Part shown: piece by piece, positions 1 through 64,000 of the stretch
How positions within the stretch are numbered: the first letter of the stretch is position 1
How the letters are laid out: the number at the start of each line of letters is the position of its first letter
Assembly: GCA_963725885.1 (NCBI GenBank)
Contig: CAVSAH010000003.1
Location: 449,697 to 513,696 of the forward strand
DNA: 64,000 nucleotides
Direction: 5' to 3'
DNA from: an uncultured Chloroflexia bacterium
GTDB lineage: Bacteria; Chloroflexota; Limnocylindria; QHBO01
The notes under the pieces: generated by a model
Told to the model about the DNA's origin: nothing
What the model saw: only the letters and a program-made list of their open reading frames with translations
Databases searched by the model: none
Position numbers and translations under genes: made by a program

Positions 1-686
1 GGCGTCCAGAAGTGGAACGGCACCGCGGCGATCTTGAACGTGCCGCCGACGAGCGCGAACCCGAGCGCCACCAGGATGCCCGCGTTCATCTGCCCGTCGA
101 GCGCGGCCGCGATCCCGGCGATGTTCGTGGTCCCGGTCAGCCCGTAGACCCACGCCACACTGAACAGGAGGATCGCGCTCGCGAAGCTGCCGAGGAGGAA
201 GTACTTCAGCGCACCCTCGTTGCTGTAGCGGTCGGTCTTGTGCAGGCCCGTGAGCAGGTACGAGGGCATCGCCATCAGCTCGAGGCCCAGGAACACGGTG
301 ATGAGGTCGCCGCTCGAGGCGAGGATGCACATGCCGAGGATCGCGCTGACGAGGATCGTCGAGAACTCGCCCAGCGGGATGCGTCGCGAGGTGAGGTACC
401 CCGGGGCGAACAGGGCGCTCAGGATGCCGATGAGGATGGCCGTGGCCTTGAGGAAGACCGAGACGTCGTCGACGACGTAGAACCCGTCGTACACGGTCTC
501 GTTGACGCCCCACACCACGAAGCAGGCGGCTCCGGCGAGCAGCAGGCCGGCGACGGTGAGCGGCGTGAGGAGCCACTTGTCGCGGCGCGGCAGGAACAGG
601 TCGACCGTCAGGACGAGGAGCACCAGGCCCGCCAGCACCAGCTCCGGCAGGATCGTGACGATGTCGTCGAGGAAGGTCAGCTCCAT
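1..686 (-). CDS. nuoN: NADH-quinone oxidoreductase subunit N, first 228 codons (3' end leaves the window)
   Basis: Own translation from ATG at 686: MELTFLDDIVTILPELVLAGLVLL...LGLELMAMPSYLLTG...KYFLLGSFASAILLF...FKIAAVPFHFWTP (antiporter-like NuoN/ND2 signatures). Starts 5 nt after the nuoM stop. No frame break in 686 nt. Absent from the ORF track because it runs off the edge. Confidence 0.88.
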   Translation of the reverse strand, partial: MELTFLDDIVTILPELVLAGLVLLVLTVDLFLPRRDKWLLTPLTVAGLLLAGAACFVVWGVNETVYDGFYVVDDVSVFLKATAILIGILSALFAPGYLTSRRIPLGEFSTILVSAILGMCILASSGDLITVFLGLELMAMPSYLLTGLHKTDRYSNEGALKYFLLGSFASAILLFSVAWVYGLTGTTNIAGIAAALDGQMNAGILVALGFALVGGTFKIAAVPFHFWT

Positions 687-690
687 CGGG

Positions 691-2215
691 TCACCACGGC
701 AGCTCGAAGCCGGTGAGGCCGGCCCCGTTGACGGCCTCGATGATCCGATCGACCGGCACGGCGATCATGTCGAGCACCGGCATCGGGTACACCCCGAGGA
801 CCACCACCAGGACGACGAGCGGGGCGAGCGCGAGCATCTCGCCGCGGCTCATGTCGCGCAGCATCGGCCACCAGCGGTGCATCCAGTCCGACGGCACGGT
901 GAAGAAGGCGCGCTGGAACATCCAGAGCATGTAGACCGCGCTGAGGATGACGACGACCATCGCGCCGGCGGCGACCCACGCCGTTGAAGCTGAAGGCGCC
1001 GATGATGACCAGGAACTCCCCGACGAACCCCGACAGCCCCGGCAGGCCGATGCTCGCGAAGGTGAACAGCCCGAACATGGCCGCGTAGCGCGGCAGCCGG
1101 GCGTTCAGGCCGCCCATGTGGGCGATCTCGCGGTCGTGGGTCTGCTCGTAGATGACGCCGACCAGGAGGAACAGCGCGCCGGTCGTGATGCCGTGGCTGA
1201 TCATCTGGAACACGGCCCCGGACAGCCCCTGCTGGTTGAACACGAACGTGCCGAGCATCACGAAGCCCATGTGGCTCACGCTCGAGTACGCGACCAGCTT
1301 CTTCATGTCGGGCTGGACCATGGCCACCATGGCGCCGTAGATGATCGCCACGATCGCGAGGCCGATGATGATCGGCGCGAACGTCACCGCGGCATCGGGC
1401 AGGATCGGCAGGCTGAAGCGCAGGAACCCGTAGCCGCCGAGCTTCAGCAGGACGCCGGCGAGGATGATCGAGCCGGCGGTCGGGGCCTCGACGTGCGCGT
1501 CGGGGAGCCAGGTGTGGAGCGGCCACATCGGCACCTTGATGGCGAAGGCGAGGAAGAAGGCGAGGAACGCGAGGGCCTGGAGCGTGTCGGTGTAGGGGAA
1601 GCCGCGGAGCGCCTCGTAGCTGAAGGTGAAGTCGTTGCCGCCCGCGGCGTGGGCGATGGCGATCGGCCACGATCGCGACGAGCATGAGCAGCGAGCCCGA
1701 CGAGGGTGTAGATGACGAACTTGACGGTGGCGTAGATGCGTCGCGGCCCGCCCCAGATCCCGATGAGGAAGTACATCGGGAAGAGGCTGACCTCCCAGAA
1801 GACGTAGAAGAGGAACAGGTCGAGCGATACGAAGACGCCGAGCATGCCGACCATGAGCAGCAGCAGCGTGATGTAGTAGCCCTTCACCCTCGTCCCGATC
1901 GGCTCCCACGAGTAGAGGACCGACACCACGCGACAGGAGCGTGGTGAGGATCACGAGCACGACGCTGATGCCGTCGACGCCGAGGGAGTAGCTGATCCCG
2001 AAGGCCTCGATCCACGGAACGTCCTCGCGGAACTGGAACTCGGCGCCGGCGGGGTTGTAGCCGAGCAGCAGCAGCGACAGCCCGAAGCTGACGAGCGTGG
2101 CCAGGAGGGCGATCCAGCGAATCGCGCGCTCCGCCCGACCCGGGACGAAGAGCAGGAGCAGCGCGCCGATCGCCGGCATGAAGACGATGGCCGAGAGCAG
2201 CGGGAAGCCGTCCAT
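691..2215 (-). CDS. nuoM: NADH-quinone oxidoreductase subunit M (frame-disrupted as sequenced; 4 breaks)
   Basis: Five frame segments read [17 protein letters not shown].. / VSVLYSWEPIGTRVKGYYITLLL..WEVSLFPMYFLIGIWGG / LLMLVAIVA / NDFTFSYEAL..KVPMWPLHTWLPDAHVEAPTAGS..KKLVAYSSVSHMGF / MVVVILSAVYMLWMFQRAFF..ELPW. Breaks near 1932, 1695, 1663 and 983. ATG overlaps the nuoL TGA (TGATG). Confidence 0.85.
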
Positions 2216-4435
2216 CAGCGCACCACCGTCGCGTAGGACGAGGAGCACGATCGCCAGCCCCGCGGCGATGCCGAGGCCGTAGTTCTCGACGCGTCCGGTC
2301 TGGATCTTCCGCAGCCAGCCGCCGATCGTCGTCGCGAGCCAGCCGGTGCCGTTGACGAGCCCGTCGATGACCTTGACGTCGAACCACCACAGCGCGTTGG
2401 CCACGAGGACGCCGCCACGCGCGAAGACGAGCCCGTAGATGTCGTCGACGTAGTACTTGTTCAGGCTGGCGCGGTACATGCCCGGCCCGAGGCCGAACGG
2501 GATGCGCTCGCACGAACCGTGCTGGCGCCTCCGGTGTCGCGCACGTACCAGCGATACGCCAGCCACACGCCGAGCGACCGCCACGATCGTGCCGACGCCG
2601 AGCAGGAGGCCGCCGGAGCCGAGAAGGCTGAAGGCATCCTCACCCCGGTCCGTCGGTCGAGCCGGGCAGGACGCCCGCATGCAGCTCCTCGGCCTCGTGG
2701 AAGACCTCCTCCAGCCAGGTGTGGATGACGCCCGCCCTCGGGCGGGATGCCGAGCAGCAGGCCCAGCGAGCGCGGTCGGGACGGCGAGGATGACGAGCGG
2801 GCGCGACCATGGTCGGGCGCTCTCGTGGATGTGGTCCCACACCGCCTTCGGTCCGCGCCACTCGCCCCAGAAGGTCATGAAGATCATCCGGAACGTGTAG
2901 AAGGCGGTCATCAGGGCGACGGTGACGCCGACCACGTAGAAGACGAAGTACCCGTGGTTGAAGGTGACGGCCAGGATCTCGTCCTTGCTGAAGAACCCGG
3001 CGAAGAGCGGGATCCCGGCCAGCGCCAGCGAGCCGATGACCATGGTCAGTAGGTCCAGCGCATCGGCTTGCGCAGGTTGCCCATGAAGCGCATGTCCTGC
3101 TCGCCGCGCGGCGCCGTGGATGACCGAGCCGGAGCCCATGAACAGCAGGCCCTTGAAGAAGCCGTGCGCGACGAGGTGGAAGATGGCCGAGACCCACGCG
3201 CCGACGCCGAGGGCCAGGAACATGTACGCCAGCTGGCTCACCGTCGAGTAGGCGAGGACCTTCTTGATGTCGTTCTGGGTCAGGGCGATGGCCGCCGCGA
3301 AGATGGCGGTGAAGGTCCCGATGGTCGCCACGGTCATCATCGCGACCGGTGCCTCGGCGAAGATCGGGTTGGACCGCGCGACCATGTAGACGCCGGCGTT
3401 GACCATGGTCGCCGCGTGGATGAGGGCGGAGACCGGGGTCGGGCCCTCCATCGCGTCGGGCAGCCAGACGTGGAGCGGGAACTGGGCGCTCTTGCCGACC
3501 GCACCGGCGAACAGGAGCAGCGCGATGATCGTGATCGTCGTCTCGTCGAGCGTGCCGATCGCGCTCGAACACCTCGTGGAAGCTCAGCGTCCCGAGGTTG
3601 ACCCAGATCATGGCGACACCGAGGCCGAAGCCGAGGTCGCCGATGCGGTTGACGACGAAGGCCTTCTTGGCCGCGCCGGCCGCCGAGGGCTTCTTGTACC
3701 AGAAGCCGATGAGCAGGTAGCTGCACAGGCCGACCGCCTCCCAGCCGACGTACAGCAGCAGGAAGTTGTCGGCCAGGATCAGCAGCAGCATGCTGAACAT
3801 GAACAGGTTGAGGTAGGCGAAGAAGCGCCACAGCCCGCGGTCGCCGTCCATGTAGCCGATCGAGTAGACGTGGACGAGGAAGCCCACCGTGCTCACGACC
3901 AGCAGGAGCATGGCGGTCAGCGCGGTCGACGAGGAAGCTGATGTCGACCTCGAAGTCGCCCGATGCGATCCAGCGGTAGATCGTGACCTCGTACTCGTTG
4001 CCGCCGAAGATGACGTCGACGAAGACGACCATGCTGAGCGCCCACATGATCCCGACCAGGAGCGTCGGGACGATCCACGACCGGTATCGCGGCCGCTCGG
4101 CCCCCGGGGCGACGTGCCCGGCCTGCCCGAGCCCGTCGTTCAGGTCGGCGGGGATGACCCCGGCTGCGCCCTCGGCGTTGGCGAGGTCGTCGGCGTGGCC
4201 GGCGTGCGGGCTGGTGGCCGCCTGCTCCTCCTCGGTCGGGATGCCGCGGAACGCGGAGTCGTCGACGTCGTGAGCATCGTGCGCGTCGTGTGACGCATCG
4301 GCTTCGTGGTGGTCATCGTCGTGACCGTGGCCGTGGAGGGGGATGCGATCGAGCCGCGGGCCGATGGCGACGGCGAACAGGAACCCCGCGAGGGGCAGCG
4401 CCGGGAAGGAGGGCGATCAGCAGCTCGATGGGCAT
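2215..4435 (-). CDS. nuoL: NADH-quinone oxidoreductase subunit L with a His/Asp-rich N-terminal loop insertion (frame-disrupted as sequenced; about 11 breaks)
   Basis: Segments [10 protein letters not shown] / [32 protein letters not shown] / [45 protein letters not shown] / ..[39 protein letters not shown] / [19 protein letters not shown] / [26 protein letters not shown].. / ..[21 protein letters not shown]. Breaks near 4403, 3925, 3560, 3105, 3045, 2760, 2730, 2645, 2572 and 2508, plus one before the TGA at 2215-2217. Confidence 0.8.
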
Positions 4436-4439
4436 CGGC

Positions 4440-4746
4440 CTACTCCTTGAGGTCGGAGTACTGGTCGACCTCGGCGGTCTGTCGCGTGCGGATGATGGCG
4501 ATGACGAGGGCCAGGCCGACGGTCACCTCGGCGGCCGCGACGGCCATGATCATCAGCGAGAAGACCGCGCCCGTGTTCGATCGCCGGCGGCAGGTAGGCG
4601 TTGAAGGCCACGAGGCTCAGGTTCACCGCGTTGAACATGAGCTCGATGCTGATGAGCATGAGGATCGCGTTGCGCCGCGCCAGGAAGCCGAACGTGCCGA
4701 TCCCGAACAGCAGCGCGGAGACGAGCAGGTACCCCTCGATGCCCAT
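4440..4746 (-). CDS. nuoK: NADH-quinone oxidoreductase subunit K (1 frame break)
   Basis: [52 protein letters not shown], then in the next frame [41 protein letters not shown]. Break near 4567. Length is 307 nt (306+1). Confidence 0.88.
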
Positions 4747-4749
4747 CGA

Positions 4750-5262
4750 TCAGTTCGCCCGCTCGTCCTCTTCCGGGCCGTCGTGCCAGGAAGATGGCTC
4801 CGATGATCGCCACGAGCAGGAGCATGGCGATGATCTCGAACGGCAGCGCGTAGGTCGGTGAAGATCGCGGTGGCGATGGCGTCCACGCTGGCGGCGACGG
4901 CCTCGGTCGCGAGGCCCCAGTCGGTCTGGACGACGGCCCAGCCGACGAGCCCGGTCACGATCAGCGCGACGACGGCGGCGATCGGCAGCTGGCGGTGGAA
5001 CGGTGCCGGCAGGTTCGCGTCGCCGGCCTGGGTGAGCATGATCGCGAAGAGGATCAGGACGCTGATCGCGCCGAGGTAGATGAGCACCTGCGCGGCCGCC
5101 ACGATCGGCGCGCCGAGCAGCGCGTACATGCCGGCGAGTGACCCGAAGCAGATCATCATCGCGACGGCGCGAGTGGATGATGTTGCGGAGCGTGACGACG
5201 GCGAGTCCGCCCCCGATGACGCCGATGGCGAGCAGGAAGAAGAGGACGCTGGAGATGTCCAG
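4750..5262 (-). CDS. nuoJ: NADH-quinone oxidoreductase subunit J (3 frame breaks; start codon uncertain, CTG behind GGGAG)
   Basis: LDISSVLFFLLAIGVIGGGLAVVTLRNIIHS / AVAMMICFGSLAGMYALLGAPIVAAAQVLIYLGAISVLILFAIMLTQ.. / YALPFEIIAMLLLVAIIGAIFLARRP / EEDERAN*. Breaks near 5170, 4855 and 4775. There is no ATG/GTG/TTG in frame; GGGAG lies 9 nt upstream of the CTG at 5262. Confidence 0.8.
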   Translation of the reverse strand: MDISSVLFFLLAIGVIGGGLAVVTLRNIIHSRRRDDDLLRVTRRHVRAARRADRGGRAGAHLPRRDQRPDPLRDHAHPGRRREPAGTVPPPAADRRRRRADRDRARRLGRRPDRLGPRDRGRRRQRGRHRHRDLHRPTRCRSRSSPCSCSWRSSEPSSWHDGPEEDERAN

Positions 5263-5323
5263 GGTCGTGGGCTCCCGTTGCTGTTCGAGCGCTCGACGGC
5301 CCCGCTCGGGAGGCCGTCGCTCG

Positions 5324-5329
5324 ATTCTA
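5324..5329 (-). promoter_or_regulatory. Candidate internal -10 element (TAGAAT) in the only sizeable gap of the nuo cluster, upstream of nuoJ
   Basis: Minus strand reads ctgcgcTAGAATcgagcg inside the 150-nt gap 5263-5412. It is followed about 55 nt later by GGGAG and the nuoJ start. Confidence 0.3.
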
Positions 5330-5412
5330 GCGCAGGCTCGGCTTCGATCGGTCTCCCGCTCGTGCAGTGGTCAGGACGAGCGCCATCGAGCTCGGCCTGC
5401 CGCGACATCGGT

Positions 5413-7787
5413 CTAGCGGGTTGGTCGCTCCCGGTCGGACATCTCGAGGATGTCGAGCATGGGCAGGTCGCGCTGGTACTCGCTGAACTCGAACTCCGGG
5501 CCGCAGCGCAGCGCGTCGTACGGGCAGGCATCGGCGCAGATGCCGCAGAAGATGCAGCGGCTGATGTCGAGCTGGTAGGTCTCGAGGATGCGCGGGCGCG
5601 GCATGAGCGCGCCGACCGGGCACGTCTCCGCGCATCGGCCACATGACACGCACGGGGTCTCGTTCAGCGATACGAAGTCCGCGGTCGTGACGAGCGAGTC
5701 GAAGCCCTTGCCGATGAAGTCGTAGCAGCCGGCGCCGACGATCTCCTTGCAGACCTGGGCGCATCGGCCGCAGTCGATGCAGCGGGAGTAGTCGCGCAGG
5801 ATGAAGCTGTGGGTCTCGTCGCGGCCGTAGCCGTGGTTGACGCCGACGTACGGGTTGTCCTGGATCGAGCGCTCGTCGATCGCCATGTTCAGCGTCGTCT
5901 CGTACTCGATCGCCGCCTCGCGAAGGTCGCAGTGGCCGATCGCCTCGCAGGTGCACTGCAGGCAGCGTGACGCCTCGGCCATGGCCTGGTCGCCGGTGTA
6001 GCCGTGCTCGTACTCGTCGAAGTTCGTGCGGCGCTCGTCGGCGCCGAGCTTGCCCATGATCGCCTTCGGCTCCTTCACGTCGTCGGTGAAGGGGACGATC
6101 GTCAGGAAGTTCGGCTGCGGCTCGGTGACGATGCGGCGGACCTGCGGATCGTCGAGGTCGTGGCCGCGCAGCCAGTAGTCCATGGCGTACGACGCGCGCC
6201 GCGCCTCTCCGATCGCCTCGACGACGGTGGCGGCTCCGGTGCGCACGTCGCCCGAGGCGAAGATCTTCGGGACGTTGGTGCGGAAGATGTGCTCCTCGGC
6301 GACGAGGTTGCCGCGCCGGTCCACCTCGAGCCCCGCGCGAATCTCCTCGGGCTCGGACTCGATCCATGACAGCTCCGGGCCCTGACCGATGGCGCCCGAG
6401 CACGGTGTCGCACTCGACGATGAACTCGGTGCCGGGCATCGGCTCCGGCCGGCGGCGGCCCTGCGCGTCGGGCTCGCCCAGCTTCATGCGCTGGAACTCG
6501 ACGCCGGAGACCTTGCCGTTCTCGCCGGTGACCATGCGCGTCGGAGCGGCCTGGAAGATGAGGCGCGCGCCCTCCTCGATGGCCTCGTGCGCCTCGTCGG
6601 CTGGCCGGCATGTCCTTGAGGTCGCGGCGGTAGACGAGGGTCACCTCGGCTGCGCCCTGGCGGACGGAGGTCCGCGTGCAGTCGATGGCCGTGAATCCGC
6701 CGCCGATGACGACGACGCGAGCGCCCTTCAGGCGCGGAATGGGAATGCCGCGCGTCGAGTTGTAGAGGTTCTCGAGGGCGTTGACCATGCCGTCGGCGTC
6801 CTCTCCGGGGATGCCGAGCTCGTTCGACTTGTAGCAGCCGATGCCGACGTAGATGGCGTCGTACTCGTCGATGATGTCGCCGAGGTGGAAGTCGCGGCCG
6901 AGCCGCATGTTCGGCTTGAACGTCGCGCCGAGCTCCCAGACGTGGTTGAGCTCGCGGTCCATCCAGCCCTTGGGGAGGCGGTACTCGGGAATCCCGTAGC
7001 GGAGCATGCCGCCCTGCTCGGGATCGGCCTCGAACACGTCGCAGTGGTGGCCCCGCAGCTGGAGGTAGTACGCCGCGGTCATGCCGGCCGGGCCGGCGCC
7101 GATCACGGCCACCTTGCGTCCGCTGTCCGGCTCCTTCGGCCACGGGATCGGCGCGGGAGCATCGACCTCGAGGACCCGATCGGCGCAGTACCGATGCGAG
7201 TCGCGGATGGCGATGGCGGTGTCCACCTCCTCGCGGCGGCAGTGCGTCTCGCACGGTGCCGGGCAGACGCGCCCGAGGATGGCGGGGAAGGGAAGCGACC
7301 GCTTCAGGATCCGCGTCGCCTCTTCCCAGTTCCCGAGCGTGTTCTGCTTGAGGTAGCCGGGAATGTCGACGCGGGTCGGGCACTTGAACTGGCACGGCGG
7401 CAGGCAGTACGCGTCGTGGTCGCTGAAGATGAGCTCGAGGACCATGCGCCGGTTCTCGACGACGCGATCGGAATGGGTGGTGATGACCATCCCTTCCTCG
7501 ATGGCGGTCCCGCACGAGATCGGGGTGTCGTCGCGCCCTTCCACCTCGACGGTGCAGATGCGGCACGCGCCGTACGGGGCGAGCTTGGGCTCGTAGCACA
7601 GCGTCGGGATCTCGATCCCGAGGACCCGACAGGCCTGGAGGATGGTCTGGCCCTCCTCGGCCTCGACCTCGGCGCCGTTGATCGTGACGGTGATCTTCCG
7701 GGTGCCGGGGACCATCGGCCACAGCGGCGTGTAGTCATGCGGCTGCCCGTTGCCCGAGCCGTTGCCGTTCGTGCCTGAGAAGCTCAT
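5413..7787 (-). CDS. Chimeric Fe-S flavoprotein: NuoG/HydA-type 2Fe-2S domain + GltD/NfnB-like NAD(P)H-FAD oxidoreductase + NuoG-type 4Fe-4S domains + NuoI C-terminal half (2 frame breaks)
   Basis: MSFSGTNGNG..LCYEPKLAPYGACRICTVEVEG..ISCGT; CLPPCQFKCPTRVDIPGY..RVCPAPCETHC; VAVIGAGPAGMTAAYYL; VVVIGGGFTAIDC; KIFASGDVRTGAATVVEAIGEARRA; RCLQCTCEAIGHCDL; CIDCGRCAQVC; CVSCGRCAETCPVGAL; LDISRCIFCGICADACPYDAL..EFEFSEYQRD. Breaks near 6602 and 6398. Start is 9 nt after the nuoF-like stop. Confidence 0.8.
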
Positions 7788-7795
7788 CGGTCCCT

Positions 7796-9146
7796 CTACT
7801 CTAGCCCGGCCAGCGGCGGGGCGAGCGGGGGCACCTCGGCGGTGGTGCAGGAGCCGGCCAGGCAAACGCCGCGCTCCGCGTGGGCGCGGTACTCGTCGCC
7901 GAATCGGTCGAGCGTGGTGAGGATCGGGCCCGGCGCCAGGCTCTCGAGCTTGCAGAGCGCGGTGTCGCTCATCTTTCGGGACAGCTCGCGCAGGAGCGTG
8001 ATGTCGTCCGGCCGCGGGGTGGCGGCCAGGATGCGGTCGAGAGCCTCGACCAGGCGCTGGGTGCCGATGCGGCACGGCACGGCCTTGCCGCAGGCCTCTC
8101 GCGCGCTGAAGTCGACGAAGAAGCGTGCCGCGTCGACCATGCAGGTCGCGCGGTCGGCGACGAGCACCGAGCCCGAGCCGATGATGGCCCCCGCAGCGGT
8201 GAGCGGCTCGTAGTCGTAGGCGAGCGTGAACGAGCCGGCATCGATGGCGCCACCGCCGGGGCCTCCCACGAAGACGGCCTTCGGCTTCCCGGTCGGGCCG
8301 CCGGCAGCCTCGACGAGGTCGAGCAGCGAGATGCCCAGCGGCACCTCGATGAGCCCCGGCTCGGCCACGCGGCCCATGATCGTCACCAGCTTGGTGCCGC
8401 GGCTGGCCTCGGTGCCGATCGAGGCGAACGCCTCGGCCGAGTGCGAGGCGATCCAGGCCACGTGAGCGAGGGTCTCGGCGTTGTTCACGACGGTCGGGTC
8501 GCCGCGCAGGCCCGAGGCGGCGGGGTACGGCGGACGGATGGCCGGCATGCCGCGGTCCCCGGAGAGCGCGTTGAGCAGCGCGGTCTCCTCACCGGCGACG
8601 TACGCGCCGGAGCCCTCCCACACCGAGAGCTGGATGCTCGTGTCGGTGCCCATCACGAGGTAGCCCGCCAGGTGCGCCTCGGTCGCCTCGCGCACCGCGG
8701 TGCGCAGCCGGTCGATGGCAAGCGTCCAGTCGCGACGGACGGCGATGATCGCCTCTCCGGCGCCGATGGCGTAGGCGGCGATGAGCAGGCCCTCGATGAC
8801 CAGGTGAGGGTTGCCCTCGACCAGTGCGCGGTCGCCGAGCGCGCTCGGGATCCGCGCCCATGACATTGGCGACGGCCACCTTCCGCGACGCGTCGACGCC
8901 ACGCGCCACGCGCCACTTGTCGGCTGTCGGGAACCCCGACCCGCCACGGCCGCGCAGGCCCGCTGCGTCGATCTCGGCGATGACCTCGCCGGGCGAGAGC
9001 TTGGTCAGCGCCCGCTCCAGCCCCGCATAGCCGCCGTGCTCGCGATAGCTGGCGAGGCTGCCGGGGTCGACCCGACCGATGTCGGTGAGCACGCGCGGCT
9101 CACCGCCGGTGAGGATTCGAATCTGGGGCGAGATGGCACTGGTCAT
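7796..9146 (-). CDS. nuoF: NuoF-like NADH dehydrogenase flavoprotein subunit (1 frame break; one N3-cluster Cys replaced)
   Basis: GLRGRGGSGFPTADKW; GSGAYVAGEETALLNALSG; IRPPYPAASGLRGDPTVVNNAETLAHV; GTKLVTIMGRVAEPGLIEVPLG; EACGKAVPCRIGT (canonical CGKCxPCR); TALCKLESLAPGP. Break near 8848. ATG overlaps the upstream TGA by 1 nt. Confidence 0.85.
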
Positions 9147-10000
9147 CAGCTCACCGTTGCCTCGGCGGGCCTGGAGCCGGCGGCCCGGGAGTCGGCGGCC
9201 CGGCGCTCGGTCAGCAGATGGCGCGCCTTCTCCGGGGTCAGCGGGCCGTAGACGAGCGTGTCGATGCGCATGGCCGGCACGATCGAGCCGGAGGCCACGT
9301 CCGGCGCGAGCTGCAGGCTGAAGGCGCCGTCGGGGGTCTCGGAGCCGGCGCGGATCCCGAGCTCATCCTCGACGGCCGCGAGCAGCTCCTGGCCGCCCGC
9401 GAAGCGGCACGCGGCGCAGTCGCACACCGTGACGAGGTGGCCGGTGACGGGCAGGAGACGGAACCCGCCGAGTCCTGCCGCGCCGAAGACCTGCGCCCAG
9501 TGGATGCTCATCCGGTCGCTGACGTGTCGGAGCGCGCGCTCGGGCAGGTAGCCGTAGCGCTCCTCGATCACGCGGAAGATCGCCACCAGCGCCTCCGGCC
9601 TGCCGTCGTGCGCGTCGATCGTCGCGTCGACGAAGGCGGTGTCGACCTCGGCATCCCAGCGCGCCGCGTTGCGCATCGGCCTCGCCGGCTGACCGGCGCG
9701 TCGCCAGGCGTTGGGGTCCTTGCGCTCGTCGTAGATCTCCGGCATGCCGTAGCGGATCCGGTTGCCCTGCGAGTCGAACCCGCTCATGTCGATCGCCTCG
9801 ACCGGGCAGACCTGGGCGCACTGGAAGCAGACCTCGCACTTGTGATCGCCGAACGGGTCGTAGATGAGGTCGAGCCGGCCTCGCCAGCGCTCCGGCATCT
9901 GCGGCCGCTCCTCGGGGTACTGGCGCGTCACCTTCGGGGCGAAGAAGTTGCGGAAGGTGGTGGCCATGCCCTTGGCCATCCCGGAGCCGGGAATCCTCAT
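9146..10000 (-). CDS. Chimera of the NuoI N-terminal half (one 4Fe-4S motif) with a NuoE-like thioredoxin-fold domain
   Basis: Intact 284-aa ORF. N-terminus reads GMATTFRNFFAPKVTRQYPEERPQMPERWRGRLDL..CEVCFQCAQVCPVEAI (NuoI leader plus first CxxCxxCxxxCP). From about residue 125 it reads ALVAIFRVIEERYGYLPERALRHVSDRM..VTVCDCAACRFAGGQELL..TLVYGPLTPEKARHLL (NuoE fold). Confidence 0.8.
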   Translation of the reverse strand: MRIPGSGMAKGMATTFRNFFAPKVTRQYPEERPQMPERWRGRLDLIYDPFGDHKCEVCFQCAQVCPVEAIDMSGFDSQGNRIRYGMPEIYDERKDPNAWRRAGQPARPMRNAARWDAEVDTAFVDATIDAHDGRPEALVAIFRVIEERYGYLPERALRHVSDRMSIHWAQVFGAAGLGGFRLLPVTGHLVTVCDCAACRFAGGQELLAAVEDELGIRAGSETPDGAFSLQLAPDVASGSIVPAMRIDTLVYGPLTPEKARHLLTERRAADSRAAGSRPAEATVS

Positions 10001-10013
10001 CGGTCGCGGGCCC

Positions 10014-11024
10014 TCACAGGTCGAGGACGACGACGGCGATGGCCGTGACGAACAGGTTGACCAGGGCCAGGGGCAGGAGGACCTTCCAGGCCATGCCCAT
10101 CAGCTGGTCGACGCGCACGCGCGGGAGCGTGCCACGCATCCACACCGCGATCGTCACGAAGATGTAGGTCTTGAGGAAGAACCAGAAGGCACCGTAGATC
10201 GTCCCCCAGAAGCCGTCGAGCTGCGCCGGGAACGGCCACGGCGCGAGCCAGCCGCCGAAGAAGAGGCTGATCAGGATGCCGCTCATGATGAAGAGCGCGA
10301 CGTACTCGGCGAAGAAGAAGAACCCGAAGCGCATGCCCGAGTACTCGGTGAACGGCCCGGCCACCAGCTCGGAGTCCGCCTCGACCATGTCGAACGGCGT
10401 GCGGTTGATCTCGGCCAGGCTGGCGATGTAGAAGATCACGACCCCGACCGGCTGCCAGACCAGCATCCAGCCGTGCTCGAGCTGCCAGTCGATCAGCTCG
10501 CTGAAGCTGAGCGTCCCGGCCAGCACCACCGCGCCGACGATCGACAGGGTGAGCGGGATCTCGTAGCTCACCATCTGCGCCGCGCTGCGCAGCCCGCCGA
10601 GCAGCGAGTACTTGTTGTAGCTGGCCCACCCCGCCACCAGCAGCCCGACCACCGACAGCCCCAGGACGGCGAAGAAGTAGACGATGCCGATGTTCATGTC
10701 CGAGGCGATGGCGCCGGGCGCGAAGGGGATGACCAGCATGCTCATCGCCGCGGCCATGTAGACCATCCACGGCGCCAGCGTGAATGTGCCGCGGTCGGCC
10801 TGGTCGGGGACGGTGTCCTCCTTGGCCAGCACCTTGAAGCCGTGAATGGTCGACTGGAACATCCCCTTCGGGCCGATGCGGTTCGGCCCGTAGCGCAGCG
10901 CCAGCTGCGCGATGATCTTCATCTCCATCTGGATGATGATGAAAGCGGTCGGCACGGTGAGCAGCAGCAGCAGCGTGGTCGCCAGGATGAATCGGCCGAT
11001 GCCGAGCAGCAGCTCCCAATCCAT
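10014..11024 (-). CDS. nuoH: NADH-quinone oxidoreductase subunit H
   Basis: Intact 336-aa ORF: RYGPNRIGPKGMFQSTIHGFKVL..SLLGGLRSAAQMVSYEIPL..LAEINRTPFDMVEADSELVAGPFTEYSGMRFGFFFFAEY. Confidence 0.95.
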   Translation of the reverse strand: MDWELLLGIGRFILATTLLLLLTVPTAFIIIQMEMKIIAQLALRYGPNRIGPKGMFQSTIHGFKVLAKEDTVPDQADRGTFTLAPWMVYMAAAMSMLVIPFAPGAIASDMNIGIVYFFAVLGLSVVGLLVAGWASYNKYSLLGGLRSAAQMVSYEIPLTLSIVGAVVLAGTLSFSELIDWQLEHGWMLVWQPVGVVIFYIASLAEINRTPFDMVEADSELVAGPFTEYSGMRFGFFFFAEYVALFIMSGILISLFFGGWLAPWPFPAQLDGFWGTIYGAFWFFLKTYIFVTIAVWMRGTLPRVRVDQLMGMAWKVLLPLALVNLFVTAIAVVVLDL

Positions 11025-11027
11025 CGG

Positions 11028-12311
11028 CTACTTGTCCACGCCGCCCATGACCGGGTCGAAGCTCGCCATCACCGCCATCGTATCGGCGAGAAGGCGCCCG
11101 GGCATGATCTTGGGCAGCGCCTGGAGGCTGATGAAGCTGGGGTCGCGCATGCGGAACCGATACGGGTTCGGCCCGCCGTCGCTGATGGCGTAGACGCTGT
11201 AGAGACCCCGCGGGGACTCCACCGCCCCGTAGGCGCGTCCCGGCTTGGGCCGGATGATGCCCGGCACCTGGGCCTGGACCGGGCCGTGCGGCATCTTGTC
11301 GATGATCTGGTCGATGAGGTGGATGCTCTGCTTGATCTCCGCGATGCGCTGGAGATACCGCGAGTAGGAGTCACCGGCCTCGTGGGTGATGACGTCGAAC
11401 TCGAGCTCGTGGTAGATCGAGTAGGGGTGCGCCTTGCGCACGTCGAACGGTACCCCCGAGGCCCTCAGGTTCGGCCCGGTGACGCCGAGCGCGATGGCCT
11501 CGTCGCCGGTCAGCACGCCCATCCCCTTGGTACGCGCCGTGAAGATCTCGTTCTCCGTGATCATGTGCTCGTTCATCTCGATGTTCTTCAGGACGCCCGA
11601 GCGCCACGTACCGAGGCGGCTCAGGAACTCGTCGTTCGTGTCCCAGTTCACGCCGCCGACGCGGAAGAAGTTGAACAGCATGCGCTGGCCGCTGATCGCG
11701 GACAGCATGTCGACGACCTCGTCGCGGTTGATGAAGCTGTACAGGATCGGGGTCAGCCCGCCCATGTCCAGGGCCAGGAATCCCATCATCAGCCCGTGGC
11801 TGAAGACGCGGTTCAGCTCGACGACGAGTGCGCGGATGTACTCGGCCCGCGGCGGGGCCTTGATGCCGTAGAGCTTCTCGAACGCGATCGCCGGCGCGTG
11901 CTCGTTGTGCATCGTCGACAGGTAGTCCATCGGGTCGACGTAGGTGAGCACCGTGGTGTACGTCGCGTTCTCGCACAGCTTCTCGATGCCGCGGTGCAGG
12001 TAGCCCAGCACCGGGTCGATGTCGACGATGACCTCGCCCCGTACCTTGACCACGATGCGCATCACGCCGTGCGTGGAGGGGTGCTGCGGCCCGAGGTTGA
12101 TGAGCATCTCGCCCTCGTTGAGGGTGTAGACCTCGGCCTCGCGCTCGGACTGCGGCGGTCGGTCCGGGATCCCGACGGACTCGAAGCCGGCGTACTCGCC
12201 CTCGGATGTCGGGTCGGGGCCGATCCCGGCCGCGGCACGCAGGCGCGCCTCCTCCTCCCGATCCAGCTCGATCGGGTCGGGAATCCGGGTCTCGGGATCG
12301 ACGGCGGTCAT
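11028..12311 (-). CDS. nuoD: NADH-quinone oxidoreductase subunit D
   Basis: Intact 427-aa ORF: LINLGPQHPSTHGVMRIVVKVRGEVIVDIDPVLGYLHRGIEK..GVTGPNLRASGVPFDVRK..VESPRGLYSVYAISDG..DPSFISLQALP. ATGA overlap with nuoC. Confidence 0.96.
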   Translation of the reverse strand: MTAVDPETRIPDPIELDREEEARLRAAAGIGPDPTSEGEYAGFESVGIPDRPPQSEREAEVYTLNEGEMLINLGPQHPSTHGVMRIVVKVRGEVIVDIDPVLGYLHRGIEKLCENATYTTVLTYVDPMDYLSTMHNEHAPAIAFEKLYGIKAPPRAEYIRALVVELNRVFSHGLMMGFLALDMGGLTPILYSFINRDEVVDMLSAISGQRMLFNFFRVGGVNWDTNDEFLSRLGTWRSGVLKNIEMNEHMITENEIFTARTKGMGVLTGDEAIALGVTGPNLRASGVPFDVRKAHPYSIYHELEFDVITHEAGDSYSRYLQRIAEIKQSIHLIDQIIDKMPHGPVQAQVPGIIRPKPGRAYGAVESPRGLYSVYAISDGGPNPYRFRMRDPSFISLQALPKIMPGRLLADTMAVMASFDPVMGGVDK

Positions 12312-12946
12312 CGCGGTCGGCTCTCGTCGGCGTCGATATCGCTGCCGGTCAGCGCTGCAGCCGGGCGCTCGGCGGTGTCGAGCGGCGGGCGAGGCACCCC
12401 GGGCGCGTCACGGAAGCGGGCGAGGTCCCACGTCTCCGGGCGCTCGAGCGGGTTGACGCCCGCCGCAGGCGAGTCGGCGGCGTCGTCGGGCAGGATGAAG
12501 TCCTTGCGCTGCGGGAACGACCGGTAGTCGGGGGACATGTAGATCCGGCGCAGGTCGCGGTTGCCCTCGAAGACGATGCCCATCATGTCGTACATCTCGC
12601 GCTCGTGGAACATCGCGCCCTCCCACAGGCCGGTGACCGACGCGATGCGCGGATCGGCGCGGTCGACGCGCGCACGAACCCGCAGCCACGCCGGGTGGCG
12701 CCAGCTGAACAGGTGGTACACGACCTCGAAGTGGGCGTCGACGCCGTAGTCGACCGCCGCCTCGTCGGCGAGCATGAAGAAGGCGAGCTCGGGCTCGTCG
12801 CGCGCCGCGGTCAGCAGGTCGAGCGCACGCGCGCCCTCGACGACGATCTCGACGGTGTCCTCGTCGGTCGAGAGCTGGATGATGTCGGCCCCGAACCGCT
12901 CGGTGAGAGATCGGACGAGCGACCCGGCGGCTGCGGGGGCGCTCAG
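12308..12946 (-). CDS. nuoC: NADH-quinone oxidoreductase subunit C (start uncertain: CTG behind AAGGAG, or GTG at 13003)
   Basis: ..[92 protein letters not shown] lies 7 nt upstream of the CTG that overlaps the nuoB TGA (CTGA). Confidence 0.85.
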
Positions 12947-13654
12947 CGGACGTCTCCTTCCCAGCGCACGCGCTGCGGCCCGCGGTCGACGAACGTGCGC
13001 CACTCGCCGCGACGCTGCTTGACGAGCTCGTGGAGCTTCATCATCCCGTAGATGAGCCCCTCCGGCCGGGGTGGGCAGCCCGGGACGTAGACGTCGACGG
13101 GCATGACCCGGTCGACGCCCTGGACCACGGAGTAGGAGCGCTTGAACCGGCCACCGGAGGTCGTGCAGGTGCCCATCGCCACGACCCACTTCGGCTCGGG
13201 CATCTGCTCCCACAGTCGGACCAGGGGCCCCGCCATCTTCGTCGTCAGCGTCCCGGCCACGATCAGCACGTCCGCCTGCCGCGGGCTGGCGCGGAACGGG
13301 AACATGCCGAACCTGTCGATGTCGTTCTTGCTCGTCGCCGTGCTCATCATCTCGATCGCGCAGCAGCTCAGGCCCGACAGCAAGCGGCCACAGCGAGTTG
13401 GCGCGGATGAGGTCGAGGATGTAGTCGGCCTTGGTCGGGATGACCTCCAGCAGGCCGTGGAAGCCACCCACCGGATGGTCGTCCATGGAGAACGGCGTCA
13501 GCAGCGCGTCGCCCTGGGCCGCGTCGGGGATGATGATCGGCGCGGCGCGCTCGGTCGTGACGAGGCCGGTGTCCCGGCCCGCATCGGTCACGAGCTCGGC
13601 CGAGGTGGCATCCGCGGCCTTCGTGCGCTTGCGACCGGACTTGCTCACTGCCAT
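12943..13654 (-). CDS. nuoB: NADH-quinone oxidoreductase subunit B (1 frame break)
   Basis: [27 protein letters not shown], then in the next frame [77 protein letters not shown]. Break near 13385. Confidence 0.9.
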
Positions 13655-14004
13655 CGCAGGTCCCCCTTCTTCCATGCGTAGAGCTCGCCGAACATGAGGA
13701 TCGTCAGGAAGACGCCGATGAGGATGATCCCCTGGAACTCGAGCGCCCGCACGGTGATGGCCCACAGGTACACGAAGATGATCTCGACGTCGAAGGAGAC
13801 GAAGAGCAGCGCGTAGAGATAGAAGGCGAGCCCGAATCGGCTCCACGTGTCGCCGATGGTGTCGACGCCCGACTCGTAGGGCAGGCCCTTCTGGGGCCGT
13901 CGACGCCGATGCGTGATCAGCCAGGAAAAGGCGATCGTGCCGAAGACGAAGATCGTCGCGGCGAATCCGAAGCCGATGACGTACAGCAGGCCGGTGTGAT
14001 CCAT
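13645..14004 (-). CDS. nuoA: NADH-quinone oxidoreductase subunit A
   Basis: 119 aa from the internal ATG at 14004: [70 protein letters not shown]. The longer track ORF (to 14265) is an upstream read-through. Confidence 0.92.
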   Translation of the reverse strand: MDHTGLLYVIGFGFAATIFVFGTIAFSWLITHRRRRPQKGLPYESGVDTIGDTWSRFGLAFYLYALLFVSFDVEIIFVYLWAITVRALEFQGIILIGVFLTILMFGELYAWKKGDLRWQ

Positions 14005-14014
14005 CTGCAGTTCG

Positions 14015-14023
14015 AGTCTAGCA
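14015..14023 (-). promoter_or_regulatory. Extended -10 element TGCTAGACT 10 nt upstream of the nuoA ATG (leaderless-type promoter)
   Basis: Minus strand reads ggcTGCTAGACTcgaactgcagATG. The same TGCTAnnnT word recurs before six other genes in this window. Confidence 0.45.
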
Positions 14024-14081
14024 GCCGACGTGGCGCCGCTCAGGCCCGGACCCAAGGTCCCGCCGGCGATCGACACCGGAG

Positions 14082-15206
14082 TCACCTGCCCTGCCAGGCG
14101 GCCGCCACGATGATCTGGAGCCCATCGCTCACCAGCGCATGACCCCCGAGGAGGAACGGGACAGGTGCGCCCGCTGCGGCCTCGGTCAGCTCGCGCAGCC
14201 ACGCGGTGGCCACGCGCGCGTGGTCGCCGAAGTCCGACGCGAATCGCTCCTCGTCGGGAGGCCACGCGGCCTCATCGGATGAACCGGAGACGGCGGCCAT
14301 GAGCACCCGCGTGTCGAGCACGACGGCGTCGCCCAGCCCGCCGAGCTCGGCCACCAGCTCGGCCGGGGACGTTCGGCGCATCAGCGCCGCCAGGACCGAG
14401 CGCGGCCCCGACCCACCCCGGGCGGAGCGCATGCCGCGCTCCTCGATGATCGCGCGGACGCGGCAGGCCGTTTCGGTCTCGAGCATCGCCGAGGTGCCTG
14501 CGGGGATCCGCCCGGCGACCACCAGTTCGGCGTTGCGCGAGCGCATCACCTCGCCGATCGCTTCGAGGTGCGGGACCTCGAGCGGTCGGTCGCCCGGCAG
14601 GCGCGCCATCTCCATGAAGGCCGTCAGCCCGGGATCGAACGGGCGGTGTCCCTCCAGACGGGTGGCCAGGCGGAGAAGCGCGAGGTCGAGCGTGGTGTCG
14701 ACGTCGAACCGTCCCCAGCCGCCCGCCCCGAGGTCGCGCCACTCGAAGCCGGCCTCGGACAGGCGCCTCGGCGCCGCGTTGTCGTTGTCGCAGCCGGCCA
14801 GCGCATCGAGCGCCCCTTCCAGATCGCCGGCGACGACGAAGGCATCCGCGCTGAACCGGTTGTTGGCGACGACCTCGCCCGGGACTGGCGAGATGAGGTC
14901 GTCCAGTCCGCGGTCGTCGACCAGCGCCAGCGCCCCCGATCCCGCGTACCCGAGGGCGTCGGCGGATCCGGGGGCGGCGCTGAGCGCCGCGCGGGCCGCA
15001 TCGGTGAACCAGCGGCCCCAGTGGAACTCACCCTCGGTTCGCGCATGCGGGAGGGGGGACACCGCGGCGCCCAACGCGCCGAGCCGCCGCGACAGCTCGG
15101 CTGCCAGGATCCGTTGCCCTTCGGCGGCGACCGCGGCGTGGGTCCCGAACGCCTGCCCGTCGGGAGGGGTCGCGACGAGGACGAGGGGTGCCGGTCGCTC
15201 AGCCAC
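14082..15206 (-). CDS. Hypothetical protein, 374 aa, no recognised motif
   Basis: Intact ORF with normal coding composition (MAERPAPLVLVATPPDGQAFG..LLGGHALVSDGLQIIVAAAWQGR). Its start overlaps the stop of the DinB-like gene by 8 nt. Confidence 0.6.
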   Translation of the reverse strand: MAERPAPLVLVATPPDGQAFGTHAAVAAEGQRILAAELSRRLGALGAAVSPLPHARTEGEFHWGRWFTDAARAALSAAPGSADALGYAGSGALALVDDRGLDDLISPVPGEVVANNRFSADAFVVAGDLEGALDALAGCDNDNAAPRRLSEAGFEWRDLGAGGWGRFDVDTTLDLALLRLATRLEGHRPFDPGLTAFMEMARLPGDRPLEVPHLEAIGEVMRSRNAELVVAGRIPAGTSAMLETETACRVRAIIEERGMRSARGGSGPRSVLAALMRRTSPAELVAELGGLGDAVVLDTRVLMAAVSGSSDEAAWPPDEERFASDFGDHARVATAWLRELTEAAAGAPVPFLLGGHALVSDGLQIIVAAAWQGR

Positions 15207-15789
15207 CGTCGCGGAGGGCGTGGAGCTGCTCGAGGTGCATGAGGTCGTGGATGCCCACGAACAGGAGCCACTCCCCGCATCGCAGGTGCCCGACCAGCGG
15301 GTGGGTCATCCCGCAGCGCTGCGTCTCGTGGCCGGCGATCCGCGCGCCGGCCGACCGGATGGCCGTGCGCGAGCGGTCCAGGTAGCCGATCAGGGTCTCG
15401 CGCGTCGCGTCGGGCGGGCCGGGCACAGACGGCGTCACGACAGGCCCGTCGCTCGCCGGCCAGGGCGCGCCCGCCGCGTCGAGGGCCGCCCAGGTCGCGA
15501 GGAAGCGGCGTGCGGCGGTGGTGTGGGCGAACGCCTGGGCCACGTTCCAGTCCTCCTCGCCGCCCGGCGCGCGCAGCAGCTCCTCGGGGAGTGACTCCAG
15601 CACGGCGCCGAGCGCGTCGCCGACGCGATCCTGCTGCGCGACGATGCGAGGCGCGTCCCCGGTCGCCACGCGGGACCGGAGCTCGCGGCGGAGGCGCTTC
15701 AGCCCGGCCAGGTCCCAGTCGAAGACGCGCCAGCAGGCGACGACGTCCGGCGCCTCGGCCTCGAGTGCCTCGACCCAGGCATCGGTCAT
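15199..15789 (-). CDS. DinB-family (DinB_2-like) metal-dependent protein
   Basis: Intact 196-aa ORF. WNVAQAFAHTTAAR.. and C-terminal CGEWLLFVGIHDLMHLEQL are typical of the DinB four-helix family. Confidence 0.6.
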   Translation of the reverse strand: MTDAWVEALEAEAPDVVACWRVFDWDLAGLKRLRRELRSRVATGDAPRIVAQQDRVGDALGAVLESLPEELLRAPGGEEDWNVAQAFAHTTAARRFLATWAALDAAGAPWPASDGPVVTPSVPGPPDATRETLIGYLDRSRTAIRSAGARIAGHETQRCGMTHPLVGHLRCGEWLLFVGIHDLMHLEQLHALRDGG

Positions 15790-15936
15790 CGGCGGAGGGT
15801 GGAGGTCGCCACGGCTCCTCCCGGCTGATTGCTGTCAGAGGCGCTGCGTGAGGTCGTGAGCTCGTGCTGCACGAGTGCACGCAAGGGGCCTGACAGCCCG
15901 GTCACCTGGTCGGCCGGCAAGTTGAACGCCTCAGCG

Positions 15937-16266
15937 TCAGAGCCGCTCGAAGCGCTCGACGGGCTGGACGAAGACCGTGGCTCCACCGACCTCGACCTCG
16001 ACCGGGTACGGCATGTAGAACTCGCCCGGCTCCATGATCGGCGGCATCGGGTTCACGAACTGCTTCCGGCTGTGGCAGTTGGCGCTGATGATCTCGAGCA
16101 CCGCGTCGACCTGGCCGTCGTCGACCCCGACGATGATCGTGGCGTTGCCCTGCTTGAGGAAGCCGCCGGACGAGTTGAAGCGGGTGGCTCGGTACTCCTT
16201 CTCGAGCAGCGCGTCGACCAGGGTCCCGGCGTCCTCGCTGTGCACGATGGCGGTCACGAGCTTCAT
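15937..16266 (-). CDS. darA: PII-like cyclic-di-AMP receptor protein DarA (YaaQ/PstA family)
   Basis: MKLVTAIVHSEDAGTLVDALLEKEYRATRFNSSGGFLKQGNATIIVGV..YMPYPVEVEVGGATVFVQPVERF closely parallels B. subtilis YaaQ. ATGA overlap with tmk, the usual neighbour. Confidence 0.85.
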   Translation of the reverse strand: MKLVTAIVHSEDAGTLVDALLEKEYRATRFNSSGGFLKQGNATIIVGVDDGQVDAVLEIISANCHSRKQFVNPMPPIMEPGEFYMPYPVEVEVGGATVFVQPVERFERL

Positions 16267-16971
16267 CGGCGGTCGGCTCCTTCGTTCGGCGGGGCACGTC
16301 GAGTCGCCGGTCGATTATGCGCAGCAGCGGAGCCAGCGACCCCGCGGCATCGCGGTGTCGCGGAGCCCTCGACCGAGCCGGAGCCGTCGACGATGCGGAA
16401 TCGCTCTGGTTCGGCGGCGGCGAGCGCCAGGTAGGCGTTGCGCACGGACTCGAAGAAGGCGCCTCCTCGGTGTCCTCGAAGCGATTCCACTCCGCTGCGA
16501 CGTCGCGTGCGCTCGAGCCCGACCTCGACGGGCACGTCGAGCAGGATGGTGAGGTCCGGCAGCAGGCCGTACGTGGCGAAGTCCTGGAGGCGCCGCATCT
16601 CGGCCGGGTCGTTTCCGTAGCCGGCGCCCTGGTAGGCGAGCGACGAGTCGAGGTACCGCGCGCAGACGACCCAGTCGCCTCGTTCGAGGGCGGGCCGGAT
16701 GACGCGCGCCACATGCTGGGCGCGGCCGGCGGCGTAGAGCAGCGCGTCGGCTCGCGGATCGAGGTCGTCGCTCATGCCGCGCATGTGCAGGACCAGGCGA
16801 CGGACCTCGTCGCCGAGCGGCGTCCCCCCGGGCTCGCGGGTGAGGACCGTGTCGATGCCGCCGTCGCGCAGCCACTCGGCGAGGTGGCGCGCCGCCGTCG
16901 TCTTGCCGCTCCCCTCGGGACCCTCCAGCGAGATGAACGTCCCGCGGGCACGCGCGGCCGGACTCGGTCAC
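16263..16971 (-). CDS. tmk: Thymidylate kinase (frame-disrupted: 3 break sites)
   Basis: GTG start. MTESGRA / RGTFISLEGPEGSGKTTAARHLAEWLRDGGIDTVLTREPGGTPLGDEVR..RYLDSSLAYQGAG..LTILLDVPVEVGLER / VAAEWNRFEDTEEA / FFESVRNAYLALAAAEPERFRIVDG. Breaks at 16945-16971, about 16503 and about 16460 (2 nt). Confidence 0.85.
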
Positions 16972-16999
16972 GGGCGGGGAGAGGTCTCGCGTCGCCGGC

Positions 17000-18739
17000 T
17001 CAGCGCCAGCGCCGCGAGTCCTCCGGGATCAGCTCGACCCTCCGGTTGGGCTCGGAGCCGCGCGACCGCGACATGAGGGCATTGCGCTCGGCCATCTGGT
17101 GCTGGAGGCGGCGGATGTACGCGTTCTGAGGCGCGAGCTCGATCGACCGACCCGATGCCTGCACGAGCCCGATCGCCTCGGCCGTCTCGCGCAGCGCGGC
17201 CTCCTGCGGATCGGCCGTCAGCTCGAACAGGCTCGCCAGCATCCCCTCCATCTGGAGCGTCGTGTTCGACTTGAGGACGTAGATCGGCACGCCGTTCGAC
17301 TCCGCCTCTCGCAGCGCGGCCGGCTTGCGCTTGTAGTAGTTGCGGAGCGTCACGACCGCATCGGACTCGCCGAGGTCGCGGGCGACGTTGACCGGGACGC
17401 CGAGCTCGCGCACGGACTGCTCGAGGCGCTTCCGGCTGACGCCGAACGCGAACAGGCTCAAGGGCCGATGCGCGCGCTCGCCACCCGGGCGTCCCGCGCC
17501 GATGGGTCGCTCGAGCGACCGCTCGTCCATCTCGGCCAGCGCCTGCTCCAACTCATGGCGGGAGGCGCGGTCGTCGCCGCGTGGCGTCTCCTCGGGACCC
17601 GGCAGCGGCCGCAGCCCTCCCTCCGGACGCCCGCCGCGCGAAGAGCGCGAGAACGCGCCAAAGCCGCCGGTCGGCTCGAGCGGCGCGAAGGCCGTGCCGG
17701 TGGCCGAGTCACTGATGCGGTAGTCGTACTTCGTGGCGATCCGGACCTCGCCGGACGTGTCACGCGAGCGTGCCTCCGGCGGCACCATGTGCCCGCGGAG
17801 GATGGCGTCGACCGTCTCGGCCACGCTGCGATGCACGATGACGCTGTCCCGCTCGACGATCTCGACCAGGACGTCGAATGTCGGCGGCGCCTTGCGCTCG
17901 AGCACCGTCTTCTGCGTCCCGCGGCGCCGGGCCTCCTCGTCGCCGAGCGTCACGGGGGCGATGCCGCCGACCAGGTCCGACAGCGTCGGGTTGAGCATCA
18001 GGTTGTCGAGGGTGTTGCCGTGGGCCGTTCCGACCAGCTGCACGCCCCGCTCGGCGATCGTCCGCGCGGCACCTGCCTCGAGCTCCGTGCCGATCTCGTC
18101 GATGACGATGACCTCGGGCATGTGGTTCTCGACGGCCTCGATCATGACCGAGTGCTGCTCGGTCGGCGTCCGGACCTGCATGCGCCGCGCGTCGCCGATG
18201 CCGGGGTGCGGGATGTCGCCGTCGCCGGCGATCTCGTTGCTCGTGTCGACCACGATGACCCGCTTGCCGAGGTCATCGGCGAGGACGCGCGCGACCTCGC
18301 GCAGCATCGTCGTCTTGCCGACGCCGGGGCGGCCGAGCAGCAGCACCGACTGCCCGCCCTCGATCATGTCGCGCACGATGTCGATCGTCCCGAACACCGC
18401 CCGACCGATGCGGCAGGTGAGCCCGACGACCTTGCCCGACCGGTTGCGGATGGCGCTGATGCGGTGCAGCGTCCGCTCGATGCCGGCGCGGTTGTCGTCG
18501 CCGAAGGCGCCGATGTGGTCGATGACGTGGGCGATGTCCGCGTCGGTCACCTCGCGGTCGAGGAGGTCCTCCTCGCCGGTCGTGAACCGCGCCTCCGGCC
18601 GCCGCCCGAGATCCATGACGACCTCGAGCAGATCGGTCCGGTTGGCGACCGATGACAGGCGCGCGACGATCTCAGGCGGCAGCGCCGCCATGAGCGCATC
18701 GAGGTCGTCGGTCGTCTCGCGCCGTTCCATCTCCGTCAT
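17000..18739 (-). CDS. R3H-domain AAA ATPase (SpoIIIAA/Ycf45-like)
   Basis: Intact 579 aa from [12 protein letters not shown]. Walker A is [16 protein letters not shown] and Walker B is [11 protein letters not shown]-terminus has [32 protein letters not shown] and ..[22 protein letters not shown] (R3H-like). The track ORF to 19576 is an upstream read-through. Confidence 0.75.
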
Positions 18740-18750
18740 CGCTCCCCTTG

Positions 18751-19812
18751 CTAGCGGCTCGTCACCGGCACCATCGCCGGCTGGCGGACCTGGGCGCGGA
18801 CCTCGCGCACCAGCATGGTCACGCGGCCGATCGGCTCGAAGCCGACTGCCTGGGCCGCCCGCGCGCCCGCCGACTCGTATGTTCGCACCGGAGCGAGGAT
18901 TCCCGCAGCCAGCGCGTCCGATCCCATGCGCGCCAGTGCGGCATGCAGGAAGCCGGCCCCGTCCATGCCGTCGCGGACGAGCATCCGCAGGTAGTGCGGA
19001 CCATTCCGGCAGCTCCCGTACTGGGCGAATCCTCCGATGCGCTGCTCCCACGGCAGCAGCCAGGCGTTCACCTCGCCGAAGTGCAGGATCGGGTTGAGGG
19101 ACGAGCGCGGAACGATCGCCTCGTGCCCGACATCCTCCCAGTCGGCCGCGTTGTAGGCCTCGATGCGCGCGATTGCCGGCGGGGTGGCGTGGCTCCACAG
19201 GTCGAACAGGTGCCAGGCGTCGGGTGCCCCGGCCGGCTGGAGATCGGGGAGCTCGGGCGGACCGCCGCCACGCTTGCCGCGACCGTCGCGCGAGCGGAGA
19301 GCCCGCAGCCAGCCACGTGCGCCCCTGGCTGGCTCGGGCCGGCGCCACCAGATCTCCTCCTGGGCGTACGCCGCGAATCCGGCCTGGCCGAAGAGCTCGA
19401 GGTTCTCGCGCGCGTCGGCGCACGCCGCGTGGAAGCGCCCGACGTCGTGGCGGACGCCCTCCTCGACCAGTGCACTCAGCAGCGACCAGCGCACCTCGCC
19501 GGCCATCGGGCCGTCCGCCGCGTCGAGCTCGGTGATGACCCAGTCCTCGCGGTGCGGCTCCTCGATGGCCCGACACGAGCCGACGATCTCACCGTCCACC
19601 TCCGCGACGAGGTGGACCGAGGGGGCGCGCATCGGCAGCCACGAGGGCATCAGCGCCGAGAGGCTGATCTGGCTCGTCTCGCTGGTCGGGGCCGGGACCC
19701 CAAGGCTGCGGCGGTGCGCGTCGGCAGAGGCATGCACGCGACGCGAGAGCTCGGCCAGCGCCTGCCGGTCGGTGAGCCGCGCGCCGCGAACGTCGAGCTC
19801 CGGCTCGATCAC
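18751..19812 (-). CDS. Putative GNAT-family acetyltransferase (two GNAT-like halves)
   Basis: Intact 353-aa ORF with a GTG start overlapping the pdxT stop (GTGA). Contains [12 protein letters not shown].. and ..[17 protein letters not shown], a loose GNAT pattern. Confidence 0.5.
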
Positions 19813-20421
19813 GCGCGCCGCCCCGCCTCCTGGTGGACCATCTCAAGGAGGAGCCGATGCATCGCGCCGGTCATCGGTCAGCTCCGGGTGGAATGCGGTC
19901 GCCAGCACGCGACCCTGGCGCAGCGCCACCGGGTTGCCATCCGGGTCGCGGGCGAGGACCTCGACCCCCGGCCCGACCTCGTCCACGATCGGGGCCCTGA
20001 TGAAGACGCCGTGAAGCGGCTCGTCGCCCAGCGCCGGGACGTCGAGGTCGGCCTCGAAGCTGTCGAGCTGGCGGCCGTAGCCGTTGCGCCGCACCCCCAC
20101 GTTCAGCAGGCCGAAGACCGGCTCTTCCCCGTCGGTGATGCGCTCGGCGAGCAGGATCATGCCGGCGCAGGTGCCGAGCACCGGGGCGCCGCCGCGGGCC
20201 ATGGCAGCGATCGGCTCGCGCAGGTTGTAGGCGTCGATGAGCCGGCGCATCGTCGTCGACTCGCCACCGGGCAGGACGAGCGCGTCGAGGTCGACCAGGT
20301 CGCGCGGCAGGCGCACCTCGACCGCCTCGGCGCCGATGTCGGTGATGGCCTGGACGTGCTCGCGCACCGCGCCCTGCAGCGCGAGGACGCCGATGCGCGC
20401 CCGACCCGCAGCCGGCTCCAT
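19809..20421 (-). CDS. pdxT: Pyridoxal 5'-phosphate synthase glutaminase subunit PdxT (1 frame break near the 3' end)
   Basis: IGVLALQGAVREHV..LVLPGGESTTM..PVLGTCAGMILLA..VRRNGYGRQLDSFEA..GVFIRAP..LATAFHPELTDDRR, then in the next frame [17 protein letters not shown]. Break near 19865. Confidence 0.9.
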
Positions 20422-20425
20422 CGGC

Positions 20426-21316
20426 CTACCAGCCGCGAACGGCCAGGCGCTCCTCCGGCGGGATCTCGCCTGAGCTGATGCCGAGCATCGGTGCGCCGAG
20501 GCCGGTGCTCACCTCGGCCACGATGTCGGGGTTGTCGTAGTGCGTCGTGGCGCGGACGATCGCCTTCGCGTAGCGCTCGGGGTCCTCGCTCTTGAAGATC
20601 CCGCTACCGACGAAGACGGCCTCGGCCCCGAGCTGGCGCATGAGGCTGGCATCGGCCGGGGTGGCGACGCCGCCGGCGCTGAAGTTCGGCACGGGCAGCG
20701 CACCGAGCTCCGCGGTCTGCTTGACCACCTCGACCGGGGCGCGCAGCTCCTTGGCCGCGGCGAAGAGCTCGTCGTCGCGCATGTTCGCGAGGCGCCGGAT
20801 GCCGGACTGCACCGAGCGCATGTGACGCACCGCCTCGACGATGTCCCCGGTGCCGGCCTCGCCCTTGGTCCGGATCATCGCCGCGCCCTCGCCGATGCGT
20901 CGAAGCGCCTCACCCAGGTCGCGGCAACCGCACACGAACGGCACCTTGAACTCGTGCTTGTCGATGTGGTGCTCCTCGTCGGCGGGAGTCAGCACCTCGG
21001 ACTCGTCGATGTAGTCGACCTCGAGCGACTCGAGCACCTGGGCCTCGGCGAAGTGACCGATGCGGCACTTGGCCATGACCGGGATGCTGACCGCCTGCTT
21101 GATCTCGCTGATGAGCTTCGGGTCGCTCATGCGCGCCACGCCGCCGAACTTGCGGATGTCCGACGGGACGCGCTCGAGGGCCATGACCGCCACGGCGCCC
21201 GCCTCCTCGGCGATGCGCGCGTGCTCGGCGGTCACCACGTCCATGATCACGCCGCCCGCGAGCATGCGGGCGAGCCCGACCTTGGTGGCCCAGGTGGATC
21301 GCTCGATGGTGGTCAT
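20426..21316 (-). CDS. pdxS: Pyridoxal 5'-phosphate synthase lyase subunit PdxS
   Basis: Intact 296 aa: [94 protein letters not shown]. Confidence 0.96.
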
Positions 21317-21327
21317 AACAGCCTCGC

Positions 21328-21333
21328 ATTCTA
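21328..21333 (-). promoter_or_regulatory. Candidate -10 element (TAGAAT) for pdxS
   Basis: Minus strand reads cggagTAGAATgcgaggctgttATG, with the -10 hexamer 11 nt from the pdxS ATG. Confidence 0.35.
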
Positions 21334-21396
21334 CTCCGGGACCGGCCGGTTCCTCGACGGGGACCTTGGGCCGGCGACGCCGATCGTGAACGCCGT

Positions 21397-21405
21397 TGCT
21401 ATGAT
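21397..21405 (+). promoter_or_regulatory. Extended -10 element TGCTATGAT upstream of the HNH gene
   Basis: cgtTGCTATGATccgcccgagaggcgtacgaacgaaATG; matches the recurrent TGCTAnnnT word. Confidence 0.4.
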
Positions 21406-21429
21406 CCGCCCGAGAGGCGTACGAACGAA

Positions 21430-21969
21430 ATGATCAATGCAGCCGTCCTGGTGCTCAACCAGAACTACGAACCCCTCAACGTCTGCGACATCAGGCGTGC
21501 GTTCCGCCTGCTCGGCGCCGCGAAGGCCGAGCTCCTTGCCAACAACCACCAGCTGATTCACACGCCGACGCTGGAGATCCGTGCGCCGTCGGTGATCCGG
21601 CTCCAGTACCACGTCAAGCGTCCGCAGCCGCGGGTCCGCCTGAGTCGACGCGAGGTCTTCACGCGGGACCGACACGTGTGCCAGTACTGCGGGACGAGCA
21701 GTCGCGACCTGACCATCGACCACGTCATGCCCAAGCATCGTGGCGGCCGCCACGAATGGGAGAACCTCGTGGCAGCGTGCCGTTCGTGCAACCACCGGAA
21801 GGGTGGCAAGACGCTGGCCGAGGCCCGCATGCGGCTCATGCGCGAGCCTCGCGCGCCGCGCGCCGACCTGCGCTACCTGTTCGGCTCGTACCTGTCCGAC
21901 GACCGCAACGACGCATGGCGGACCTACCTCTTCCTCGGGCCGACCGCGTCGCCGCACCGAGCCGATTGA
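21430..21969 (+). CDS. HNH endonuclease family protein
   Basis: Intact 179 aa: [45 protein letters not shown] (HNH/Zn-finger core). Confidence 0.85.
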
Positions 21970-21980
21970 GGGGGCGACCG

Positions 21981-23372
21981 GTGGCGACCGGCCGTGAGCT
22001 CGTCATCGCGGACCTGCCGGGGCCGGTCGCCGGCGTGCTCGAGGCGCTGGCCGCCGCGGGACACGAGGCGGTCCTCGTCGGCGGCTGCGTTCGCGACCAG
22101 CTCCTCGGCCGGCCGCATGCCGACTGGGACGCCGCGACGTCGGCCCGCCCCGAGGAGGTCGCCGCGCTGTTCGGCGGCTCGACGTGGGAGAACCGGTTCG
22201 GGACCGTCACCGTCCTCGGGCCGCCGCCGGTCGAGGTCACCTCGTATCGCGCGGAGGGCGAGTACCGCGATCGCCGCCGCCCGGACGAGATCCGGTTCGG
22301 GGTGTCCCTCGAGGAGGACCTGGCTCGGCGCGACTTCACCGTCAACGCGATCGCGTGGGTCCCCACCGACCTCGCCGCCGGCCGCGGCCGCCTGGTCGAT
22401 CCCCACGGCGGGGAACGCGACCTGGAGGACGGCATCCTGCGCGCCGTCGGCGACCCGTCGGAGCGCCTCGAGGAGGATGCCCTCAGGCTGGTTCGCGCCT
22501 GCCGGCTGGCCTCCGCCCTCGGGCTGCGGATCGATCCGGCGACGGAGGCGGCGATCGTCACCCGTGCCGCCAGCGTGGCGGGCGTTTCGGGCGAGCGGAT
22601 TCGCGACGAGCTGCAACGCATGCTCGATCTCGACCCCTCACCGTCGACCGCGCTGCTCCTCCTCGAGCGGCTTGGCCTGCTCGGCTTCGTCCTCCCCGAG
22701 GTTGCCGCGCTGCGCGGCGTGCCCCAGGCCAAGCTGGTGCCCGGCGATGCGCTGGACCACACGCTGCGGGCGGTGGACCTGGCGCCCTCCGGCGATCACG
22801 ACCTGCGGCTGTCCGCCCTGCTCCACGACATCGGGAAGGCGCATACCGCCCGGGACGGCCGCTTCATCGGCCATGAGCGCGTCGGCGCCGACCTCGCGAC
22901 CGGGGCGCTGCGGCGGCTGCGGCTGCCGGGAGCGCGCGTCGAGCGGATCGCCGGCGTGATCGGTCATCACATGTACGCCTACGAGCCCGGCTGGACCGAT
23001 GCCGCGGTCCGGCGCTTCATTCGCCGCCTCGACGGGATCGACCGCGGGCTCCTGTTCGCGCTGCGCCGCGCCGACGATGCGGCATCCGGCGTCGGCGAGC
23101 TGGGGGAGCGTGTCCAGGCCGAGCTGGAGCATCGCATCGGTGAGCAGCTGGCGCGAGAGCCGGGGATCCTGGTCGAGCACCGCCTGGCGATCGACGGCCA
23201 CGACCTCCAGCGAGATCTGGGCGTGGCGGCCGGGCCGGACATCGGCAGGATCCTCGATCGGCTGACCGAGGTCGTGCTCGACGACCCGAGCCGCAACGAG
23301 CCGGAGGAGCTCCTGGCGCTGGCGCGGGCGTTGACCGCGGGCACCAGCGACCCGCCGCCAACCGGACGCTGA
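21981..23372 (+). CDS. cca: CCA-adding enzyme / tRNA nucleotidyltransferase with HD domain
   Basis: GTG at 21981 behind GAGGGGG: LVGGCVRDQLLGRPHADWDAAT..RRDFTVNAIA..DPHGGERDLEDGILRAVGDPSERLEEDALRLVRACRLAS..LLHDIGK. The track ORF from 21678 overlaps the HNH gene and is a read-through. Confidence 0.85.
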   Translation: MATGRELVIADLPGPVAGVLEALAAAGHEAVLVGGCVRDQLLGRPHADWDAATSARPEEVAALFGGSTWENRFGTVTVLGPPPVEVTSYRAEGEYRDRRRPDEIRFGVSLEEDLARRDFTVNAIAWVPTDLAAGRGRLVDPHGGERDLEDGILRAVGDPSERLEEDALRLVRACRLASALGLRIDPATEAAIVTRAASVAGVSGERIRDELQRMLDLDPSPSTALLLLERLGLLGFVLPEVAALRGVPQAKLVPGDALDHTLRAVDLAPSGDHDLRLSALLHDIGKAHTARDGRFIGHERVGADLATGALRRLRLPGARVERIAGVIGHHMYAYEPGWTDAAVRRFIRRLDGIDRGLLFALRRADDAASGVGELGERVQAELEHRIGEQLAREPGILVEHRLAIDGHDLQRDLGVAAGPDIGRILDRLTEVVLDDPSRNEPEELLALARALTAGTSDPPPTGR

Positions 23373-23394
23373 GGGCTGGCGTCGCGACGGGCGC

Positions 23395-23403
23395 TGCTAC
23401 AAT
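23395..23403 (+). promoter_or_regulatory. Extended -10 element TGCTACAAT upstream of deoC-galE
   Basis: gcgcTGCTACAATcgg lies 69 nt before the deoC ATG. GGAGGG sits at 23455-23460. Confidence 0.4.
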
Positions 23404-23471
23404 CGGCGGTCCGTACCGAACCGGATAGCTCCAGGCATTTTTCGTCACCGACCCGGAGGGATCGTGCTCCG

Positions 23472-24164
23472 ATGACCGCCAGCGTGCGTCGGGCCCTGCG
23501 GCTCGAGCACCGGGTGACCCAGCCCACCGCCTCGCTGGCGGATCTCGATGCCGCCCTGGCCCTTGCCACGGAGCACGAGATCGCCTCGCTGACGGTCAAC
23601 CCCTGGTTGGTGAAGGCCGCCAAGCGGACGCTCGGGCGCACGGGCGTCACCCTCGGGACGGTCATCGGCTTTCCCCATGGCAGCCAGCTGTTGAGCGTCA
23701 AGGCGTTCGAGGCCTCCCGGGCGCTCGAGCAGGGCGCGATGCAGATCGACTTCGTCCTCAACGGCGGCGCGCTGGCCTCCGGCGACGACGAGACCGTCTT
23801 CAACGACATGCTCGCCGTGGTCGAGATGGCGCACTCCGCGCTCGCCTCGGCCGGCGTCATCGTCGAGCCCGCTCCGATGACCGAGGATCTCGTCCGTCAC
23901 GCATGCAATCTCGCGGAGCGCGCCGGAGCCGACTACGTCGTTACCAGCAGCGGGGCCGCGACGGCGGATGCCAGCATCGCGCGGGCGCGGGTCCTGCGCG
24001 ACAGCGTGGGCCCGCGCGTCGCGGTGAAAGCGTCGGGCCGATTCCGCAGCCTCGACCAGCTCCTCGAGGCGGTCGACGCCGGCGCATCGCGCGTGTCGAC
24101 CCTGTTGACCCCGTCGCTGGCCCGATCGGTGGCGAGCACGTCCGAGCTCGTCGCCGTCGGCTAG
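23472..24164 (+). CDS. deoC: Deoxyribose-phosphate aldolase
   Basis: Intact 230 aa: SLTVNPWLV..TVIGFPHGS..QIDFVLN..GADYVVTSSG..RVAVKASGRF (Schiff-base Lys context). Confidence 0.85.
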   Translation: MTASVRRALRLEHRVTQPTASLADLDAALALATEHEIASLTVNPWLVKAAKRTLGRTGVTLGTVIGFPHGSQLLSVKAFEASRALEQGAMQIDFVLNGGALASGDDETVFNDMLAVVEMAHSALASAGVIVEPAPMTEDLVRHACNLAERAGADYVVTSSGAATADASIARARVLRDSVGPRVAVKASGRFRSLDQLLEAVDAGASRVSTLLTPSLARSVASTSELVAVG

Positions 24165-24181
24165 GTCGAAAGGAGGGTGTA

Positions 24182-25219
24182 TTGAGGATCCTCGTCGTCG
24201 GAGGCGCCGGGTACATCGGCTCGACAAGCGTCGAGCGCTTCGTCGAGGCAGGCCACGAGGTCGTCGTCTACGACAACCTTTCGAGCGGCCACGCCGCCGC
24301 CGTGGCCGACGGCGCCAGGCTGATCGTCGGTGACGTCGCCGATGCGCGCCGCCTCGGCCAGGTCCTCGCCGACGGCATCGATGCCGTCCTCCACTGCGCG
24401 GCCCGTTCCCTCATCGGCGAGTCGATGGCCGACCCCGGCCTCTACTACCGGGTCAACGTCGCCGGAGGCGTCGCGCTCCTCGAGGCGATGCGGGCCACCG
24501 GCGTGACGCGCCTGGTCTACAGCTCGACCGCGGCGGTCTATGGCGAGCCGCGGCGGGTCCCGATCGCCGAGGCCGACCGCACGCAGCCAATCAACCCGTA
24601 CGGCGAGACGAAACTCGCCTTCGAGGGTGCCATGCGCTGGTTCTGCGCGGCTCACGACTTCCGGGCCATCAGCCTGCGCTACTTCAACGTCGCCGGAGCG
24701 ACAGAGCGCAACGGCGAGGACCACGACCCGGAGACGCACCTCATTCCGCTCGTCCTCCGCGTCGCCGCCGGCGAGGCCACCCATGTCCAGATCTTCGGCC
24801 AGGACTATCCGACGCCGGACGGCACCTGCATCCGCGACTTCATCCACGTCCGCGATCTCGCCAACGCGCACCTGCTGGCGCTCGAGGCCACCGGAGAGGC
24901 CGATGCGAGCCTCGAGGTCTACAACCTCGGCTCCGCCGCGGGGTTCAGCGTGCGCGAGGTCGTCGAGGCGGCGCGTCGCGTGACAGGACGAGCGGTCCCG
25001 GCAAGGCCGGTACGCCGCCGCGTGGGTGATCCTCCGGTACTCGTTGCGAGCTCACGCCGAGCCCGTCGCGAGCTGGGCTGGAACCCGCTCCACTCCACGC
25101 TCGAGCACATGCTCGCCGACGCGTGGGCCTGGCGCGAGACGCATCCCGATGGCTACGCGGACCCACGGCGCGACGCGGCGGCGGCGCCAGTCGAGCGGAT
25201 CGCGGTCGGCGCGAGCTAG
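24182..25219 (+). CDS. galE: UDP-glucose 4-epimerase
   Basis: TTG start 5 nt after AAGGAGGG: RILVVGGAGYIGS..YSSTAAVYG..PINPYGETKLAFE..LRYFNVAGA..YPTPDGTCIRDFIHVRDLA. The track ORF from 23903 is an upstream read-through. Confidence 0.9.
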   Translation: MRILVVGGAGYIGSTSVERFVEAGHEVVVYDNLSSGHAAAVADGARLIVGDVADARRLGQVLADGIDAVLHCAARSLIGESMADPGLYYRVNVAGGVALLEAMRATGVTRLVYSSTAAVYGEPRRVPIAEADRTQPINPYGETKLAFEGAMRWFCAAHDFRAISLRYFNVAGATERNGEDHDPETHLIPLVLRVAAGEATHVQIFGQDYPTPDGTCIRDFIHVRDLANAHLLALEATGEADASLEVYNLGSAAGFSVREVVEAARRVTGRAVPARPVRRRVGDPPVLVASSRRARRELGWNPLHSTLEHMLADAWAWRETHPDGYADPRRDAAAAPVERIAVGAS

Positions 25220-25635
25220 GCGCCGGCGCACTCCGCGCACAGCCCGTAGAAGTCGAGCCGGGCGTCGTCGATCCTGAAGCCGCGGTCGCGCTCGATGCGC
25301 CTGGCCACCGGCGCCACGTACGTCTCGCCGATCTCGTCGACCCGGCCGCACCGCCGGCAGGCCAGGTGATGGTGGTGCCCGGAGCGGCACGCAACGTAGC
25401 CGTAGACGTGGCCATCGAGCTCCATGCGCCGCGCCGCACCCGCCGCAACGAGCGCCTCCAGCGAGCGGAATACCGTGGCCCGGCCGATGGCCGAGCGTCT
25501 CCGTCGGAGCCGCTCGTACAGCTCCTGGGCGGTGACCTGCCGTCCCGCCGCCTCCAGGGCGTCGGCGACCTCGAGACGCTGGGCGGTGACCCGCTCGCCC
25601 GCGCGTCGCAGCCGATCCTCGGTCGTGCGGGCCAT
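25216..25635 (-). CDS. zur: Fur-family metalloregulator, probably Zur
   Basis: 139 aa from MARTTEDRLRRAGERVTAQR..ATVFRSLEALV..CRSGHHHHLACRRCGRVDEI..FYGLCAEC (two CxxC pairs). The ATG overlaps the zupT TGA, indicating co-transcription with a ZIP transporter. Confidence 0.8.
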   Translation of the reverse strand: MARTTEDRLRRAGERVTAQRLEVADALEAAGRQVTAQELYERLRRRRSAIGRATVFRSLEALVAAGAARRMELDGHVYGYVACRSGHHHHLACRRCGRVDEIGETYVAPVARRIERDRGFRIDDARLDFYGLCAECAGA

Positions 25636-26390
25636 CACGCGGCGCCCACCGCGCCGGCGAATATCGAGAAGGCGTAGATCGCGGCGACACCGGCAAGCGT
25701 GGCGACGACGACCCAGCGCGATCGATCGCTGCGGTGCGCCTCGGGCAGCAGCTCGGCCGCTCCGATGTACAGGAAGAACCCGGCGAAGACCGCGAGGAGC
25801 GCGCCGAGCGCCGCGTCCGGGATCGGCAGCGCCAGCCCCACGATCACGCCCATCACCGGGGCCAGCGCGACGAGCGCCACCCATCGGACGATCTCCTCTC
25901 GCGGTCGGCGGCTCGCCAGCAGAAGGCTCACGATCCCGATCCCGTCGCTGAAGCGGTGCACGACCACGACGAACCCGATCACGAGGCCCAGCCCACCGCC
26001 CACCGCCAGCCCCGCCGCGAGCGCCACGCCGTCGAGGAAGCTGTGGAGGCTCATGCCGATGGCACCGATGAACCCGAGGTGCCGATGCCCGACGCCCCCG
26101 TGGTCGAGCTCGGACGCCGTCTCGTGGCCGACATGGATCGAGGTGAGCTTCTCGATGGTGTAGAAGGCCAGGAACCCGAAGGCGGTGAAGATCATCGCCG
26201 TCTCGAGCGACCCGAGATGCACGACGCTCTCGGGAATGAGGTCGAAGAAGGCCGCACCGATGCGGATCCCCGCGCCGAACGCGATGATCAGCCCAACGTG
26301 TCCCACGGCGCGGAGCGCGAGGAGGCCGCCGGCGAGCGCGGAGGCAAACGCGCTGAGAGAGACGACCAGGGCGGCCACGGCGGTGGTCAT
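25635..26390 (-). CDS. zupT: ZIP-family divalent metal (zinc) transporter
   Basis: 251 aa from MTTAVAALVVSL..: GMSLHSFLDGVALAAG..VVVHRFSDGIGIVSLL..AGFFLYIGAAELLPEAH (ZIP motifs). Confidence 0.85.
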   Translation of the reverse strand: MTTAVAALVVSLSAFASALAGGLLALRAVGHVGLIIAFGAGIRIGAAFFDLIPESVVHLGSLETAMIFTAFGFLAFYTIEKLTSIHVGHETASELDHGGVGHRHLGFIGAIGMSLHSFLDGVALAAGLAVGGGLGLVIGFVVVVHRFSDGIGIVSLLLASRRPREEIVRWVALVALAPVMGVIVGLALPIPDAALGALLAVFAGFFLYIGAAELLPEAHRSDRSRWVVVATLAGVAAIYAFSIFAGAVGAA

Positions 26391-26399
26391 ACGAGACTG

Positions 26400-26405
26400 A
26401 GTATC
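26400..26405 (-). promoter_or_regulatory. Candidate -10 element (GATACT) 9 nt upstream of the zupT ATG
   Basis: Minus strand reads cagatGATACTcagtctcgtATG; leaderless-type spacing. Confidence 0.3.
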
Positions 26406-26446
26406 ATCTGGGCGCCTCGGTCGGTCAAGGGCCAGGCGGGCAGGCG

Positions 26447-26455
26447 TGCTACGAT
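26447..26455 (+). promoter_or_regulatory. Extended -10 element TGCTACGAT upstream of the DEAD-box helicase gene
   Basis: ggcgTGCTACGATcgg lies 34 nt before the GTG at 26490, with GGAG at 26481. Confidence 0.4.
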
Positions 26456-26489
26456 CGGCCGACCGACGTTGATCCCCACTGGAGCGGCC

Positions 26490-27689
26490 GTGCCCGACCA
26501 GGACCCCACAACCCCATCCGATTTCGAGGTGGCCGCGCGCGCCGCGGCTGCCGGCTACCGGTTCGGCGAGATCGAGGTACCCGCCACGATCGCCCGCGCC
26601 ATCGACGAGATGGGATTCGTCACGCCGACGGAAGTGCAGGCCGGCGCCATCCCGCCGCTGCGGCGCGGCGAGGATCTCATCGGCCAGGCCCAGACGGGCA
26701 CCGGCAAGACGGCCGCCTTCGGCATCCCGATCGTCGAGAAGATCGACCCGGGCAGCCAGCACGTCCAGGCCCTGATCCTGACCCCGACCCGCGAGCTGTG
26801 CGTGCAGGTCACCGAGGAGGTCGCCCGCCTCGGCCGCTTCCGTGGCATTCGGACCGTGGCCATCTACGGCGGCTCATCCATGGATCGGCAGATCGACGCC
26901 CTCAAGCGCGGCGCGCAGGTCGTGATCGGCACACCGGGGCGGGTGCTCGACCTCGTGCGTCGCCGCGAGCTGCAGCTCGACCGGGTCCACACCGTCATCC
27001 TCGACGAGGCCGATCGGATGCTCGACATGGGCTTCATCGTCGACGTCGAGACGATCCTGGCTCGCTGCCCGCGCGAGCGACAGACCGCGCTCTTCAGCGC
27101 CACGATGCCGTACGCCATCCTCCGCATCTGCGACCGGTTCATGAGGCGCAACCCCGCGCACGTGACCGTGCGGCCGGACCTGCGCACCGTCGAGACGGTG
27201 CGACAGCTCGTGTACTTCGTCGCCGAGCAGGACAAAGTGGCCGCGCTCGTCGAGCTCAACGAGCATTACGGGTTCGATCGGCTGCTCGTCTTCCGGCACA
27301 CGCAGATCGGCGTCGACCGACTCGCCGCCACCCTGAAACGCCGCGGGAAGAACGTCGCTGCGCTCCACGGGGGTCTCAGCCAGCGCGAGCGCGACCGCAC
27401 CCTGGCGGCCTTCAAGGCGGGCAAGATCCAGTTCCTCATCGCGACGAACGTCGCCTCGCGCGGCCTCGACATCACCGACCTGCCCTACGTGCTGAGCTTC
27501 GACATCCCCGAGGACGCCGACACGTACGTCCATCGCATCGGCCGCACCGGGCGGGCCGGCAAGGAGGGGACTGCCATCACCTTCGTGGGGGAGTGGGACC
27601 TGGTCGCCTGGGAGGCCATCCGCGGCGAGGTCGGGGCCAACGTCGAGGAGGGCCAGCTCGACCTGTATGGACCCGAACCTTCGGGATGA
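26490..27689 (+). CDS. DEAD-box ATP-dependent RNA helicase
   Basis: 399 aa from the GTG: PTEVQAGAIP (Q motif), AQTGTGKTAAF, PTRELC, TPGRVLD, ILDEADRMLDMGF, SAT, LIATNVASRGLDI, YVHRIGRTGRAG. The track ORF from 25734 is an antisense read-through of zupT. Confidence 0.92.
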   Translation: MPDQDPTTPSDFEVAARAAAAGYRFGEIEVPATIARAIDEMGFVTPTEVQAGAIPPLRRGEDLIGQAQTGTGKTAAFGIPIVEKIDPGSQHVQALILTPTRELCVQVTEEVARLGRFRGIRTVAIYGGSSMDRQIDALKRGAQVVIGTPGRVLDLVRRRELQLDRVHTVILDEADRMLDMGFIVDVETILARCPRERQTALFSATMPYAILRICDRFMRRNPAHVTVRPDLRTVETVRQLVYFVAEQDKVAALVELNEHYGFDRLLVFRHTQIGVDRLAATLKRRGKNVAALHGGLSQRERDRTLAAFKAGKIQFLIATNVASRGLDITDLPYVLSFDIPEDADTYVHRIGRTGRAGKEGTAITFVGEWDLVAWEAIRGEVGANVEEGQLDLYGPEPSG

Positions 27690-28335
27690 GGGGCTGGGCG
27701 GAAGTCGGCCAGTGACGCGGAAGCCGGATCTGCCGGCCGCCCTCAGCACGCTGGTTCCGCAGCGCCCGACTCCGGCACGCGCCGAGGTCGTCAGCGTCGA
27801 GTGGCTCTTCGAGCCGGCCTGGCCGGGGCGGCGGCTCATGGCCCGGCTGACCGATGGCGAGGTCACCCTCACCGATGAGACCGGTGAGCTCGCGTCGGAC
27901 GAGGACGCGGCCTCGGCGTCGATCATCCTCGCGGCGGGTCTCTCGGCCACGAGCGCCATGGTCGAGGTCATCTGGTCGCCGCTCGTGGCCAGCGCTCGGG
28001 GTGCCGGCGTCGTGGCGATCGATCTCGTTGAGCTCGACGGTGAGTGGCTGGCCGACGTCCCCTTCGCAGAGCGTCGTCGCCTGCTCGAGTCGATCGTGGA
28101 GCCGGGTGAGCGCCTTCGCATCGGGCCGCTCGTGAAGCACCCCGTCGATCGCTGGCTCGCCGGCTGGCATGAGAGCGGATTCACCCATTTCGTTGCACGG
28201 CATCAGAACTCCCCCTACCTGCCCGGGGAGGCCAACCCCGAGTGCCTGGAGGTCTCGATCGGGCCGCCGGCCCCGCCGGGGATGATGGCCCGGCTGACGG
28301 GCAGCCGCGAACGGGTGCGCCGCGTCCGCGACTGA
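27667..28335 (+). CDS. ATP-dependent-DNA-ligase-like protein lacking the catalytic motifs (start uncertain: ATG 27667 or GTG 27711)
   Basis: VEWLFEPAWPGRR replaces ExKxDGxR. VAIDLVELDGEWLADVPFAERRRLLESIV matches ligase motif IIIa and the following helix. GFTHFVARHQNSPYLPGE replaces EGxxxK..S.Y.PG.R. Paralogous to 58825-59520. Confidence 0.6.
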   Translation: MDPNLRDEGLGGSRPVTRKPDLPAALSTLVPQRPTPARAEVVSVEWLFEPAWPGRRLMARLTDGEVTLTDETGELASDEDAASASIILAAGLSATSAMVEVIWSPLVASARGAGVVAIDLVELDGEWLADVPFAERRRLLESIVEPGERLRIGPLVKHPVDRWLAGWHESGFTHFVARHQNSPYLPGEANPECLEVSIGPPAPPGMMARLTGSRERVRRVRD

Positions 28336-28360
28336 GAACGAGGGCCGCGACGAATCGCGG

Positions 28361-28369
28361 TGCTACCAT
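28361..28369 (+). promoter_or_regulatory. Extended -10 element TGCTACCAT upstream of the glycosyltransferase/gpgS/glxK cluster
   Basis: cgcggTGCTACCATcgg lies 50 nt before the GAGGAGG-CTG start region. Confidence 0.35.
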
Positions 28370-28418
28370 CGGTGCGCCCACCGAGATCCTCATCCGCCAG
28401 TCACCGAGGAGGCTCGTC

Positions 28419-29747
28419 CTGACGTCCACACCCCGCCCCGCCGCGCCATCGGCGCTCGATGCCGACGGGCTGGCCCAGGTGAGGCGCGTCGGCTCCGCCG
28501 ACCTCATGGTGGGGATCCCATCGTTCGGCAACGCCGAGACCATCGGCTACGTCGTGCGTGCCACGACGGCCGGGATGGTCCAGTACTTCCCTGAGCTCAA
28601 GCCGATCATGGTCAACTCGGACGGCGGATCGCCCGATGACACGCCGCGGGTGGCGGTGAGCACAGAGAGTCCCGACTACCTGGAGAAGGTGATCCTGGTC
28701 AGCCCGCGCCACAAGCTGCAGCGCATCAGCGTGACGTACCAGGGGACGAGCGGGAAGGGCACCGCGGTGCGCGCCCTGTTCGAGGTGGCCCGGGAGCTCA
28801 AGGTCAAGGCCATGGTGATGGTCGACTCCGACCTGCGCTCGATCGTGCCGGAGTGGGTGGAGCTGCTGGCCGGACCGATCCTGAAGGGCGGCTACGACTT
28901 CGTGGCGCCGATGTACGCGCGCTACAAGTACGACGGCACGATCACCAACAACATCAGCTACCCGCTCACCCGCGCGCTGTACGGGACACGCATCCGCCAG
29001 CCGATCGGCGGGGACTTCGGTGTCTCGGGGGACCTGGTGGCGCGCTACCTCGAGCTCGACTCGTTCGACGAGCTGTCCGCGCGGTTCGGGATCGACATCT
29101 GGATGACGCACTCGGCCATCAACGAGGGATTTGCCGTGTGCCAGGCCCGGCTCGGCGCGAAGATCCACGACGCCAAGGACCCGGCCAGCGACCTGGGGCC
29201 GATGTTCCGCCAGGTGGTCGGCACCCTGTTCAACCTCGCCGGCCGCTACGACGACCGCTGGCTGCGCATCCGTGGCTCGCACCCGATCCCCGAGTACGGC
29301 TTCGAGCGCGTCGTTGCGCCCGAGGCGATCAGCGTCAACCACGCCAAGCTCGTCGACAACCTCGAGCAGGCGCGTCTCACGCAGCGCGACACGTGGGCTG
29401 AGATGCTCGCCCCCGAGCAGCTCGAGCGGGTCATGTCGCTCGAGATCGGCTCGGATCCGACCGCCTTCCACTTCCCGGCCGAGCTGTGGATCCGCTGCCT
29501 CTACGACGCGCTGGTCGCGTTCCACCGGCCCGACACCGATCGCGAGCGCCATCTCGCCGCCCTTACGCCGCTGTACTTCGGCCGCACGGCCGGGTTCATC
29601 AGCGAGACGCTCGACCTGACGACGGACCAGGCCGAGCGGGTCATCGACGACCAGGCGCGGCAGTTCGAGGAGCTCAAGCCCTACCTCGTGACCCGCTGGA
29701 AGGCGGCTCAGGCTGGTGTCGCAAGCGGCGACGGAGCTGGCGGCTGA
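28419..29747 (+). CDS. GT2-like glycosyltransferase, glucosylglycerate-synthase-like (start uncertain: CTG 28419 behind GAGGAGG, or ATG 28506)
   Basis: LMVGIPSFGNAETIGYVVRA..NSDGGSPDDT..GTSGKGTAVRALF..VMVDSDLRSIVPEW..YARYKYDGTITNNISYPLTRALYGTRIRQPIGGDFGVSG. The stop overlaps the next ATG (TGATG). Confidence 0.6.
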   Translation: MTSTPRPAAPSALDADGLAQVRRVGSADLMVGIPSFGNAETIGYVVRATTAGMVQYFPELKPIMVNSDGGSPDDTPRVAVSTESPDYLEKVILVSPRHKLQRISVTYQGTSGKGTAVRALFEVARELKVKAMVMVDSDLRSIVPEWVELLAGPILKGGYDFVAPMYARYKYDGTITNNISYPLTRALYGTRIRQPIGGDFGVSGDLVARYLELDSFDELSARFGIDIWMTHSAINEGFAVCQARLGAKIHDAKDPASDLGPMFRQVVGTLFNLAGRYDDRWLRIRGSHPIPEYGFERVVAPEAISVNHAKLVDNLEQARLTQRDTWAEMLAPEQLERVMSLEIGSDPTAFHFPAELWIRCLYDALVAFHRPDTDRERHLAALTPLYFGRTAGFISETLDLTTDQAERVIDDQARQFEELKPYLVTRWKAAQAGVASGDGAGG

Positions 29748-31732
29748 TGCCGGCGGCGCGTGGCCGGCGGCCGTACCGGATCCTCATCCCACTCGCGAAC
29801 CCGCGCACGGCTCGTGACCTCGTGCGCATCGGTGCCGGGATCGCCAACGGCCGACGAACCGAGATCACCGCGCTCGGCATCGTCGAGGTGCCGGAGGCGG
29901 TGAGCCTGTCGGAGGGAGCCACGCAGGCGCGGACCGCGCGACGGCTGCTCCAGCGCGTCCTCGACTTCGGCGACGAGGAGTCGGTCGAGATCCGGACCCT
30001 GGTGCGCATCGGTCGCAATGCCGCAGACGGGGTGATCGAGACCGTCGGCGAGGAGGGCTCCGACCTCCTCATCTTCGGCTGGGGTGGTCCGCCGACCCCG
30101 ACCCAGACCGCACGCGCCGAGGCCGAGGCCACCGAGCTGACCCTGGCCGGGCAGCGGGCCCGCCCGCCCGCCGTCTTCTCCCCGACGATCGACGCCGTCG
30201 TGCGCGAGTCGCCGTGCGACATCGCTGTCGTCAAGCAACGCGGGCTCGATTCGGTGGGCTCGATCCTGGTCCCGGTGCGTGGCGGACCGCACGCCGAGCT
30301 GGCCATGCGCGTCAGCCGCGACCTGGCGAAGCGCTTCGGCGCGAAGATCGTCGTGCTCCACGTGGTCCCCAAGGGCATCGGCGAACGCGCCGTCGAGCGC
30401 GAGCAGGTCGCGATCGATGCCTTCGTCCGCGAGCATGCCGGTCCGCGGCGGGCCACCGGGCTTATCCGGGAAGCGGCCAGCGTGCGGAGCGCGATCGTGC
30501 GCGAGGCCAGCCGCCACGACCTCGTCGTGATGGGGGCATCGGCGCAGCCGACGAACGCCGCCCCGGATGGGCGCTACCTGTTCGGGACGCTGGCCGAGTC
30601 GGTGGCGACCAAGGCCAAGTCGACGGTTATCGTGGTCAAGACCCGGCAGGCCGTCGGCCTTGCCACCTTCGAGGAGCTCCGCGCCAGCGAGGGCACCCTT
30701 GCCCACGCCGATGCCTACGTCGAGCGCAGCCGCTCGCTCCCGGTCGTCGTCGACAAGTGGTTCGCCGAGAACACGTTCCACGCCCACGAGTTCTCCGACA
30801 TCCGCAAGCTGATGGCGCTCAAGGAGCGGCATAACCTCACGATCAGCGTCGGTCTGCCCGCGCTCAACGAGGAGAAGACAATCGGGACGGTCATCAAGCG
30901 CGTGCGGGGCGCGCTGATGGATCGGGTCCCGCTCATCGACCAGATGGTCGTCATCGACTCGATGAGCACGGACCGCACCGTCGAGATCGCCACCGACCTC
31001 GGCGTCCCGGTGTTCCGGCACCCGGAGATCCTGCCCGAGACCGGCTCGCATCGGGGCAAGGGCGAGGCGCTGTGGAAGAGCCTTCACGTGCTCGACGGCG
31101 ACATCGTGGCCTGGATCGACACCGACATCCGCAACATCCAGCCCCGTTTCGTGTACGGGCTGCTCGGGCCGCTCCTGGCCGAGCCGCAGCTGCGCTACGT
31201 GAAGGGCTTCTACCAGCGGCCGATTCGGTCCGGCGACGCGCTCCTCGCCGAGGGCGGGGGACGCGTGACCGAGCTCATGGCGCGCCCGCTCATCAACCTG
31301 TTCTTCCCCGAGCTCTCGGGCGTCATCCAGCCGCTGTCGGGCGAGTACGCCGGGCGGCGCGAGCTGCTGGAGCAGATGCCGTTCTTCACCGGCTACGCCG
31401 TCGAGATCGGCCTGCTCATCGACATCCTCGAGCACGCGGGCCTCGGGGCCATCGGGCAGGTCGACCTCGAACGTCGCATCCATCGCAACCAGCCGCTGCC
31501 CAACCTGTCGCAGATGGCCTACACGATCCTCCAGGGCGCGATCCGCAAGCTCGAGGAGCGGCATCGGATCGAGCTGCTCACCGAGGTCGGTCGCGGGATG
31601 AAGCTGATCAACACGGGCAAGGAGTCCTTCAACCTGGAGGTCCGCGAGATCGGCGACGACATCCGCCCGCCGATGGCGACCATCCCGGCCTACGTGGCGC
31701 GCCGCGCGGCCCTGGCACGCGGCTCGGCCTGA
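29747..31732 (+). CDS. gpgS: Tandem universal-stress-protein domains fused to glucosyl-3-phosphoglycerate synthase
   Basis: Intact 661 aa. USP-1 reads RILIPLANPRTARDL..SDLLIFGWGG. USP-2 reads SILVPVRGGPHAELA..HDLVVMGAS..STVIVVKTR. The GpgS core reads SVGLPALNEEKTIG..VVIDSMSTDRT..GKGEALWKSL..IVAWIDTDIRN..GGGRVTELMARPLINLFFPELSGVIQPLSGEYAGRR..GYAVEIGLLID..RIHRNQPL. Confidence 0.85.
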   Translation: MPAARGRRPYRILIPLANPRTARDLVRIGAGIANGRRTEITALGIVEVPEAVSLSEGATQARTARRLLQRVLDFGDEESVEIRTLVRIGRNAADGVIETVGEEGSDLLIFGWGGPPTPTQTARAEAEATELTLAGQRARPPAVFSPTIDAVVRESPCDIAVVKQRGLDSVGSILVPVRGGPHAELAMRVSRDLAKRFGAKIVVLHVVPKGIGERAVEREQVAIDAFVREHAGPRRATGLIREAASVRSAIVREASRHDLVVMGASAQPTNAAPDGRYLFGTLAESVATKAKSTVIVVKTRQAVGLATFEELRASEGTLAHADAYVERSRSLPVVVDKWFAENTFHAHEFSDIRKLMALKERHNLTISVGLPALNEEKTIGTVIKRVRGALMDRVPLIDQMVVIDSMSTDRTVEIATDLGVPVFRHPEILPETGSHRGKGEALWKSLHVLDGDIVAWIDTDIRNIQPRFVYGLLGPLLAEPQLRYVKGFYQRPIRSGDALLAEGGGRVTELMARPLINLFFPELSGVIQPLSGEYAGRRELLEQMPFFTGYAVEIGLLIDILEHAGLGAIGQVDLERRIHRNQPLPNLSQMAYTILQGAIRKLEERHRIELLTEVGRGMKLINTGKESFNLEVREIGDDIRPPMATIPAYVARRAALARGSA

Positions 31733-31742
31733 CCACCGCTCC

Positions 31743-32936
31743 ATGCCCGCCGAGCCCGGTCGCCGCCTTCGGGTCATCGTCGCCCCCGACTCGTTCGGCG
31801 GCGCGCTCGACTCGGTCGGCGTGGCAGCCGCGATCGCCGCAGGATGGTCGAGCGTCCGGCCAGACGACGAGGTCCTGCGCCGCCCCATGGCCGATGGCGG
31901 CGAAGGCACCCTGGCGGCCGTCGTCGCAGCCCTCGGCGACTCGGCAGAGCTGCGGACCCTCGACACGACGGATGCGCTCGGCAGGCCGATCACCGCCGAC
32001 TGGCTCCTGGTGGAGGACGGCCGGGGCGCGTTCATCGAGATGGCCGCCGCGTCCGGCCTCGCGCGGCTGGCGCCACACGAGCGCACACCGGAGAGTGCCC
32101 GACGCGCGACGACCCGCGGCACGGGCACCCTGCTGCGCGCTGCCCTCGACGCGGGCGTGGAACGAATCACCATCGGGCTCGGCGGATCGGCCACCACCGA
32201 TGGGGGATCGGGCCTCCTCCGCGAGCTCGGGCTCTCCCTCCTGGGCGACGCCGGCACCGAGCTGCCTGACGGCGGAGCGGCGCTGACGCGAGTCGGTCCC
32301 GGCAGCGGCGCAGCGGGCCTCGACGAGCGGCTTGCGCGGACCGAGATCGTGGTTGCGTCCGACGTGACGAATCCGTTGTGCGGCCCGCGCGGCGCGGCCG
32401 CCACGTATGGCCCGCAGAAGGGGGCCGACGACACGGCGGTTCTCGAGCTCGACTCGGCCCTCTCGGCATGGGGCGGGTTCATCGAGCGCGCGACGGGGCG
32501 TCTTGTGGCGGATCTGCCCGGAGCCGGAGCCGCTGGTGGCACCACGGCCGGGCTTCTTGGCTTCACCCGCGCCGTGGTGCGGCCAGGCGTCGAGGTCGTC
32601 GCCGAGCTGGTCGGCCTGCATGCGGCGCTCGAGACGGCCGACCTCGTCATCACCGGCGAGGGACGCGCCGATGCGCAGACCCTCCACGGCAAGGCCGCGA
32701 TCGGCGTGGCCACGCTGGCCCGCTCCCGCGAGGCGCCCGTGGTCCTCCTGTGCGGTGCCCTCGGCGAGGGCGCCGAGGCGCTCGACACGGCCACCGCAAT
32801 CTCGCTGGTCCAGCCGATCCTCGACCGCCCGCTCGACCTCGCCGACGCTATGGCCGGCACCGAGCGGCTGCTGACGGCCGCCGCGGGCCGGCTCGCCCGC
32901 GCGGTGGGCATCGGCCTGGAGCTGGCGCGCCGCTAG
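31743..32936 (+). CDS. glxK: Glycerate kinase
   Basis: Intact 397 aa: VIVAPDSFGGALDS..MADGGEGTL..IGLGGSATTDGGSGLL..DVTNPLCGPRGAAATYGPQKGA..PGAGAAGGT..DLVITGEGRADAQTLHGKA. Confidence 0.9.
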   Translation: MPAEPGRRLRVIVAPDSFGGALDSVGVAAAIAAGWSSVRPDDEVLRRPMADGGEGTLAAVVAALGDSAELRTLDTTDALGRPITADWLLVEDGRGAFIEMAAASGLARLAPHERTPESARRATTRGTGTLLRAALDAGVERITIGLGGSATTDGGSGLLRELGLSLLGDAGTELPDGGAALTRVGPGSGAAGLDERLARTEIVVASDVTNPLCGPRGAAATYGPQKGADDTAVLELDSALSAWGGFIERATGRLVADLPGAGAAGGTTAGLLGFTRAVVRPGVEVVAELVGLHAALETADLVITGEGRADAQTLHGKAAIGVATLARSREAPVVLLCGALGEGAEALDTATAISLVQPILDRPLDLADAMAGTERLLTAAAGRLARAVGIGLELARR

Positions 32937-32948
32937 GCGCATCGATCC

Positions 32949-33770
32949 ATGGCCCGGGGTCCCAGCCCGCAGAAGCGCGCTGCCGATCGGCGCAAACGTC
33001 GACGCCTCGCCGACGTCGTCCTCGATCGGCTCGGCGAGCGGTACGAGCATCCGACTTGGGCCGGGCCGCGGGTCGACACCGTCAGCGAGCTGGTCCTGAC
33101 GATCCTGTCCCAGAACACCGCGGACATCAACTCGTTCCGCGCCTTCACGGCGCTGCGGGTCGCCTACGCCGACTGGGACGCGGTGCTCGCCGCTCCCACC
33201 GACGAGCTGGAGGACGTCATCCGGCCCGGTGGCCTGGCGCCCACCAAATCGCGCCGCATCCAGCACGTCCTGGCCGAGGTGCACTCCGCGACGGACGGCA
33301 CCTGGGACCTCGGCTTCCTGGGCGAGTGGCCGCTGCAAGAGGCGCGCGAGTGGCTCACCTCACTGACGGGCATCGGCCGCAAGACCGCGTCGATCATCCT
33401 CCTGTTCGGCTTCGGACGCCCCGCGATGCCGGTCGACACGCACGTTCACCGTGTCACGACGCGCCTCGGGATGCTGCCCCCGCGCACGCCGCTGCCGAAG
33501 GCCCACGACCTGCTCGAGGAGGTGCTCGAGCCGGACGAGATGTACCCGTTCCACGTCGAGACCATCCGCCATGGTCGTGACACCTGCCGTGCCCCGCGCC
33601 CGATCTGCGGCCTCTGCCCCCTGACCGATGTCTGCGCCTACTTCGTCCTGGCGGAGAAGGGCAGGGTGCCGATGGCGCCGGTGCCGAGGGCCCCTCCGGC
33701 GGGCGGCCCGCCGCGGTACCACGACGAGCTCATCCACGGCTGGCCGGCGCCCGAGGCGCGAGCGTCCTAG
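32949..33770 (+). CDS. nth: Endonuclease III-like HhH-GPD DNA glycosylase with a 4Fe-4S cluster loop
   Basis: Intact 273 aa: LVLTILSQNT..LTSLTGIGRKTASIILLFGFGRPAMPVDTHVHRV..CRAPRPICGLCPLTDVC. Confidence 0.85.
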   Translation: MARGPSPQKRAADRRKRRRLADVVLDRLGERYEHPTWAGPRVDTVSELVLTILSQNTADINSFRAFTALRVAYADWDAVLAAPTDELEDVIRPGGLAPTKSRRIQHVLAEVHSATDGTWDLGFLGEWPLQEAREWLTSLTGIGRKTASIILLFGFGRPAMPVDTHVHRVTTRLGMLPPRTPLPKAHDLLEEVLEPDEMYPFHVETIRHGRDTCRAPRPICGLCPLTDVCAYFVLAEKGRVPMAPVPRAPPAGGPPRYHDELIHGWPAPEARAS

Positions 33771-35450
33771 CCGCGCAGGTCCCGCCGGCTGAAGCCCCAC
33801 GTGCCGATAAGCACGCCCCCGACAGCGAGGGCGAGGCTGGCAACGATCCCCACTGCATCCCAGCTGCCGACCATCGGCTGGCCGTAGTGTGAGGTCAGCG
33901 CCAGGTCGCGGATCAGCTGGGGAAGCCCGAGCATCGGTCCCAGCAGCTGGATGAACCACGTCACCACGACGAACACGACCACGACCGTCGCGGCGAAGCG
34001 CGTGCCGATCACGCCGCCGACAGCATGCCCGATGCCCGCCAGCGCTCCCGCGTACAGCCCGAGCACCAGCGCGCCAAGCAGCGGCGTCGCGACGTCGCTG
34101 CCGGTGGTCGCCACGCCGATGGCGATCCCGGACGCGGTGAGCGCCACGAACACGGCCACGTTGACGAACATGCCCGATGCCGCCGGCGAGCGCCCAGCGA
34201 GCCCGGCCGAGAGGCGTGGCGAGGACCATCTCGAGCCGTCCCGACGTCTCGTCCGACGCCCAGCCGCCGACCAACGACGCGGCCGCGAGACCGGCGAGGA
34301 TGATCCCGAACTCGACGAACAGCAGCTGGAGGAACCCGCCCGGCGCTGGCGTAGTCGACGTTCGGAAAGACGGTCGACAGCAGCTCGATGAACTGCGGAG
34401 AGTCCTGCAGCTGCTCCATGAAGCCGCTGGCCGCGCTGCCCAGGACCAGGCCGAAGAATCCGACGCCGATGCCCCAGGCGAGCGACTCGCGCCGAGGTTG
34501 GTGCTGATCGCGCGACCCAGTCGGCCCACCGAGCCCCAGCAGCGGGCGCGGCATGGATGGCGTGGGCAGCGCCGTCGTGACGCCGATGTCCCGGCGAGCG
34601 AAGGCCTCGATCCCCACCACCAGCAGCGCGACGACCACGAGCGCCACGAGGGCCACCGACGCCCAGTCGTATTGGCCGGCGAGCGCGACGTGGTCGTAGG
34701 TCCAGCCCCACCAGGTCAGGTTCGCGAACGGAGCCAGCTCGGGGACCGGCGCCCGGTAGCCGTTCACGATGAACCCGGCGAATGTCACGGCACCGGCGAT
34801 CCCGGCCGCCGCCCCGCGTCCCACGAACGGCGCCGAGCGCGAACGCCAGCGCCCCGCCGGCCAACGCGATCAGCCCCAACCAGACGGCGTAGCCGAAGGC
34901 GGAGAGGACGCTGATCTCGTCGCCCGCCAGCGCTGCGAACGCGCTGCCGGCGTAGGCAATCGCCACGAAGACCACCAGCACGACCAGGCCCATCATCAGG
35001 AGGTGACCCGACAGCTTCTCGAGCGCGATGCGCCGTCGCGATCGGCCGGTGACGGCGACGAACTCGAGGCTGCCGCGCTGCGACTCGCCGGCGAGCGTCC
35101 CCGATAGCGCGAGGATCGACCACAGCGCAGAGCACGAGCGGGAAGAAGACGCCGTACTTGTACTGGAGGTACCCGCCCAGCGTCCCGACGTTGACGACCT
35201 GGCCGGCCATGCCCTGGAGGATCGGTGGCACGGCGTTGACCAGGTTCTCGAGCTCCTCGCGCGATTGCGGCGTGTCGAACTCCGCGGTGATGGCGCGGCT
35301 GACGCCGACGAAGACGAGCGCGAGCCCGATTGCGGCGATGATCGTCGCGCGCCGCGAGTCGCGGACGGTCTTGGCGAAGATGCTGCCCAGGCCGTACACG
35401 CGGCTCAGCGCCGAGGGGCCGCGCGAGACGGCCGGTGACGCGGTCGTCAT
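33767..35450 (-). CDS. ABC-2 type exporter permease, double-length (4 frame breaks)
   Basis: MTTASPAVSR..IFAKTVRDSRR..YKYGVFFPLVLC / LWSILALSGTLAGESQRGSLEFV..MMGLVVLVVF.. / VGRGAAAGIAGAVTFAGFIV..FPNVDYASAG / GFLQLLFVEFGIILAGLAAASLVGGWASDETSGRLEMVLATP / MFVNVAVFVAL..SHYGQPMVG... Breaks near 35125, 34828, 34338 and 34173. Confidence 0.7.
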
Positions 35451-36363
35451 CGGGCCACTGCCTCCGCCTCTGTCCTGTCCTTGCCGTACTCGGCCAGGAA
35501 GGTCTCCTCCAGCGACGGCTCGCGGCTGACGAAGTCGGCAAGCTCGTATCGGGCGGCCGCGCGGACGACGGGCGCGATGTTGCCCGACACGCGCATGCGG
35601 AGGACGTGGTCCTCCGACGTCACATCGCTGACGCCGGGGATGCCCTCGAACTCGGCGATGGGCACCGGCCCGGTGAACACGAGCTCGACGGTGTGGTGGG
35701 CCAGGTCGCGGAGCGCATCGGTCCGATCGACGCGAACGAGGCGGCCGTCGCGAATGATGGCCACGCGATCGCAGGTCCGCTCCACCTCGGAGAGGATGTG
35801 CGAGGAGAGGAAGACCGTGCGGCCCTCCTCCTTGGCCTCCCGGATGATGCTGTAGAACTCCTGCTGCACCAGCGGGTCGAGGCCCGATGTCGGCTCGTCG
35901 AGCATCAGCAGGTCCGGCCGATGCTGGAGCGCGATGATCAGGCCGATCTTCTGCTTGTTGCCCTTGGAGTACTCACGGAACTTCCGCGACGAGGTCGACG
36001 TCGAGGCGCTCGACGAGCGCGGCCTGGTAGGCAGCGTCCACACCGTCCCGCAGGTTAGCGAAGTACTCGATCGTCTGGCCGCCGGTCAGCTTGTCGTACA
36101 ACGTGAACTCGCCGGGCAGGTAGCCGACGCGCCGATGGATGGCCACCGGGTCGACTGTCGTCTCGATCCCGAACACCGTCGCCCGCCCGCTGGTCGGCCG
36201 GATGTGGTCGAGGAGCGTGCGGATCATCGTCGTCTTGCCGGCCCCGTTGGGGCCGAGGAAGCCGAACGCCTCGTTCTCGGCGACCTCGAGGTCGACCTCG
36301 ACGATGCCACGGTGGCTGCCGTAGCTCTTGGTGAGCTTGCTGGGTCTGGATGACCGCTGTCAT
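35447..36363 (-). CDS. ABC transporter ATP-binding protein (2 frame breaks)
   Basis: MTAVIQTQQ / LTKSYGSHRGIVEVDLEV..FGFLGPNGAGKTTMIRTLL.. / ..YSKGNKQKIGLIIALQHRPDLLMLDEPTSGLDP..TVFLSSHIL. Breaks near 36336 and 35990. ATGA overlaps on both sides. Confidence 0.88.
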
Positions 36364-36866
36364 GCGGTTGCTGCTTCCTTTCGTGCGCCGATGCCGTCGC
36401 CGGCATCGGTCCTGGTCTCGTCTTGGTGCATGCGCTCGAGGATCGAGGGCCACTCCCGCTCGAAGAACCCGTAGAAGTCGCGGATCTCGCGGAGCCGAGC
36501 CTGCGCCTCGGGCGGCCGATCCGCGATCAGCGCGAGCCCCTCCTCGGCCACCTCCCGCGTCTGTCGCAGGCGGTAGACGGCGATCTCCATCAGGCGATGC
36601 AGGTTGTCGTTGGGGATGCTGAACACTTCGCGCCGATCTCGCGGACGGGTGGAGCGTCGGATCAGGCCGGCGTGCTCCAGCAGGCGGGCGCTGCCACTGA
36701 CCGAACCGCGGCTGGCCTGGAGTCGTTCGGCGATCTCGCCGGCGGTGCGCTCGGGCGGGTCGCAGATGGCGAGATAGGCCCACATCCGCCCGGCCATGGG
36801 TGGCATGCCGGCGCCGATGACTCGCGCCGCCGCCTCGATGAAGGAGTCCTCGTCCGTGATCTGCAT
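36360..36866 (-). CDS. MarR/GbsR-type winged-helix transcriptional regulator
   Basis: Intact 168 aa: MPPMAGRMWAYLAICDPPERTAGEIAERLQASRGSVSGSARLLEHAGLIRR. First gene of the regulator-ABC ATPase-permease operon. Confidence 0.7.
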   Translation of the reverse strand: MQITDEDSFIEAAARVIGAGMPPMAGRMWAYLAICDPPERTAGEIAERLQASRGSVSGSARLLEHAGLIRRSTRPRDRREVFSIPNDNLHRLMEIAVYRLRQTREVAEEGLALIADRPPEAQARLREIRDFYGFFEREWPSILERMHQDETRTDAGDGIGARKEAATA

Positions 36867-36872
36867 GGCTCG

Positions 36873-36901
36873 ACGCTACGCCGATCAGAACGTTCAGTCA
36901 A
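36873..36901 (-). promoter_or_regulatory. Promoter of the MarR-like operon: -35 TTGACT, 17-nt spacer, -10 TAGCGT, ATG 6 nt downstream (leaderless)
   Basis: Minus strand reads tcTTGACTgaacgttctgatcggcgTAGCGTcgagccATG. Confidence 0.5.
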
Positions 36902-36909
36902 GACTGAAC
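36892..36909. promoter_or_regulatory. Perfect 8-2-8 inverted repeat GTTCAGTCaaGACTGAAC, candidate operator overlapping the -35 box
   Basis: Read directly from the sequence. It sits between the divergent MarR-like gene and tRNA-Thr. Confidence 0.5.
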
Positions 36910-36943
36910 CAAATGATCACGTCTTGCGACGAGGACGATCGGC

Positions 36944-36949
36944 TAGAAT
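36944..36949 (+). promoter_or_regulatory. Candidate -10 element (TAGAAT) 14 nt upstream of tRNA-Thr
   Basis: gatcggcTAGAATcggcgttcgcgcgg, followed by the tRNA 5' end. Confidence 0.35.
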
Positions 36950-36963
36950 CGGCGTTCGCGCGG

Positions 36964-37038
36964 GCCGAAGTAGCTCAGGGGTAGAGCAACGGTTTCGTAA
37001 ACCGTCGGTCGTGGGTTCGAATCCCACCTTCGGCTCCA
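36964..37038 (+). tRNA. tRNA-Thr (anticodon CGT), CCA encoded
   Basis: Hand-folded cloverleaf: acceptor GCCGAAG/CTTCGGC, D arm GCTC-AGGGGTA-GAGC, anticodon arm ACGGT-TTCGTAA-ACCGT, T arm GTGGG-TTCGAAT-CCCAC, discriminator T, then CCA. Confidence 0.9.
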
Positions 37039-37056
37039 GCCATCCGGCCGCCCGAC

Positions 37057-37839
37057 TCAGGGCGAGGACTCGAGCCTCTCCTGGAGGTCGATGATCGGCT
37101 GTTGGCTGGTCTGGATGAGGCCCTCGGCCGGTCGGTCGAGATCGATCACGAGCCACAGGGTTGCGCCCAGTGAGATGACGAGCACCGTCGCGATGACCGG
37201 GCTGCGTTTTCCGGTGAGGCCGGCGTTGTAGCCGACCAGCCCGAGGCTCAGGATGACGCCGGCGACGAGAAGCCAGAGGATCGTGGGGGGCACCCGGGCA
37301 TAGACACCGGCGACGACCCGTGACTCGTGCAGTTCGATCACCTCGTTCAGAGACTCGATGAACAGCGCGGTGACATCCGACGGGTTGGTGCGTGCCTCGT
37401 CCTCGGCGATGGTCCACATCAACGCCTGGAGCCCCTCCGACTCGGCGATGTTGCTCGCCAGCTGGGCACGGTCCGAGGTGCCGATGCGCAGCGGGACGTA
37501 CTCCCGTATCAGGTCCTGCATCTCCGAGGCGTTCGGCTCGGACAGATAGCCCGCTCGCAGATAGGTCGTCCCCAGCGCATTCGCCTCGGCGAGCACAAGC
37601 CCTCGACGGTTGTCGTAGCGGTCGGATGCCATGCCCATGGTGATGGCGAGAAGGAAGGCCATGAGCGCGAGGATCGATCCGACGATCATCCCCGTCGGGC
37701 CTTCATCCGCCGTCGCCGCCGCCGTCTTGTGCGTTCGCTGCCCGAGTCGGAAGCCGATCTCATACGCGACGAGGTTGATCAGGACGAAGATCGCGACGAA
37801 CAGGAAGACCGGGATGTCGTCGAGGGGCTGCTGAGACAT
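37057..37839 (-). CDS. Membrane protein, DUF4239-like
   Basis: 260 aa from MSQQPLDDIPVFLFVAIFVLINLVAYEIGF... TM helices at both ends flank a soluble core (..NRRGLVLAEANALGTTYLRA..LNEVIELHESR..). The track ORF to 37995 is a read-through. Confidence 0.55.
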   Translation of the reverse strand: MSQQPLDDIPVFLFVAIFVLINLVAYEIGFRLGQRTHKTAAATADEGPTGMIVGSILALMAFLLAITMGMASDRYDNRRGLVLAEANALGTTYLRAGYLSEPNASEMQDLIREYVPLRIGTSDRAQLASNIAESEGLQALMWTIAEDEARTNPSDVTALFIESLNEVIELHESRVVAGVYARVPPTILWLLVAGVILSLGLVGYNAGLTGKRSPVIATVLVISLGATLWLVIDLDRPAEGLIQTSQQPIIDLQERLESSP

Positions 37840-37916
37840 CGAGCTAGCCTGTCGGGCCTCCGGCCGGTGGACCGGCCGGCGGGGGGACATCCTCGTGGGG
37901 CTCAGGCGGCGGCGCG

Positions 37917-38916
37917 TCAGCCGCCTGCCGCAGCACCCGCGGCCGCGGCCCCTCCGGCACCGCCGGCGGGCGGCGGCGTGCGCGTTCGCGCCCACAGCGC
38001 GTACGCCGCCGCGCCGAGCGCGCCGAGGCCGAGCACCGCGAGCCAGGTCAGGTTCCCGCCGCCATCCTCGTCGGTCGAATCACTGGGCGCGGGCGTCGGT
38101 TCGGCCGACACGCTCGCACTCGCCGAGGCGCTGGCTGATGCACTCGGTGTCGGAGAGGCGGTCGGCGACGGCGAGGGGGAAGCTGTTGGGCTCGGCGAGG
38201 GCGACGCAGTCGGAGATGGCGACGCAGTCGGGCTGGCCGCGGGGGTCGGAGAAGGCGAGGCCGTCGGCGTCGGGCTGGGCGTGGCCGTGGGCGTCGGCGT
38301 TGGGCTCGGTGTGGGGGAGGCCGTCGGACCGTCGGCGTCGGCCGGTCGGCGTCGGCTCGGCGGTCGGCGTCGGCGCGACACTCGGCTCCGCGCTGGCCGG
38401 CTCACTCGCCGGCTCGCTCGGCGCGGAGCTCGCCGACGGCGAGGCCGATGGGCAGTCGATGCGCGTGTCGTCGACAGCCGCGACGAACGCGTCGATCGCG
38501 TCCGAGGCGACCTGGACCTGGCCCATGGCCTCGCTCACCGCCTCGGGATCGCCGGACTCGATGGACGAGCGCAGGGCATCGGTCGCGAGCCCGGTGGCGT
38601 CGAGGGCGGCCTGGAAGAGGCGTCGCGGCACTGCGCCGACCTCGTCATCGGATGCCGCGTCGAGCGCTTCCTGTCCGTCGGCAGCGGTCTGGTCGAGCCG
38701 GTCAAGGGCCTCGAGGGCGGCGGAGTTGTCGGGAGTGCCGGCCTCGGCGACCTGCTCCGGATCGAGCGCCAGCAGCGCCTCGAGGTCCACGGTGATGTCC
38801 GACGCGTACGTCGACAATCCGCACAGGGAAGTGCTGACGGTCCCGCAGGCAGCGAGCGTCAGCAGCAGCGTGAGCAGGATGATGGCGAGCGCACGGCTCG
38901 GGACTCGGGTCGGCAT
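37917..38916 (-). CDS. Putative lipoprotein with helical domain, long Pro/Thr/Ser/Ala linker and C-terminal TM anchor (1 frame break)
   Basis: [25 protein letters not shown] (lipobox), then an Ala/Asp/Glu-rich domain. After the break near 38335 come [37 protein letters not shown] and [24 protein letters not shown]. Confidence 0.6.
38082..38327 (-). repeat. Low-complexity coding repeat (Pro-Thr/Ser-Pro/Ala-Ser units)
   Basis: About 82 codons made almost only of P, T, S and A. Similar PT tracts occur at the pknB 3' end (about 48961-49075) and at 62860-62940. Confidence 0.7.
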
Positions 38917-38959
38917 CGCGGACCATCTTTTCACGGCCGCGCAAGAGCGGCGCCGGCGA

Positions 38960-40004
38960 TCAGCGCACGACGAGGTCCGGCGTGATGTCCTCCAGGGACC
39001 GGCAGCCCGGCGAGCGCCATCGACAGGGACAGCTCCTCGCGGAGGATCTCGATGACGCGCTGGACGCCCGCGGCTCCGTCCACGGCGAGGCCCCAGAGCG
39101 AGGGACGGCCGATGGCGACCAGGTCCGCGCCGAGTGCCAGACCCTTGAGGACGTCGATGCCTCGCCGGACGCCGCCGTCGACGACGAGGAGCGCCCGCCC
39201 GGCAGCGGCCTCGGCGATCTCGGGAAGCGCGTCCGACGCCGAGATCGCGGTGTCCAGCTGCCGTCCGCCGTGGTTGCTGATCCATACGCCGTCGCAGCCG
39301 GCCTCGACGGCGCGGACCGCATCGTCAGCGCGCAGCACGCCCTTGACGACGAGGGGGATCGGGCAGATCGATCGCAGCCAGTCGAGCTCCGCCCAGGTCG
39401 TGGTCGGCAGGACGATGAGCCCCGACTCCCCGACTGGCTGGTCCGGCGGGAGGTGCACGCCGAGATCGACCACGAAGCGGTTCCTCAGGTCGCGCTCGCG
39501 GTTGCCCGGGGTCGGGAGGTCGGCCGTCAGCACCAGCGCCGAGAATCCGGCCGCCACGGCGCGATCCACGAGATCGCGACAGGCGCCGCGGTCCGACGGC
39601 GCATAGAGCTGGAACCAGCGGACCCCGTCCGGGGCGGCGGCGGCCACTTCCTCCATCGGTGTCGATGAGACCGTCGACAGCGTGAAGGCGCCGCCGGCCG
39701 CAGCGGTGCCGCGGGCCGACGCGATCTCGGCGTCCGGATGGCTCAGCCGATGCATGGCGGTCGGCGCCACGACGATCGGGTGCGCGAGCGGGGCTCCGAA
39801 TGCCCGCGTCGACAGGTCGCGCTCGGCTACGTCGACGAGGACGCGCGGACGAAGGCGGATGCGCGTCCAGGCCGTGAGGTTGTCGGCGAGCGAACGCTCG
39901 TCGCCGGACCCGCCGGCCTGGTAGTCCCATGCGCCGGGCTCGACGATGGCACGAGCCAGCGGCTCGAAGTCGACGACGGTGATCGGCGCGGGAGCATCGG
40001 TCAT
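38960..40004 (-). CDS. FMN-dependent alpha-hydroxy-acid oxidase/dehydrogenase (LldD/glycolate oxidase family; 1 frame break near the 3' end)
   Basis: ..APTAMHRLSHPDAE..WFQLYAP.DR..VLTADLPTPGNRERD..PLVVKGVL..GVWISNHGGRQLD..LVVDGGVRRGIDVLKGLALGA..SLSMALAG, then in the next frame CRSLEDITPDLVVR*. Break near 39003. Confidence 0.85.
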
Positions 40005-40022
40005 GCGCGGCCGATCATGCCA

Positions 40023-40835
40023 CTAGGCGCAGCCAATCGGCGGGTCGGCTCGTGGCCAGCGCTCGACACCATCCTCAGTCACGACATACGCGGCTCGGTC
40101 GTCCGGGACGAACCAGAGCTCCTGGCCGTCCGCGGTTCGATACCCACTGAAGGTCGCATCGGCCGGAAGGTCGATGCCCTCGGCATACTCGGCCAGCAGG
40201 CCAGGGACGCCCGCGAAGACCCCTTCGGGGTCGCGCACATATTGGCGGTCGACCGTGCCCTCGGGCGTGGTGGTGTGCAGCATGCGGGCGCTCTCCCAGC
40301 CGCAGTGGCCGGGTCCCGCGATGTCGGTCAGGATCGCCCCCGTGGCCGCGTGGGTCCACACGCGTCTGCCGGGGCCGAGGTCCACCGACTGGCCGTACTC
40401 GGACGGGTCGCAGGTGCGCAGCTCGTCGATCGTGAACGCATCCCCGACGTGCTCGCTGAATCGGCCCGATATGACGATCACGACCTTGGTGCTGCCGTTC
40501 ACGCCGTAGGTGTAGACGGCCCGGGTCGCGTTCTCCCCCAGCTTCTCGTAGCCGTCGAGCGGGATGCCGAAGAGCATGGACTCCAGGAACGACGCGAACG
40601 CCTCGTCGGGCGTGGCGCCCGCTCCGGCAGGTCCGAAGTCGCCCGCTGATCCGCCCATCGGTGAGGCCGGCCCGTCACAGTCGAGCAGGTCGAGCGCCGA
40701 CTGAGCCACTGGCTCGCTGGGAGAGGCGGAACGGCTGGGAGGGCCGGGCGACGCGGTGGATCCGGGCGCGCTCGACCTGGGAGCGGCGCAGCCCGCCAGC
40801 AGCGCGATCAGGAAGAGTGAGCGCCCGAGTCGCAT
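40023..40835 (-). CDS. Putative lipoprotein, function unknown
   Basis: Intact 270 aa with signal and lipobox MRLGRSLFLIALLAGCAA. No recognised catalytic motif. Confidence 0.6.
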   Translation of the reverse strand: MRLGRSLFLIALLAGCAAPRSSAPGSTASPGPPSRSASPSEPVAQSALDLLDCDGPASPMGGSAGDFGPAGAGATPDEAFASFLESMLFGIPLDGYEKLGENATRAVYTYGVNGSTKVVIVISGRFSEHVGDAFTIDELRTCDPSEYGQSVDLGPGRRVWTHAATGAILTDIAGPGHCGWESARMLHTTTPEGTVDRQYVRDPEGVFAGVPGLLAEYAEGIDLPADATFSGYRTADGQELWFVPDDRAAYVVTEDGVERWPRADPPIGCA

Positions 40836-40876
40836 GCGGTCAGGACGCTCCGTGGACTGCCTCGGTTGCGAAGAGG

Positions 40877-41575
40877 TCAGGACTCCGAGGACTCTCCCGA
40901 GTCGCCATCTCCTGCCGTTTCGGCCTCTCCGCCCTCGGAGGGAGCGCCCTCGCCTTCCGCACCTTCGCCCTCAAGCTCCTCGCCCTCGGCAAGGACTGGC
41001 TCCTCCTCGACCTCAACCCTCGGCGGCACGACGGTCGCGATGAGGGTTTCCGCATCGGTGAGGATCTGGACCTTCTCGGGGTCGAAATCGAGATCGCTGA
41101 CGTGGATCGCGGCATCGAGCGTGTCGAGGCCGGAGACGTCGACGCTGATCTCGTGGGGGATGTCGGTCGGCAGGGCCTTCACGCGAACGCTCGACAGGTT
41201 GTGGAGCAGTGTGCCGCCGGTCTCCTCGACGGCCGGCGCCTCCCCGGTGAGCACGAGCGGTACATCGACCTCCATCTCGACCAAGAGGTTGACGAGCAGG
41301 TAGTCGACATGGATGGCCTGGCCGCTGAGCGGATGGCGCTGCACGCTCTTGATGAATCCAGAGGTCGTGCCCTTGGCGCCGGGGAGGTGGAGCTTCACGA
41401 CCGAGGTGCGGCCGGCCGCTCGGTACAGGGTCTCGAAGACCTTCGCCTCGACCTGCACGTTCGTGGAGTCCTCGCCGCGGCCGTACACGACGCCGGGCAC
41501 GATGCCGGCGCGACGCAGTCGCTTGTTTGCCTTGCCCTGCGCCTCACGCGCGTCGAGGATGAGCTCCAGGTCCAT
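40877..41575 (-). CDS. rplY: 50S ribosomal protein L25 / general stress protein Ctc with acidic tail
   Basis: 232 aa from MDLELILDAREAQGKANKRLRRAGIVPGVVYGRGEDS..VKLHL..IKSVQRHPLSGQAIHVDYLLV..LPTDIPHEISVDVSGL. The track ORF to 41764 is a read-through. Confidence 0.88.
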   Translation of the reverse strand: MDLELILDAREAQGKANKRLRRAGIVPGVVYGRGEDSTNVQVEAKVFETLYRAAGRTSVVKLHLPGAKGTTSGFIKSVQRHPLSGQAIHVDYLLVNLLVEMEVDVPLVLTGEAPAVEETGGTLLHNLSSVRVKALPTDIPHEISVDVSGLDTLDAAIHVSDLDFDPEKVQILTDAETLIATVVPPRVEVEEEPVLAEGEELEGEGAEGEGAPSEGGEAETAGDGDSGESSES

Positions 41576-41771
41576 GAGTGACGGTGATCCTCTCTGAGTG
41601 TCCGGCGCCTCTGTCGCACGGCCGCAACGGCCAACGACGGGCAGCATCGGTCGGGCTGGTGCGCCTGGTGGATGCGAGGCGGAATGGTACCCCGAGGCGA
41701 CCGAGCGGGCAACCGGGCGGCGGCGAGCCACGACGCCGGCCGCAGTGACGGCCGCATCGGCCATGCGTTCC

Positions 41772-41777
41772 TATACT
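41772..41777 (+). promoter_or_regulatory. -10 element TATACT 7 nt upstream of the response-regulator ATG (leaderless)
   Basis: gttccTATACTggcgcggATG. Confidence 0.4.
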
Positions 41778-41784
41778 GGCGCGG

Positions 41785-42483
41785 ATGGCAGGCACGATCA
41801 TGATCGTTGAGGACGAGCCCGCGGTGGCGCGTGGGGTCCAGGTCGCCCTCGAGCGCGAGGGGTACACCGTCACCGTGCAGCCGACCGGGGAGGACGCGCT
41901 CGCCAACTTTGCGGACGCTGCTCCCGACCTCGTCGTCCTCGACGTGCGGCTCCCCGGCATCGACGGGTTCGAAGTGCTGCGGCAGCTGAGGCGCGAGAGC
42001 CGCGCCCCGGTCCTGTTCCTCACCGCGCGGGCCGACGAGGTCGACAAGGTCGTCGGCTTGGAGATGGGCGCCGATGACTACCTCGTCAAGCCGTTCCACC
42101 TGCGGGAGCTGGTGAGCCGGATCAAGGCGCTCCTGCGACGTGCATACGGCGAGCTGGCCGACACCCAGACCGGGCGAACCATCCGCCGCCAGGACCTGGT
42201 GATCGACCTCGAGCGCCGGCGCGTCACGCGCGACGGCGAACGGATCGCGCTGACCACGACCGAGTTCGACCTGCTCCGCCACCTCGCGGCGCGGCCCGGG
42301 CGCGTCTACACGCGGGCCGAGCTCCTCGAGCTGGTCCGCGACTACGACGATGCCCTGGAGCAGGACGAGCGGACGATCAACGTCCACATCAGCCACATCC
42401 GCGACAAGGTGGAGCCGGATCCGTCCCAACCGCGCTACATCCGCACGGTCAGGGGCGTCGGGTATGCCTTCGCCGAAGACTGA
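41785..42483 (+). CDS. OmpR/PhoB-family response regulator
   Basis: Intact 232 aa: IMIVEDEPAV..DLVVLDVRLPGIDGFEVL..LFLTARADEVDKVVGLEMGADDYLVKPF..LTTTEFDLLRHLA..IRTVRGVGYAF. Confidence 0.92.
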   Translation: MAGTIMIVEDEPAVARGVQVALEREGYTVTVQPTGEDALANFADAAPDLVVLDVRLPGIDGFEVLRQLRRESRAPVLFLTARADEVDKVVGLEMGADDYLVKPFHLRELVSRIKALLRRAYGELADTQTGRTIRRQDLVIDLERRRVTRDGERIALTTTEFDLLRHLAARPGRVYTRAELLELVRDYDDALEQDERTINVHISHIRDKVEPDPSQPRYIRTVRGVGYAFAED

Positions 42484-44051
42484 CGGTCCCGGGCCGACGG
42501 CCGCGTCGCGCTGGGAGCGCTACGACCCGCGCAGCACGGCGGCGCTGATCCAGCGGCTCAACGTCCGGCTCGTGCTGATTCTGTCGCTGGTGGCGCTGAT
42601 CGGGCTCATCGTTTCTGGCGTCGCGATCACGCAGATCCTGCCGGGCTACTTCACCGAGCAGACCCAGGAGCGCATCCAGTTGGCCGCCGACTCGACCGGC
42701 ATCCTCCTGCGTGACCAGGTGAACCGCGCCGGTGAGCAGCAGCCGAACGTGGTGATGACCCCCGAGCTGCGCGACACCATCGTCGTCCCCGAGGTCGCGG
42801 AGTTCGCAGCCAGCGCCTTCAACGCGACGGTGTCGATCATCAACGAGGAGGGGAGGGCGGTGGTCACCGCCCCTCCCGCGGACATGGACCGGCTCAGGGC
42901 CGAGGGGCTCCGGCGCGACACGACTGTGGAGCCGGCGCGGGCCGGAGTTCCGGTGCCGCTGCCCGACGGATCACAAACCGCTTACCTGATCGTCGTGAGC
43001 GACCCGTTCACCAGCCGGGCCGAGACCCTCGAACAGATCCGCGGTGCCCTCCTCTTCGGCGGATGGCTGGCCCTGCTCGTCTCGCTCATCGCCGGGATCA
43101 TCGCGGCACGCGGGGTGACGGTGCCGATCAGCCGCCTTCGCGGCGTTGCGCGCAGCCTCGGCCACGGGGAGCTCGACGAGCGAGCGGTTCCGTCGGGGGT
43201 GCTCGAGATCGACGAGCTCGGGCAGCAGTTCAACGTCATGGCCGACCGGCTGTCGGGCACGCTCCGCATGCTCGAGGCCGATCGTGATCGGCTGCGCGAG
43301 TTCGTCGCCGACGTCAGCCACGAGCTCCGAACCCCGATCGCCGCGCTCCGGATGTACAACGAGCTCGGATCGACCGAGATGGACGAGGCGACCCGCACAC
43401 GAGCTCCATGAACGATCGATCGAGCAGATCGGGCGGCTCGAGTGGCTCAGCACGAACCTGCTGGACCTCTCGCGCATCGACGCGGGCATCTTCCCGCTCG
43501 ACATGCAGACCGGTGACCTGCGAGACCCGGTGCAGGCTGTCGTCCAGGCGCTCTCCGAAGAGGCGCTCGCTCGTGGGATCGGCCTCGACTCGGTCGTGCC
43601 GGCGCGCCCCGTCGAGCTGCACTTCGATCGGGAGCGCATCGTGCAGCTCATGACCAACCTCGTCGGGAACGCGCTGAAGTTCACGCCGCGCGCTGGTGGC
43701 GTATCGGTCCACATGGAGGACCGCACGGACGAGGTCGAGATCCTCGTGCGCGACACCGGACCGGGCATCCCCGCCGACGAGCTGCCGCACATCTTCGAGC
43801 GCTTCTACCGCGGCACGAACACCGGCGAGGCGCGCGCGTCGGGAAGCGGCCTCGGGCTGGCGATCGCGCAGTCGATCGTGGACATGCATGCGGGCACAAT
43901 CGAGGTGGCCAGCGAGATCGGTCGAGGCACCGAGTTCCGCATCCTGCTGCCACGCGGCCACGTCGAGGCGGAGGCGGCCGCAGGGCCAGCCAATGTCAAC
44001 GAAACTTCACGCGGCAGCCGTCCGGCGCGCAACCCGGGGACCGTAGCGTGA
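42464..44051 (+). CDS. Sensor histidine kinase (HAMP-HisKA-HATPase; 1 frame break)
   Basis: The ATG overlaps the RR gene by 20 nt. Two TM segments; HAMP region ..PISRLRGVARSLGHGELDER; H-box FVADVSHELRTPIAAL. After the break near 43397: HELHERSIEQIGRLEWL..LVGNALKFTP..VRDTGPGIP..FERFYRG..GSGLGLAIAQSIV. Confidence 0.88.
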
Positions 44052-44067
44052 TCGCAGCCCGCCCGGC

Positions 44068-45328
44068 GTGGCAAGCGAGAGGACCCAGCGAATTCACATG
44101 ACCGATACAGACCCGACCCAGCCAATCGAAGTCCAGCGCTACGGAGCATCCCCTGCGCGGGATCCGTACCAGGCGCCACCCCAGCCGACGTGGGCCTCTC
44201 CGCCTCCGAGCCGGCCCGCAACGCGACGCGGTGGCCTTGGCGCTGCGCCGATCGTTGCCATCGCCGTCGTGGCGGGCATCGTCTCCGGCGGCCTCACCGC
44301 CGTCGGCGTCTCGAATCTCATGGGCACCCCGGTCGCGGCCCCGGTCGACACCACCAGCCAGGGCTCGACGGTCTCCGACGTCACGCTCGACGAGTCGAGC
44401 GCGGTCATCAGCGCGGTGGCCAGGGTGGCGCCGGCCGTCGTGACGATCCAGGCCACCATCAGCGGCTGGGGGCAGCGGGAGCGGCTCGGGTGTGATCTAC
44501 GACGCGAATGGCTTCATCCTGACCAACCGCCACGTCGTCGAGGACGCGACGAGCCTCAACGTCGTGCTCGATGACGGCCGGGAGTTCACCGGCACCGTGT
44601 ACGGCATCGACCCGTTGACCGACCTCGCCATCGTCACGATCGAGGGCAGCGACCTGCCGTTCGCGCCGATCGGATCGTCCGCGGCGCTCGAGCCGGGCCA
44701 GGTGGCGATCGCCATCGGCAACCCGCTGGGCGACTACGAGAACACCGTCACCACCGGCGTCGTGTCGGGGATCGGACGCCAGATCGTGGCCTCCAACGCG
44801 GCACAGACCAGCAGCGACGTCCTGCGCAACCTGATCCAGACCGATGCGGCCATCAACCCCGGGAACTCCGGTGGCCCGCTGGTCAACAGCGCCGGCCAGG
44901 TCATCGGCGTCAACACCGCGATCAACGAGGACGCCGAGGGCATCGGCTTCTCGATCCCGATCGACGTGGCCCGACCGATCATGGACCAGGCCGTCGCGGG
45001 CGAGGAGCTCGTGCGCCCCTGGATCGGCGTCTACTACACCCCGCTCACGCCGGCACTGGCCGACGAGAACGGCGTCGATGTCGACTACGGCGCGCTGGTC
45101 GGGACCAACGACGGCTCTGATGCGGTCTTCCCCGGAAGCCCGGCCGAGGAAGCCGGCCTCGAGGCCGGCGACGTCATCACCGCGCTGAACGGTGAGCCGA
45201 TCGGCGCCGACACCGACCTTTCGATGGCGATCCTCCCCTACGGGCCGGGCGACACGATCACCCTCACCGTCCTGCGGGGCGCTCAGACCATCGAGATGGA
45301 CGTCACCCTCGGTCAGCTACCCGACTAG
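44068..45328 (+). CDS. htrA: HtrA/DegP-family serine protease with PDZ domain (1 frame break; start GTG 44068 or ATG 44098)
   Basis: An N-terminal Pro-rich region and TM (IVAIAVVAGIVSGGLTAV), then after the break near 44470: GSGVIYDANGFILTNRHVV..DLAIVTIEG..IQTDAAINPGNSGGPLVN (catalytic Ser)..GIGFSIPI..PGSPAEEAGLEAGDVITALNG. Confidence 0.88.
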
Positions 45329-45735
45329 GACCGAGCGTCTGGCTGCACCCGGCGGCGCGTGATCGATACCTCGACGGTGTCGAGCGCGCCGCCGATCGGT
45401 GCCTCCGGCTTGCGGACGCGAACCTCGACGGACGCAACGATGGCGCTGTCCGTCGCGGCAAGCGCCTCGGCTGCGATCGCTCCGGCGAGCGCCTCGATGA
45501 GGTCGAAGCTGCGGCCGGTCACGACGCCGGCCACCCGTTCGTACAGCGCCGCGTAGTCGACAGTTCGCGCGAGGTCGTCGGATGCCGCTGCCGCCGCCAG
45601 GTCGGCGTGGAGGACGAGGTCGACCTCGAACCGCTGAGGCTGCTGCTTCTCCACCGGGAGCACCCCGTGGCGTGCGACGAAGCGCATGCCGAGGAGGCTG
45701 AGCCGATCGCGCATTGCGTCCGCGGGCTCGTTCAT
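45325..45735 (-). CDS. folB: Dihydroneopterin aldolase
   Basis: Intact 136 aa: DRLSLLGMRFVARHGVLPVEKQQPQRFEVDLVL..DDLARTVDYAALY..FDLIEALA..VRVRKPEAPI. ATGA overlap with folP. Confidence 0.85.
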   Translation of the reverse strand: MNEPADAMRDRLSLLGMRFVARHGVLPVEKQQPQRFEVDLVLHADLAAAAASDDLARTVDYAALYERVAGVVTGRSFDLIEALAGAIAAEALAATDSAIVASVEVRVRKPEAPIGGALDTVEVSITRRRVQPDARS

Positions 45736-46587
45736 CGGCGCACGATGGCGTCGGCGACGGCGCGAATGCGCGCCATCGGCGCGACGTCGTGGACCCGGAT
45801 GATGTCGGCACCGGCAGCGATCGCCAGGGCCGCGCTGGCGCCGCTTCCCTCGAGCCTGTCGTCGGGCGGTGCGCCCCCGAGGAGCTCGCCAAGGAATCGC
45901 TTGCGGCTCGTCCCGATGAGCAGCGGCCGATCACCGAGCGCGGCCTTCAGCTCCGCCAGCCGATGCAGGATCTGCGAGGTTGGCGGCCGTGCCCTTCCCG
46001 AACCCGATGCCCGGGTCGAACACGATGCGATCGGGTGCGACTCCGACCGCCTCCGCGGCCGATGCGGCGGTGAGGAGCCAGCGCACGACCGTGTCGAAGA
46101 CGCCGTCGGGGTAGGCGTCGCCCTCCTGGTTGTGGACGAGCACGAGGTGCGCGTTGGACTCGGCGGCGGCGGCTGCCGTGCCGGCGTCCCGTCGGCCGGC
46201 CCACACGTCGTTGACGATGGTCGCGCCGGCGGACAGCGCCGCGCGCGCCACCGAGCCCTTCGCGGTATCGATGCTCACCAGCGCGCGGTCTCCGAGCTCG
46301 TCGACGAGGGCCCTGACGACCGGCACCGCGAGCGCGGCCTCGCGCTCCGGGGTGATCGGCGCGTGGTCGCCATACGCGTTGCGCGGCCTGCTCGACTCGG
46401 CGCCGACGTCGAGGATCTCGGCGCCGGCATCGGCGAACTCGCGTGCCTGCTCCAGCGCCGCTGCGACGACCTGGTCGATGGGCCGATCATCCGCTGCCAG
46501 GCCGTCGCCCGAGAACGAGTCGGGCGTGACATTGACGATGCCCATGAGCCACGTCCGCTCGCCCCACGCCAGCTGCGGTGCCGTCAT
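45732..46587 (-). CDS. folP: Dihydropteroate synthase (1 frame break)
   Basis: MTAPQLAWGERTWLMGIVNVTPDSFSGDG..GAEILDVGAESSRP..VSIDTAKGSVA..IVNDV..IVFDPGIGFGKGTAANL, then in the next frame QILHRLAELKAALGDRPLLIGTSRKRFLG..IIRVHDV. Break near 45975. Confidence 0.9.
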
Positions 46588-47920
46588 GGCGCGGCCGCTC
46601 CGGTGTCCATAGGGACGATCATGCCGCGCACCGCGCCGACGAGATAGAGGGAGCCGGCCACGACCACCGGGTCCGCCCCGAGCCCAGCGGCGGTTTCCAG
46701 CGCCTCCGCCGGCGTTGCCGCCATCCGGGCACGCCTGCCGGTGATGCGGCGCCATGCTCGGGCCAGTGTCTCCGGCAGATGCGCGCTCGGGTCGTCCACC
46801 CGGGTGACGACGAGTCGCGGCTCGAGCGGGGCCAGCGCACGCAGCACGCGGTCGACGCGCTTGCCGCGCATCGCGCCGAAGACGATCGTCGGGTGACGCA
46901 GGCCGAGATCGCCGAGGGCGATGGCGAGGGCCTTCGCACCGGCCGGGTTGTGCGCCCCGTCGAGCAGCACCCGTGTGACGCCGACCGCCGCGCCGTCAAG
47001 GACCTCGAGGCGGCCGGGCCAGCGCGTGGCGGCCAGCCCCGCACGCAACGCTTGCGTCGTCGACGACGAATGCCCCAACGCTCGATGAGTGCGTCCAGCA
47101 GCGCGAGGGCGACGGCCGCATTGGCGGCCTGGTGACGGCCGAGCAGACCGATCTGCACGCCATCGAGCCGGCCGGCCGGGGTGACCGCGTCGACGACGAT
47201 GCCCTCCCACGTCGTGGCGCGCACCGTGGCGCGATACGCGGCGCGCGGTCCGGCGCGCCGCAGCGGCACATCGAGCGCAGTGCAGCGGTCGACGATCGGT
47301 CGCAGGCCGCGCCCCGACGCACCCGTCACCGCCTGGTTGCCAGGCTTGATGATCGGCGCCTTCTCCGTCGCGATGGCGGCGAGGGTCCGGCCCAGGTGAG
47401 CCTCGTGGTCGTGCTGGACGTTGGTGATCGCTGCCACGCCGAGGTCGAGCACGTTCGTCGCGTCCAGGCGTCCGCCCATGCCCACCTCGACGATCGCCAG
47501 GTCGACCCGGCGGCGTGCCAGCTCGGTGATCGCCGCGGCGGTGAGCGCCTCGAACTCGGTCGGCGGCCCGATGGCCGCGGCGACCCGGTCGATAGCAGGC
47601 AGCACCCGCCCGACGGCCGCCGCGAAGGCATCGGCGCCCACCGGCTCGCCGTCGATCGCGATGCGCTCGCGGTAGCTGACCAGGTGCGGCTTGGGCATGG
47701 TGCCGACGCTGAGTCCGGCGGCGCCGAGCACGGAGCGCGTCATGGCCACCACCGAGCCCTTCCCGTTGGTGCCGCCCACCAGCGCGCCGCGCAGCCCGCG
47801 TTCGGGGTGGTCGAGCTCTGCCATGAGTCGTTCGACACGCTCCAACCCCAGGCTGATGCCGAATCGGCCCCGCTCGGTCAGGGCGACGACCGCCTCGTGG
47901 TACGTGAGGCGGTCGGTCAC
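46584..47920 (-). CDS. folC: Dihydrofolate synthase / folylpolyglutamate synthase (2 frame breaks)
   Basis: ..ALVGGTNGKGSVVAM..GTMPKPHLVSYRERI..AIVEVGMGGRLDATNV..ITNVQHDHEAHLG..; after breaks near 47090 and 47050: ..GLAATRWPGRLEVL..VLLDGAHNPAGAKAL..VVAGSLYLVG. ATGA overlap with folP. Confidence 0.88.
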
Positions 47921-47924
47921 CGGG

Positions 47925-48485
47925 TCAGTCCGCGGCGTCCTCGTAGAAGACGCAGTCGTTGAACTGGCCGGTGAGGCACAGGTCGTTGACGTAGCCGGCG
48001 TCGAGGTGCACGCCGCCGCGCAGCTCGCATCGGGCGACCGTGCCCTCCTGCTTCATCAGGGTGCGCAGCAGCTGCGGCGCCTGGATCGGGACGCGACCCT
48101 TGGAGCCGTGCGTCAGGTAGAAGTGCGGGCAGTGGTGGCGCCTCGGCCGCGAGTAGCCGAGCGGGACTCCGCGACGACCGACATGGACGGTCAGGGGCTC
48201 GGCCGTGCCAGCGAACCGCTTCTCGGCGATGACGCAGCGGCCGGGCTCGCATTCCTTGTCGTTGTGGCAGCAGGCGCGGGCAGGACCGATGCCCTCCACC
48301 GCCCACAGCTCCCAGCAGGGACGGCGCAGGATGAACGCGGGGCATCGGTAGCGGATGGTGAGGTCGCAGTTCTCGACCTCCCAGCACATCGTTCGCCGGT
48401 CGTCGGCGCCGCGGCGCTCCGGGGCGAACGGGTCTTCGCCCTGGCGGCGGTCGCCGCCGGTGCGGCGTTCGGTCTTGATGATCAT
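47925..48485 (-). CDS. Cys-rich protein with a two-CW-like motif, function unknown
   Basis: Intact 186 aa. Arg/Asp-rich N-terminus (ERRTGGDRRQGEDPFAPERRGADDRR), then MCWEVENCDLTIRYRCPAFILRRPCWELW..ACCHNDKECEPGRC, and a C-terminus with 5 more Cys. The stop is 5 nt before the folC ATG. Confidence 0.6.
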   Translation of the reverse strand: MIIKTERRTGGDRRQGEDPFAPERRGADDRRTMCWEVENCDLTIRYRCPAFILRRPCWELWAVEGIGPARACCHNDKECEPGRCVIAEKRFAGTAEPLTVHVGRRGVPLGYSRPRRHHCPHFYLTHGSKGRVPIQAPQLLRTLMKQEGTVARCELRGGVHLDAGYVNDLCLTGQFNDCVFYEDAAD

Positions 48486-48552
48486 GCTCGGTCGGGCGTC
48501 CCTCCTGCGGAGCGGAGTGTAGTCGCTCCTCTCGGACGCGCGCGCGGGACGA

Positions 48553-48900
48553 TCAGGCCAGGAACTGCCTGAGCCGCTCTTCCATGACCTCCTGGGGCAT
48601 GTAGCCCACGAGGCGCGCTGCCTCGCGACCGCCCTGGAACATGATCAGCGTCGGAATGCTGAAGATGCTGTAGCGCATCGCCAGCTGCTGGTTCTCGTCG
48701 GTGTTGACCTTGGCGACGCCGATGCGGTCTGCGTGCTTGGCGCCGAAGCTCTCGACGACCGGCGAGACGAGGCGGCACGGGCCGCACCAGGCTGCCCAGA
48801 AGTCGACGAGAACCGGCTTGTCTGCGTTGAGGACCTCCGACTCGAAGGTCGATTCGTCGACCGTCAACGGAGCGATGGTGGCCATCTGACTCGGATTCAC
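48553..48900 (-). CDS. trxA: Thioredoxin
   Basis: Intact 115 aa: VLVDFWAAWCGPCRLVSPVVE..VAKVNTDENQQLAMRYSIFSIPTLIMF. Confidence 0.95.
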   Translation of the reverse strand: MNPSQMATIAPLTVDESTFESEVLNADKPVLVDFWAAWCGPCRLVSPVVESFGAKHADRIGVAKVNTDENQQLAMRYSIFSIPTLIMFQGGREAARLVGYMPQEVMEERLRQFLA

Positions 48901-48957
48901 TCTCTACGTGAAGGATGGGCCAAACCATGCTAGCACCGACCATCCGGTCGGCCGGCG

Positions 48958-50619
48958 CTAGGCCGACGGCGCGGGGGTCGGCGGCAGCGTGGGCGTCGGT
49001 GTCGGCACTGGCGTGGGCGTCGGTGTCGGCACGGGCGTCGGGCTCGGTGTCGGCGATGGCGTCGGTCCGGAGCTGATGACGAGGTCGATCTGCTCTTCGG
49101 CCTCGACTTCCACGCCCGCGGCCGGGTTGCTTCGGATGACCGAGCCTTCCGGGACGTCGGGGTTGTTCTCGCGCGTGATCTCGCCGACGCGCAGGCCCGC
49201 CTGGGTGAGCGTGTTCATGGCCTCCGCCTGCGTCTGGCCGGTGAGGCGCGGCACGGCGACCTGCTCGGCCCCGCTCGACACGTAGACGACGACGCCGCTT
49301 CCCTCGTCGACCTCGGTGCCGCTCGCCGGCTCGCAGCGGATGACGTTGCCCTCCTCGACATCGTCGGAGATCTCGTCGATCTCCTCGGAGATCGTCAGGC
49401 CTGCCGCCTCCATCCGGCTCCGGACGCTCGAGATGGTGGAGTCCTCGCACTCCGGCACGGCGATCTGGGAAACGCTCGGTGACGGCGAGCCGGACCCGCG
49501 CGGAAGGTCGCCGAGGAGCTGCACCCCGAGGAAACCGATGATCCCGAGCAGGATGACGCCGAGGATCGCGAGCAGCCAGGTCCACCACGGGGTCCCGCCG
49601 TCATCGTCGTCCTCGGTGGCGTACGGCGGAGCGGTGCCCACGGCCTGGCGATCGGCCGGGCTGGTGACGCGCGGTGGGACGTAGACCGTCGGCTCTCCGC
49701 CGGGGGGTGTCTGCGCGGCGGCTGCCCCCGCGACCGCCGCGGCTGCCGCACCGGCCGCGACGGCGGCCCCGGGGACGGGCGTGGCGTCGGGATCGCGGCG
49801 CCACACGCGCAGAGCCTCGGCGAGTGCCCCGGCGTCAGGGAACCGGTCGGCCGGCTCGCGTGCCATGGCCCGCATGACAATCGCCTCGAGGCCCGGCGGC
49901 AGCGGGTGCCCGATGCTCGTCGGGGTGGGCGGTTCCTCGTTCAGCCGCTTCAGCGCCACGGCTGCCGCGGTGTCGGCCTCGAACGGCCGGCGCCCGGTGA
50001 GCATCTCGAACAGCACGATCCCCAGCGAATAGACGTCTGACGCGCCGGTGACCTCGTCGCCGCGAGCCTGCTCCGGGCTGAAGTAGTGGACCGAGCCCAG
50101 CGTCGTGCCCGTCACGGTCATCGAGGCCTCGGCGACGGCGCGCGCGATCCCGAAGTCGGTGACCTTCACGTCGCCGTCGTCGGTGATCAGGATGTTGCCC
50201 GGCTTCACGTCGCGATGGACGATTCCCTTGCGGTGGGCGGCCTCCAGCGCGCTGGCCGTGGCGATTCCCACGCGCACCGAGTCGTCGATCGAAAGCGACC
50301 CACGCTCACGGAGGATCGAGGCGAGATCGTCCCCCGCGACCAGCTCCATGACGATGTACTGCTCGCCATCGGGTCCGTCTGTGCCGTAGTCGTAGACGCC
50401 GACGATGTTCGGGTGGGAGAGGCCTCCGGCGGCGCGCGCCTCCTGCTTGAAGCGGGCTGTGAACCCGGGGTCGGAGCTGAACTGGGGACGGAGGATCTTG
50501 ACGGCCACCTCGCGGTCGAGCTGCTCGTCCACGGCGCGCCATATCGTTGCCATCCCGCCGGAGCCCAGCGGTGCGATGAGTCGGTATCGGCCGCTGATCA
50601 GGCGCCCGAGCATCTCCAC
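48958..50619 (-). CDS. pknB: Ser/Thr protein kinase with TM segment, two PASTA-like domains and a PT-rich tail
   Basis: Intact 553 aa: LGSGGMATIWRA..VAVKIL..IVHRDVKPGNILI..VTDFGIARA..GSVHYFSPEQ. TM is WWTWLLAILGVILLGIIGFLGV. Two repeats of ..AAGLTISEE.. / ..QAGLRVGEI.. type, then [19 protein letters not shown]. Confidence 0.92.
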   Translation of the reverse strand: MEMLGRLISGRYRLIAPLGSGGMATIWRAVDEQLDREVAVKILRPQFSSDPGFTARFKQEARAAGGLSHPNIVGVYDYGTDGPDGEQYIVMELVAGDDLASILRERGSLSIDDSVRVGIATASALEAAHRKGIVHRDVKPGNILITDDGDVKVTDFGIARAVAEASMTVTGTTLGSVHYFSPEQARGDEVTGASDVYSLGIVLFEMLTGRRPFEADTAAAVALKRLNEEPPTPTSIGHPLPPGLEAIVMRAMAREPADRFPDAGALAEALRVWRRDPDATPVPGAAVAAGAAAAAVAGAAAAQTPPGGEPTVYVPPRVTSPADRQAVGTAPPYATEDDDDGGTPWWTWLLAILGVILLGIIGFLGVQLLGDLPRGSGSPSPSVSQIAVPECEDSTISSVRSRMEAAGLTISEEIDEISDDVEEGNVIRCEPASGTEVDEGSGVVVYVSSGAEQVAVPRLTGQTQAEAMNTLTQAGLRVGEITRENNPDVPEGSVIRSNPAAGVEVEAEEQIDLVISSGPTPSPTPSPTPVPTPTPTPVPTPTPTLPPTPAPSA

Positions 50620-50623
50620 CGCG

Positions 50624-51496
50624 TCAGTCTCGCAAATCGAGGCCGCGGATGTATGCGCGCATCTCGTCAGCGTCCTCGGAGTCGAGCGACATCGCCACGT
50701 TGGCCATCAGCCATCCCAGACGCGTTCCAGCGTCGTGACGGGTGCCCTCGAACTGGTAGCCGAAGACGGGCTGCTCGGCGATGAGGCCGCGGATCGCATC
50801 GGTCAGCTGGATCTCGCCCCCGGCTCCGCGGCTCGTCTGCTCGAGGATGTCGAAGATCTTGGGGGTCAGGATGTAGCGGCCCAGCACGGCCAGATCGGAG
50901 GGAGCGTCGCCGACCGACGGCTTCTCGACCAGGTCGCGGATCTCGACCAGGCGGCCCTCGACGTGGAGCGGGTCGAGGATTCCGTATCGCTCGACATCGG
51001 CGGGGTCGACCCGCTGCACGGCGATCACCGATCCGCGGTGTGCCGTGTACGCATCGATCAGCTGGCGAGTGACCGGATCGCCGTTGCGGCTGATCATCAC
51101 GTCGTCGGAGAGGAGGACGGCGAACGGCTCGTCGCCGACCAGGTCCTTGGCCATCAGCACGGCATGCCCGAGGCCCAGCTGCTCACGCTGGTGGACGAAC
51201 GCGACCGTCCCGAACTCGCCGATGCGGCGGATGGTGCGCAGCATGTCGATGTCACCGCGCTCCTCGAGCCAGCGTTCCAGCGACGGGCTGGAGTCGAAGT
51301 GGTCCTCGATGGCGCTGCGCCCGGTGGCGATGACGATGATGATCTGCTCGATCCCCGACGCCGCGGCCTCCTCGACGGCGTACTGGATGATCGGCCGGTC
51401 GACGAGCGGCATCATCTCCTTGGGGATCGCCTTGGTGGCGGGGAGGAATCGGGTGCCGAACCCCGCGGCGGGGAGGACGGCCTTACGGACGCGCAC
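50624..51496 (-). CDS. galU: UTP--glucose-1-phosphate uridylyltransferase
   Basis: Intact 290 aa (GTG start): KAVLPAAGFGTRFLPATKAIPKEMMPLVDRPIIQY..GLGHAVL..LLSDD..VEKP..LAVLGRYILTP..GEIQLTDA. Confidence 0.93.
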   Translation of the reverse strand: MRVRKAVLPAAGFGTRFLPATKAIPKEMMPLVDRPIIQYAVEEAAASGIEQIIIVIATGRSAIEDHFDSSPSLERWLEERGDIDMLRTIRRIGEFGTVAFVHQREQLGLGHAVLMAKDLVGDEPFAVLLSDDVMISRNGDPVTRQLIDAYTAHRGSVIAVQRVDPADVERYGILDPLHVEGRLVEIRDLVEKPSVGDAPSDLAVLGRYILTPKIFDILEQTSRGAGGEIQLTDAIRGLIAEQPVFGYQFEGTRHDAGTRLGWLMANVAMSLDSEDADEMRAYIRGLDLRD

Positions 51497-51684
51497 GGTG
51501 ATGACGGGCTCCTAGCTTGCGTTCGTCGGGCGGTGCATCGCCCCGGCGGGCTGCTGGGCGCGCACGGGGCGGGCAGCCTGCCGCAGTTCGAGGTCGTCTC
51601 AGGGGACGAGAGTATACCGGACCTCGTTACCGAACCCCGCGCTGCCGCACGGGCCGGCGATCCCGGCGCGGCCGTGGCGGGCGG

Positions 51685-51690
51685 TACAAT
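51685..51690 (+). promoter_or_regulatory. -10 element TACAAT 10 nt upstream of the ATG at 51701 (leaderless)
   Basis: gcggTACAATcgcgccgccgATG. Confidence 0.4.
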
Positions 51691-51700
51691 CGCGCCGCCG

Positions 51701-52147
51701 ATGCTGAAGTCACTCGTTCGGACCTTCCGCGGGCCGAGCCGCGATCCGCGGATGGCCTACATCAGCCGCCCGCTGCCTCGCGACCTTCTCGACGAGCAGG
51801 TCGTCGAGGCGCTCGAGATCGCGTTCGAGACCGATCCGAGCCCCAACGCGCTGGTCGAGACCTTGCCCGATGCGCTCCGCAAGGTCACCGGGCGCGACCT
51901 GCAGGTACTCGACCGTACCGTCCGCGACGTGACCGGTGCCTTCGGCAAGGTCCAGGTCATGATCCGCGATGGCGAGGTCGGCCTGTGGCCGGGCTACGAG
52001 ACGATGTCCTACCCGCTCCTCGTCCCATCCGAGAAGGCCGAGGAGACGCGGGCCGCGATCATCGCCGCGGATGCCGCGTCGGGCTCCACCGATGCGCCGG
52101 CGGGTCCGAAGCCGGGGTGGGAGCCGCCGCCCCCGGTTCGTCGCTGA
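51701..52147 (+). CDS. Hypothetical protein, 148 aa
   Basis: Terminal part of track ORF 50405-52147 starting at MLKSLVRTFRGPSRD... Normal coding composition and a promoter-like element directly upstream. No motif recognised. Confidence 0.5.
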   Translation: MLKSLVRTFRGPSRDPRMAYISRPLPRDLLDEQVVEALEIAFETDPSPNALVETLPDALRKVTGRDLQVLDRTVRDVTGAFGKVQVMIRDGEVGLWPGYETMSYPLLVPSEKAEETRAAIIAADAASGSTDAPAGPKPGWEPPPPVRR

Positions 52148-52160
52148 GGTCCGGGAGAGA

Positions 52161-52340
52161 GTGGGCCGCCAGAACGTTCCTCGCGACCAGTGGCTCGATC
52201 TCGGGCACGAGTGTCCGCGTTGCGGCGAGCGGATCGGCGAGTCGGATGTGTACGCCTGGCGGCCGCTGCCGGAGAGCCCGAAGCTGCTCCTGCTGTGGTG
52301 CCCCAACTGCGGGGATCGGGTCGAGATCAACCACATCTGA
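52161..52340 (+). CDS. Small zinc-ribbon protein, 59 aa
   Basis: GTG behind GGGAGAGA: VGRQNVPRDQWLDLGHECPRCGERIGESDVY..LLLLWCPNCGDRVEINHI (CPxC..CPxC). Confidence 0.5.
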   Translation: MGRQNVPRDQWLDLGHECPRCGERIGESDVYAWRPLPESPKLLLLWCPNCGDRVEINHI

Positions 52341-52343
52341 GCG

Positions 52344-52420
52344 TGGTGCCCCCAACCGGATTCGAACCGGTGATCTCCACCTTGAAAGGGTGGCGTCCTA
52401 GGCCTCTAGACGATGGGGGC
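52344..52420 (-). tRNA. tRNA-Glu (anticodon TTC), CCA encoded
   Basis: Reverse complement GCCCCCATCGTCTAGAGGCCTAGGACGCCACCCTTTCAAGGTGGAGATCACCGGTTCGAATCCGGTTGGGGGCACCA. Anticodon arm is CCACC-CTTTCAA-GGTGG; typical Glu D arm. Confidence 0.9.
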
Positions 52421-52434
52421 TCGCGTCGCGATCG

Positions 52435-52443
52435 ATCGTAGCA
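52435..52443 (-). promoter_or_regulatory. Extended -10 element TGCTACGAT 14 nt upstream of tRNA-Glu
   Basis: Minus strand reads ttcgcTGCTACGATcgatcgcgacgcga, followed by the tRNA 5' end. Confidence 0.45.
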
Positions 52444-52454
52444 GCGAACGCCGC

Positions 52455-52766
52455 CTAGCCGAGGAAGAAGAGCCGGACCAGGATCACCAGCAGGCCGAAC
52501 GCGACGGCCGCCACGATGGCCATCAGGCCGCCGCCGAATCCGATGGCCGCCGAGGCACCGGCGTCCCGGCGGCGCGCGGCGCGGCTGCCCCAGATCCAGC
52601 CCTGGGAGTACAGGAAGAGGCCCACCAGCGTCGCGATCACCCCTGCCGCAAGGAGGCCGAGGACGGACAGGTCGGAATCGCGTCCGAGGAGCGCCAGCGC
52701 AGTCAGGGCGGCCGCGATGATCAGGCCAACGATACCGATCACCATGTTCCGCATCAGGGGGTGCAT
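52455..52766 (-). CDS. Small integral membrane protein, 103 aa
   Basis: MHPLMRNMVIGIVGLIIAAALTALALLG..LGLLAAGVIATLVGLFLY..LMAIVAAVAFGLLVILVRLFFLG: three hydrophobic helices. TAGAAT lies 9 nt upstream of the ATG. Confidence 0.55.
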   Translation of the reverse strand: MHPLMRNMVIGIVGLIIAAALTALALLGRDSDLSVLGLLAAGVIATLVGLFLYSQGWIWGSRAARRRDAGASAAIGFGGGLMAIVAAVAFGLLVILVRLFFLG

Positions 52767-52775
52767 GGGCGCGCC

Positions 52776-52781
52776 ATTCTA
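52776..52781 (-). promoter_or_regulatory. -10 element TAGAAT 9 nt upstream of the ATG at 52766 (leaderless)
   Basis: Minus strand reads gccgcTAGAATggcgcgcccATG. Confidence 0.4.
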
Positions 52782-52838
52782 GCGGCCGGTACGCAACTTG
52801 CTTCCCTGCCAGATCAGCCAGCAGGGAGATTCGAATTG

Positions 52839-53105
52839 ATGCCTGACCGTACCGACACCGATGACGCGGCTCCACGCGATGGCGAGGGGATGAGCGTCCG
52901 GGAGGCCGGGCGCAAGGGTGGCAAGACCACCCGCGACCGATACGGCACCGATTTCTTCCAGGAGATCGGCGCGAAGGGGGGACGAACCGTGAGCGACCGA
53001 TATCCGAGCGAGCACTTCCGGGAGATCGGCCGCAAGGGCGGCAGGCGCGTTGCGGAGCTGATCGCCCGCGCCAAGGAGCTCGACAAGCCGGGTCAGCCGG
53101 AGTAG
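52839..53105 (+). CDS. KGG-repeat general stress protein (YciG/GsiB-like)
   Basis: ..EAGRKGGKTTRDRYGTDFFQEIGAKGGRTVSDRYPSEHFREIGRKGGRRV: three KGG repeats. Start is ATG 52839 or ATG 52890. Confidence 0.7.
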   Translation: MPDRTDTDDAAPRDGEGMSVREAGRKGGKTTRDRYGTDFFQEIGAKGGRTVSDRYPSEHFREIGRKGGRRVAELIARAKELDKPGQPE

Positions 53106-53731
53106 CGCTCCTCCTTCCAGGGGTCCGCGTCATTGTGGTAGCCGTTGCGCTCCCAGAACCCGGGGCGGTCGTCCGGGGTGATCTCGATCCCGCGAAGCCA
53201 CTTCGCACTCTTCCAGAAGTACGTGCCGGGCACGATGGATCGGAGCGGATAGCCGTGATCCGGCTCGAGGGGCGCGCCGTCGTATGCCCAGGCCAGGATG
53301 CAGTCCGGCTGCATGGCGGTCGCCAGCGGGACGTTGGCGGTGTAGCCGCCCTCGCCATGGAAGATCACGTACCGTGCGGAGGCCTTCGGCTGCACGAGCT
53401 CGGCAATGTGGCTGAAGGCGACGCCTTCCCACCGCGTGTCGAGCTTCGACCACCGAGTCACGCAGTGGATGTCGAGGGTCCGCTCGGCGACCGGCAGCGC
53501 CCGGAACTCGGGCCAGGTCAGGCGGAGAGGATGCTCGACCTCGCCCCAGACGCGGAAGTCCCAGCCCTCGAGGTCGGGGTACTCGGGCACGCGGCCGAAC
53601 TGAAGCACCGGGAACTTGTCGGTCAGCACCTGGCCGGGTGGGACGCGCTCCGCGAGCTCGGGCGGCACGTTGCGTCGCTGCCACGGGAAGACCATGGCGC
53701 GCAGCATCCGACCCGCGTGCTGCGCGGTCAA
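53093..53731 (-). CDS. Molybdopterin-dependent oxidoreductase, sulfite-oxidase-fold catalytic subunit (MsrP/YedY-like)
   Basis: Intact 212 aa: WDFRVWGEVEHPLRLTWPEFRALP..LDIHCVTRWSKLDTRWEGV..GYTANVPL..PLEPDHGYPLRSIVPGTYFWKSAKWLRGIEI..GFWERNGYH. Confidence 0.8.
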   Translation of the reverse strand: MTAQHAGRMLRAMVFPWQRRNVPPELAERVPPGQVLTDKFPVLQFGRVPEYPDLEGWDFRVWGEVEHPLRLTWPEFRALPVAERTLDIHCVTRWSKLDTRWEGVAFSHIAELVQPKASARYVIFHGEGGYTANVPLATAMQPDCILAWAYDGAPLEPDHGYPLRSIVPGTYFWKSAKWLRGIEITPDDRPGFWERNGYHNDADPWKEERYSG

Positions 53732-53740
53732 GCGCCGTCC

Positions 53741-53746
53741 TAGACT
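53741..53746 (+). promoter_or_regulatory. -10 element TAGACT 6 nt upstream of the ligase ATG (leaderless)
   Basis: cgtccTAGACTtcaccgATG. Confidence 0.4.
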
Positions 53747-53752
53747 TCACCG

Positions 53753-55486
53753 ATGGCACGAGCTTCGTCCTTCGCCCGACTGGCGGAGGTGGCGGCAGCC
53801 GTCGGTGCGACGCGCAGCAAGCTTGCCAAGCGCGACGGCCTCGCCGCGTACCTCGCCGAGCTGCCCGCATCCGATCTCGTCGCAGCCACGGCCTTCTTCG
53901 CCGGCCGGCCGCTGCGTGACCCGACGGCCAAGCTGGGCATGGGCTGGGTCCAGCAGGGCGCCGCGCTCGCGGCCGCGGCGGACGCCTCCCCTGATGCGCT
54001 CCGAGAGGCATACCTGCGCCACAGCGACTTCGGGGACGCTGCGGCGGACCTCCTGGCCGGCCGCGAGGGCTCGGGGCTGACGGTCCGCGAGGTCGCAGAC
54101 GCCTTTGCCGGCATCGCCGCGGCCGGCTCCTTCGACGAGCGCGTGGGGCTCCTGACGGCCCTCTTCCGGCGCGCCGACTCGGACGAGGCGCGGTTCATCG
54201 GCCGCGTCATCTCGCGCGAGACCCGCATCGGCCTGCGCGAGGGGCTGCTCGAGGAAGCCGTGGCTGCAGCGTTCGACGCCCCGCTCGACGAGGTTCGGCG
54301 TGCCCACATGCTGACCGGTGAGATCGGTGAGGCCGCGCTGCTGGCTCGTCGGGGGCGGCTCGCCGATGCGGCGCTGCGGCCGGGCCGTCCGATCCGATTC
54401 ATGCTGGCGTCGCCGGTGGCCGACGCCGCCGAGGTCATGCGCCGGGTAGGCGAGGAAGCCTGGATCGAGGACAAGTACGACGGTATCCGCGCGCAGCTGC
54501 ATCTCGAGCCCGGCGGGCGACCTCGGCTGTTCAGCCGCGACCTCAACGACGTCACGCGCTCGTTCCCCGAGATCTCCGATGCGGCATCGAAGCTGGCAAG
54601 CGACGCCCCACTCGTCGTCGACGGCGAGCTCGTGCCGTGGCGCGCGGGATCCGTGCTCGACTTCGCCTCGCTCCAGACCCGGCTCGGGCGCGTGCGGCCG
54701 TCGACCGAGCTGCTTGCGGAGGTGCCCGTCGTCCTCGTTGCGTTCGACCTGCTCCATCAGGGCGGGCGCGACCTCATCGAGGTGCCGCTCCGCGAGCGCC
54801 GCGCCGCGCTGGAGGCCCTCGACCTGCCGGGTCGCACCGGCGAGCGCGTGCTCCTCTCGCACCTCGCGACCGCGAAGGACGCTGCCGGGGTGGATCGGCA
54901 CTTCGATGACGCGCGCGAACGCCACAACGAGGGGCTGATGGTCAAGGATCCCGACTCGGCGTACCAGCCCGGGCGGCGCGGGCTCGGCTGGCTCAAGCTG
55001 AAGAAGGCCCTCGCAACGCTCGACTGCGTCGTGGTTGGGGTCGAGTGGGGCCACGGCAAGCGCCGCGGCGTTCTGTCCGACTACACCTTCGCGGTGCGCG
55101 AGACCGATGCGTCCGATGCCAAGCTCCTCACCATCGGCAAGGCCTACACCGGCCTGACCGATGCGGAGATCGCCACGATGACGGAGCAGTTCCTGGCAAC
55201 GACGCTGCGCGACCATGGGCGATACCGCACCGTTGTGCCCGAAGTGGTCGTCGAGATCGCCTTCGACCGGATCATGCGCTCGTCCCGCCACCGTTCGGGA
55301 TTCGCGATGCGGTTCCCGCGCATCGTTCGCGTCCGGGACGACAAGACGCCCGCCGAGATCGACACGCTTGGCGGCGTCGAGGCCCTCTTCTCCGACCAGG
55401 CGTCCGGCCGGATCCTGCTTGCGACCGGCACGAAGGGCGAGACCGAACGGATCGCCGCGGTCGGGGAGGCGCCGCCCGACGCCTGA
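53753..55486 (+). CDS. ATP-dependent DNA ligase (Lig1/LigB-type with N-terminal DNA-binding domain), all catalytic motifs present
   Basis: Intact 577 aa: WIEDKYDGIRAQLH (motif I), VVDGELVPW (III), VAFDLL (IIIa), EGLMVKD (IV), GWLKLKK (V), RFPRIVRVRDDK (VI). Confidence 0.92.
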   Translation: MARASSFARLAEVAAAVGATRSKLAKRDGLAAYLAELPASDLVAATAFFAGRPLRDPTAKLGMGWVQQGAALAAAADASPDALREAYLRHSDFGDAAADLLAGREGSGLTVREVADAFAGIAAAGSFDERVGLLTALFRRADSDEARFIGRVISRETRIGLREGLLEEAVAAAFDAPLDEVRRAHMLTGEIGEAALLARRGRLADAALRPGRPIRFMLASPVADAAEVMRRVGEEAWIEDKYDGIRAQLHLEPGGRPRLFSRDLNDVTRSFPEISDAASKLASDAPLVVDGELVPWRAGSVLDFASLQTRLGRVRPSTELLAEVPVVLVAFDLLHQGGRDLIEVPLRERRAALEALDLPGRTGERVLLSHLATAKDAAGVDRHFDDARERHNEGLMVKDPDSAYQPGRRGLGWLKLKKALATLDCVVVGVEWGHGKRRGVLSDYTFAVRETDASDAKLLTIGKAYTGLTDAEIATMTEQFLATTLRDHGRYRTVVPEVVVEIAFDRIMRSSRHRSGFAMRFPRIVRVRDDKTPAEIDTLGGVEALFSDQASGRILLATGTKGETERIAAVGEAPPDA

Positions 55487-55499
55487 GCGCTCGGCGCGC

Positions 55500-55508
55500 T
55501 GCTACGAT
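55500..55508 (+). promoter_or_regulatory. Extended -10 element TGCTACGAT 7 nt upstream of the ATG at 55516 (leaderless)
   Basis: gcgcTGCTACGATcgcgcgcATG. Confidence 0.45.
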
Positions 55509-55515
55509 CGCGCGC

Positions 55516-56088
55516 ATGACATTCATGGGAGGCGTGGAGGAATTCCATGAAATCGCCGCCGAGGTCACGACGTCGGGCTATCGCGTCTCCGGATTCGTGC
55601 GGACCCGGTTCGAGCGGGTCGCCCTGATCCTCAACAGCCTCGACCATACCCACCTGGTCATGGAGGACGTCACCATCCGGGAGCTCGACGACGAGGCGAC
55701 GTCCTGGACCGCTGCCTCCGCGACGATCCCGCTCGACGAGATCCTGTTCTTCGCCGCCAGCCTTTCCGGCGCCACCTCCATGGACGCGATCGTGGTTCCC
55801 AAGAGGCCCTTTCCCGCAACCGTCGGCCTTCCGCCCTTCCGGCTGGCGGGCACGATGTACGTGCCCGAGTCGGTCGAGTCGCCGGCGATCGTGATCACCG
55901 TCAACCCGGACGCCTTCATCGTTATGACCGATGCCTCGGTCACCTGTCCCGTGCACCCGGTGCTCAACGCCACGTACCCGGTCGTCGCCTTCCAGCGGAG
56001 GCGGGTGCACGTCTTCTCCGTGGGGATCCCGGCCGAAGGCGCCGAGGCTGTCGGCGACGATCCCCGGCACGGGATCAGCTGGGAGTGA
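55516..56088 (+). CDS. Hypothetical protein, 190 aa, two similar beta-rich halves
   Basis: Terminal part of track ORF 55045-56088 from MTFMGGVEEFHEI... Halves YRVSGFV..HLVMEDVTI..ILFFAA and FRLAGTM..FIVMTDASV..VHVFSV align by eye. Confidence 0.5.
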   Translation: MTFMGGVEEFHEIAAEVTTSGYRVSGFVRTRFERVALILNSLDHTHLVMEDVTIRELDDEATSWTAASATIPLDEILFFAASLSGATSMDAIVVPKRPFPATVGLPPFRLAGTMYVPESVESPAIVITVNPDAFIVMTDASVTCPVHPVLNATYPVVAFQRRRVHVFSVGIPAEGAEAVGDDPRHGISWE

Positions 56089-56107
56089 TCGGCGGCCGGA
56101 GGGCTGC

Positions 56108-56863
56108 CTAGGGCCCCCTGTCGGCGATCGGCGCGAAGCCGACCTCCTCGTACGGCTCGGCCGCGTCGAGGATGGCCTCGACGATGCGCGCCGCACCGGC
56201 CTGGTTGAGCCGCATCACACGTCCATAGGCATTCGCCCACCACGGGGCGTTGTCGCTGGTGACGACCTCCTCGGTCGGCTCCTCGAGGACCACCTTCGAG
56301 TGCGCATGCGGGAAGACGATGGCGGCGCGGAGGTGAATCTCGGGCAGCGCCATCTCCTCGGCCCAACGCGCCACGCCGAAGGCGAGCGCGGTCGCGTCGG
56401 TGGTCGGATTGGTCCGGCACTTGATCCAGCCGTGGCGGCTGTGCGTGTCGTACTCCCAGGTCTTCCCGTGCAGCCGATACGTCCCGTGCCACTCGCGGAC
56501 GGTGATGACCCGGGTTCCGCCGGGACCAACCAGGATCGCGTCGAGGCGCGCGAGGTCGCGGACGGGAAGTCGCGGCTGGATCACCAGGGTGTAGTCGTCG
56601 CCGAGCGTCCCCGTCAGGAGGCCGATGAGCGCATCGGATCTGCGCCGCGAGTGGTCCGGCTGCATGACCCGCCACAGCCAGGCGCTCCCGACGCCGACGC
56701 CGATGGCCGCGGTGCACGCGAGGAGCCCGACGCGCACCGGTGAGGGCGGCCCGAGGAACGCGAGGAGGATCGAGATGGCACCGACGGCGATCATGGCCAG
56801 GGCCACCATCCGTGGCCGGCGCTTTCGCGAGGCCGTGAGGGCTTCGGGCCTGATCACGCGCAT
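56108..56863 (-). CDS. Membrane-anchored NERD (nuclease-related) domain protein
   Basis: Intact 251 aa with two N-terminal TM helices, then LLTGTLGDDYTLVIQPRLPVRDLARLDAILVGPGGTRVITVREWHGTY (NERD pattern). Confidence 0.65.
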   Translation of the reverse strand: MRVIRPEALTASRKRRPRMVALAMIAVGAISILLAFLGPPSPVRVGLLACTAAIGVGVGSAWLWRVMQPDHSRRRSDALIGLLTGTLGDDYTLVIQPRLPVRDLARLDAILVGPGGTRVITVREWHGTYRLHGKTWEYDTHSRHGWIKCRTNPTTDATALAFGVARWAEEMALPEIHLRAAIVFPHAHSKVVLEEPTEEVVTSDNAPWWANAYGRVMRLNQAGAARIVEAILDAAEPYEEVGFAPIADRGP

Positions 56864-56883
56864 GACGGCAGACCCCGGTGGAC

Positions 56884-56889
56884 TAGGCT
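56884..56889 (+). promoter_or_regulatory. -10 element TAGGCT 6 nt upstream of the OsmC-like GTG (leaderless)
   Basis: ggacTAGGCTgatgagGTG. Confidence 0.35.
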
Positions 56890-56895
56890 GATGAG

Positions 56896-57390
56896 GTGAC
56901 GACGCGGATCAGCGCCAGCGTGGACGTGGAGGCCGGCACGGTGCTGGCTGCGACCCTGGCGGGCAGGACGCTGGCCATCGCCGGCGATCCGCCCGAGGGA
57001 GACGGCTCCGCCCCGGGTCCCAAGGAGGCGCTCCTCGCGTCTCTCGCCGCCTGCACGGCGCTCGACGTGACCAGCATCCTCCGTAAGAAGCGGCAGGGAC
57101 CGAGCAGCTACGAGGTGGTGGTCACCGGCGAGTCCGATCCCGAGCCGCCGCGCGTCTTCACCTCGATCCTCGTCGAGCATCGGGTGTCGGGCGCGGTCGC
57201 TCCAGAGCCGCTGCGGCGTTCGATCGAGCTGTCCGCGACGCGGTACTGCCCCGTCAACGCCATGCTGTCGGCGGTTGCCCGCATCGAGCATCGCTACCTC
57301 CTCCTCGATGCGTCCGGTGGCGTCTTCGAGGCCACGGTCGCGGTTGTCGGCCCGGACCGCGAGGTCCGGGTAGGGGAACCTGGCGCCTGA
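56896..57390 (+). CDS. OsmC/Ohr-family peroxiredoxin-like protein
   Basis: Intact 164 aa: GPKEALLASLAACTALDVTSIL..FTSILVEHRVSG..SIELSATRYCPVNAML (the two conserved Cys). Confidence 0.8.
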   Translation: MTTRISASVDVEAGTVLAATLAGRTLAIAGDPPEGDGSAPGPKEALLASLAACTALDVTSILRKKRQGPSSYEVVVTGESDPEPPRVFTSILVEHRVSGAVAPEPLRRSIELSATRYCPVNAMLSAVARIEHRYLLLDASGGVFEATVAVVGPDREVRVGEPGA

Positions 57391-57777
57391 TCAGGACGCG
57401 CTGCGCAGCTCCTCCCCGCCGAGCGCCTGCTCGACGGCGGCCCGGAACGCGTCCAGGTCGAACGGCTTCGGCACGACGGGCCCCAGCGGGGCGAGCTCAC
57501 TGAGCCGCTCCCGGCTCGCGGCCGAGACGAAGATGGCGGGAATGCCCGGCCACGCGGAGCGCAGGAGCTCGGTGATGTCGCCGCCGTCGCCATCGGGCAG
57601 CATCACATCGATCACCATCAGGTGCGGCAGCGCGACGTCCATGAGATCGCCGAGCTCGACGATCCGCGTGCAGGTGACGACGGTGAAGCCCATCTCGCGG
57701 AGGAGATCGGCTTCCAGGGCGGCGATATCGGGGTCGTCCTCGAGGACGTAGGCACGGGGGGTCGCGGGCTGGGTCAT
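57391..57777 (-). CDS. Stand-alone response-regulator receiver domain protein
   Basis: 128 aa from MTQPATPRAYVLEDDPDIA..HLMVIDVMLPDGDGGDI..AIFVSA..VVPKPFDLD. The track ORF to 57861 is a read-through. Confidence 0.8.
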   Translation of the reverse strand: MTQPATPRAYVLEDDPDIAALEADLLREMGFTVVTCTRIVELGDLMDVALPHLMVIDVMLPDGDGGDITELLRSAWPGIPAIFVSAASRERLSELAPLGPVVPKPFDLDAFRAAVEQALGGEELRSAS

Positions 57778-57839
57778 CGGCGTCCAGTCTCGTGCGCCGT
57801 GCTCGTGAGGTCTATGACCCATGGGGGTGGTACTGATGG

Positions 57840-57872
57840 GGTACACCGGTCCCCTTTGCAACCCGGTGTACC
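57840..57872. promoter_or_regulatory. 10-bp perfect inverted repeat GGTACACCGG-N13-CCGGTGTACC in the receiver/ku divergent region
   Basis: Read directly from the sequence. It ends 12 nt before GGAGGAGG and 33 nt before the ku ATG. Confidence 0.45.
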
Positions 57873-57905
57873 ATTCCCGCCCGCGGAGGAGGAAACGCAG
57901 GACCC

Positions 57906-58811
57906 ATGGCGCGATCGATGTGGCGGGGAGCCATCCAGTTCGGGCTCGTGACGATCCCGGTCAAGCTCTACCTGGCCACCGAGCAGGGAGGCATCGGCTT
58001 CAACCTGCTCCACGCGACCTGCCTGAACCGGATCCAGATGAAGGTGTACTGCCCGCACCACGACGAGATCATTCCGCGCTCGGAGACGGTGCGCGGGTAT
58101 GAGTGGAGCAAGGGCAAGTACGTGGTCGTCACCGAGGAGGACATCGACTCGGTCCCGCTCAAGACGATGCGCGCCATCGAGATCGAGATGTTCGTCAAGG
58201 CCTCGCGCGACAACGCCGGCACGCAGTTCGTCAAGCAGGCCTACTACCTCGAGCCGGAGCAGATCGGCGCGAAGGCGTTCTACCTGCTGAAGTCGGTCCT
58301 CGCCGAGCAGAACAAGAGCGCCATCTGCAAGATCGTTCTCAAGGACCGCGAGCAGCTGGCCGCCCTGAACCCCTTCGCCAAGACCCTCCTGCTGACCACC
58401 CTGCACTGGCCCGACGAGGTCCGGGCGATCGACGAGCTGGCCCTGCCCGAGGACGAGATCGAGATCAAGTCCTCCGAGAAGAAGATGGCCGAGCAGCTCG
58501 TGGCCAGCATGACCGGCGAGTTCGCGCCCGATGACTACGCCGACGACTATCGCCAGGCCCTCATGGCCGTCATCGAGAAGAAGGTCGCGGGCGAGAAGCC
58601 GGAGCCGCAGGTCCGTGCCGAGCCCACGAACATCACCGACCTGATGGCCGCGCTCGAGGCATCGGTTGCCGCCGCGCGAACCGACCGAACCGCCGCCAAG
58701 ACGGAGGCCCCCGCGAAGGCCGCGGCCAAGCCGAAGCGCGCGCCGAAGAAGGCCGCCGCCAAGGCCGCCACCTCGGAGGAGCCTCGCCAGCGCCGTCGCA
58801 AGACGGCCTGA
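57906..58811 (+). CDS. ku: Ku protein (non-homologous end joining) with Lys/Ala-rich basic tail
   Basis: Intact 301 aa: MWRGAIQFGLVTIPVKLY..YEWSKGKYVVVTEEDI..IEIEMFV..YYLEPE..GAKAFYLL.. and tail AAKPKRAPKKAAAKAA. Confidence 0.93.
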   Translation: MARSMWRGAIQFGLVTIPVKLYLATEQGGIGFNLLHATCLNRIQMKVYCPHHDEIIPRSETVRGYEWSKGKYVVVTEEDIDSVPLKTMRAIEIEMFVKASRDNAGTQFVKQAYYLEPEQIGAKAFYLLKSVLAEQNKSAICKIVLKDREQLAALNPFAKTLLLTTLHWPDEVRAIDELALPEDEIEIKSSEKKMAEQLVASMTGEFAPDDYADDYRQALMAVIEKKVAGEKPEPQVRAEPTNITDLMAALEASVAAARTDRTAAKTEAPAKAAAKPKRAPKKAAAKAATSEEPRQRRRKTA

Positions 58812-58824
58812 CGTCGACGGGGCC

Positions 58825-59520
58825 GTGCCCGGCGAGCAGCTCGGCCTTCCGATCGAGGCGCCCACTGGTGCGCCCGAGCGCCTGCCGACCCGTATCACGC
58901 CGATGCAGCCGACGACCGGTGCCGCACCGTTCGACGACCCTGCCTACCTCTTCGAGCCGTGGTGGCCCGGCGTCCGGGCCGTGGCCTGGGTCGACGGCCA
59001 CCGGCTGATCCGGCTCCGCGCCGCGGGCCTGGCCGATGCGCTCCTCGCGTTCCCCGAGCTCGCCGAGGAGCTTCCGGAGCGCCTCGACGACGACGGGTCG
59101 GTTCTCGACGGATGGCTTCTCGCACTGGACGACGGTGGATGGCTCGACACGGAGCTCCTGCGCCGGCGCCTGGCCGGTGACCTTGGCGCGGGCCGACCGG
59201 CGTTCGTGGCGACTGACATGCTGTGGTCCGGCGGCGTCACGTGGATGCGCCGCCCATTTGCCGCGCGCCGCGAACGGCTCGAGGAGGTACTGCGCGACGG
59301 GGACCGCTGCGTCGTGACCCACGCGCTCGTCGGTGATGGGACCCTGCTTGCCGAGGCGCTGGGCCGATTCGGGATCGGCGGCATCTCGGCCCGGCGACTC
59401 GATGCCCGCTACCGCGCGGGGAATGCCGGCGATGCCTGGCTCAGGCTCCCGGTTCGGGCCGCCGAGATCGTGACGCGTCCGCAGCTCGCCCTCATCCAGC
59501 GGCTGCCGCTCGCCGGCTGA
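58825..59520 (+). CDS. LigD-ligase-domain-like protein with all nucleotidyl-transferase motifs substituted (start GTG 58825 or ATG 58903)
   Basis: ITPMQPTTGAAPFDDPAYLFEPWWPGVR (KxDG replaced by WWPG), VLDGWLL (DGE replaced by DGW), FVATDMLW, RRERLEEVL, GIGGISAR (EGxxxK replaced by GGISAR), DAWLRLP (WxKxK replaced by WLRLP). Starts 14 nt after ku. Confidence 0.65.
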   Translation: MPGEQLGLPIEAPTGAPERLPTRITPMQPTTGAAPFDDPAYLFEPWWPGVRAVAWVDGHRLIRLRAAGLADALLAFPELAEELPERLDDDGSVLDGWLLALDDGGWLDTELLRRRLAGDLGAGRPAFVATDMLWSGGVTWMRRPFAARRERLEEVLRDGDRCVVTHALVGDGTLLAEALGRFGIGGISARRLDARYRAGNAGDAWLRLPVRAAEIVTRPQLALIQRLPLAG

Positions 59521-59521
59521 C

Positions 59522-59535
59522 GCCTGGGCCCAGGC
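59522..59535. other. 14-nt perfect palindrome GCCTGGGCCCAGGC filling the gap between convergent stops
   Basis: Lies exactly between the TGA at 59518-59520 (+) and the TGA at 59536-59538 (-). Possible short bidirectional hairpin or binding site. Confidence 0.3.
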
Positions 59536-60180
59536 TCAGGCTCCGGGCTCCAGCATCGACGTGGCGTGCTCCAGCTTGGAGCGGCCGTCCGTCGTCAGGC
59601 CCGGCCGCGCGGCGAGGGCTGCGGCCAACTCGGCAAGCTGCGCCGGCGCGCCGTCGGCGCCAGCGTCGACGAGCTCCAGCTCCACGGCGGCGAGCCGTCC
59701 GCGCACCTCTCCGGCGGCGTCGACCACGGTGACCGCATCGAGGCTCAACGTGCCGAGCCGGTGCTGCCCGATCTCCACTGTGCGCTCCGTGCGGCGCTGG
59801 AGGAGGCGGAGCCGCTCGACGAGCGGCGAGCCCGCGGAGAGACTGAGGAGGTGGTCCCGGGCATCACTCGGTGGCCAGTCCCGCGGGTCGAACGAGTCCG
59901 TGGCCGGTCCCTCCAGCTCCGGACGGGTGTGGATCCCGTCTGCGGGGCCGCCACGCGCCGGCCCCTTGAGCGAGACGATCGGCCCTCGACCGCGATCCCG
60001 ATGGCGGCATGCCCACCCGTTCGCGGCAAGGTGGCCCCAGATGGTGTCGAGGTAGATGTCGAGCTCGTCGACCGTGAGCGCGGATCCGAGCCGCGCCGGG
60101 CCCAGGGTTGCGGCCGTGCGGAGTGAGTCGAGTGGGGCCTGTCCGTCGGCGAGGAACTTGACCTCGACCTCAGTCGCCAT
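59536..60180 (-). CDS. CYTH-domain protein (triphosphate tunnel metalloenzyme: class IV cyclase or triphosphatase)
   Basis: 214 aa from MATEVEVKFLADG (ExExK signature)..LDIYLDT..CRHRD..VSLKGP..HTRPELE..RTERTVEI..LSLDAVTV..AAVELELV. The start overlaps the WYL gene stop by 11 nt. Confidence 0.75.
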   Translation of the reverse strand: MATEVEVKFLADGQAPLDSLRTAATLGPARLGSALTVDELDIYLDTIWGHLAANGWACRHRDRGRGPIVSLKGPARGGPADGIHTRPELEGPATDSFDPRDWPPSDARDHLLSLSAGSPLVERLRLLQRRTERTVEIGQHRLGTLSLDAVTVVDAAGEVRGRLAAVELELVDAGADGAPAQLAELAAALAARPGLTTDGRSKLEHATSMLEPGA

Positions 60181-61192
60181 AGCGCTCGGCGGCCCGCCGG
60201 ACGGAGTCCGCGATCGCGTCCCGCAGCTCGGCCGGCTCCACGACCTCGGCATCCCCGCCCCAGGACAGGATCCACGACTGGATCTCGACGATCCCGGCCA
60301 CAGTCACCGCGAGCTCGACGCCACCATCGTCGAGGTCCGTCAGGCGCTGGGAGCGATGCCACACCGCCTCCCGCACCCGGTGCGCGACGGACCGGTCGAA
60401 CCTGACCCGGATCTCGACGGCGGGCGTCCCCTCCGACGACCAGATGCCCCACGAGTTGGCCAGCCAGGCGTCGGGATCGAAGTCTCCCGGGATCTCGTAT
60501 CGGTCGGTCGTCAGCGTGGCGCTGCGGATGCGCTCGACCTTGTACGTGCGCATGGCGCCGGCCGGCTCGTCGTAGCCGATGAGGTAGACGCTGCGCAGCG
60601 CGGCGTCGGGCTCCAGGAAGTACGGATGGACTCGAGTCTTCTTGCGCGGGGCCGAGCCAGGGTCGTAGTCGAGCTCGACGACCCGGCCCTCGGCCCAGCC
60701 ACGAGCGACCGCGCTGAACGAGCGGCTGAACGGCTCGTCGGCGTCGTGGGCCTGGATGGTGAGCATGGTCGCGGCCACGTGGCGAGCGATCGGTTGCGGG
60801 AGCGCGTCGGACAGCTTGGTGAAGGCGCTCACCACCGCGGTGTCGTACTGGTCGGACCATCTGGCGATGAGGCGTGAGGCGAGAAAGAGCACGATGGCCT
60901 CGGGCACCGACAGGTGCAGCGGCGGCAGGAAGAACTTGCGGTCGATGCCGTACCGACCGCGGCCCGCCTGGTAGACGGGCACGCCGAGCTCGTCGTCGAG
61001 GGCATTGATGTCGCGATAGACCGTCCGCGTCGTCATGCCGGTGAGGCGCGCGATCTCACTCACGGGCACGCCAGCCTCGGTGCTGCCCTTCGAGTACAGG
61101 ATCGACGCGACGTTCAGCAGGCGCGCGAGGCGATCCCGCTTGCGGCCGATGCGGTCATCGGCCCCGTCGTCCCACCCGTCCCACTCGTCCAT
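60170..61192 (-). CDS. HTH + WYL domain transcriptional regulator (PafBC/BrxR-like architecture)
   Basis: 340 aa from MDEWDGWDD..RLARLLNVASILYSKG..VPVSEIARLTGMTTRTVYRDINALDDELGVPV..; WYL region VELDYD...KTRVHPYFLEPDAALRSVYLIGYD..MRTYKVERI; C-terminal WCX-like domain. The track ORF to 62554 is an antisense read-through of the antiporter gene. Confidence 0.8.
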   Translation of the reverse strand: MDEWDGWDDGADDRIGRKRDRLARLLNVASILYSKGSTEAGVPVSEIARLTGMTTRTVYRDINALDDELGVPVYQAGRGRYGIDRKFFLPPLHLSVPEAIVLFLASRLIARWSDQYDTAVVSAFTKLSDALPQPIARHVAATMLTIQAHDADEPFSRSFSAVARGWAEGRVVELDYDPGSAPRKKTRVHPYFLEPDAALRSVYLIGYDEPAGAMRTYKVERIRSATLTTDRYEIPGDFDPDAWLANSWGIWSSEGTPAVEIRVRFDRSVAHRVREAVWHRSQRLTDLDDGGVELAVTVAGIVEIQSWILSWGGDAEVVEPAELRDAIADSVRRAAERYGD

Positions 61193-61215
61193 ATCGGTCA
61201 ATTTCGTGGGCCTCC

Positions 61216-62304
61216 CTACGGGGTCAGGAACAGGAACGCGATGGCGATGATGGCGTAGACGCTGACGAGCTGGAGGCCCTCGACCCAGTTCGACTTCCCG
61301 TCGATGGCAATGTACGCCGCGATCAGCACGCTCACAGCCACGGCGACGACCTCGAGCGGGGTGAAGACGAGCGTCAGCGGGTTGCCGACGATCAGGCCGA
61401 AGAAGACGAGCACCGGCACCGCGAAGAGGGCGATCTGTGTGGCGGATCCGATCGAGGTGATCAGGCTGAAGTCCATCTTGTTCTTGTAGGCCAGGGTCAC
61501 GCCCACCACGTGCTCGGCGAGGTTGCCGATCAGCGGGATGAGGATGATGCCGATGAAGAACTCGCTGATCCCGAGCGACGCCACGGCCGGCTCGAGGGTG
61601 TGGACCAGCACCTCCGAGGCGAAGGTCAGCGCCGCGGCGGCAGCCAGCAGGACCATGAGGGCGACCTTCCAGCTCCACTCGGGCACCTCGTCGGGCGCGT
61701 GCTCCGCCGTGGGTGATTCCGGCGAGCGGAGGAAGAACCAGGTCTGGGCGGCATACGTGATGAGAAGGACCACGGCGACGCCGACCGTGAGCGCCTCGAT
61801 CTGGAAGAACTGCGGGTCGTCCGGACCGGTGCCCTCGCCGCCGCCGATGAGGAAGGCGAAGATGGCCGGGATGACGAGGCCGATGGTGGCCAGGACCAGC
61901 GACGCCCCGTTCATGCCGGTCACCTGGTCGTCGTAGCGCTGGATGCCGTTCTTCAGCCCGCCGACGAGCAACGAGGCGCCGAGCACGAGCAGCAGGTTGC
62001 CGATGATCGATCCGGTGATCGTGGCGTGCACCACGTCGATCTTGTTGTCGAGGATGAGGAACGCCGCAATGATGATCTCGCCGATGTTGCCGACGGTCGC
62101 GTTCATGATGCCGCCGATCTTTGGCCCGGCGGCCATGCCCAGCTGCTCGGTGGCGTGCCCGAGGGTGTAGGCGAGGCCCAGGATCGCGATCGCGCTCACG
62201 CCGAACGTGAGTGTCTCGTTCGCCCCGGCCAGGCGCAGGACGACGGTCAGCGCCGTCCCGCCGATGGCCAGCGCGTAGGCGATCGTCCCGAACATCGGCG
62301 CCAT
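61216..62304 (-). CDS. Ca2+/H+ antiporter (CAX/ChaA family)
   Basis: Intact 362 aa: two alpha-repeat signatures, GNIGEIIIAAFLI..TGSIIGNLLLVLG and GNLAEHVVGVTLAYKNKMDFSLITSIGSATQIALF. Confidence 0.88.
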   Translation of the reverse strand: MAPMFGTIAYALAIGGTALTVVLRLAGANETLTFGVSAIAILGLAYTLGHATEQLGMAAGPKIGGIMNATVGNIGEIIIAAFLILDNKIDVVHATITGSIIGNLLLVLGASLLVGGLKNGIQRYDDQVTGMNGASLVLATIGLVIPAIFAFLIGGGEGTGPDDPQFFQIEALTVGVAVVLLITYAAQTWFFLRSPESPTAEHAPDEVPEWSWKVALMVLLAAAAALTFASEVLVHTLEPAVASLGISEFFIGIILIPLIGNLAEHVVGVTLAYKNKMDFSLITSIGSATQIALFAVPVLVFFGLIVGNPLTLVFTPLEVVAVAVSVLIAAYIAIDGKSNWVEGLQLVSVYAIIAIAFLFLTP

Positions 62305-62319
62305 CGTAGCGCCGCCGGC

Positions 62320-63036
62320 TCAGCCGCCGGGAGAGGAGCTCGGCGCCTCGGAGGCGGAAGGCGCCGGGGTCGGCGACGGCGCCGCCTCGCCGGGGAGCTG
62401 CTCGATGATCGCCCGGTTGACGGTGTCGTCGGTTCCGATGAGAAGGAAGACGACGTCGCCGCTCGACCACGTGTAGATGTGGGTGCCCAGCGCGGTGGCG
62501 TTGTCCTCGGGACGCGTCCACACCAGGTTGCCGCCCACCACGTCGGTAGTCCACGGCTCGCGGTGGAGCCCGGCGATCCCGACGTAGCGTCCGGCGGTCG
62601 GCAGGTGCGGCTCGAGGTCCTCGGTAGCGACCTCGTCACCGTCGACGCGCATGGCGTACAGCGAGGTTCGCGGCTGCTCGACGTACGCGACGGCGAGGGC
62701 GCTGAACCGATCGCCGATCTCCCCGAACGCCACGGCGACGTCGCCCGGCGTGAGCCCGAACTCGTCGAAGGGCGCCACGATCACCGCGACGCCCGCGGCA
62801 TCGGTCGGGATGAGCGCGGCCAGCTCGTCGTCGGGCGGGTTCGTGAAGCGGGGCGTCGGCGCCGGGGTCGGCGTCGGGCTCGGCGTGGGCGGCGCCGGCG
62901 TCGCGGGCCGGCTGGGGGCCTGGGTGGGCGTCGGGTCGGGGGTTGTCGCCGTGCAGGCCACGGTGCCGACGGCGAGGGCCAGGACCAGGGCCGCGGCCAG
63001 TCGCGGGCGCGGCGAGGCGAGGTGAGGCGGCGTCAT
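62320..63036 (-). CDS. Putative lipoprotein with PT-rich linker, function unknown
   Basis: 238 aa from MTPPHLASPRPRLAAALVLALAVGTVACTA (lipobox), then [30 protein letters not shown], then a globular domain. The track ORF to 63528 is a read-through. Confidence 0.6.
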   Translation of the reverse strand: MTPPHLASPRPRLAAALVLALAVGTVACTATTPDPTPTQAPSRPATPAPPTPSPTPTPAPTPRFTNPPDDELAALIPTDAAGVAVIVAPFDEFGLTPGDVAVAFGEIGDRFSALAVAYVEQPRTSLYAMRVDGDEVATEDLEPHLPTAGRYVGIAGLHREPWTTDVVGGNLVWTRPEDNATALGTHIYTWSSGDVVFLLIGTDDTVNRAIIEQLPGEAAPSPTPAPSASEAPSSSPGG

Positions 63037-63055
63037 CGGCCGGCGCGATTCTACC

Positions 63056-64000
63056 TCAGGCGGCGCCACGCTCCTCTGCGCTGCCACGGTCGCTCCGGCG
63101 ACGCCGACGGCCGATGTCGGGCCGGTGCGCGACGGCCCGCTCGAGCGCGTCGAGCACGTCGTCACGGAAGGTGATCGCGTCCCTGCGGAGCTGCTCCATC
63201 GCGTCGTGGCGGCCAAGCCGCTCGCCATCGGCTCCGGTGACCAGGTCGTCGTACGCGCTTGCGGCGGCGATGACATGAGCGCCGACTGACCCGCGTGCAC
63301 TGCGCGCCCGCCGCCGGCGACGCTTTCCGGCCGCCTCGAGCGCACGCTGCTCGACGAGCAGGGTCGCCACGCTCTGGAGTGATGGCACCGGCGCCAGCTC
63401 CGCGAGGCCCTCGTCGTCGAGCGTCTGGAGGCGCGCGGCGAGCTCGATGCAGCGCGTCTCGTCCGACCCGAGACCGAGCGCATCGGCGACCGACTCGACC
63501 AGGCGACCCACGCGATCGACATGGCCATGGCGCGCGACTCCCTCGGACTCGACCGAGCGCGACACGGTCAGCAGAGCGTCGCGGACCGAGGCACCGGCCG
63601 GCACGTCCCGGCGCATGCCGGCGCGAGATGCATGCTCAACCAGGTGCTCGACGGCGTGCTCGTCATCCCCCTCCCGGATCGCGGCCGTCGCGAGCTCCTC
63701 GAGCGTGCCGCGCAGGTCGTCCACGTCCGCGTTGAGCGCATCGGATCGGACGACCCGGTCTGACCCGGAGCGCTTGCCGTAGTACAGCGCCGCGTCGGCG
63801 CTGGCCACCAGCCCCGCGCGAGTTGTGGCGTCGGCCGGGTAGGCGGCAACGCCGATGGTGATGGTCACGGGCGCGGGCTCTCCGTCGGTCAGCGCGGCGA
63901 CGGCGCGGCGAACGCGGCCCCCGACCCGCGTCGCCTGATCGGCGTTGGCGTCGGGCAGGATGAGGATGAACTCGTCGCCGCCGTAGCGGTAGACGCGGTC
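63056..64000 (-). CDS. GGDEF diguanylate cyclase domain followed by a degenerate HD-GYP-like domain (5' end outside the window)
   Basis: Own translation from 64000: DRVYRYGGDEFILILPD..ITIGVAAYP..ADAALYYGKRSG. C-terminal part HVDRVGRLVESVADALGL..AARLQTLDDEG (HD pair lost)..IAAASAYDDLVTG. Confidence 0.75.
   Translation of the reverse strand, partial: DRVYRYGGDEFILILPDANADQATRVGGRVRRAVAALTDGEPAPVTITIGVAAYPADATTRAGLVASADAALYYGKRSGSDRVVRSDALNADVDDLRGTLEELATAAIREGDDEHAVEHLVEHASRAGMRRDVPAGASVRDALLTVSRSVESEGVARHGHVDRVGRLVESVADALGLGSDETRCIELAARLQTLDDEGLAELAPVPSLQSVATLLVEQRALEAAGKRRRRRARSARGSVGAHVIAAASAYDDLVTGADGERLGRHDAMEQLRRDAITFRDDVLDALERAVAHRPDIGRRRRRSDRGSAEERGAA

Follow-up and report, generated by a model that had tools for sequence, protein, structure and literature searches.

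A complex I operon of uncultured Limnocylindria with a predicted NfnABC/StnABC-type input module between the two halves of NuoI

We examined a complex I (nuo) operon at one end of a 64 kb stretch of DNA (the window) from an uncultured Limnocylindria bacterium. On the minus strand, nuoA-B-C-D-H were followed by three non-canonical genes (g1, g2 and g3) and by nuoJ-K-L-M-N, in agreement with the order and coordinates given in an earlier note that was made from the sequence alone, and each motif quoted there was found in the window. The nuo genes were matched by tblastn with the orthologues of locus L001 as reference, as follows:

13648-14004, minus strand: nuoA (tblastn with L001 NuoA, 95% identity in a single stretch)
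~12946-13654, minus strand: nuoB, the N2-cluster subunit (tblastn, two stretches in different frames; single-base insertion near 13381)
~12308-12949, minus strand: nuoC, orthologue-matched part (tblastn, 81% identity over residues 19-228)
11028-12311, minus strand: nuoD, intact, 427 aa (open reading frame; tblastn, 94.6% identity over the full length)
10014-11024, minus strand: nuoH, intact, 336 aa (open reading frame; tblastn, 97% identity over the full length)
9146-10000, minus strand: g1, intact, 284 aa (Pfam, NCBIfam, PDB)
7796-9146, minus strand: g2, 449 aa in orthologues, one frameshift near 8847 (Pfam, NCBIfam, PDB)
5413-7787, minus strand: g3, 790 aa once frame-corrected (Pfam, NCBIfam, PDB, stitched translation)
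~4753-5220, minus strand: nuoJ, three single-base frameshifts (tblastn, four stretches in three frames)
4443-4746, minus strand: nuoK, one frameshift (tblastn, two stretches)
~2216-4434, minus strand: nuoL, frameshifted (tblastn, three main stretches)
~691-1996, minus strand: nuoM, three frameshifts (tblastn, four stretches)
3-680, minus strand: nuoN, first 226 residues, the gene being cut by the window end (tblastn, 84% identity)

Separate nuoE, nuoG and nuoI genes were absent, as the earlier note had claimed: apart from g1-g3, tblastn detected no sequence similar to nuoE, nuoF, nuoG or nuoI within the 64 kb window. All 80 loci fetched from related Chloroflexota (Limnocylindria), L003-L082, had the identical gene order. 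At least 516 species genomes encoded a relative of g1, with 541 full-length homologues, and the split NuoI described below was also present in more distant variants and lineages. The N2 cysteines of NuoB and the quinone-site His and Tyr of NuoD were present, as read in the L001 translations, and dN/dS was low for the three non-canonical genes (0.24, 0.15 and 0.09 for g1, g2 and g3, respectively). This operon is a real respiratory complex I, kept in every related uncultured-Limnocylindria genome examined.

The Pfam search recovered the domains that had been proposed for the three genes: 2Fe-2S_thioredx in g1; Complex1_51K, SLBB and NADH_4Fe-4S in g2; and Fer2_4, Fer4_20, Pyr_redox_2 and Fer4 dicluster domains in g3. 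By its domain composition, g1 is a fusion of the N-terminal half of NuoI with a NuoE/NfnC-like thioredoxin-fold domain, and the C-terminal half of NuoI lies at the end of g3:

9743-10000, minus strand: NuoI N-terminal half in g1, residues 1-86 (TIGR01971)
9803-9838, minus strand: motif CEVCFQCAQVCP of the g1 NuoI half (located in the window)
9206-9628, minus strand: NuoE/NfnC-like domain of g1, residues 125-265 (PF01257, 2Fe-2S_thioredx, E 7e-23)
9407-9427, minus strand: VCDCAAC in the NuoE-like domain of g1
5413-5604, minus strand: NuoI C-terminal half at the g3 end, residues 728-790 (TIGR01971)
5467-5592, minus strand: RILETYQLDISRCIFCGICADACPYDALRCGPEFEFSEYQRD in the g3 NuoI half

The NCBIfam NuoI model (TIGR01971, 121 positions) placed NuoI-like segments at both ends: residues 11-84 of g1 matched its positions 1-73, and residues 732-773 of g3 its positions 71-112. 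Joined in silico, the two halves scored 110.9 bits over positions 1-112, which falls below the model cut-off of 113.05 bits, and they matched solved NuoI/TYKY proteins in one stretch (E. coli NuoI, 7awt_I, E 1e-24, and plant TYKY), aligning with the conserved T25, Y28, P29, R40 and G41 and with all eight cysteines. These eight cysteines were invariant in related loci: C55, C58, C61 and C65 of g1 were kept in 77 out of 77 sequences, and the g3 half was almost invariant (49 loci). Both halves were present in all 49 loci with both ends readable, and also in three distant lineages, whose joined halves scored 111.7, 94.7 and 74.5 bits against NuoI. The match of the joined halves, their invariant cysteines and the recurrence of the split support the proposal of the earlier note that nuoI houses an input module and that the chimeras NuoI-N::NuoE and NuoG-N::GltD::NuoI-C are the outcome. 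The NuoE-like domain of g1 had 9bov_C as its best solved relative (E 1.9e-24); its 2Fe-2S site keeps only C193, C195 and C198, all invariant, while the second cysteine pair is absent in the alignment. Two AlphaFold runs gave low-confidence models (pLDDT 36 and 40). NuoE lies far from NuoI in canonical complex I; the conserved linker of about 40 residues in g1 must bridge this distance, or the geometry of the arm differs.

The sequence of g3 corresponds to a NuoG-type N-terminal domain into which a GltD/NfnL-like FAD/NADPH domain is inserted, followed by the NuoI C-terminal half. The molybdopterin domain of NuoG was not detected by Pfam, as had been noted before. Upstream of the NuoI half, g3 comprises:

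7470-7700, minus strand: 2Fe-2S (N1b-type) domain, residues 30-106 (PF13510, Fer2_4, E 1.8e-20)
7377-7424, minus strand: His-type (N5-like) cluster motif, N-terminal part, SDHDAYCLPPCQFKCP
6151-7403, minus strand: GltD/NfnL-like domain with two 4Fe-4S sites (PF14691, PF07992, gltD family models)
7062-7112, minus strand: FAD motif GAGPAG (located in the window)
6678-6716, minus strand: NADPH motif GGGFTAIDC (located in the window)
6603-6644, minus strand: VYRR (located in the window)
5923-5967, minus strand: His-type (N5-like) cluster motif, C-terminal part after the GltD insertion, RCLQCTCEAIGHCDL
5617-5781, minus strand: NuoG/StnC-type ferredoxin-like domain, CIDCGRCAQVC and CVSCGRCAETCP (PF22117, Fer4_Nqo3)

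Against PDB, g3 matched 9bov_A (E 4e-164) and 8oh5_C (E 7e-151). C64, C75, C78 and C92 of the 2Fe-2S domain were invariant, as were the cysteines of the His-type motif, which the GltD insertion splits, compared with an uninterrupted motif in L085. In canonical complex I, the His-type N5 is the NuoG cluster adjoining NuoI. The GltD-like domain was similar to NfnB/NfnL (4ylf_B, E 1e-89; 5jca_L, E 2e-80), with GAGPAG, GGGFTAIDC and VYRR all intact, which supports the second flavin site, possibly NADPH-linked, that the earlier note proposed for this complex I. The YRR residues are cited as the NADP(H)-phosphate site for T. maritima NfnB (bioRxiv 10.1101/717884). Finally, CIDCGRCAQVC and CVSCGRCAETCP aligned with the same two motifs in StnC and NfnA.

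We identified g2 as a short flavoprotein of the NuoF/NfnB-like type, predicted to bind FMN, with two altered sites:

8063-8098, minus strand: N3/B1 cluster motif, EACGKAVPCRIG (located in the window)
8804-8870, minus strand: nucleotide-site loop ANVMGAD-P-SALGDR, which holds the frameshift (alignment to StnB and NfnB)

It scored 329 bits with the NCBIfam nuoF_fam model, under the 558 cut-off, was closer to 9bov_B (E 1e-126) than to Nqo1 (E 4e-79), and aligned to residues 103-524 only of the 584 of StnB. Two domains of BfuB are missing from it: the thioredoxin-like one at the N-terminus (B5) and, at the C-terminus, the 2x[4Fe-4S] domain that binds ferredoxin (B3/B4). In the N3/B1 motif (CGKAVPC) the second cysteine of CxxCxxC was replaced by Ala in 67 out of 67 sequences; one cysteine was missing in three lineages, a different one in each (CGKAVPC, CGKTIPC and CGRCVPG). 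The loop differs from the canonical NADE(G/S)(D/E)PGxFxDR in that two acidic flavin-side positions are substituted (NADE to N[LV]MG), and the Tyr of the GAY motif was Leu in 25 out of 67 sequences; because of these changes, NADH entry at g2 may be lost. The motifs GRGG-x-G[FY]PT, K77-W78, GEETAL and RPPYP were invariant or nearly so. The GEET glutamates of E. coli NuoF reportedly disfavour NADPH.

Taken together, the operon likely encodes a proton-pumping complex I whose input arm came in as a cassette rather than by descent as NuoEFG, which docks through a split NuoI and is non-bifurcating, with entry of NADPH and probably of NADH. An NfnCBA/StnABC-type trio (NuoE-like, NuoF-like and NuoG-with-inserted-GltD, in this order) would have been gained within the nuoI gene of an operon of the 11-subunit type (nuoABCDHIJKLMN), so that the first module gene bears the N-terminal half of NuoI and the last the C-terminal half. 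The two halves would combine as one 2x[4Fe-4S] NuoI fold with clusters N6a and N6b, docking the module to NuoB/D/H and giving it an electron path to N2 and the quinone site. NADPH would reduce the FAD of the GltD-like domain, and NADH probably enters as well, at the FMN of g2; the enzyme thus probably takes electrons from both. The most likely activity would be that of an NAD(P)H:quinone oxidoreductase, perhaps alongside an internal transhydrogenation between NADPH and NAD+.

It is doubtful that the complex is NADPH-specific, with only the GltD-like FAD site catalytic and g1 and g2 as a structural scaffold whose FMN no longer oxidises NADH. The altered g2 loop (N[LV]MGADP), the GAY substitution, the N3 cysteine lost differently in three lineages and a g1 2Fe-2S site two cysteines short all point that way, but the remaining g2 motifs, including the GEET glutamates, are conserved at a dN/dS of 0.15, and the N3 site keeps exactly three invariant cysteines, which is more readily explained by a three-cysteine cluster still in place than by its loss. 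The enzyme might instead run mainly in reverse, with proton-motive force and quinol yielding NADPH for biosynthesis, as has been suggested for the complex I of Sulfurimonas that carries an NfnB-like subunit (bioRxiv 10.1101/717884). Complex I can work in both directions, but the sequence offers no pointer to direction, and we regard this mode as improbable. Still less probable is a Nuo-Bfu-like con- or bifurcating complex in which quinone reduction is coupled to NAD(P)H together with reduced ferredoxin. Its appeal lies in the bifurcating NfnABC/StnABC, the closest kin of g1-g3, and in the Nuo-Bfu complexes that have been predicted for nuo clusters with embedded BfuABC genes (PMC9304861). The bifurcating site consists of FMN, B1 and C1, with B3/B4 needed for ferredoxin (PMC11829005, PMC12018979); since g2 is without B3/B4 and B5, and both FMN-flanking clusters (B1 and C1 of the proposed flavobicluster) are cut to three-cysteine sites, the enzyme is probably not bifurcating. 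The earlier note also considered that CVSC and CIFC of g3 form a complete NuoI-like ferredoxin, the g1 N-terminus being a remnant; g3 alone would then supply the dicluster, and the g1 half would hold no cluster. Pfam Fer4_7 and Fer4_9 do cover CVSC-CIFC as one dicluster unit (residues 225-271 of a 303-aa open reading frame), and the CVSC region aligns to the g1 motif by tblastn. However, CVSC pairs with CIDC in the conserved Nqo3/StnC-type ferredoxin-like domain, so that only CIFC of g3 and CEVC of g1 stay unpaired, and CIDC would otherwise lose its partner. The g1 cysteines and P66 are invariant in 77/77 and in all distant fusions, and g1 covers an N-terminal part of NuoI without a g3 counterpart, which makes this alternative very improbable.

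The operon of this window carries about 12-13 net single-base insertions that break the frame (nuoB, g2, g3 and nuoJ-M), one in g2 (~8847) and two in g3 (~6602 and ~6397); taking two bases out of g3 gave a protein of 790 aa that runs collinear with the orthologues whose frames are intact. Recent inactivation in this genome only, the family being functional elsewhere, could account for this number of breaks and for the frequency of GC3-phase switches, which numbered 13 over the first 8 kb compared with 3-5 for every 4 kb across most of the remaining window. We consider it unlikely, as the broken genes had dN/dS as low as the intact ones (0.09 for g3, 0.05 for nuoJ), the breaks were single-base insertions throughout, with no stop-creating substitutions or larger deletions seen, and similar breaks occurred in other long-read 'MFD' MAG loci and in none of the short-read MAGs. 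The frameshifts in g2, g3 and nuoB/J/K/L/M probably stem from errors in the assembly.

We found no publication on such a layout, in line with the earlier note, which knew of no described case; the nearest precedents are the Nuo-Bfu complexes, which are predicted, and the complex I of Sulfurimonas, where an NfnB-like subunit stands in place of NuoF (bioRxiv 10.1101/717884). The insertion of the N module in nuoI proposed earlier held, with one refinement: rather than a rebuilt NuoEFG, the trio resembles an imported NfnCBA/StnABC-type module, with the gene order of stnABC. Among solved structures, g1, g2 and g3 came closest to chains C, B and A, in turn, of NfnABC from C. saccharolyticus (9bov; E 2e-24, 1e-126 and 4e-164, respectively, far better than Nqo2, Nqo1 and Nqo3), together with S. 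ovata StnABC (8oh5), and a NuoG subunit with inserted GltD is already known from the solved structures 8oh5, 9bov and 9n5u. The three genes are thus closest to NfnABC/StnABC of the Bfu family and not to NuoE/F/G, with a g2 that differs from its Bfu counterparts by the absence of the extra cluster domains.

We detected the complex I membrane subunits NuoA, H, J, K, L, M and N, together with NuoB, C and D, in a single minus-strand cluster, by tblastn and Pfam searches of the window and of L001, the intact orthologous cluster that we used as reference. Three further genes, referred to here as g1, g2 and g3, are located between nuoH and nuoJ.

Genes of the cluster, in order of transcription (window coordinates)
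13648-14004, minus strand: nuoA
about 12946-13654, minus strand: nuoB
about 12308-12949, minus strand: nuoC
11028-12311, minus strand: nuoD, intact
10014-11024, minus strand: nuoH, intact
9146-10000, minus strand: g1, intact, 284 aa
7796-9146, minus strand: g2, 449 aa in orthologues
5413-7787, minus strand: g3, 790 aa after removal of two bases
about 4753-5220, minus strand: nuoJ
4443-4746, minus strand: nuoK
about 2216-4434, minus strand: nuoL
about 691-1996, minus strand: nuoM
3-680, minus strand: nuoN, first 226 codons

The end of g1 overlaps the start of g2 (g1 stops one base into it) and the gap between g2 and g3 is only 8 bases long and holds GAGGGA; thus, we took the genes as one operon. 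Direct reading of the orthologue translations, to which the NuoB and NuoD copies of the window are 95–97% identical, showed the N2 ligands of NuoB (including PGCPPRPE) and the quinone-site His and Tyr of NuoD (GPQHPSTHG and GYLHRG) to be present. Each motif quoted in the earlier note was found at the position reported for it, and its statement that separate nuoE, nuoG and nuoI genes are absent was borne out, as tblastn recovered no other nuoE/F/G/I-like sequence beyond g1-g3 in the 64 kb window, single-chain nuoI included. The G+C content of the window was about 70%. Two tRNA genes were also present, tRNA-Thr (CGT; 36964-37038, plus strand) and tRNA-Glu (TTC; 52344-52420, minus strand), and no other Rfam family was above threshold in the window.

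Based on the domain architecture, g1 begins with a NuoI-like segment (residues 11-84, model positions 1-73 of 121, NCBIfam) and continues with a NuoE/HoxE-type domain (residues about 116-267, NCBIfam; 2Fe-2S_thioredx at residues 125-265, Pfam), in which C193, C195 and C198 were invariant and the second cysteine pair was missing. All four cysteines were retained in the NuoE-like domain of the more distant fusions. The linker at residues 87-124 of g1 (window 9628-9742), IYDERKDPNAWRRAGQPARPMRNAARWD, was conserved within Limnocylindria and is probably placed on the surface of another subunit. The only domains of g2 were Complex1_51K, SLBB and NADH_4Fe-4S (Pfam), and its score against nuoF_fam was 329 bits (NCBIfam; cut-off 558).

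The third gene, g3, combined a 2Fe-2S domain (residues 30-106), a GltD/NfnL-like part with Fer4_20 followed by Pyr_redox_2 (GAGPAG, GGGFTAIDC, VYRR), a stretch RCLQCTCEAIGHCDL, the motifs CIDCGRCAQVC and CVSCGRCAETCP, which jointly matched the Nqo3 ferredoxin-like domain (PF22117), and finally a tail, RILETYQLDISRCIFCGICADACPYDALRCGPEFEFSEYQRD, corresponding to NuoI model positions 71-112. The GltD part was recovered by PF14691 and PF07992, by gltD family models and by 4ylf_B (E 1.5e-89), and all GltD/NfnB hallmarks were found in it: two 4Fe-4S sites, FAD and NADPH Rossmann motifs and the YRR phosphate site. This complete motif set supports, at the level of sequence, the second, NADPH-type flavin site proposed in the earlier note. 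The first 35 or so positions of Fer4_20 follow the FAD domain, so that the GltD part of g3 is a circular permutation of the arrangement in stand-alone GltD. No molybdopterin-type domain was recovered in g3 with Pfam or NCBIfam, which agrees with what had been noted before.

We then joined residues 1-86 of g1 to the g3 tail in silico. The joined halves scored 110.9 bits against the NuoI model TIGR01971 over positions 1-112 (cut-off 113.05), and their next matches were NuoI equivalogs only. Among solved structures, they aligned to E. coli NuoI (7awt_I, E 1e-24) in one stretch spanning the junction, and in the same way to plant TYKY, Thermus Nqo9 and others. In the alignment with E. coli and Arabidopsis NuoI, T25, Y28, P29, R40, G41, eight cysteines and both prolines were invariant. 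The NuoI-like cysteines of g1 were invariant in every one of the 77 related sequences and throughout the distant fusions, the g3 tail was near-identical across 49 species loci, and both halves were present in each of the 49 loci with both ends readable. A single chain with two CxxCxxCxxxCP motifs was not what we found: the NuoI sequence is divided between g1 (model positions 1-73) and g3 (71-112), and these results support the main proposal of the earlier note, namely an electron-input module placed inside nuoI. The AlphaFold2 models were too poor to use, with a pLDDT of 36 for the joined halves as a single sequence and of 40 for the last 303 residues of g3, folded from an alignment with 45 homologues. 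The sequence comparisons support a NuoI divided over two chains in this complex I variant, with a putative assembly of the two into one fold.

Three other explanations were considered for this layout. The earlier note had offered, as an alternative, that two successive cysteine motifs of g3 (CVSC and CIFC) already form a complete NuoI and that the N-terminus of g1 is a remnant. This fits poorly, given that CVSC is the partner of CIDC in a ferredoxin-like domain common to StnC and NfnA, the large subunits of solved transhydrogenases, and that the g1 cysteines are invariant; with CIDC and CVSC paired, CIFC in g3 and CEVC in g1 are the only unpaired motifs of the four. An assembly chimera was rejected on the basis of a gene order identical in all 80 related loci as far as the contigs reach, which also answers the synteny question raised in the earlier note. 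A remnant decaying at the family level was rejected as well, on the basis of invariant cysteines and a dN/dS of 0.09-0.24 for the three genes.

The reading frames of the window copy were broken by single-base insertions (net about 12-13) in nuoB, g2, g3 and nuoJ-M (window 600-8900 and about 13381). Compared with the intact orthologous cluster, g2 contained one insertion (near 8847) and g3 two (near 6602 and 6397), with additional frame breaks in nuoB, J, K, L and M; once its two bases were removed, g3 encoded a 790-aa protein collinear with its orthologues. The breaks were locally enriched, since the GC-rich third position changed phase 13 times in the first 8 kb and 3-5 times per 4 kb across most of the remaining window, where the changes were only as many as gene boundaries predict. 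The dN/dS values against L001 were 0.09 (g3) and 0.05 (nuoJ) for broken genes, and 0.06 (nuoD) and 0.04 (nuoH) for intact ones. Every break was a single-base insertion, and the same kind of break was found in loci of other long-read "MFD" MAGs and in none of the short-read MAGs. Low dN/dS in the broken genes, insertions of single bases only and breaks confined to long-read MAGs make consensus errors of the long-read assembly the most likely cause, though the operon may have been inactivated very recently in this strain. The architecture is independent of the cause of the frameshifts, as it is based on intact copies elsewhere.

The search for g1 homologues recovered 541 sequences at E <= 1e-3 (90% clusters), and the best 120 of them were all about 280 aa long. 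At least 516 genomes had a g1 relative in a scan of one genome per species; the best 80 of these were nearly all labelled as Limnocylindria or Chloroflexota MAGs, and the variant was kept in every related Limnocylindria locus that we fetched. A protein search with the C-terminal ORF of g3 gave fragments only and no full-length proteins. All copies with a source name bore plain annotations such as "NADH-quinone oxidoreductase subunit E" or "formate dehydrogenase major subunit", which make the layout invisible in current annotation. More distant fusions (29-52% identity) showed other gene arrangements.

Gene content of more distant fusion loci
L088: nuoD-H, fusion, 441-aa NuoF, 861-aa g3-like protein, nuoJ
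L083: nuoA-B-C-D-H, fusion, long NuoF with an N-terminal 2Fe-2S domain
L085: nuoH, fusion, 1048-aa NuoF with a C-terminal GltD, 265-aa NuoG-N ending in the NuoI C-half, nuoJ-N
L086: soluble cluster including pyruvate:ferredoxin oxidoreductase genes

A split NuoI also occurs in L085 (1321-6023), in a complex I layout of a second kind: the NuoI-N::NuoE fusion keeps all four 2Fe-2S cysteines and the 1048-aa chain comprises a 2Fe-2S domain, NuoF and GltD, with a canonical CxxCxxC motif. This variant was rare (two close sequences in a protein search with the 265-aa query). In L086 (1804-7726) and L087, a full-length BfuB is encoded between two unusual subunits, beside pyruvate:ferredoxin oxidoreductase genes: a NuoE-like subunit with a NuoI-like N-half at its start, and a StnC-like subunit in which a NuoI-like C-half precedes a PorB thiamine-pyrophosphate domain. 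The presence of both halves in a soluble cluster suggests that the split plug is also used outside complex I. The joined halves of L085, L088 and L086 had NuoI as best family (111.7, 94.7 and 74.5 bits, respectively), which points to a recurrent design and not to a local accident. Finally, g3 homologues of the L088 type (P0276-P0390) formed a large second clade (55–60% identity), in which a few sequences carry the label Dormibacteraeota or Limnocylindrales; its proteins extend about 70 residues past the NuoI C-half, with a conserved YVRRERDW...LPMLP and a His/Gly-rich end.

Among solved structures, g1, g2 and g3 matched best to chains C, B and A of Caldicellulosiruptor NfnABC (9bov; E 2e-24, 1e-126 and 4e-164, respectively), and next best to Sporomusa StnABC (8oh5) and Thermococcus NfnABC (9n5u). 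True NuoE, NuoF and NuoG were much weaker matches (Nqo1, E 4e-79; NuoG over the first ~100 residues only). Residues 30-755 of g3 aligned to StnC 2-700 and NfnA 4-699 (E 7e-151 and 4e-164), and g3 has the organisation of an NfnA/StnC-type large subunit, a NuoG-type N-terminal part with an inserted NfnL/GltD-like FAD/NADPH domain. From gene order and homology, we infer that the cluster corresponds to the 11-subunit order nuoABCDH-[nuoI]-JKLMN with an Nfn-type cassette inside nuoI.

On the FMN side, g2 aligned to StnB residues 103-524 of 584 only, and two domains that hold BfuB clusters of the B1-B5 set, the N-terminal thioredoxin-like domain (B5) and the C-terminal, ferredoxin-binding 2x[4Fe-4S] domain (B3/B4), were missing. 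An H-x5-C-x4-C retained at the g2 C-terminus resembles the start of the B3/B4 region in StnB/NfnB and may be the counterpart of their zinc site (PMC11829005). The N3/B1 motif of g2 was CGKAVPC, with Ala in 67 out of 67 sequences, plus C398. Exactly three cysteines beside FMN were found in three lineages, each of which has lost a different one.

Three-cysteine motifs beside FMN
window 8063-8098: CGKAVPC
L088 (distant fusion locus) 3766-5091: CGKTIPC
L084 (locus of another lineage) 953-2257: CGRCVPG

The variants with a long NuoF chain retained CGKCVPC. The pattern at N3/B1 suggests that the cluster was remodelled into a centre with three cysteines (possibly 3Fe-4S) and not lost. The bifurcating site of known enzymes consists of FMN, B1 and C1, while B3/B4 pass electrons to ferredoxin (PMC11829005, PMC12018979). 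The flavobicluster of FMN, four-ligand B1 [4Fe-4S] and C1 [2Fe-2S] was not found here, with three invariant Cys at each cluster site, and neither was a canonical N module (three Cys in g1, CGKAVPC in g2, no molybdopterin domain in g3). The enzyme is probably non-bifurcating, because every defining element of the bifurcating site is absent or altered. The g2 loop N[LV]MGADP[ST]ALGDR takes the place of NADE(G/S)(D/E)PGxFxDR, and the Tyr of GAY was replaced by Leu in 25 of the 67 g2 sequences. Glu183 of E. coli NuoF reportedly disfavours NADPH, a point for which we found no confirmation in the open-access literature. The glycine-rich loop, K-W, GEETAL and RPPYP were invariant or nearly so; FMN and NADH binding are therefore likely, though not certain, to have been kept.

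The His-type motif is uninterrupted in the NuoG-type protein of L085, SNHNADCRDCSSTEICTLRE, and interrupted in g3, SDHDAYC...[GltD-like domain]...RCLQCTCEAIGHCDLRE. According to this comparison, the GltD-like domain was inserted inside the His-type (N5-like) cluster motif (window 7377-7424 and 5923-5967). In Thermus complex I, the N5 motif binds the last NuoG cluster before NuoI, so the insertion would let NADPH electrons join the chain right beside the split NuoI. In the predicted scheme, substrates and direction included, these electrons would enter there and pass through N6a/N6b and N2 to the quinone, NADH electrons would move from g2 to the 2Fe-2S and ferredoxin-like clusters, and the same wiring would permit NADPH/NAD+ transhydrogenation.

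The cluster encodes a variant of complex I in which NuoI is split and the input module is of the Nfn type, predicted to be NAD(P)H-linked and probably non-bifurcating. A wider reading, which we offer tentatively and consider somewhat less than probable, is that of a portable three-gene Nfn-type redox cassette with a split NuoI-like dicluster ferredoxin at its ends. The split ferredoxin would act as a plug by which the cassette docks to one partner enzyme or another. An 11-subunit complex I would thereby have become, in Limnocylindria and related lineages, a proton-pumping NADPH/NADH-linked quinone reductase, having gained its input module independently of NuoEFG; in other bacteria, the plug would connect pyruvate:ferredoxin oxidoreductase with an Nfn-Bfu module. 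Clusters on the FMN side would have become three-cysteine (possibly 3Fe-4S) centres, switching off bifurcation.

In the usual view, complex I depends strictly on NADH, its input module is always NuoEFG and its NuoI is one chain. If the present reading is true, a widespread uncultured Chloroflexota class seems to run complex I with a core subunit divided between two others, and a 2x[4Fe-4S] fold to which two polypeptides contribute would provide an example from nature of a split ferredoxin that serves for docking. The input arm would derive from a soluble bifurcating transhydrogenase and carry a second, NADPH-type flavin, and an energy-conserving NADPH:quinone oxidoreductase would alter the balance of the NADPH and NADH pools in these organisms. 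This would be a second, independent case of complex I gaining an electron-input module, bearing on complex I evolution, and mechanistic work would gain a relative of NfnABC in which bifurcation has been switched off in nature.

We found no paper on this layout in the open-access literature, in line with the earlier note, which knew of no described complex I of this kind. Several known systems share parts of it. The NfnABC/StnABC enzymes (S. ovata 8oh5, C. saccharolyticus 9bov, T. sibiricus 9n5u; PMC10482914, PMC11829005, PMC12018979) have three matching subunit types in the stnABC order (NuoE-like, NuoF-like, large subunit), and StnC/NfnA share with g3 the 2Fe-2S domain, the GltD/NfnL-like FAD/NADPH insert and then a two-cluster ferredoxin-like domain (PMC10482914, PMC12018979). 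However, they are soluble and bifurcating. In addition, g3 has no formate-dehydrogenase-like C-terminal domain and ends in the NuoI C-half instead, g1 carries the NuoI N-half in front, g2 is without the thioredoxin-like and ferredoxin-like domains of the FMN subunit, and both clusters beside FMN are reduced to three cysteines each. StnC Lys170 ligates the 4Fe-4S cluster adjoining FAD (PMC10482914), whereas His198 and the invariant Cys201 of g3 (window about 7185-7196) are found at the place of this residue and of the likewise cluster-ligating Lys165 of T. sibiricus NfnA.

A 14-subunit Nuo-Bfu was predicted by Schut et al. 2022, together with Por-Bfu and Mbh-Bfu clusters, in Geobacter, Deferribacteres, Planctomycetes and Nitrospirae (PMC9304861). 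It also has Bfu-type subunits mid-cluster in place of the complex I NADH module, but differs in its 14 subunits, full BfuB (clusters B1-B5) and predicted confurcation of NADH and ferredoxin (PMC9304861). A GltD-like domain is unmentioned for Nuo-Bfu in that paper, and the words 'NuoI' and 'fused' are absent from its text; its survey accepted BfuB only with a ferredoxin-type domain and would therefore have passed over proteins of the g2 type. In Campylobacterota, an NfnB/GltD-like protein replaces NuoF in complex I (Sulfurimonas denitrificans Suden_1824; bioRxiv 10.1101/717884), and in Mbx-like operons a GltD-like protein replaces NuoI (PMC4758237). Both have a GltD/NfnB-type flavoprotein in a complex I-type operon, with a proposed NADP(H) site. 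In those systems it is a separate subunit replacing NuoF or NuoI, whereas in the window GltD is a domain of the NuoG-like chain, NuoE-like and NuoF-like parts are kept and NuoI is split.

Finally, the canonical 14-subunit complex I (T. thermophilus Nqo1-14, E. coli NuoA-N) shares with the window all membrane subunits and NuoB, C and D, NuoI-type sequence with NuoE-like, NuoF-like and NuoG-N-like parts, and the expected wiring from flavin through an FeS chain, N6a/N6b and N2 to quinone. The order in the window is A-B-C-D-H-[I(N)-E]-F-[G-GltD-I(C)]-J..N in contrast to A..N, with NuoI on two chains, NuoG without the molybdopterin-like domain, an additional FAD/NADPH domain and altered N1a and N3 sites.

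Follow-up and report, generated by a model that had tools for sequence, protein, structure and literature searches.

An OB-less homologue of the LigD ligase domain, predicted to be catalytically dead, is the conserved partner of Ku in the class Limnocylindria

Throughout the class Limnocylindria, Ku has a conserved partner, here called dLig, which is homologous to the ligase domain of LigD and is predicted from its sequence to be unable to carry out any ligation step. We consider it slightly better than an even bet (a probability of about 0.55) that dLig is a pseudo-enzyme whose role at Ku-bound ends would be that of a non-catalytic scaffold or adaptor, with sealing performed in trans. The textbook account of bacterial NHEJ comprises two proteins, Ku and a catalytically active LigD. 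The author of a first-pass annotation of this DNA was not aware of any Ku-associated dead ligase, and our search of the literature likewise found no description of a Ku-associated dead or inactive ligase or pseudo-ligase, and nothing relevant on NHEJ in Limnocylindria.

The DNA analysed is a 64-kb stretch, hereafter the window, in which the pair is encoded by the following two genes.

57906 to 58811, forward strand: ku, coding for a bacterial Ku of 301 aa with a Lys-rich C-terminal extension (TIGR02772, PF02735)
58825 to 59520, forward strand: dLig, coding for a 231-aa, predicted dead, OB-less and Lys-free homologue of the LigD ligase NTase domain (homology, motif alignment, AF2, Foldseek)

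Profile searches assigned the ku product to TIGR02772 (E 1.8e-79) and to the Pfam Ku family (PF02735, E 1.9e-39), and comparison with PHROG also returned a Ku-like match (E 4.4e-53); the protein contains 27 Lys residues. The dLig gene starts with a GTG at 58825, in the same orientation as ku and 13 nt past its stop codon, not 14 nt as originally counted. It would be co-transcribed with ku and probably also translationally coupled to it. Using the non-ligase parts of full-length LigDs as tblastn queries, no LigD POL or PE domain was detected anywhere in the window, nor in the 10 kb flanking each side of 81 loci.

The proposed homology of dLig to the LigD ligase domain was supported by significant matches to the NCBIfam models PRK09632 (E 1.5e-23), TIGR02779 (E 2.3e-15) and PRK08224 (LigC, E 1.8e-13) and, by sequence, to PDB 6nhx (E 6.8e-12). 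The scores lie below the curated cut-offs for TIGR02779 (56.6 vs 227.75 bits) and PRK09632 (83 vs 989), and marginally so for PF01068 (25.5 bits, cut-off 26.2). Motif positions were read from an alignment to the M. tuberculosis LigD-LIG structure 1vs0, and also to 6nhx; FEPWWPGVR, VLDGWLL, GGISARR and AWLRLP of dLig correspond to EGKWDGYR, VLDGE, EGVIAKR and WVK of 1vs0, respectively. None of the catalytic residues is kept: Lys and Asp have been exchanged in motif I, Glu in motif III, Glu and Lys in motif IV, and both Lys residues in motif V. The catalytic Lys of M. tuberculosis LigD is K481 (PMC8656161). Every substituted string quoted in the first-pass annotation was found in dLig, and the 1vs0 alignment verified the replacements. 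The remnants are located as follows.

58951 to 58977, forward strand: motif I remnant FEPWWPGVR (canonical ExKxDGxR), residues 43–51, with Lys replaced by Trp46 and Asp by Pro48
59101 to 59121, forward strand: motif III remnant VLDGWLL (canonical DGE), residues 93–99, with Glu replaced by Trp
59203 to 59226, forward strand: motif IIIa-like FVATDMLW (canonical FxxFDLL), retained in the alignments
59377 to 59397, forward strand: motif IV remnant GGISARR (canonical EGxxxK), residues 185–191, with Glu lost and Lys replaced by Arg
59434 to 59451, forward strand: motif V remnant AWLRLP (canonical WxKxK), residues 204–209, with one Lys replaced by Arg and the other by Pro

This pattern of replacement is family-wide and extends to members of ~45% identity. 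In an alignment of 131 dLig family sequences, W46, G49, W205 and R207 are invariant and W47, P48, S188, A189, R190 and P209 are at least 90% conserved; elsewhere in the family, the motif III Glu gives way to T, F, V or M. The same changes recur in hundreds of homologues, which discards sequencing or consensus error as their source, an explanation already considered unlikely in the first-pass annotation. The dLig of the window contains no Lys at all (a probability of ~0.002, given 2.6% Lys in the neighbouring proteins), and 159 of the 240 family members are equally Lys-free. An alternative nucleophilic Lys, which had been raised as an objection to a dead enzyme, was looked for and rejected, as the window protein has none and no conserved Lys column exists among the 240 homologues. 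The match to TIGR02779 spans positions 3–183 of 302 and thus ends with the NTase half of the model, from which it follows that dLig has no OB domain; the match to PRK09632 covers positions 473–658 of 781, and the C-terminus of dLig lies only 22 residues beyond motif V. What characterises a catalytic ligase, namely the motif I Lys, the motif III, IV and V residues, an OB domain with motif VI and a score above the HMM cut-off, is absent from dLig, and the loss of the adenylatable Lys, of all other catalytic residues and of the OB domain predicts that it is incapable of ligation.

It could be argued that dLig is instead a cryptic enzyme or nucleotide sensor, which would bind ATP, AMP or another nucleotide and would rely on non-lysine chemistry or on an OB domain supplied in trans. 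Motif IIIa (FVAxDLL) and an SxRRLDxxYRxG segment are indeed retained, and phosphate-contacting Lys residues are replaced by Arg. We nevertheless judge this very improbable: besides the absence of Lys, the Asp and Arg of motif I and the Glu of both motif III and motif IV are lost or not conserved, Trp-Trp-Pro-Gly occupies the expected nucleotide-binding loop, and the family has neither a conserved His or Cys nor a new polar invariant cluster beyond the standard positions of the fold.

The AF2 model of dLig is a single domain with a pLDDT of 91.6 and a pTM of 0.86. When this model was submitted to Foldseek, DNA ligase adenylation domains were the best matches (E 8e-14, TM 0.72–0.74, rmsd 2.4–2.6 Å), and the best 50 matches listed were all DNA ligases or ligase-containing complexes; identity to LigD LIG in the structural alignment was 27–28%. 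The predicted structure of dLig thus has the NTase fold of the ATP-dependent ligase superfamily. In M. tuberculosis, the ligase domain of LigD is bound directly by Ku (PMC9638933; bioRxiv 10.64898/2025.12.12.693941), and dLig keeps the equivalents of the reported Ku-contact region, an RRxxL helix and an acidic residue before motif III. R148, R149 and L152, which belong to the RRxxL helix, are invariant in the family, but this helix is conserved across ligases generally and therefore argues only weakly for Ku binding by dLig.

At least 276 species-level genomes carry dLig, most of them MAGs of Limnocylindria or Chloroflexota, and an intact reading frame of constant length (~230 aa) is shared by hundreds of MAGs that stem from many studies. 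The survey of ku neighbourhoods advised in the first-pass annotation placed ku immediately upstream of dLig, in the same orientation, in 78 of 80 loci; the remaining two start at a contig edge. In those 78 loci and in the window, dLig is adjacent to and co-oriented with ku, as would be a member of a bacterial NHEJ operon. The gap between the two genes is mostly 11–17 nt, with a 4-nt overlap in locus L083. In a deeper-branching dLig subfamily, the Ku-dLig pair is the sole conserved part of the neighbourhood. Purifying selection acts on dLig with a strength similar to that on Ku (dN/dS of 0.17–0.37 vs 0.12–0.45).

These observations bear on whether dLig might be a decaying LigD fragment (a pseudogene) or might have arisen through errors in assembly or gene calling. 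The protein is shorter than LigD LIG and its Pfam score falls just under the threshold, yet its frame and length are maintained, its dN/dS is far below 1 and near that of Ku, its fold is predicted with confidence, and its family-specific invariants (WWPG and the terminal motifs described below) are gains and not decay. Given the family-wide substitutions and the dN/dS values, we regard this explanation as effectively refuted. dLig combines homology to an enzyme, loss of the essential residues and purifying selection, the hallmarks of a pseudo-enzyme; with the predicted ligase fold and the linkage to Ku, these features strongly support the original proposal of a pseudo-enzyme kept beside Ku.

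Two short conserved peptides were identified at the extremities of dLig.

58837 to 58854, forward strand: N-terminal short linear motif QLGLPI, residues 5–10 (family consensus QL[DSPG]L[PSDQ][IFL])
59476 to 59511, forward strand: conserved C-terminal tail RPQLALIQRLPL (RPxLALLQRLPL), located by the family alignment where the OB domain would begin

The N-terminal peptide of dLig is MPGEQLGLPIEA (family consensus EQLDLPI). Residues 1–13 are predicted to be disordered (pLDDT <50), and in this otherwise variable tail Q5 and L6 are invariant and L8 is at least 90% conserved (131 sequences). The motif, which has a background frequency of 1.2e-4 per residue, was found in 211 of 240 family members; the others are for the most part likely to be gene calls cut short at an internal Met (mainly 203-aa calls), as demonstrated directly for L082, and a few carry variant motifs. 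The C-terminal tail is present in 239 of the 240 members, with P219, L227 and P228 invariant in the 131 sequences, and has a pLDDT of ~81–86 in the model.

The N-terminal motif resembles β-clamp-binding motifs, which include the tight-binding hexapeptide QLSLPL of Hda and the consensus QL[S/D]LF (PMC12309361; for the consensus also PMC9690074). At the motif level only, dLig has the sequence of a clamp client, QL[S/D]LF or QLxLxL in an accessible terminal or disordered segment. It shares with these peptides the pattern Q-L-x-L-x-hydrophobic, placed at an extreme disordered terminus of which it is the sole conserved element; the likeness is one of sequence, and dead ligases are not known to be clamp clients. 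In a set of 123 representative LigD-like proteins, the QLxLx[IFL] motif is restricted to Lys-less proteins, one of which has the textbook MPQLSLF, and at the equivalent N-terminal position exact QLSLF and QLSLRL sequences are found in related dead ligases. The QLGLPI of the window departs from the consensus at positions 3 (Gly) and 6 (Ile), and in E. coli a Gly at the former makes clamp binding weaker (PMC12309361).

It is possible, though on the doubtful side, that dLig is a scaffold whose terminal motifs bind a target other than the clamp, such as Ku, the three-domain ligase described below, a polymerase or another hub. Across the 240 members, Ile predominates at position 6 and Pro or Gly is frequent at position 3, unlike in QL[S/D]LF; no counterpart is known for the C-terminal RPxLALLQRLPL tail; and the literature search revealed nothing that connects the clamp with NHEJ in bacteria. 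The Hda peptide QLSLPL is, however, likewise a hexapeptide with Pro at position 5, as is QLDLPI, and the exact clamp motifs of the related dead ligases occupy the same N-terminal position. The motif is moreover kept by paralogues unlinked to Ku, which favours a general hub over Ku as its target. We retain the N-terminal motif as a candidate β-clamp-binding motif.

Several paralogous families of predicted dead proteins exist, and one of them is represented in the window itself.

27667 to 28335: dLig2, a second, predicted dead paralogue

The C-terminal tail also occurs in a paralogous clade with FEPxWGG, and a paralogous dead clade with both terminal motifs does not adjoin Ku. The two motifs are consequently not Ku-specific, and the core function of the dLig family may be independent of Ku. 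In another Chloroflexota lineage, Ku is followed by a Lys-less LIG protein made of NTase and OB domains, with FDVAWDGVR as motif I. A neighbour-joining tree of live and dead LIG domains was used descriptively, being too weak for counting independent losses of the Lys. Compared with the first-pass annotation, the absent OB domain, the conserved terminal motifs, dLig2 and the wider spread of Lys-less LigD-like proteins in Chloroflexota are all new.

An intact ligase is encoded upstream of the pair.

53753 to 55486, forward strand: three-domain ATP-dependent DNA ligase (LigB/Lig1-type, 577 aa; PF04675, PF01068, PF04679)

This gene ends 2.4 kb before ku. Its product matches PRK03180 (E 1.5e-108) and all three Pfam ligase domains and contains the motifs EDKYDGIR, DGELV, EGLMVKD and WLKLKK, in accordance with its initial description as a competent enzyme. 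The suggestion that dLig might recruit this ligase agrees with the gene order of one subfamily only. There, a three-domain ligase is found upstream of Ku-dLig in 52 of the 53 loci whose upstream sequence extends to 7 kb or more. In the deeper-branching subfamily, no such ligase gene neighbours the pair, which weakens recruitment as a universal role. The three-domain ligase is a candidate for the sealing enzyme.

The immediate surroundings of the pair contain three further genes and a conserved palindrome.

57391 to 57822, reverse strand: stand-alone receiver-domain response regulator, divergent from ku (PF00072, E 4.2e-12)
57829 to 57844: GTAC-rich palindrome GGTACTGATGGGGTAC (consensus GGTACCC-ATG-GGGTACC), a candidate operator
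59536 to 60180, reverse strand: CYTH-domain protein, convergent with dLig (PF01928, E 7.3e-8)
60170 to 61192, reverse strand: HTH-WYL-WCX (PafC-like) transcription regulator (WCX E 5.7e-21, WYL E 6.1e-11)

The response regulator and the CYTH gene are each present in 59 of 80 loci, and the HTH-WYL-WCX regulator in 65 of 80. The start of the response regulator at 57822 was deduced from a conserved MGHRP in the alignment, and the CYTH protein probably starts with MATEVEV. The palindrome lies in the 83 nt that separate ku from the divergent response-regulator gene; it is conserved in an alignment of ku upstream regions and was matched by a regular expression in 40 of 74 loci. A scan around ku-dLig called neither a sigma-70 promoter nor an intrinsic terminator, and as no promoter was called our claim is limited to the conserved palindrome; comparison of the conserved ku leader with Rfam matched no known RNA element. 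PADLOC gave no match for dLig, Ku, dLig2, a NERD-like protein or the CYTH protein, and PHROG gave none for dLig; anti-phage defence and a phage origin of dLig were rejected on these grounds.

The conserved WYL/PafC-like and response regulators nearby would be in keeping with dLig acting as a negative regulator or decoy, which would block the ligase site of Ku or cap 5'-phosphate ends and thereby restrain joining, or protect the ends, until the right conditions are met, for instance stationary phase or recovery from desiccation. dLig also has the predicted fold of the domain bound by Ku in M. tuberculosis, appears devoid of catalytic capacity, and its stoichiometric co-expression with Ku would suit an inhibitor equally to an adaptor. 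We find this role unlikely, however, since a pure inhibitor in a strict 1:1 operon with its target in at least 276 species would be unusual, since two conserved terminal motifs favour partner recruitment over simple occlusion, and since the paralogous clade that shares these motifs is encoded apart from Ku.

If dLig is, as we prefer, a non-catalytic scaffold, its preserved ligase fold would keep a Ku- and/or DNA-contacting surface, with Arg substituting for the phosphate-contacting Lys in motifs IV and V, and its two terminal peptides would tether other factors. The N-terminal QLxLx[I/F/L] may link Ku-bound ends to the β-sliding clamp and to clamp-riding enzymes, and a real ligase would seal in trans, either the upstream three-domain ligase in this lineage or LigA. 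We infer Ku or DNA binding, clamp binding and the identity of the sealing ligase from the sequence features described above.

The closest sequence family to dLig is the LIG domain of LigD (M. tuberculosis LigD, PDB 1VS0/6NHX; TIGR02779; PRK09632), with which it has in common the NTase fold, the genomic partnership with Ku and the order of motifs I, III, IIIa, IV and V. Unlike LigD, dLig has its catalytic residues replaced, has no Lys, OB domain or motif VI, and has POL/PE neither fused nor nearby; relative to LigD LIG, it adds the conserved N- and C-terminal peptides. LigC (PRK08224), the backup NHEJ/BER ligase of mycobacteria, is, like dLig, a stand-alone member of the same ligase clade without POL/PE, but it is an active protein of ~350 aa with NTase and OB domains, whereas dLig is a 231-aa, predicted dead protein with the NTase domain only. 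A ligase-dead active-site mutant of M. smegmatis LigD, where LigC seals, and catalytic mutants of human Lig4 give structural support to repair. The same concept would apply to dLig, with a ligase body that organises the Ku-bound end while another ligase seals; the engineered enzymes are full-length laboratory mutants, whereas dLig is naturally fixed, truncated and lineage-wide. The eukaryotic XRCC4, XLF and PAXX are also non-enzymatic Ku/ligase partners that organise end joining, which is an analogy only, as they have no homology to dLig and different folds.

With Ku partnered by a seemingly non-ligating dLig that is under selection, end joining in Limnocylindria is probably organised differently from the textbook Ku-LigD system. 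A broader and rather speculative view is that NHEJ has been re-wired in Limnocylindria, and more widely in Chloroflexota, by replacement of LigD with a "dead ligase plus clamp tool-belt" that has radiated into paralogous families. The Lys-free, OB-less dLig would then be the obligate partner of Ku, docked on Ku-bound ends, its N-terminal motif would bring in the β-sliding clamp with polymerases and ligase, and the dead-ligase-plus-motif module would work in several paralogous families with other partners. Should an active LigD or LigC be encoded elsewhere in these genomes, dLig would be an accessory factor and not a replacement.

Annotation pipelines label dLig proteins "bifunctional NHEJ protein LigD" or "ATP-dependent DNA ligase", and surveys that score NHEJ by Ku and a LIG-domain match would therefore place these lineages in the wrong class. 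The proteins of the family are small (~230 aa), have a single domain predicted with high confidence and are easily tested biochemically, and the possible clamp-binding motif renders a connection from Ku to the β-clamp directly testable. To our knowledge, the non-catalytic, structural role of NHEJ ligases is so far known only from engineered ligase-dead mutants. In Limnocylindria, an environmentally abundant class of soil and freshwater, Ku is coupled to a ligase-fold protein predicted to be incapable of ligation; if its role as a scaffold is true, dLig would be the first natural bacterial counterpart of this non-catalytic role and an analogue of eukaryotic XRCC4, XLF and PAXX.

The ku gene of the window is followed directly by a gene encoding a LigD-like protein, here termed dLig, and a three-domain ATP-dependent DNA ligase is encoded further upstream:

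53753–55486, + strand: upstream ligase, 577 aa, with DNA_ligase_A_N, _M and _C domains
57906–58811, + strand: Ku, 301 aa (TIGR02772, E 1.8e-79; Pfam Ku, E 1.9e-39)
58825–59520, + strand: dLig, a 231-codon frame with a GTG start

The ku gene ends in TGA and the GTG at 58825 comes 13 nt later. This start was taken to be right because close homologues open at the matching position, with an ATG and the sequence MPGEQL... All the motif strings read in dLig by the first-pass annotation were found in this frame (FEPWWPGVR at 43–51, VLDGWLL at 93–99, GGISARR at 185–191 and AWLRLP at 204–209), and the upstream ligase, which it had described as competent, carries intact EDKYDGIR, DGELV, EGLMVKD and WLKLKK.

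LigD-type models matched dLig (PRK09632, E 1.5e-23; TIGR02779, E 2.3e-15), as did the LigC model PRK08224 (E 1.8e-13), at scores far under the family cut-offs. The span matched was the NTase half only (473–658 of 781 in PRK09632 and 3–183 of 302 in TIGR02779), and Pfam PF01068 gave 25.5 bits, where the gathering score is 26.2. The best solved relatives were structures of the Mycobacterium tuberculosis (Mtb) LigD ligase domain (6nhx and 1vs0, E about 1e-11). A confident AlphaFold2 model built on 131 family sequences (pLDDT 91.6, pTM 0.86) consisted of one domain with residues 1–20 disordered. When this model was compared with the PDB using Foldseek, all 50 matches listed were DNA ligases or ligase-containing complexes; the top ones among them were 4eq5 and 2cfm (E about 1e-13, TM 0.72–0.74), and Mtb LigD 6nhx was matched at E 4e-10. 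By the sequence-model matches and the fold search, dLig has a genuine ligase NTase fold without OB domain, and the homology proposed at first pass is significant.

Residue-by-residue alignment of dLig with Mtb LigD bore out the earlier claim that every catalytic motif is substituted. In motif I, EGKWDGYR of Mtb LigD is replaced by EPWWPGVR, so that the Asp becomes Pro and the nucleophile K481 (PMC8656161) becomes Trp. Likewise, VLDGW stands opposite VLDGE, GGISARR opposite EGVIAKR and WLR opposite WVK, the next residues being LP rather than xK. The first-pass annotation had named an alternative conserved lysine as evidence that would speak against it; dLig contains no lysine at all, compared to 27 in Ku, and no conserved lysine was found among 240 full-length family members, 159 of which are entirely lysine-free. 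From the mean lysine content of the neighbouring proteins (2.6%), the probability of such a lysine-free dLig is about 0.002. Across the family, positions 46 and 49 are always W and G, with W47 and P48 at least 90% conserved; the motif I Arg and the Glu residues of motifs III and IV vary. The lysines of motifs IV and V are consistently Arg (R190, R207), and positive charge is therefore retained at phosphate-contacting positions, a pattern that would fit some remaining capacity to bind phosphate or DNA. A cryptic enzyme or a nucleotide sensor is an unlikely alternative reading of the protein. Judged by its sequence, dLig cannot be a ligase: it shares the fold and the linkage to Ku with LigD but has neither the nucleophile, motifs III–V nor the OB domain of LigD/LigC ligases, and it scores below the HMM cut-offs. 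dLig is therefore to be classified not as a ligase but as a pseudo-enzyme that descends from the LigD LIG domain. In the source annotations, family members are called ‘bifunctional NHEJ protein LigD’, ‘ATP-dependent DNA ligase’ or ‘hypothetical protein’.

Among 5.8 billion proteins searched, 874 relatives were identified. The best 120 of these are 71–100% identical to it (71–82% without the exact match) and 229–256 aa long, all except two falling within 229–238 aa; those with a taxon name come from Candidatus Limnocylindria or Chloroflexota MAGs. In an exhaustive profile search the FEPWWPG family reached down to about 45% identity with length and dead motifs unchanged, and the nearest live LigDs are 35–41% identical. 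In GTDB contigs (one genome per species) dLig is encoded at 276 loci. The great majority of the best 80 belong to Limnocylindria or Chloroflexota MAGs, the few other taxon labels probably being mis-binned. The pairing with Ku noted at first pass recurs throughout: a same-strand Ku gene lies immediately 5′ of dLig in 78 of these 80 loci, and the remaining two begin at the dLig gene itself. Spacing is mostly 11–17 nt, and in L083, a locus of a more distant subfamily, ku and dLig share 4 nt. This locus has two Ku genes 3 kb apart (4833–5762 and 9051–10004), with dLig after the second only. Pairwise dN/dS of the window genes against 14 relatives was 0.17–0.37 for dLig and 0.12–0.45 for Ku, with one misaligned Ku outlier. 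On this evidence, dLig is maintained by selection throughout the lineage in association with ku; the alternative of a relic is very unlikely.

In the close subfamily, Ku–dLig is embedded in a conserved block (window 53753–61192) encoding the three-domain ligase, DUF6812-like, NERD-like and OsmC proteins, a receiver-only response regulator, Ku, dLig, a CYTH protein and an HTH-WYL-WCX regulator. Members not yet listed include:

55516–56088: DUF6812-like, between the upstream ligase and the NERD-like gene
56108–56863, minus strand: NERD-like
block end, to 61192: HTH-WYL-WCX regulator, PafC-like

This arrangement suggests a stress or DNA-damage regulon. The upstream ligase was found in 52 of the 53 loci with enough upstream sequence. 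In the deeper subfamily (loci L082 and L083), which has urease and sulfatase genes as neighbours, Ku–dLig alone is conserved; the functional unit is therefore this gene pair, with the upstream ligase as a neighbour particular to its lineage. The intergenic stretch from the divergent response-regulator gene to ku (57823–57905) contains a GTAC-rich palindrome at 57829–57844 (consensus GGTACCC-ATG-GGGTACC), matched by regular expression in 40 of 74 loci. It is followed 3′ by a conserved GTGTACCAT element and then, in the majority of relatives, by a conserved leader rich in GC, of which the window has a shortened version. The ku upstream region gave no Rfam match and no sigma-70 call.

Both ends of dLig carry short motifs. 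At residues about 4–10, in a variable tail predicted to be disordered, lies QL[D/S/P/G]L[P/S/D/Q][I/F/L], where Q5 and L6 never vary and L8 is at least 90% conserved among 131 sequences. It is carried by 211 of 240 members, against a background of 1.2e-4 per residue in ORFs from dLig loci. Most of the other 29 are 203-aa gene calls from an internal Met (of a PM motif), and a few are shorter calls or variants such as ERLSLGL. The 203-aa entries are probably truncated calls, since in L082 (9899–10000), the sole case checked, in-frame sequence 5′ of the called start encodes AEQLPLRF. The pattern fits the beta-clamp-binding consensus (QL[S/D]LF or QxxLF) as well as QLSLPL, the hexapeptide at the N-terminus of Hda that binds tightly (PMC12309361; PMC9690074), and so points to the clamp as a putative target; the third residue of the window's QLGLPI, however, is Gly, which in E. 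coli makes for weaker clamp binding (PMC12309361). In 239 of 240 members the protein closes with, or shortly after, a conserved RPxLALLQRLPL, at the point from which an OB domain would continue.

Limnocylindrales also have a second clade that is NTase-only and lysine-poor, with FEPxWGGxR as motif I, AGVLARH as motif IV and LWRxIP as motif V. It has both terminal motifs, as N-terminal MTDQLSLRL and C-terminal PVLALIRRLPL, and its gene stands alone, away from Ku, between Tricorn-like peptidase and ABC transporter genes (L084, 8001–8807, and L085, 8001–8765). Because paralogues unlinked to Ku keep these motifs, their partner would more likely be a general hub than Ku itself; a partner other than the clamp is the rival reading. 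Among 123 representative LigD-like proteins, N-terminal QLxLx[LIF]/QLSLF occurs only in lysine-less ones; one of these, P0166 (Dehalococcoidia, 327 aa, no lysine), begins MPQLSLF, which includes an exact clamp-binding pentapeptide. The near-variant QLSIEL occurs in live P0182 and P0188. The window itself holds a second, more degenerate paralogue, dLig2 (27667–28335, + strand, 222 aa), with motif I FEPAWPGRR lacking both Lys and Asp. It matches PRK09632 at E 5.5e-13, shares 24% identity with dLig and about 30% with the FEPxWGG clade, and overlaps a DEAD-box helicase gene (about 26490–27689) at the latter's end. A different Chloroflexota lineage has Ku and, 25 nt 3′ of it, a 352-aa NTase+OB homologue labelled ‘DNA ligase’ (both genes within L086, 5097–7059, and L087, 2258–4220), with motif I FDVAWDGVR lacking Lys, motif V DWLLIA lacking both Lys and N-terminal VELDLPF. 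Ku is thus paired with lysine-less ligase homologues beyond the dLig family too, at different stages of degeneration. Many LigD-LIG-like representatives within P0157–P0263 also lack the motif I lysine (e.g. FEVLWDGVR, FEPAWDGVR, FEIRWDGVR, FEIDWDGSR), the named ones being Chloroflexota.

Overall, we propose that dLig most likely partners Ku in a non-catalytic role. In M. tuberculosis the LigD ligase domain is bound directly by the Ku core and C-terminus (PMC9638933), and a preprint places the LigD contacts at D522 and K579/L580 (bioRxiv 10.64898/2025.12.12.693941). In the Mtb alignment, D522 maps next to conserved D89/D90 of dLig, and K579/L580 within its invariant R148-R149-x-x-L152 helix; since this helix is conserved in ligases in general, the matching region hints only weakly at Ku binding. 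A decoy or negative regulator is a less likely rival role. As a non-catalytic partner, dLig may recruit other factors, as its terminal peptides suggest, and strands would have to be sealed in trans, candidate ligases being the syntenic three-domain enzyme and LigA.

Closest to dLig in concept are LigD or Lig4 engineered to be ligase-dead and the structural role they play. Full-text literature searches returned no account of a dead ligase associated with Ku, in agreement with the first-pass annotation, nor of pseudo-ligases in NHEJ or a bacterial clamp–NHEJ link. A large comparative NHEJ survey classed genomes by domain presence, and the words lysine and inactive appear nowhere in its text. The mechanism of dLig, still inferential, is directly testable; the observation of a dead ligase homologue beside Ku is solid, and would come as a surprise to NHEJ specialists.
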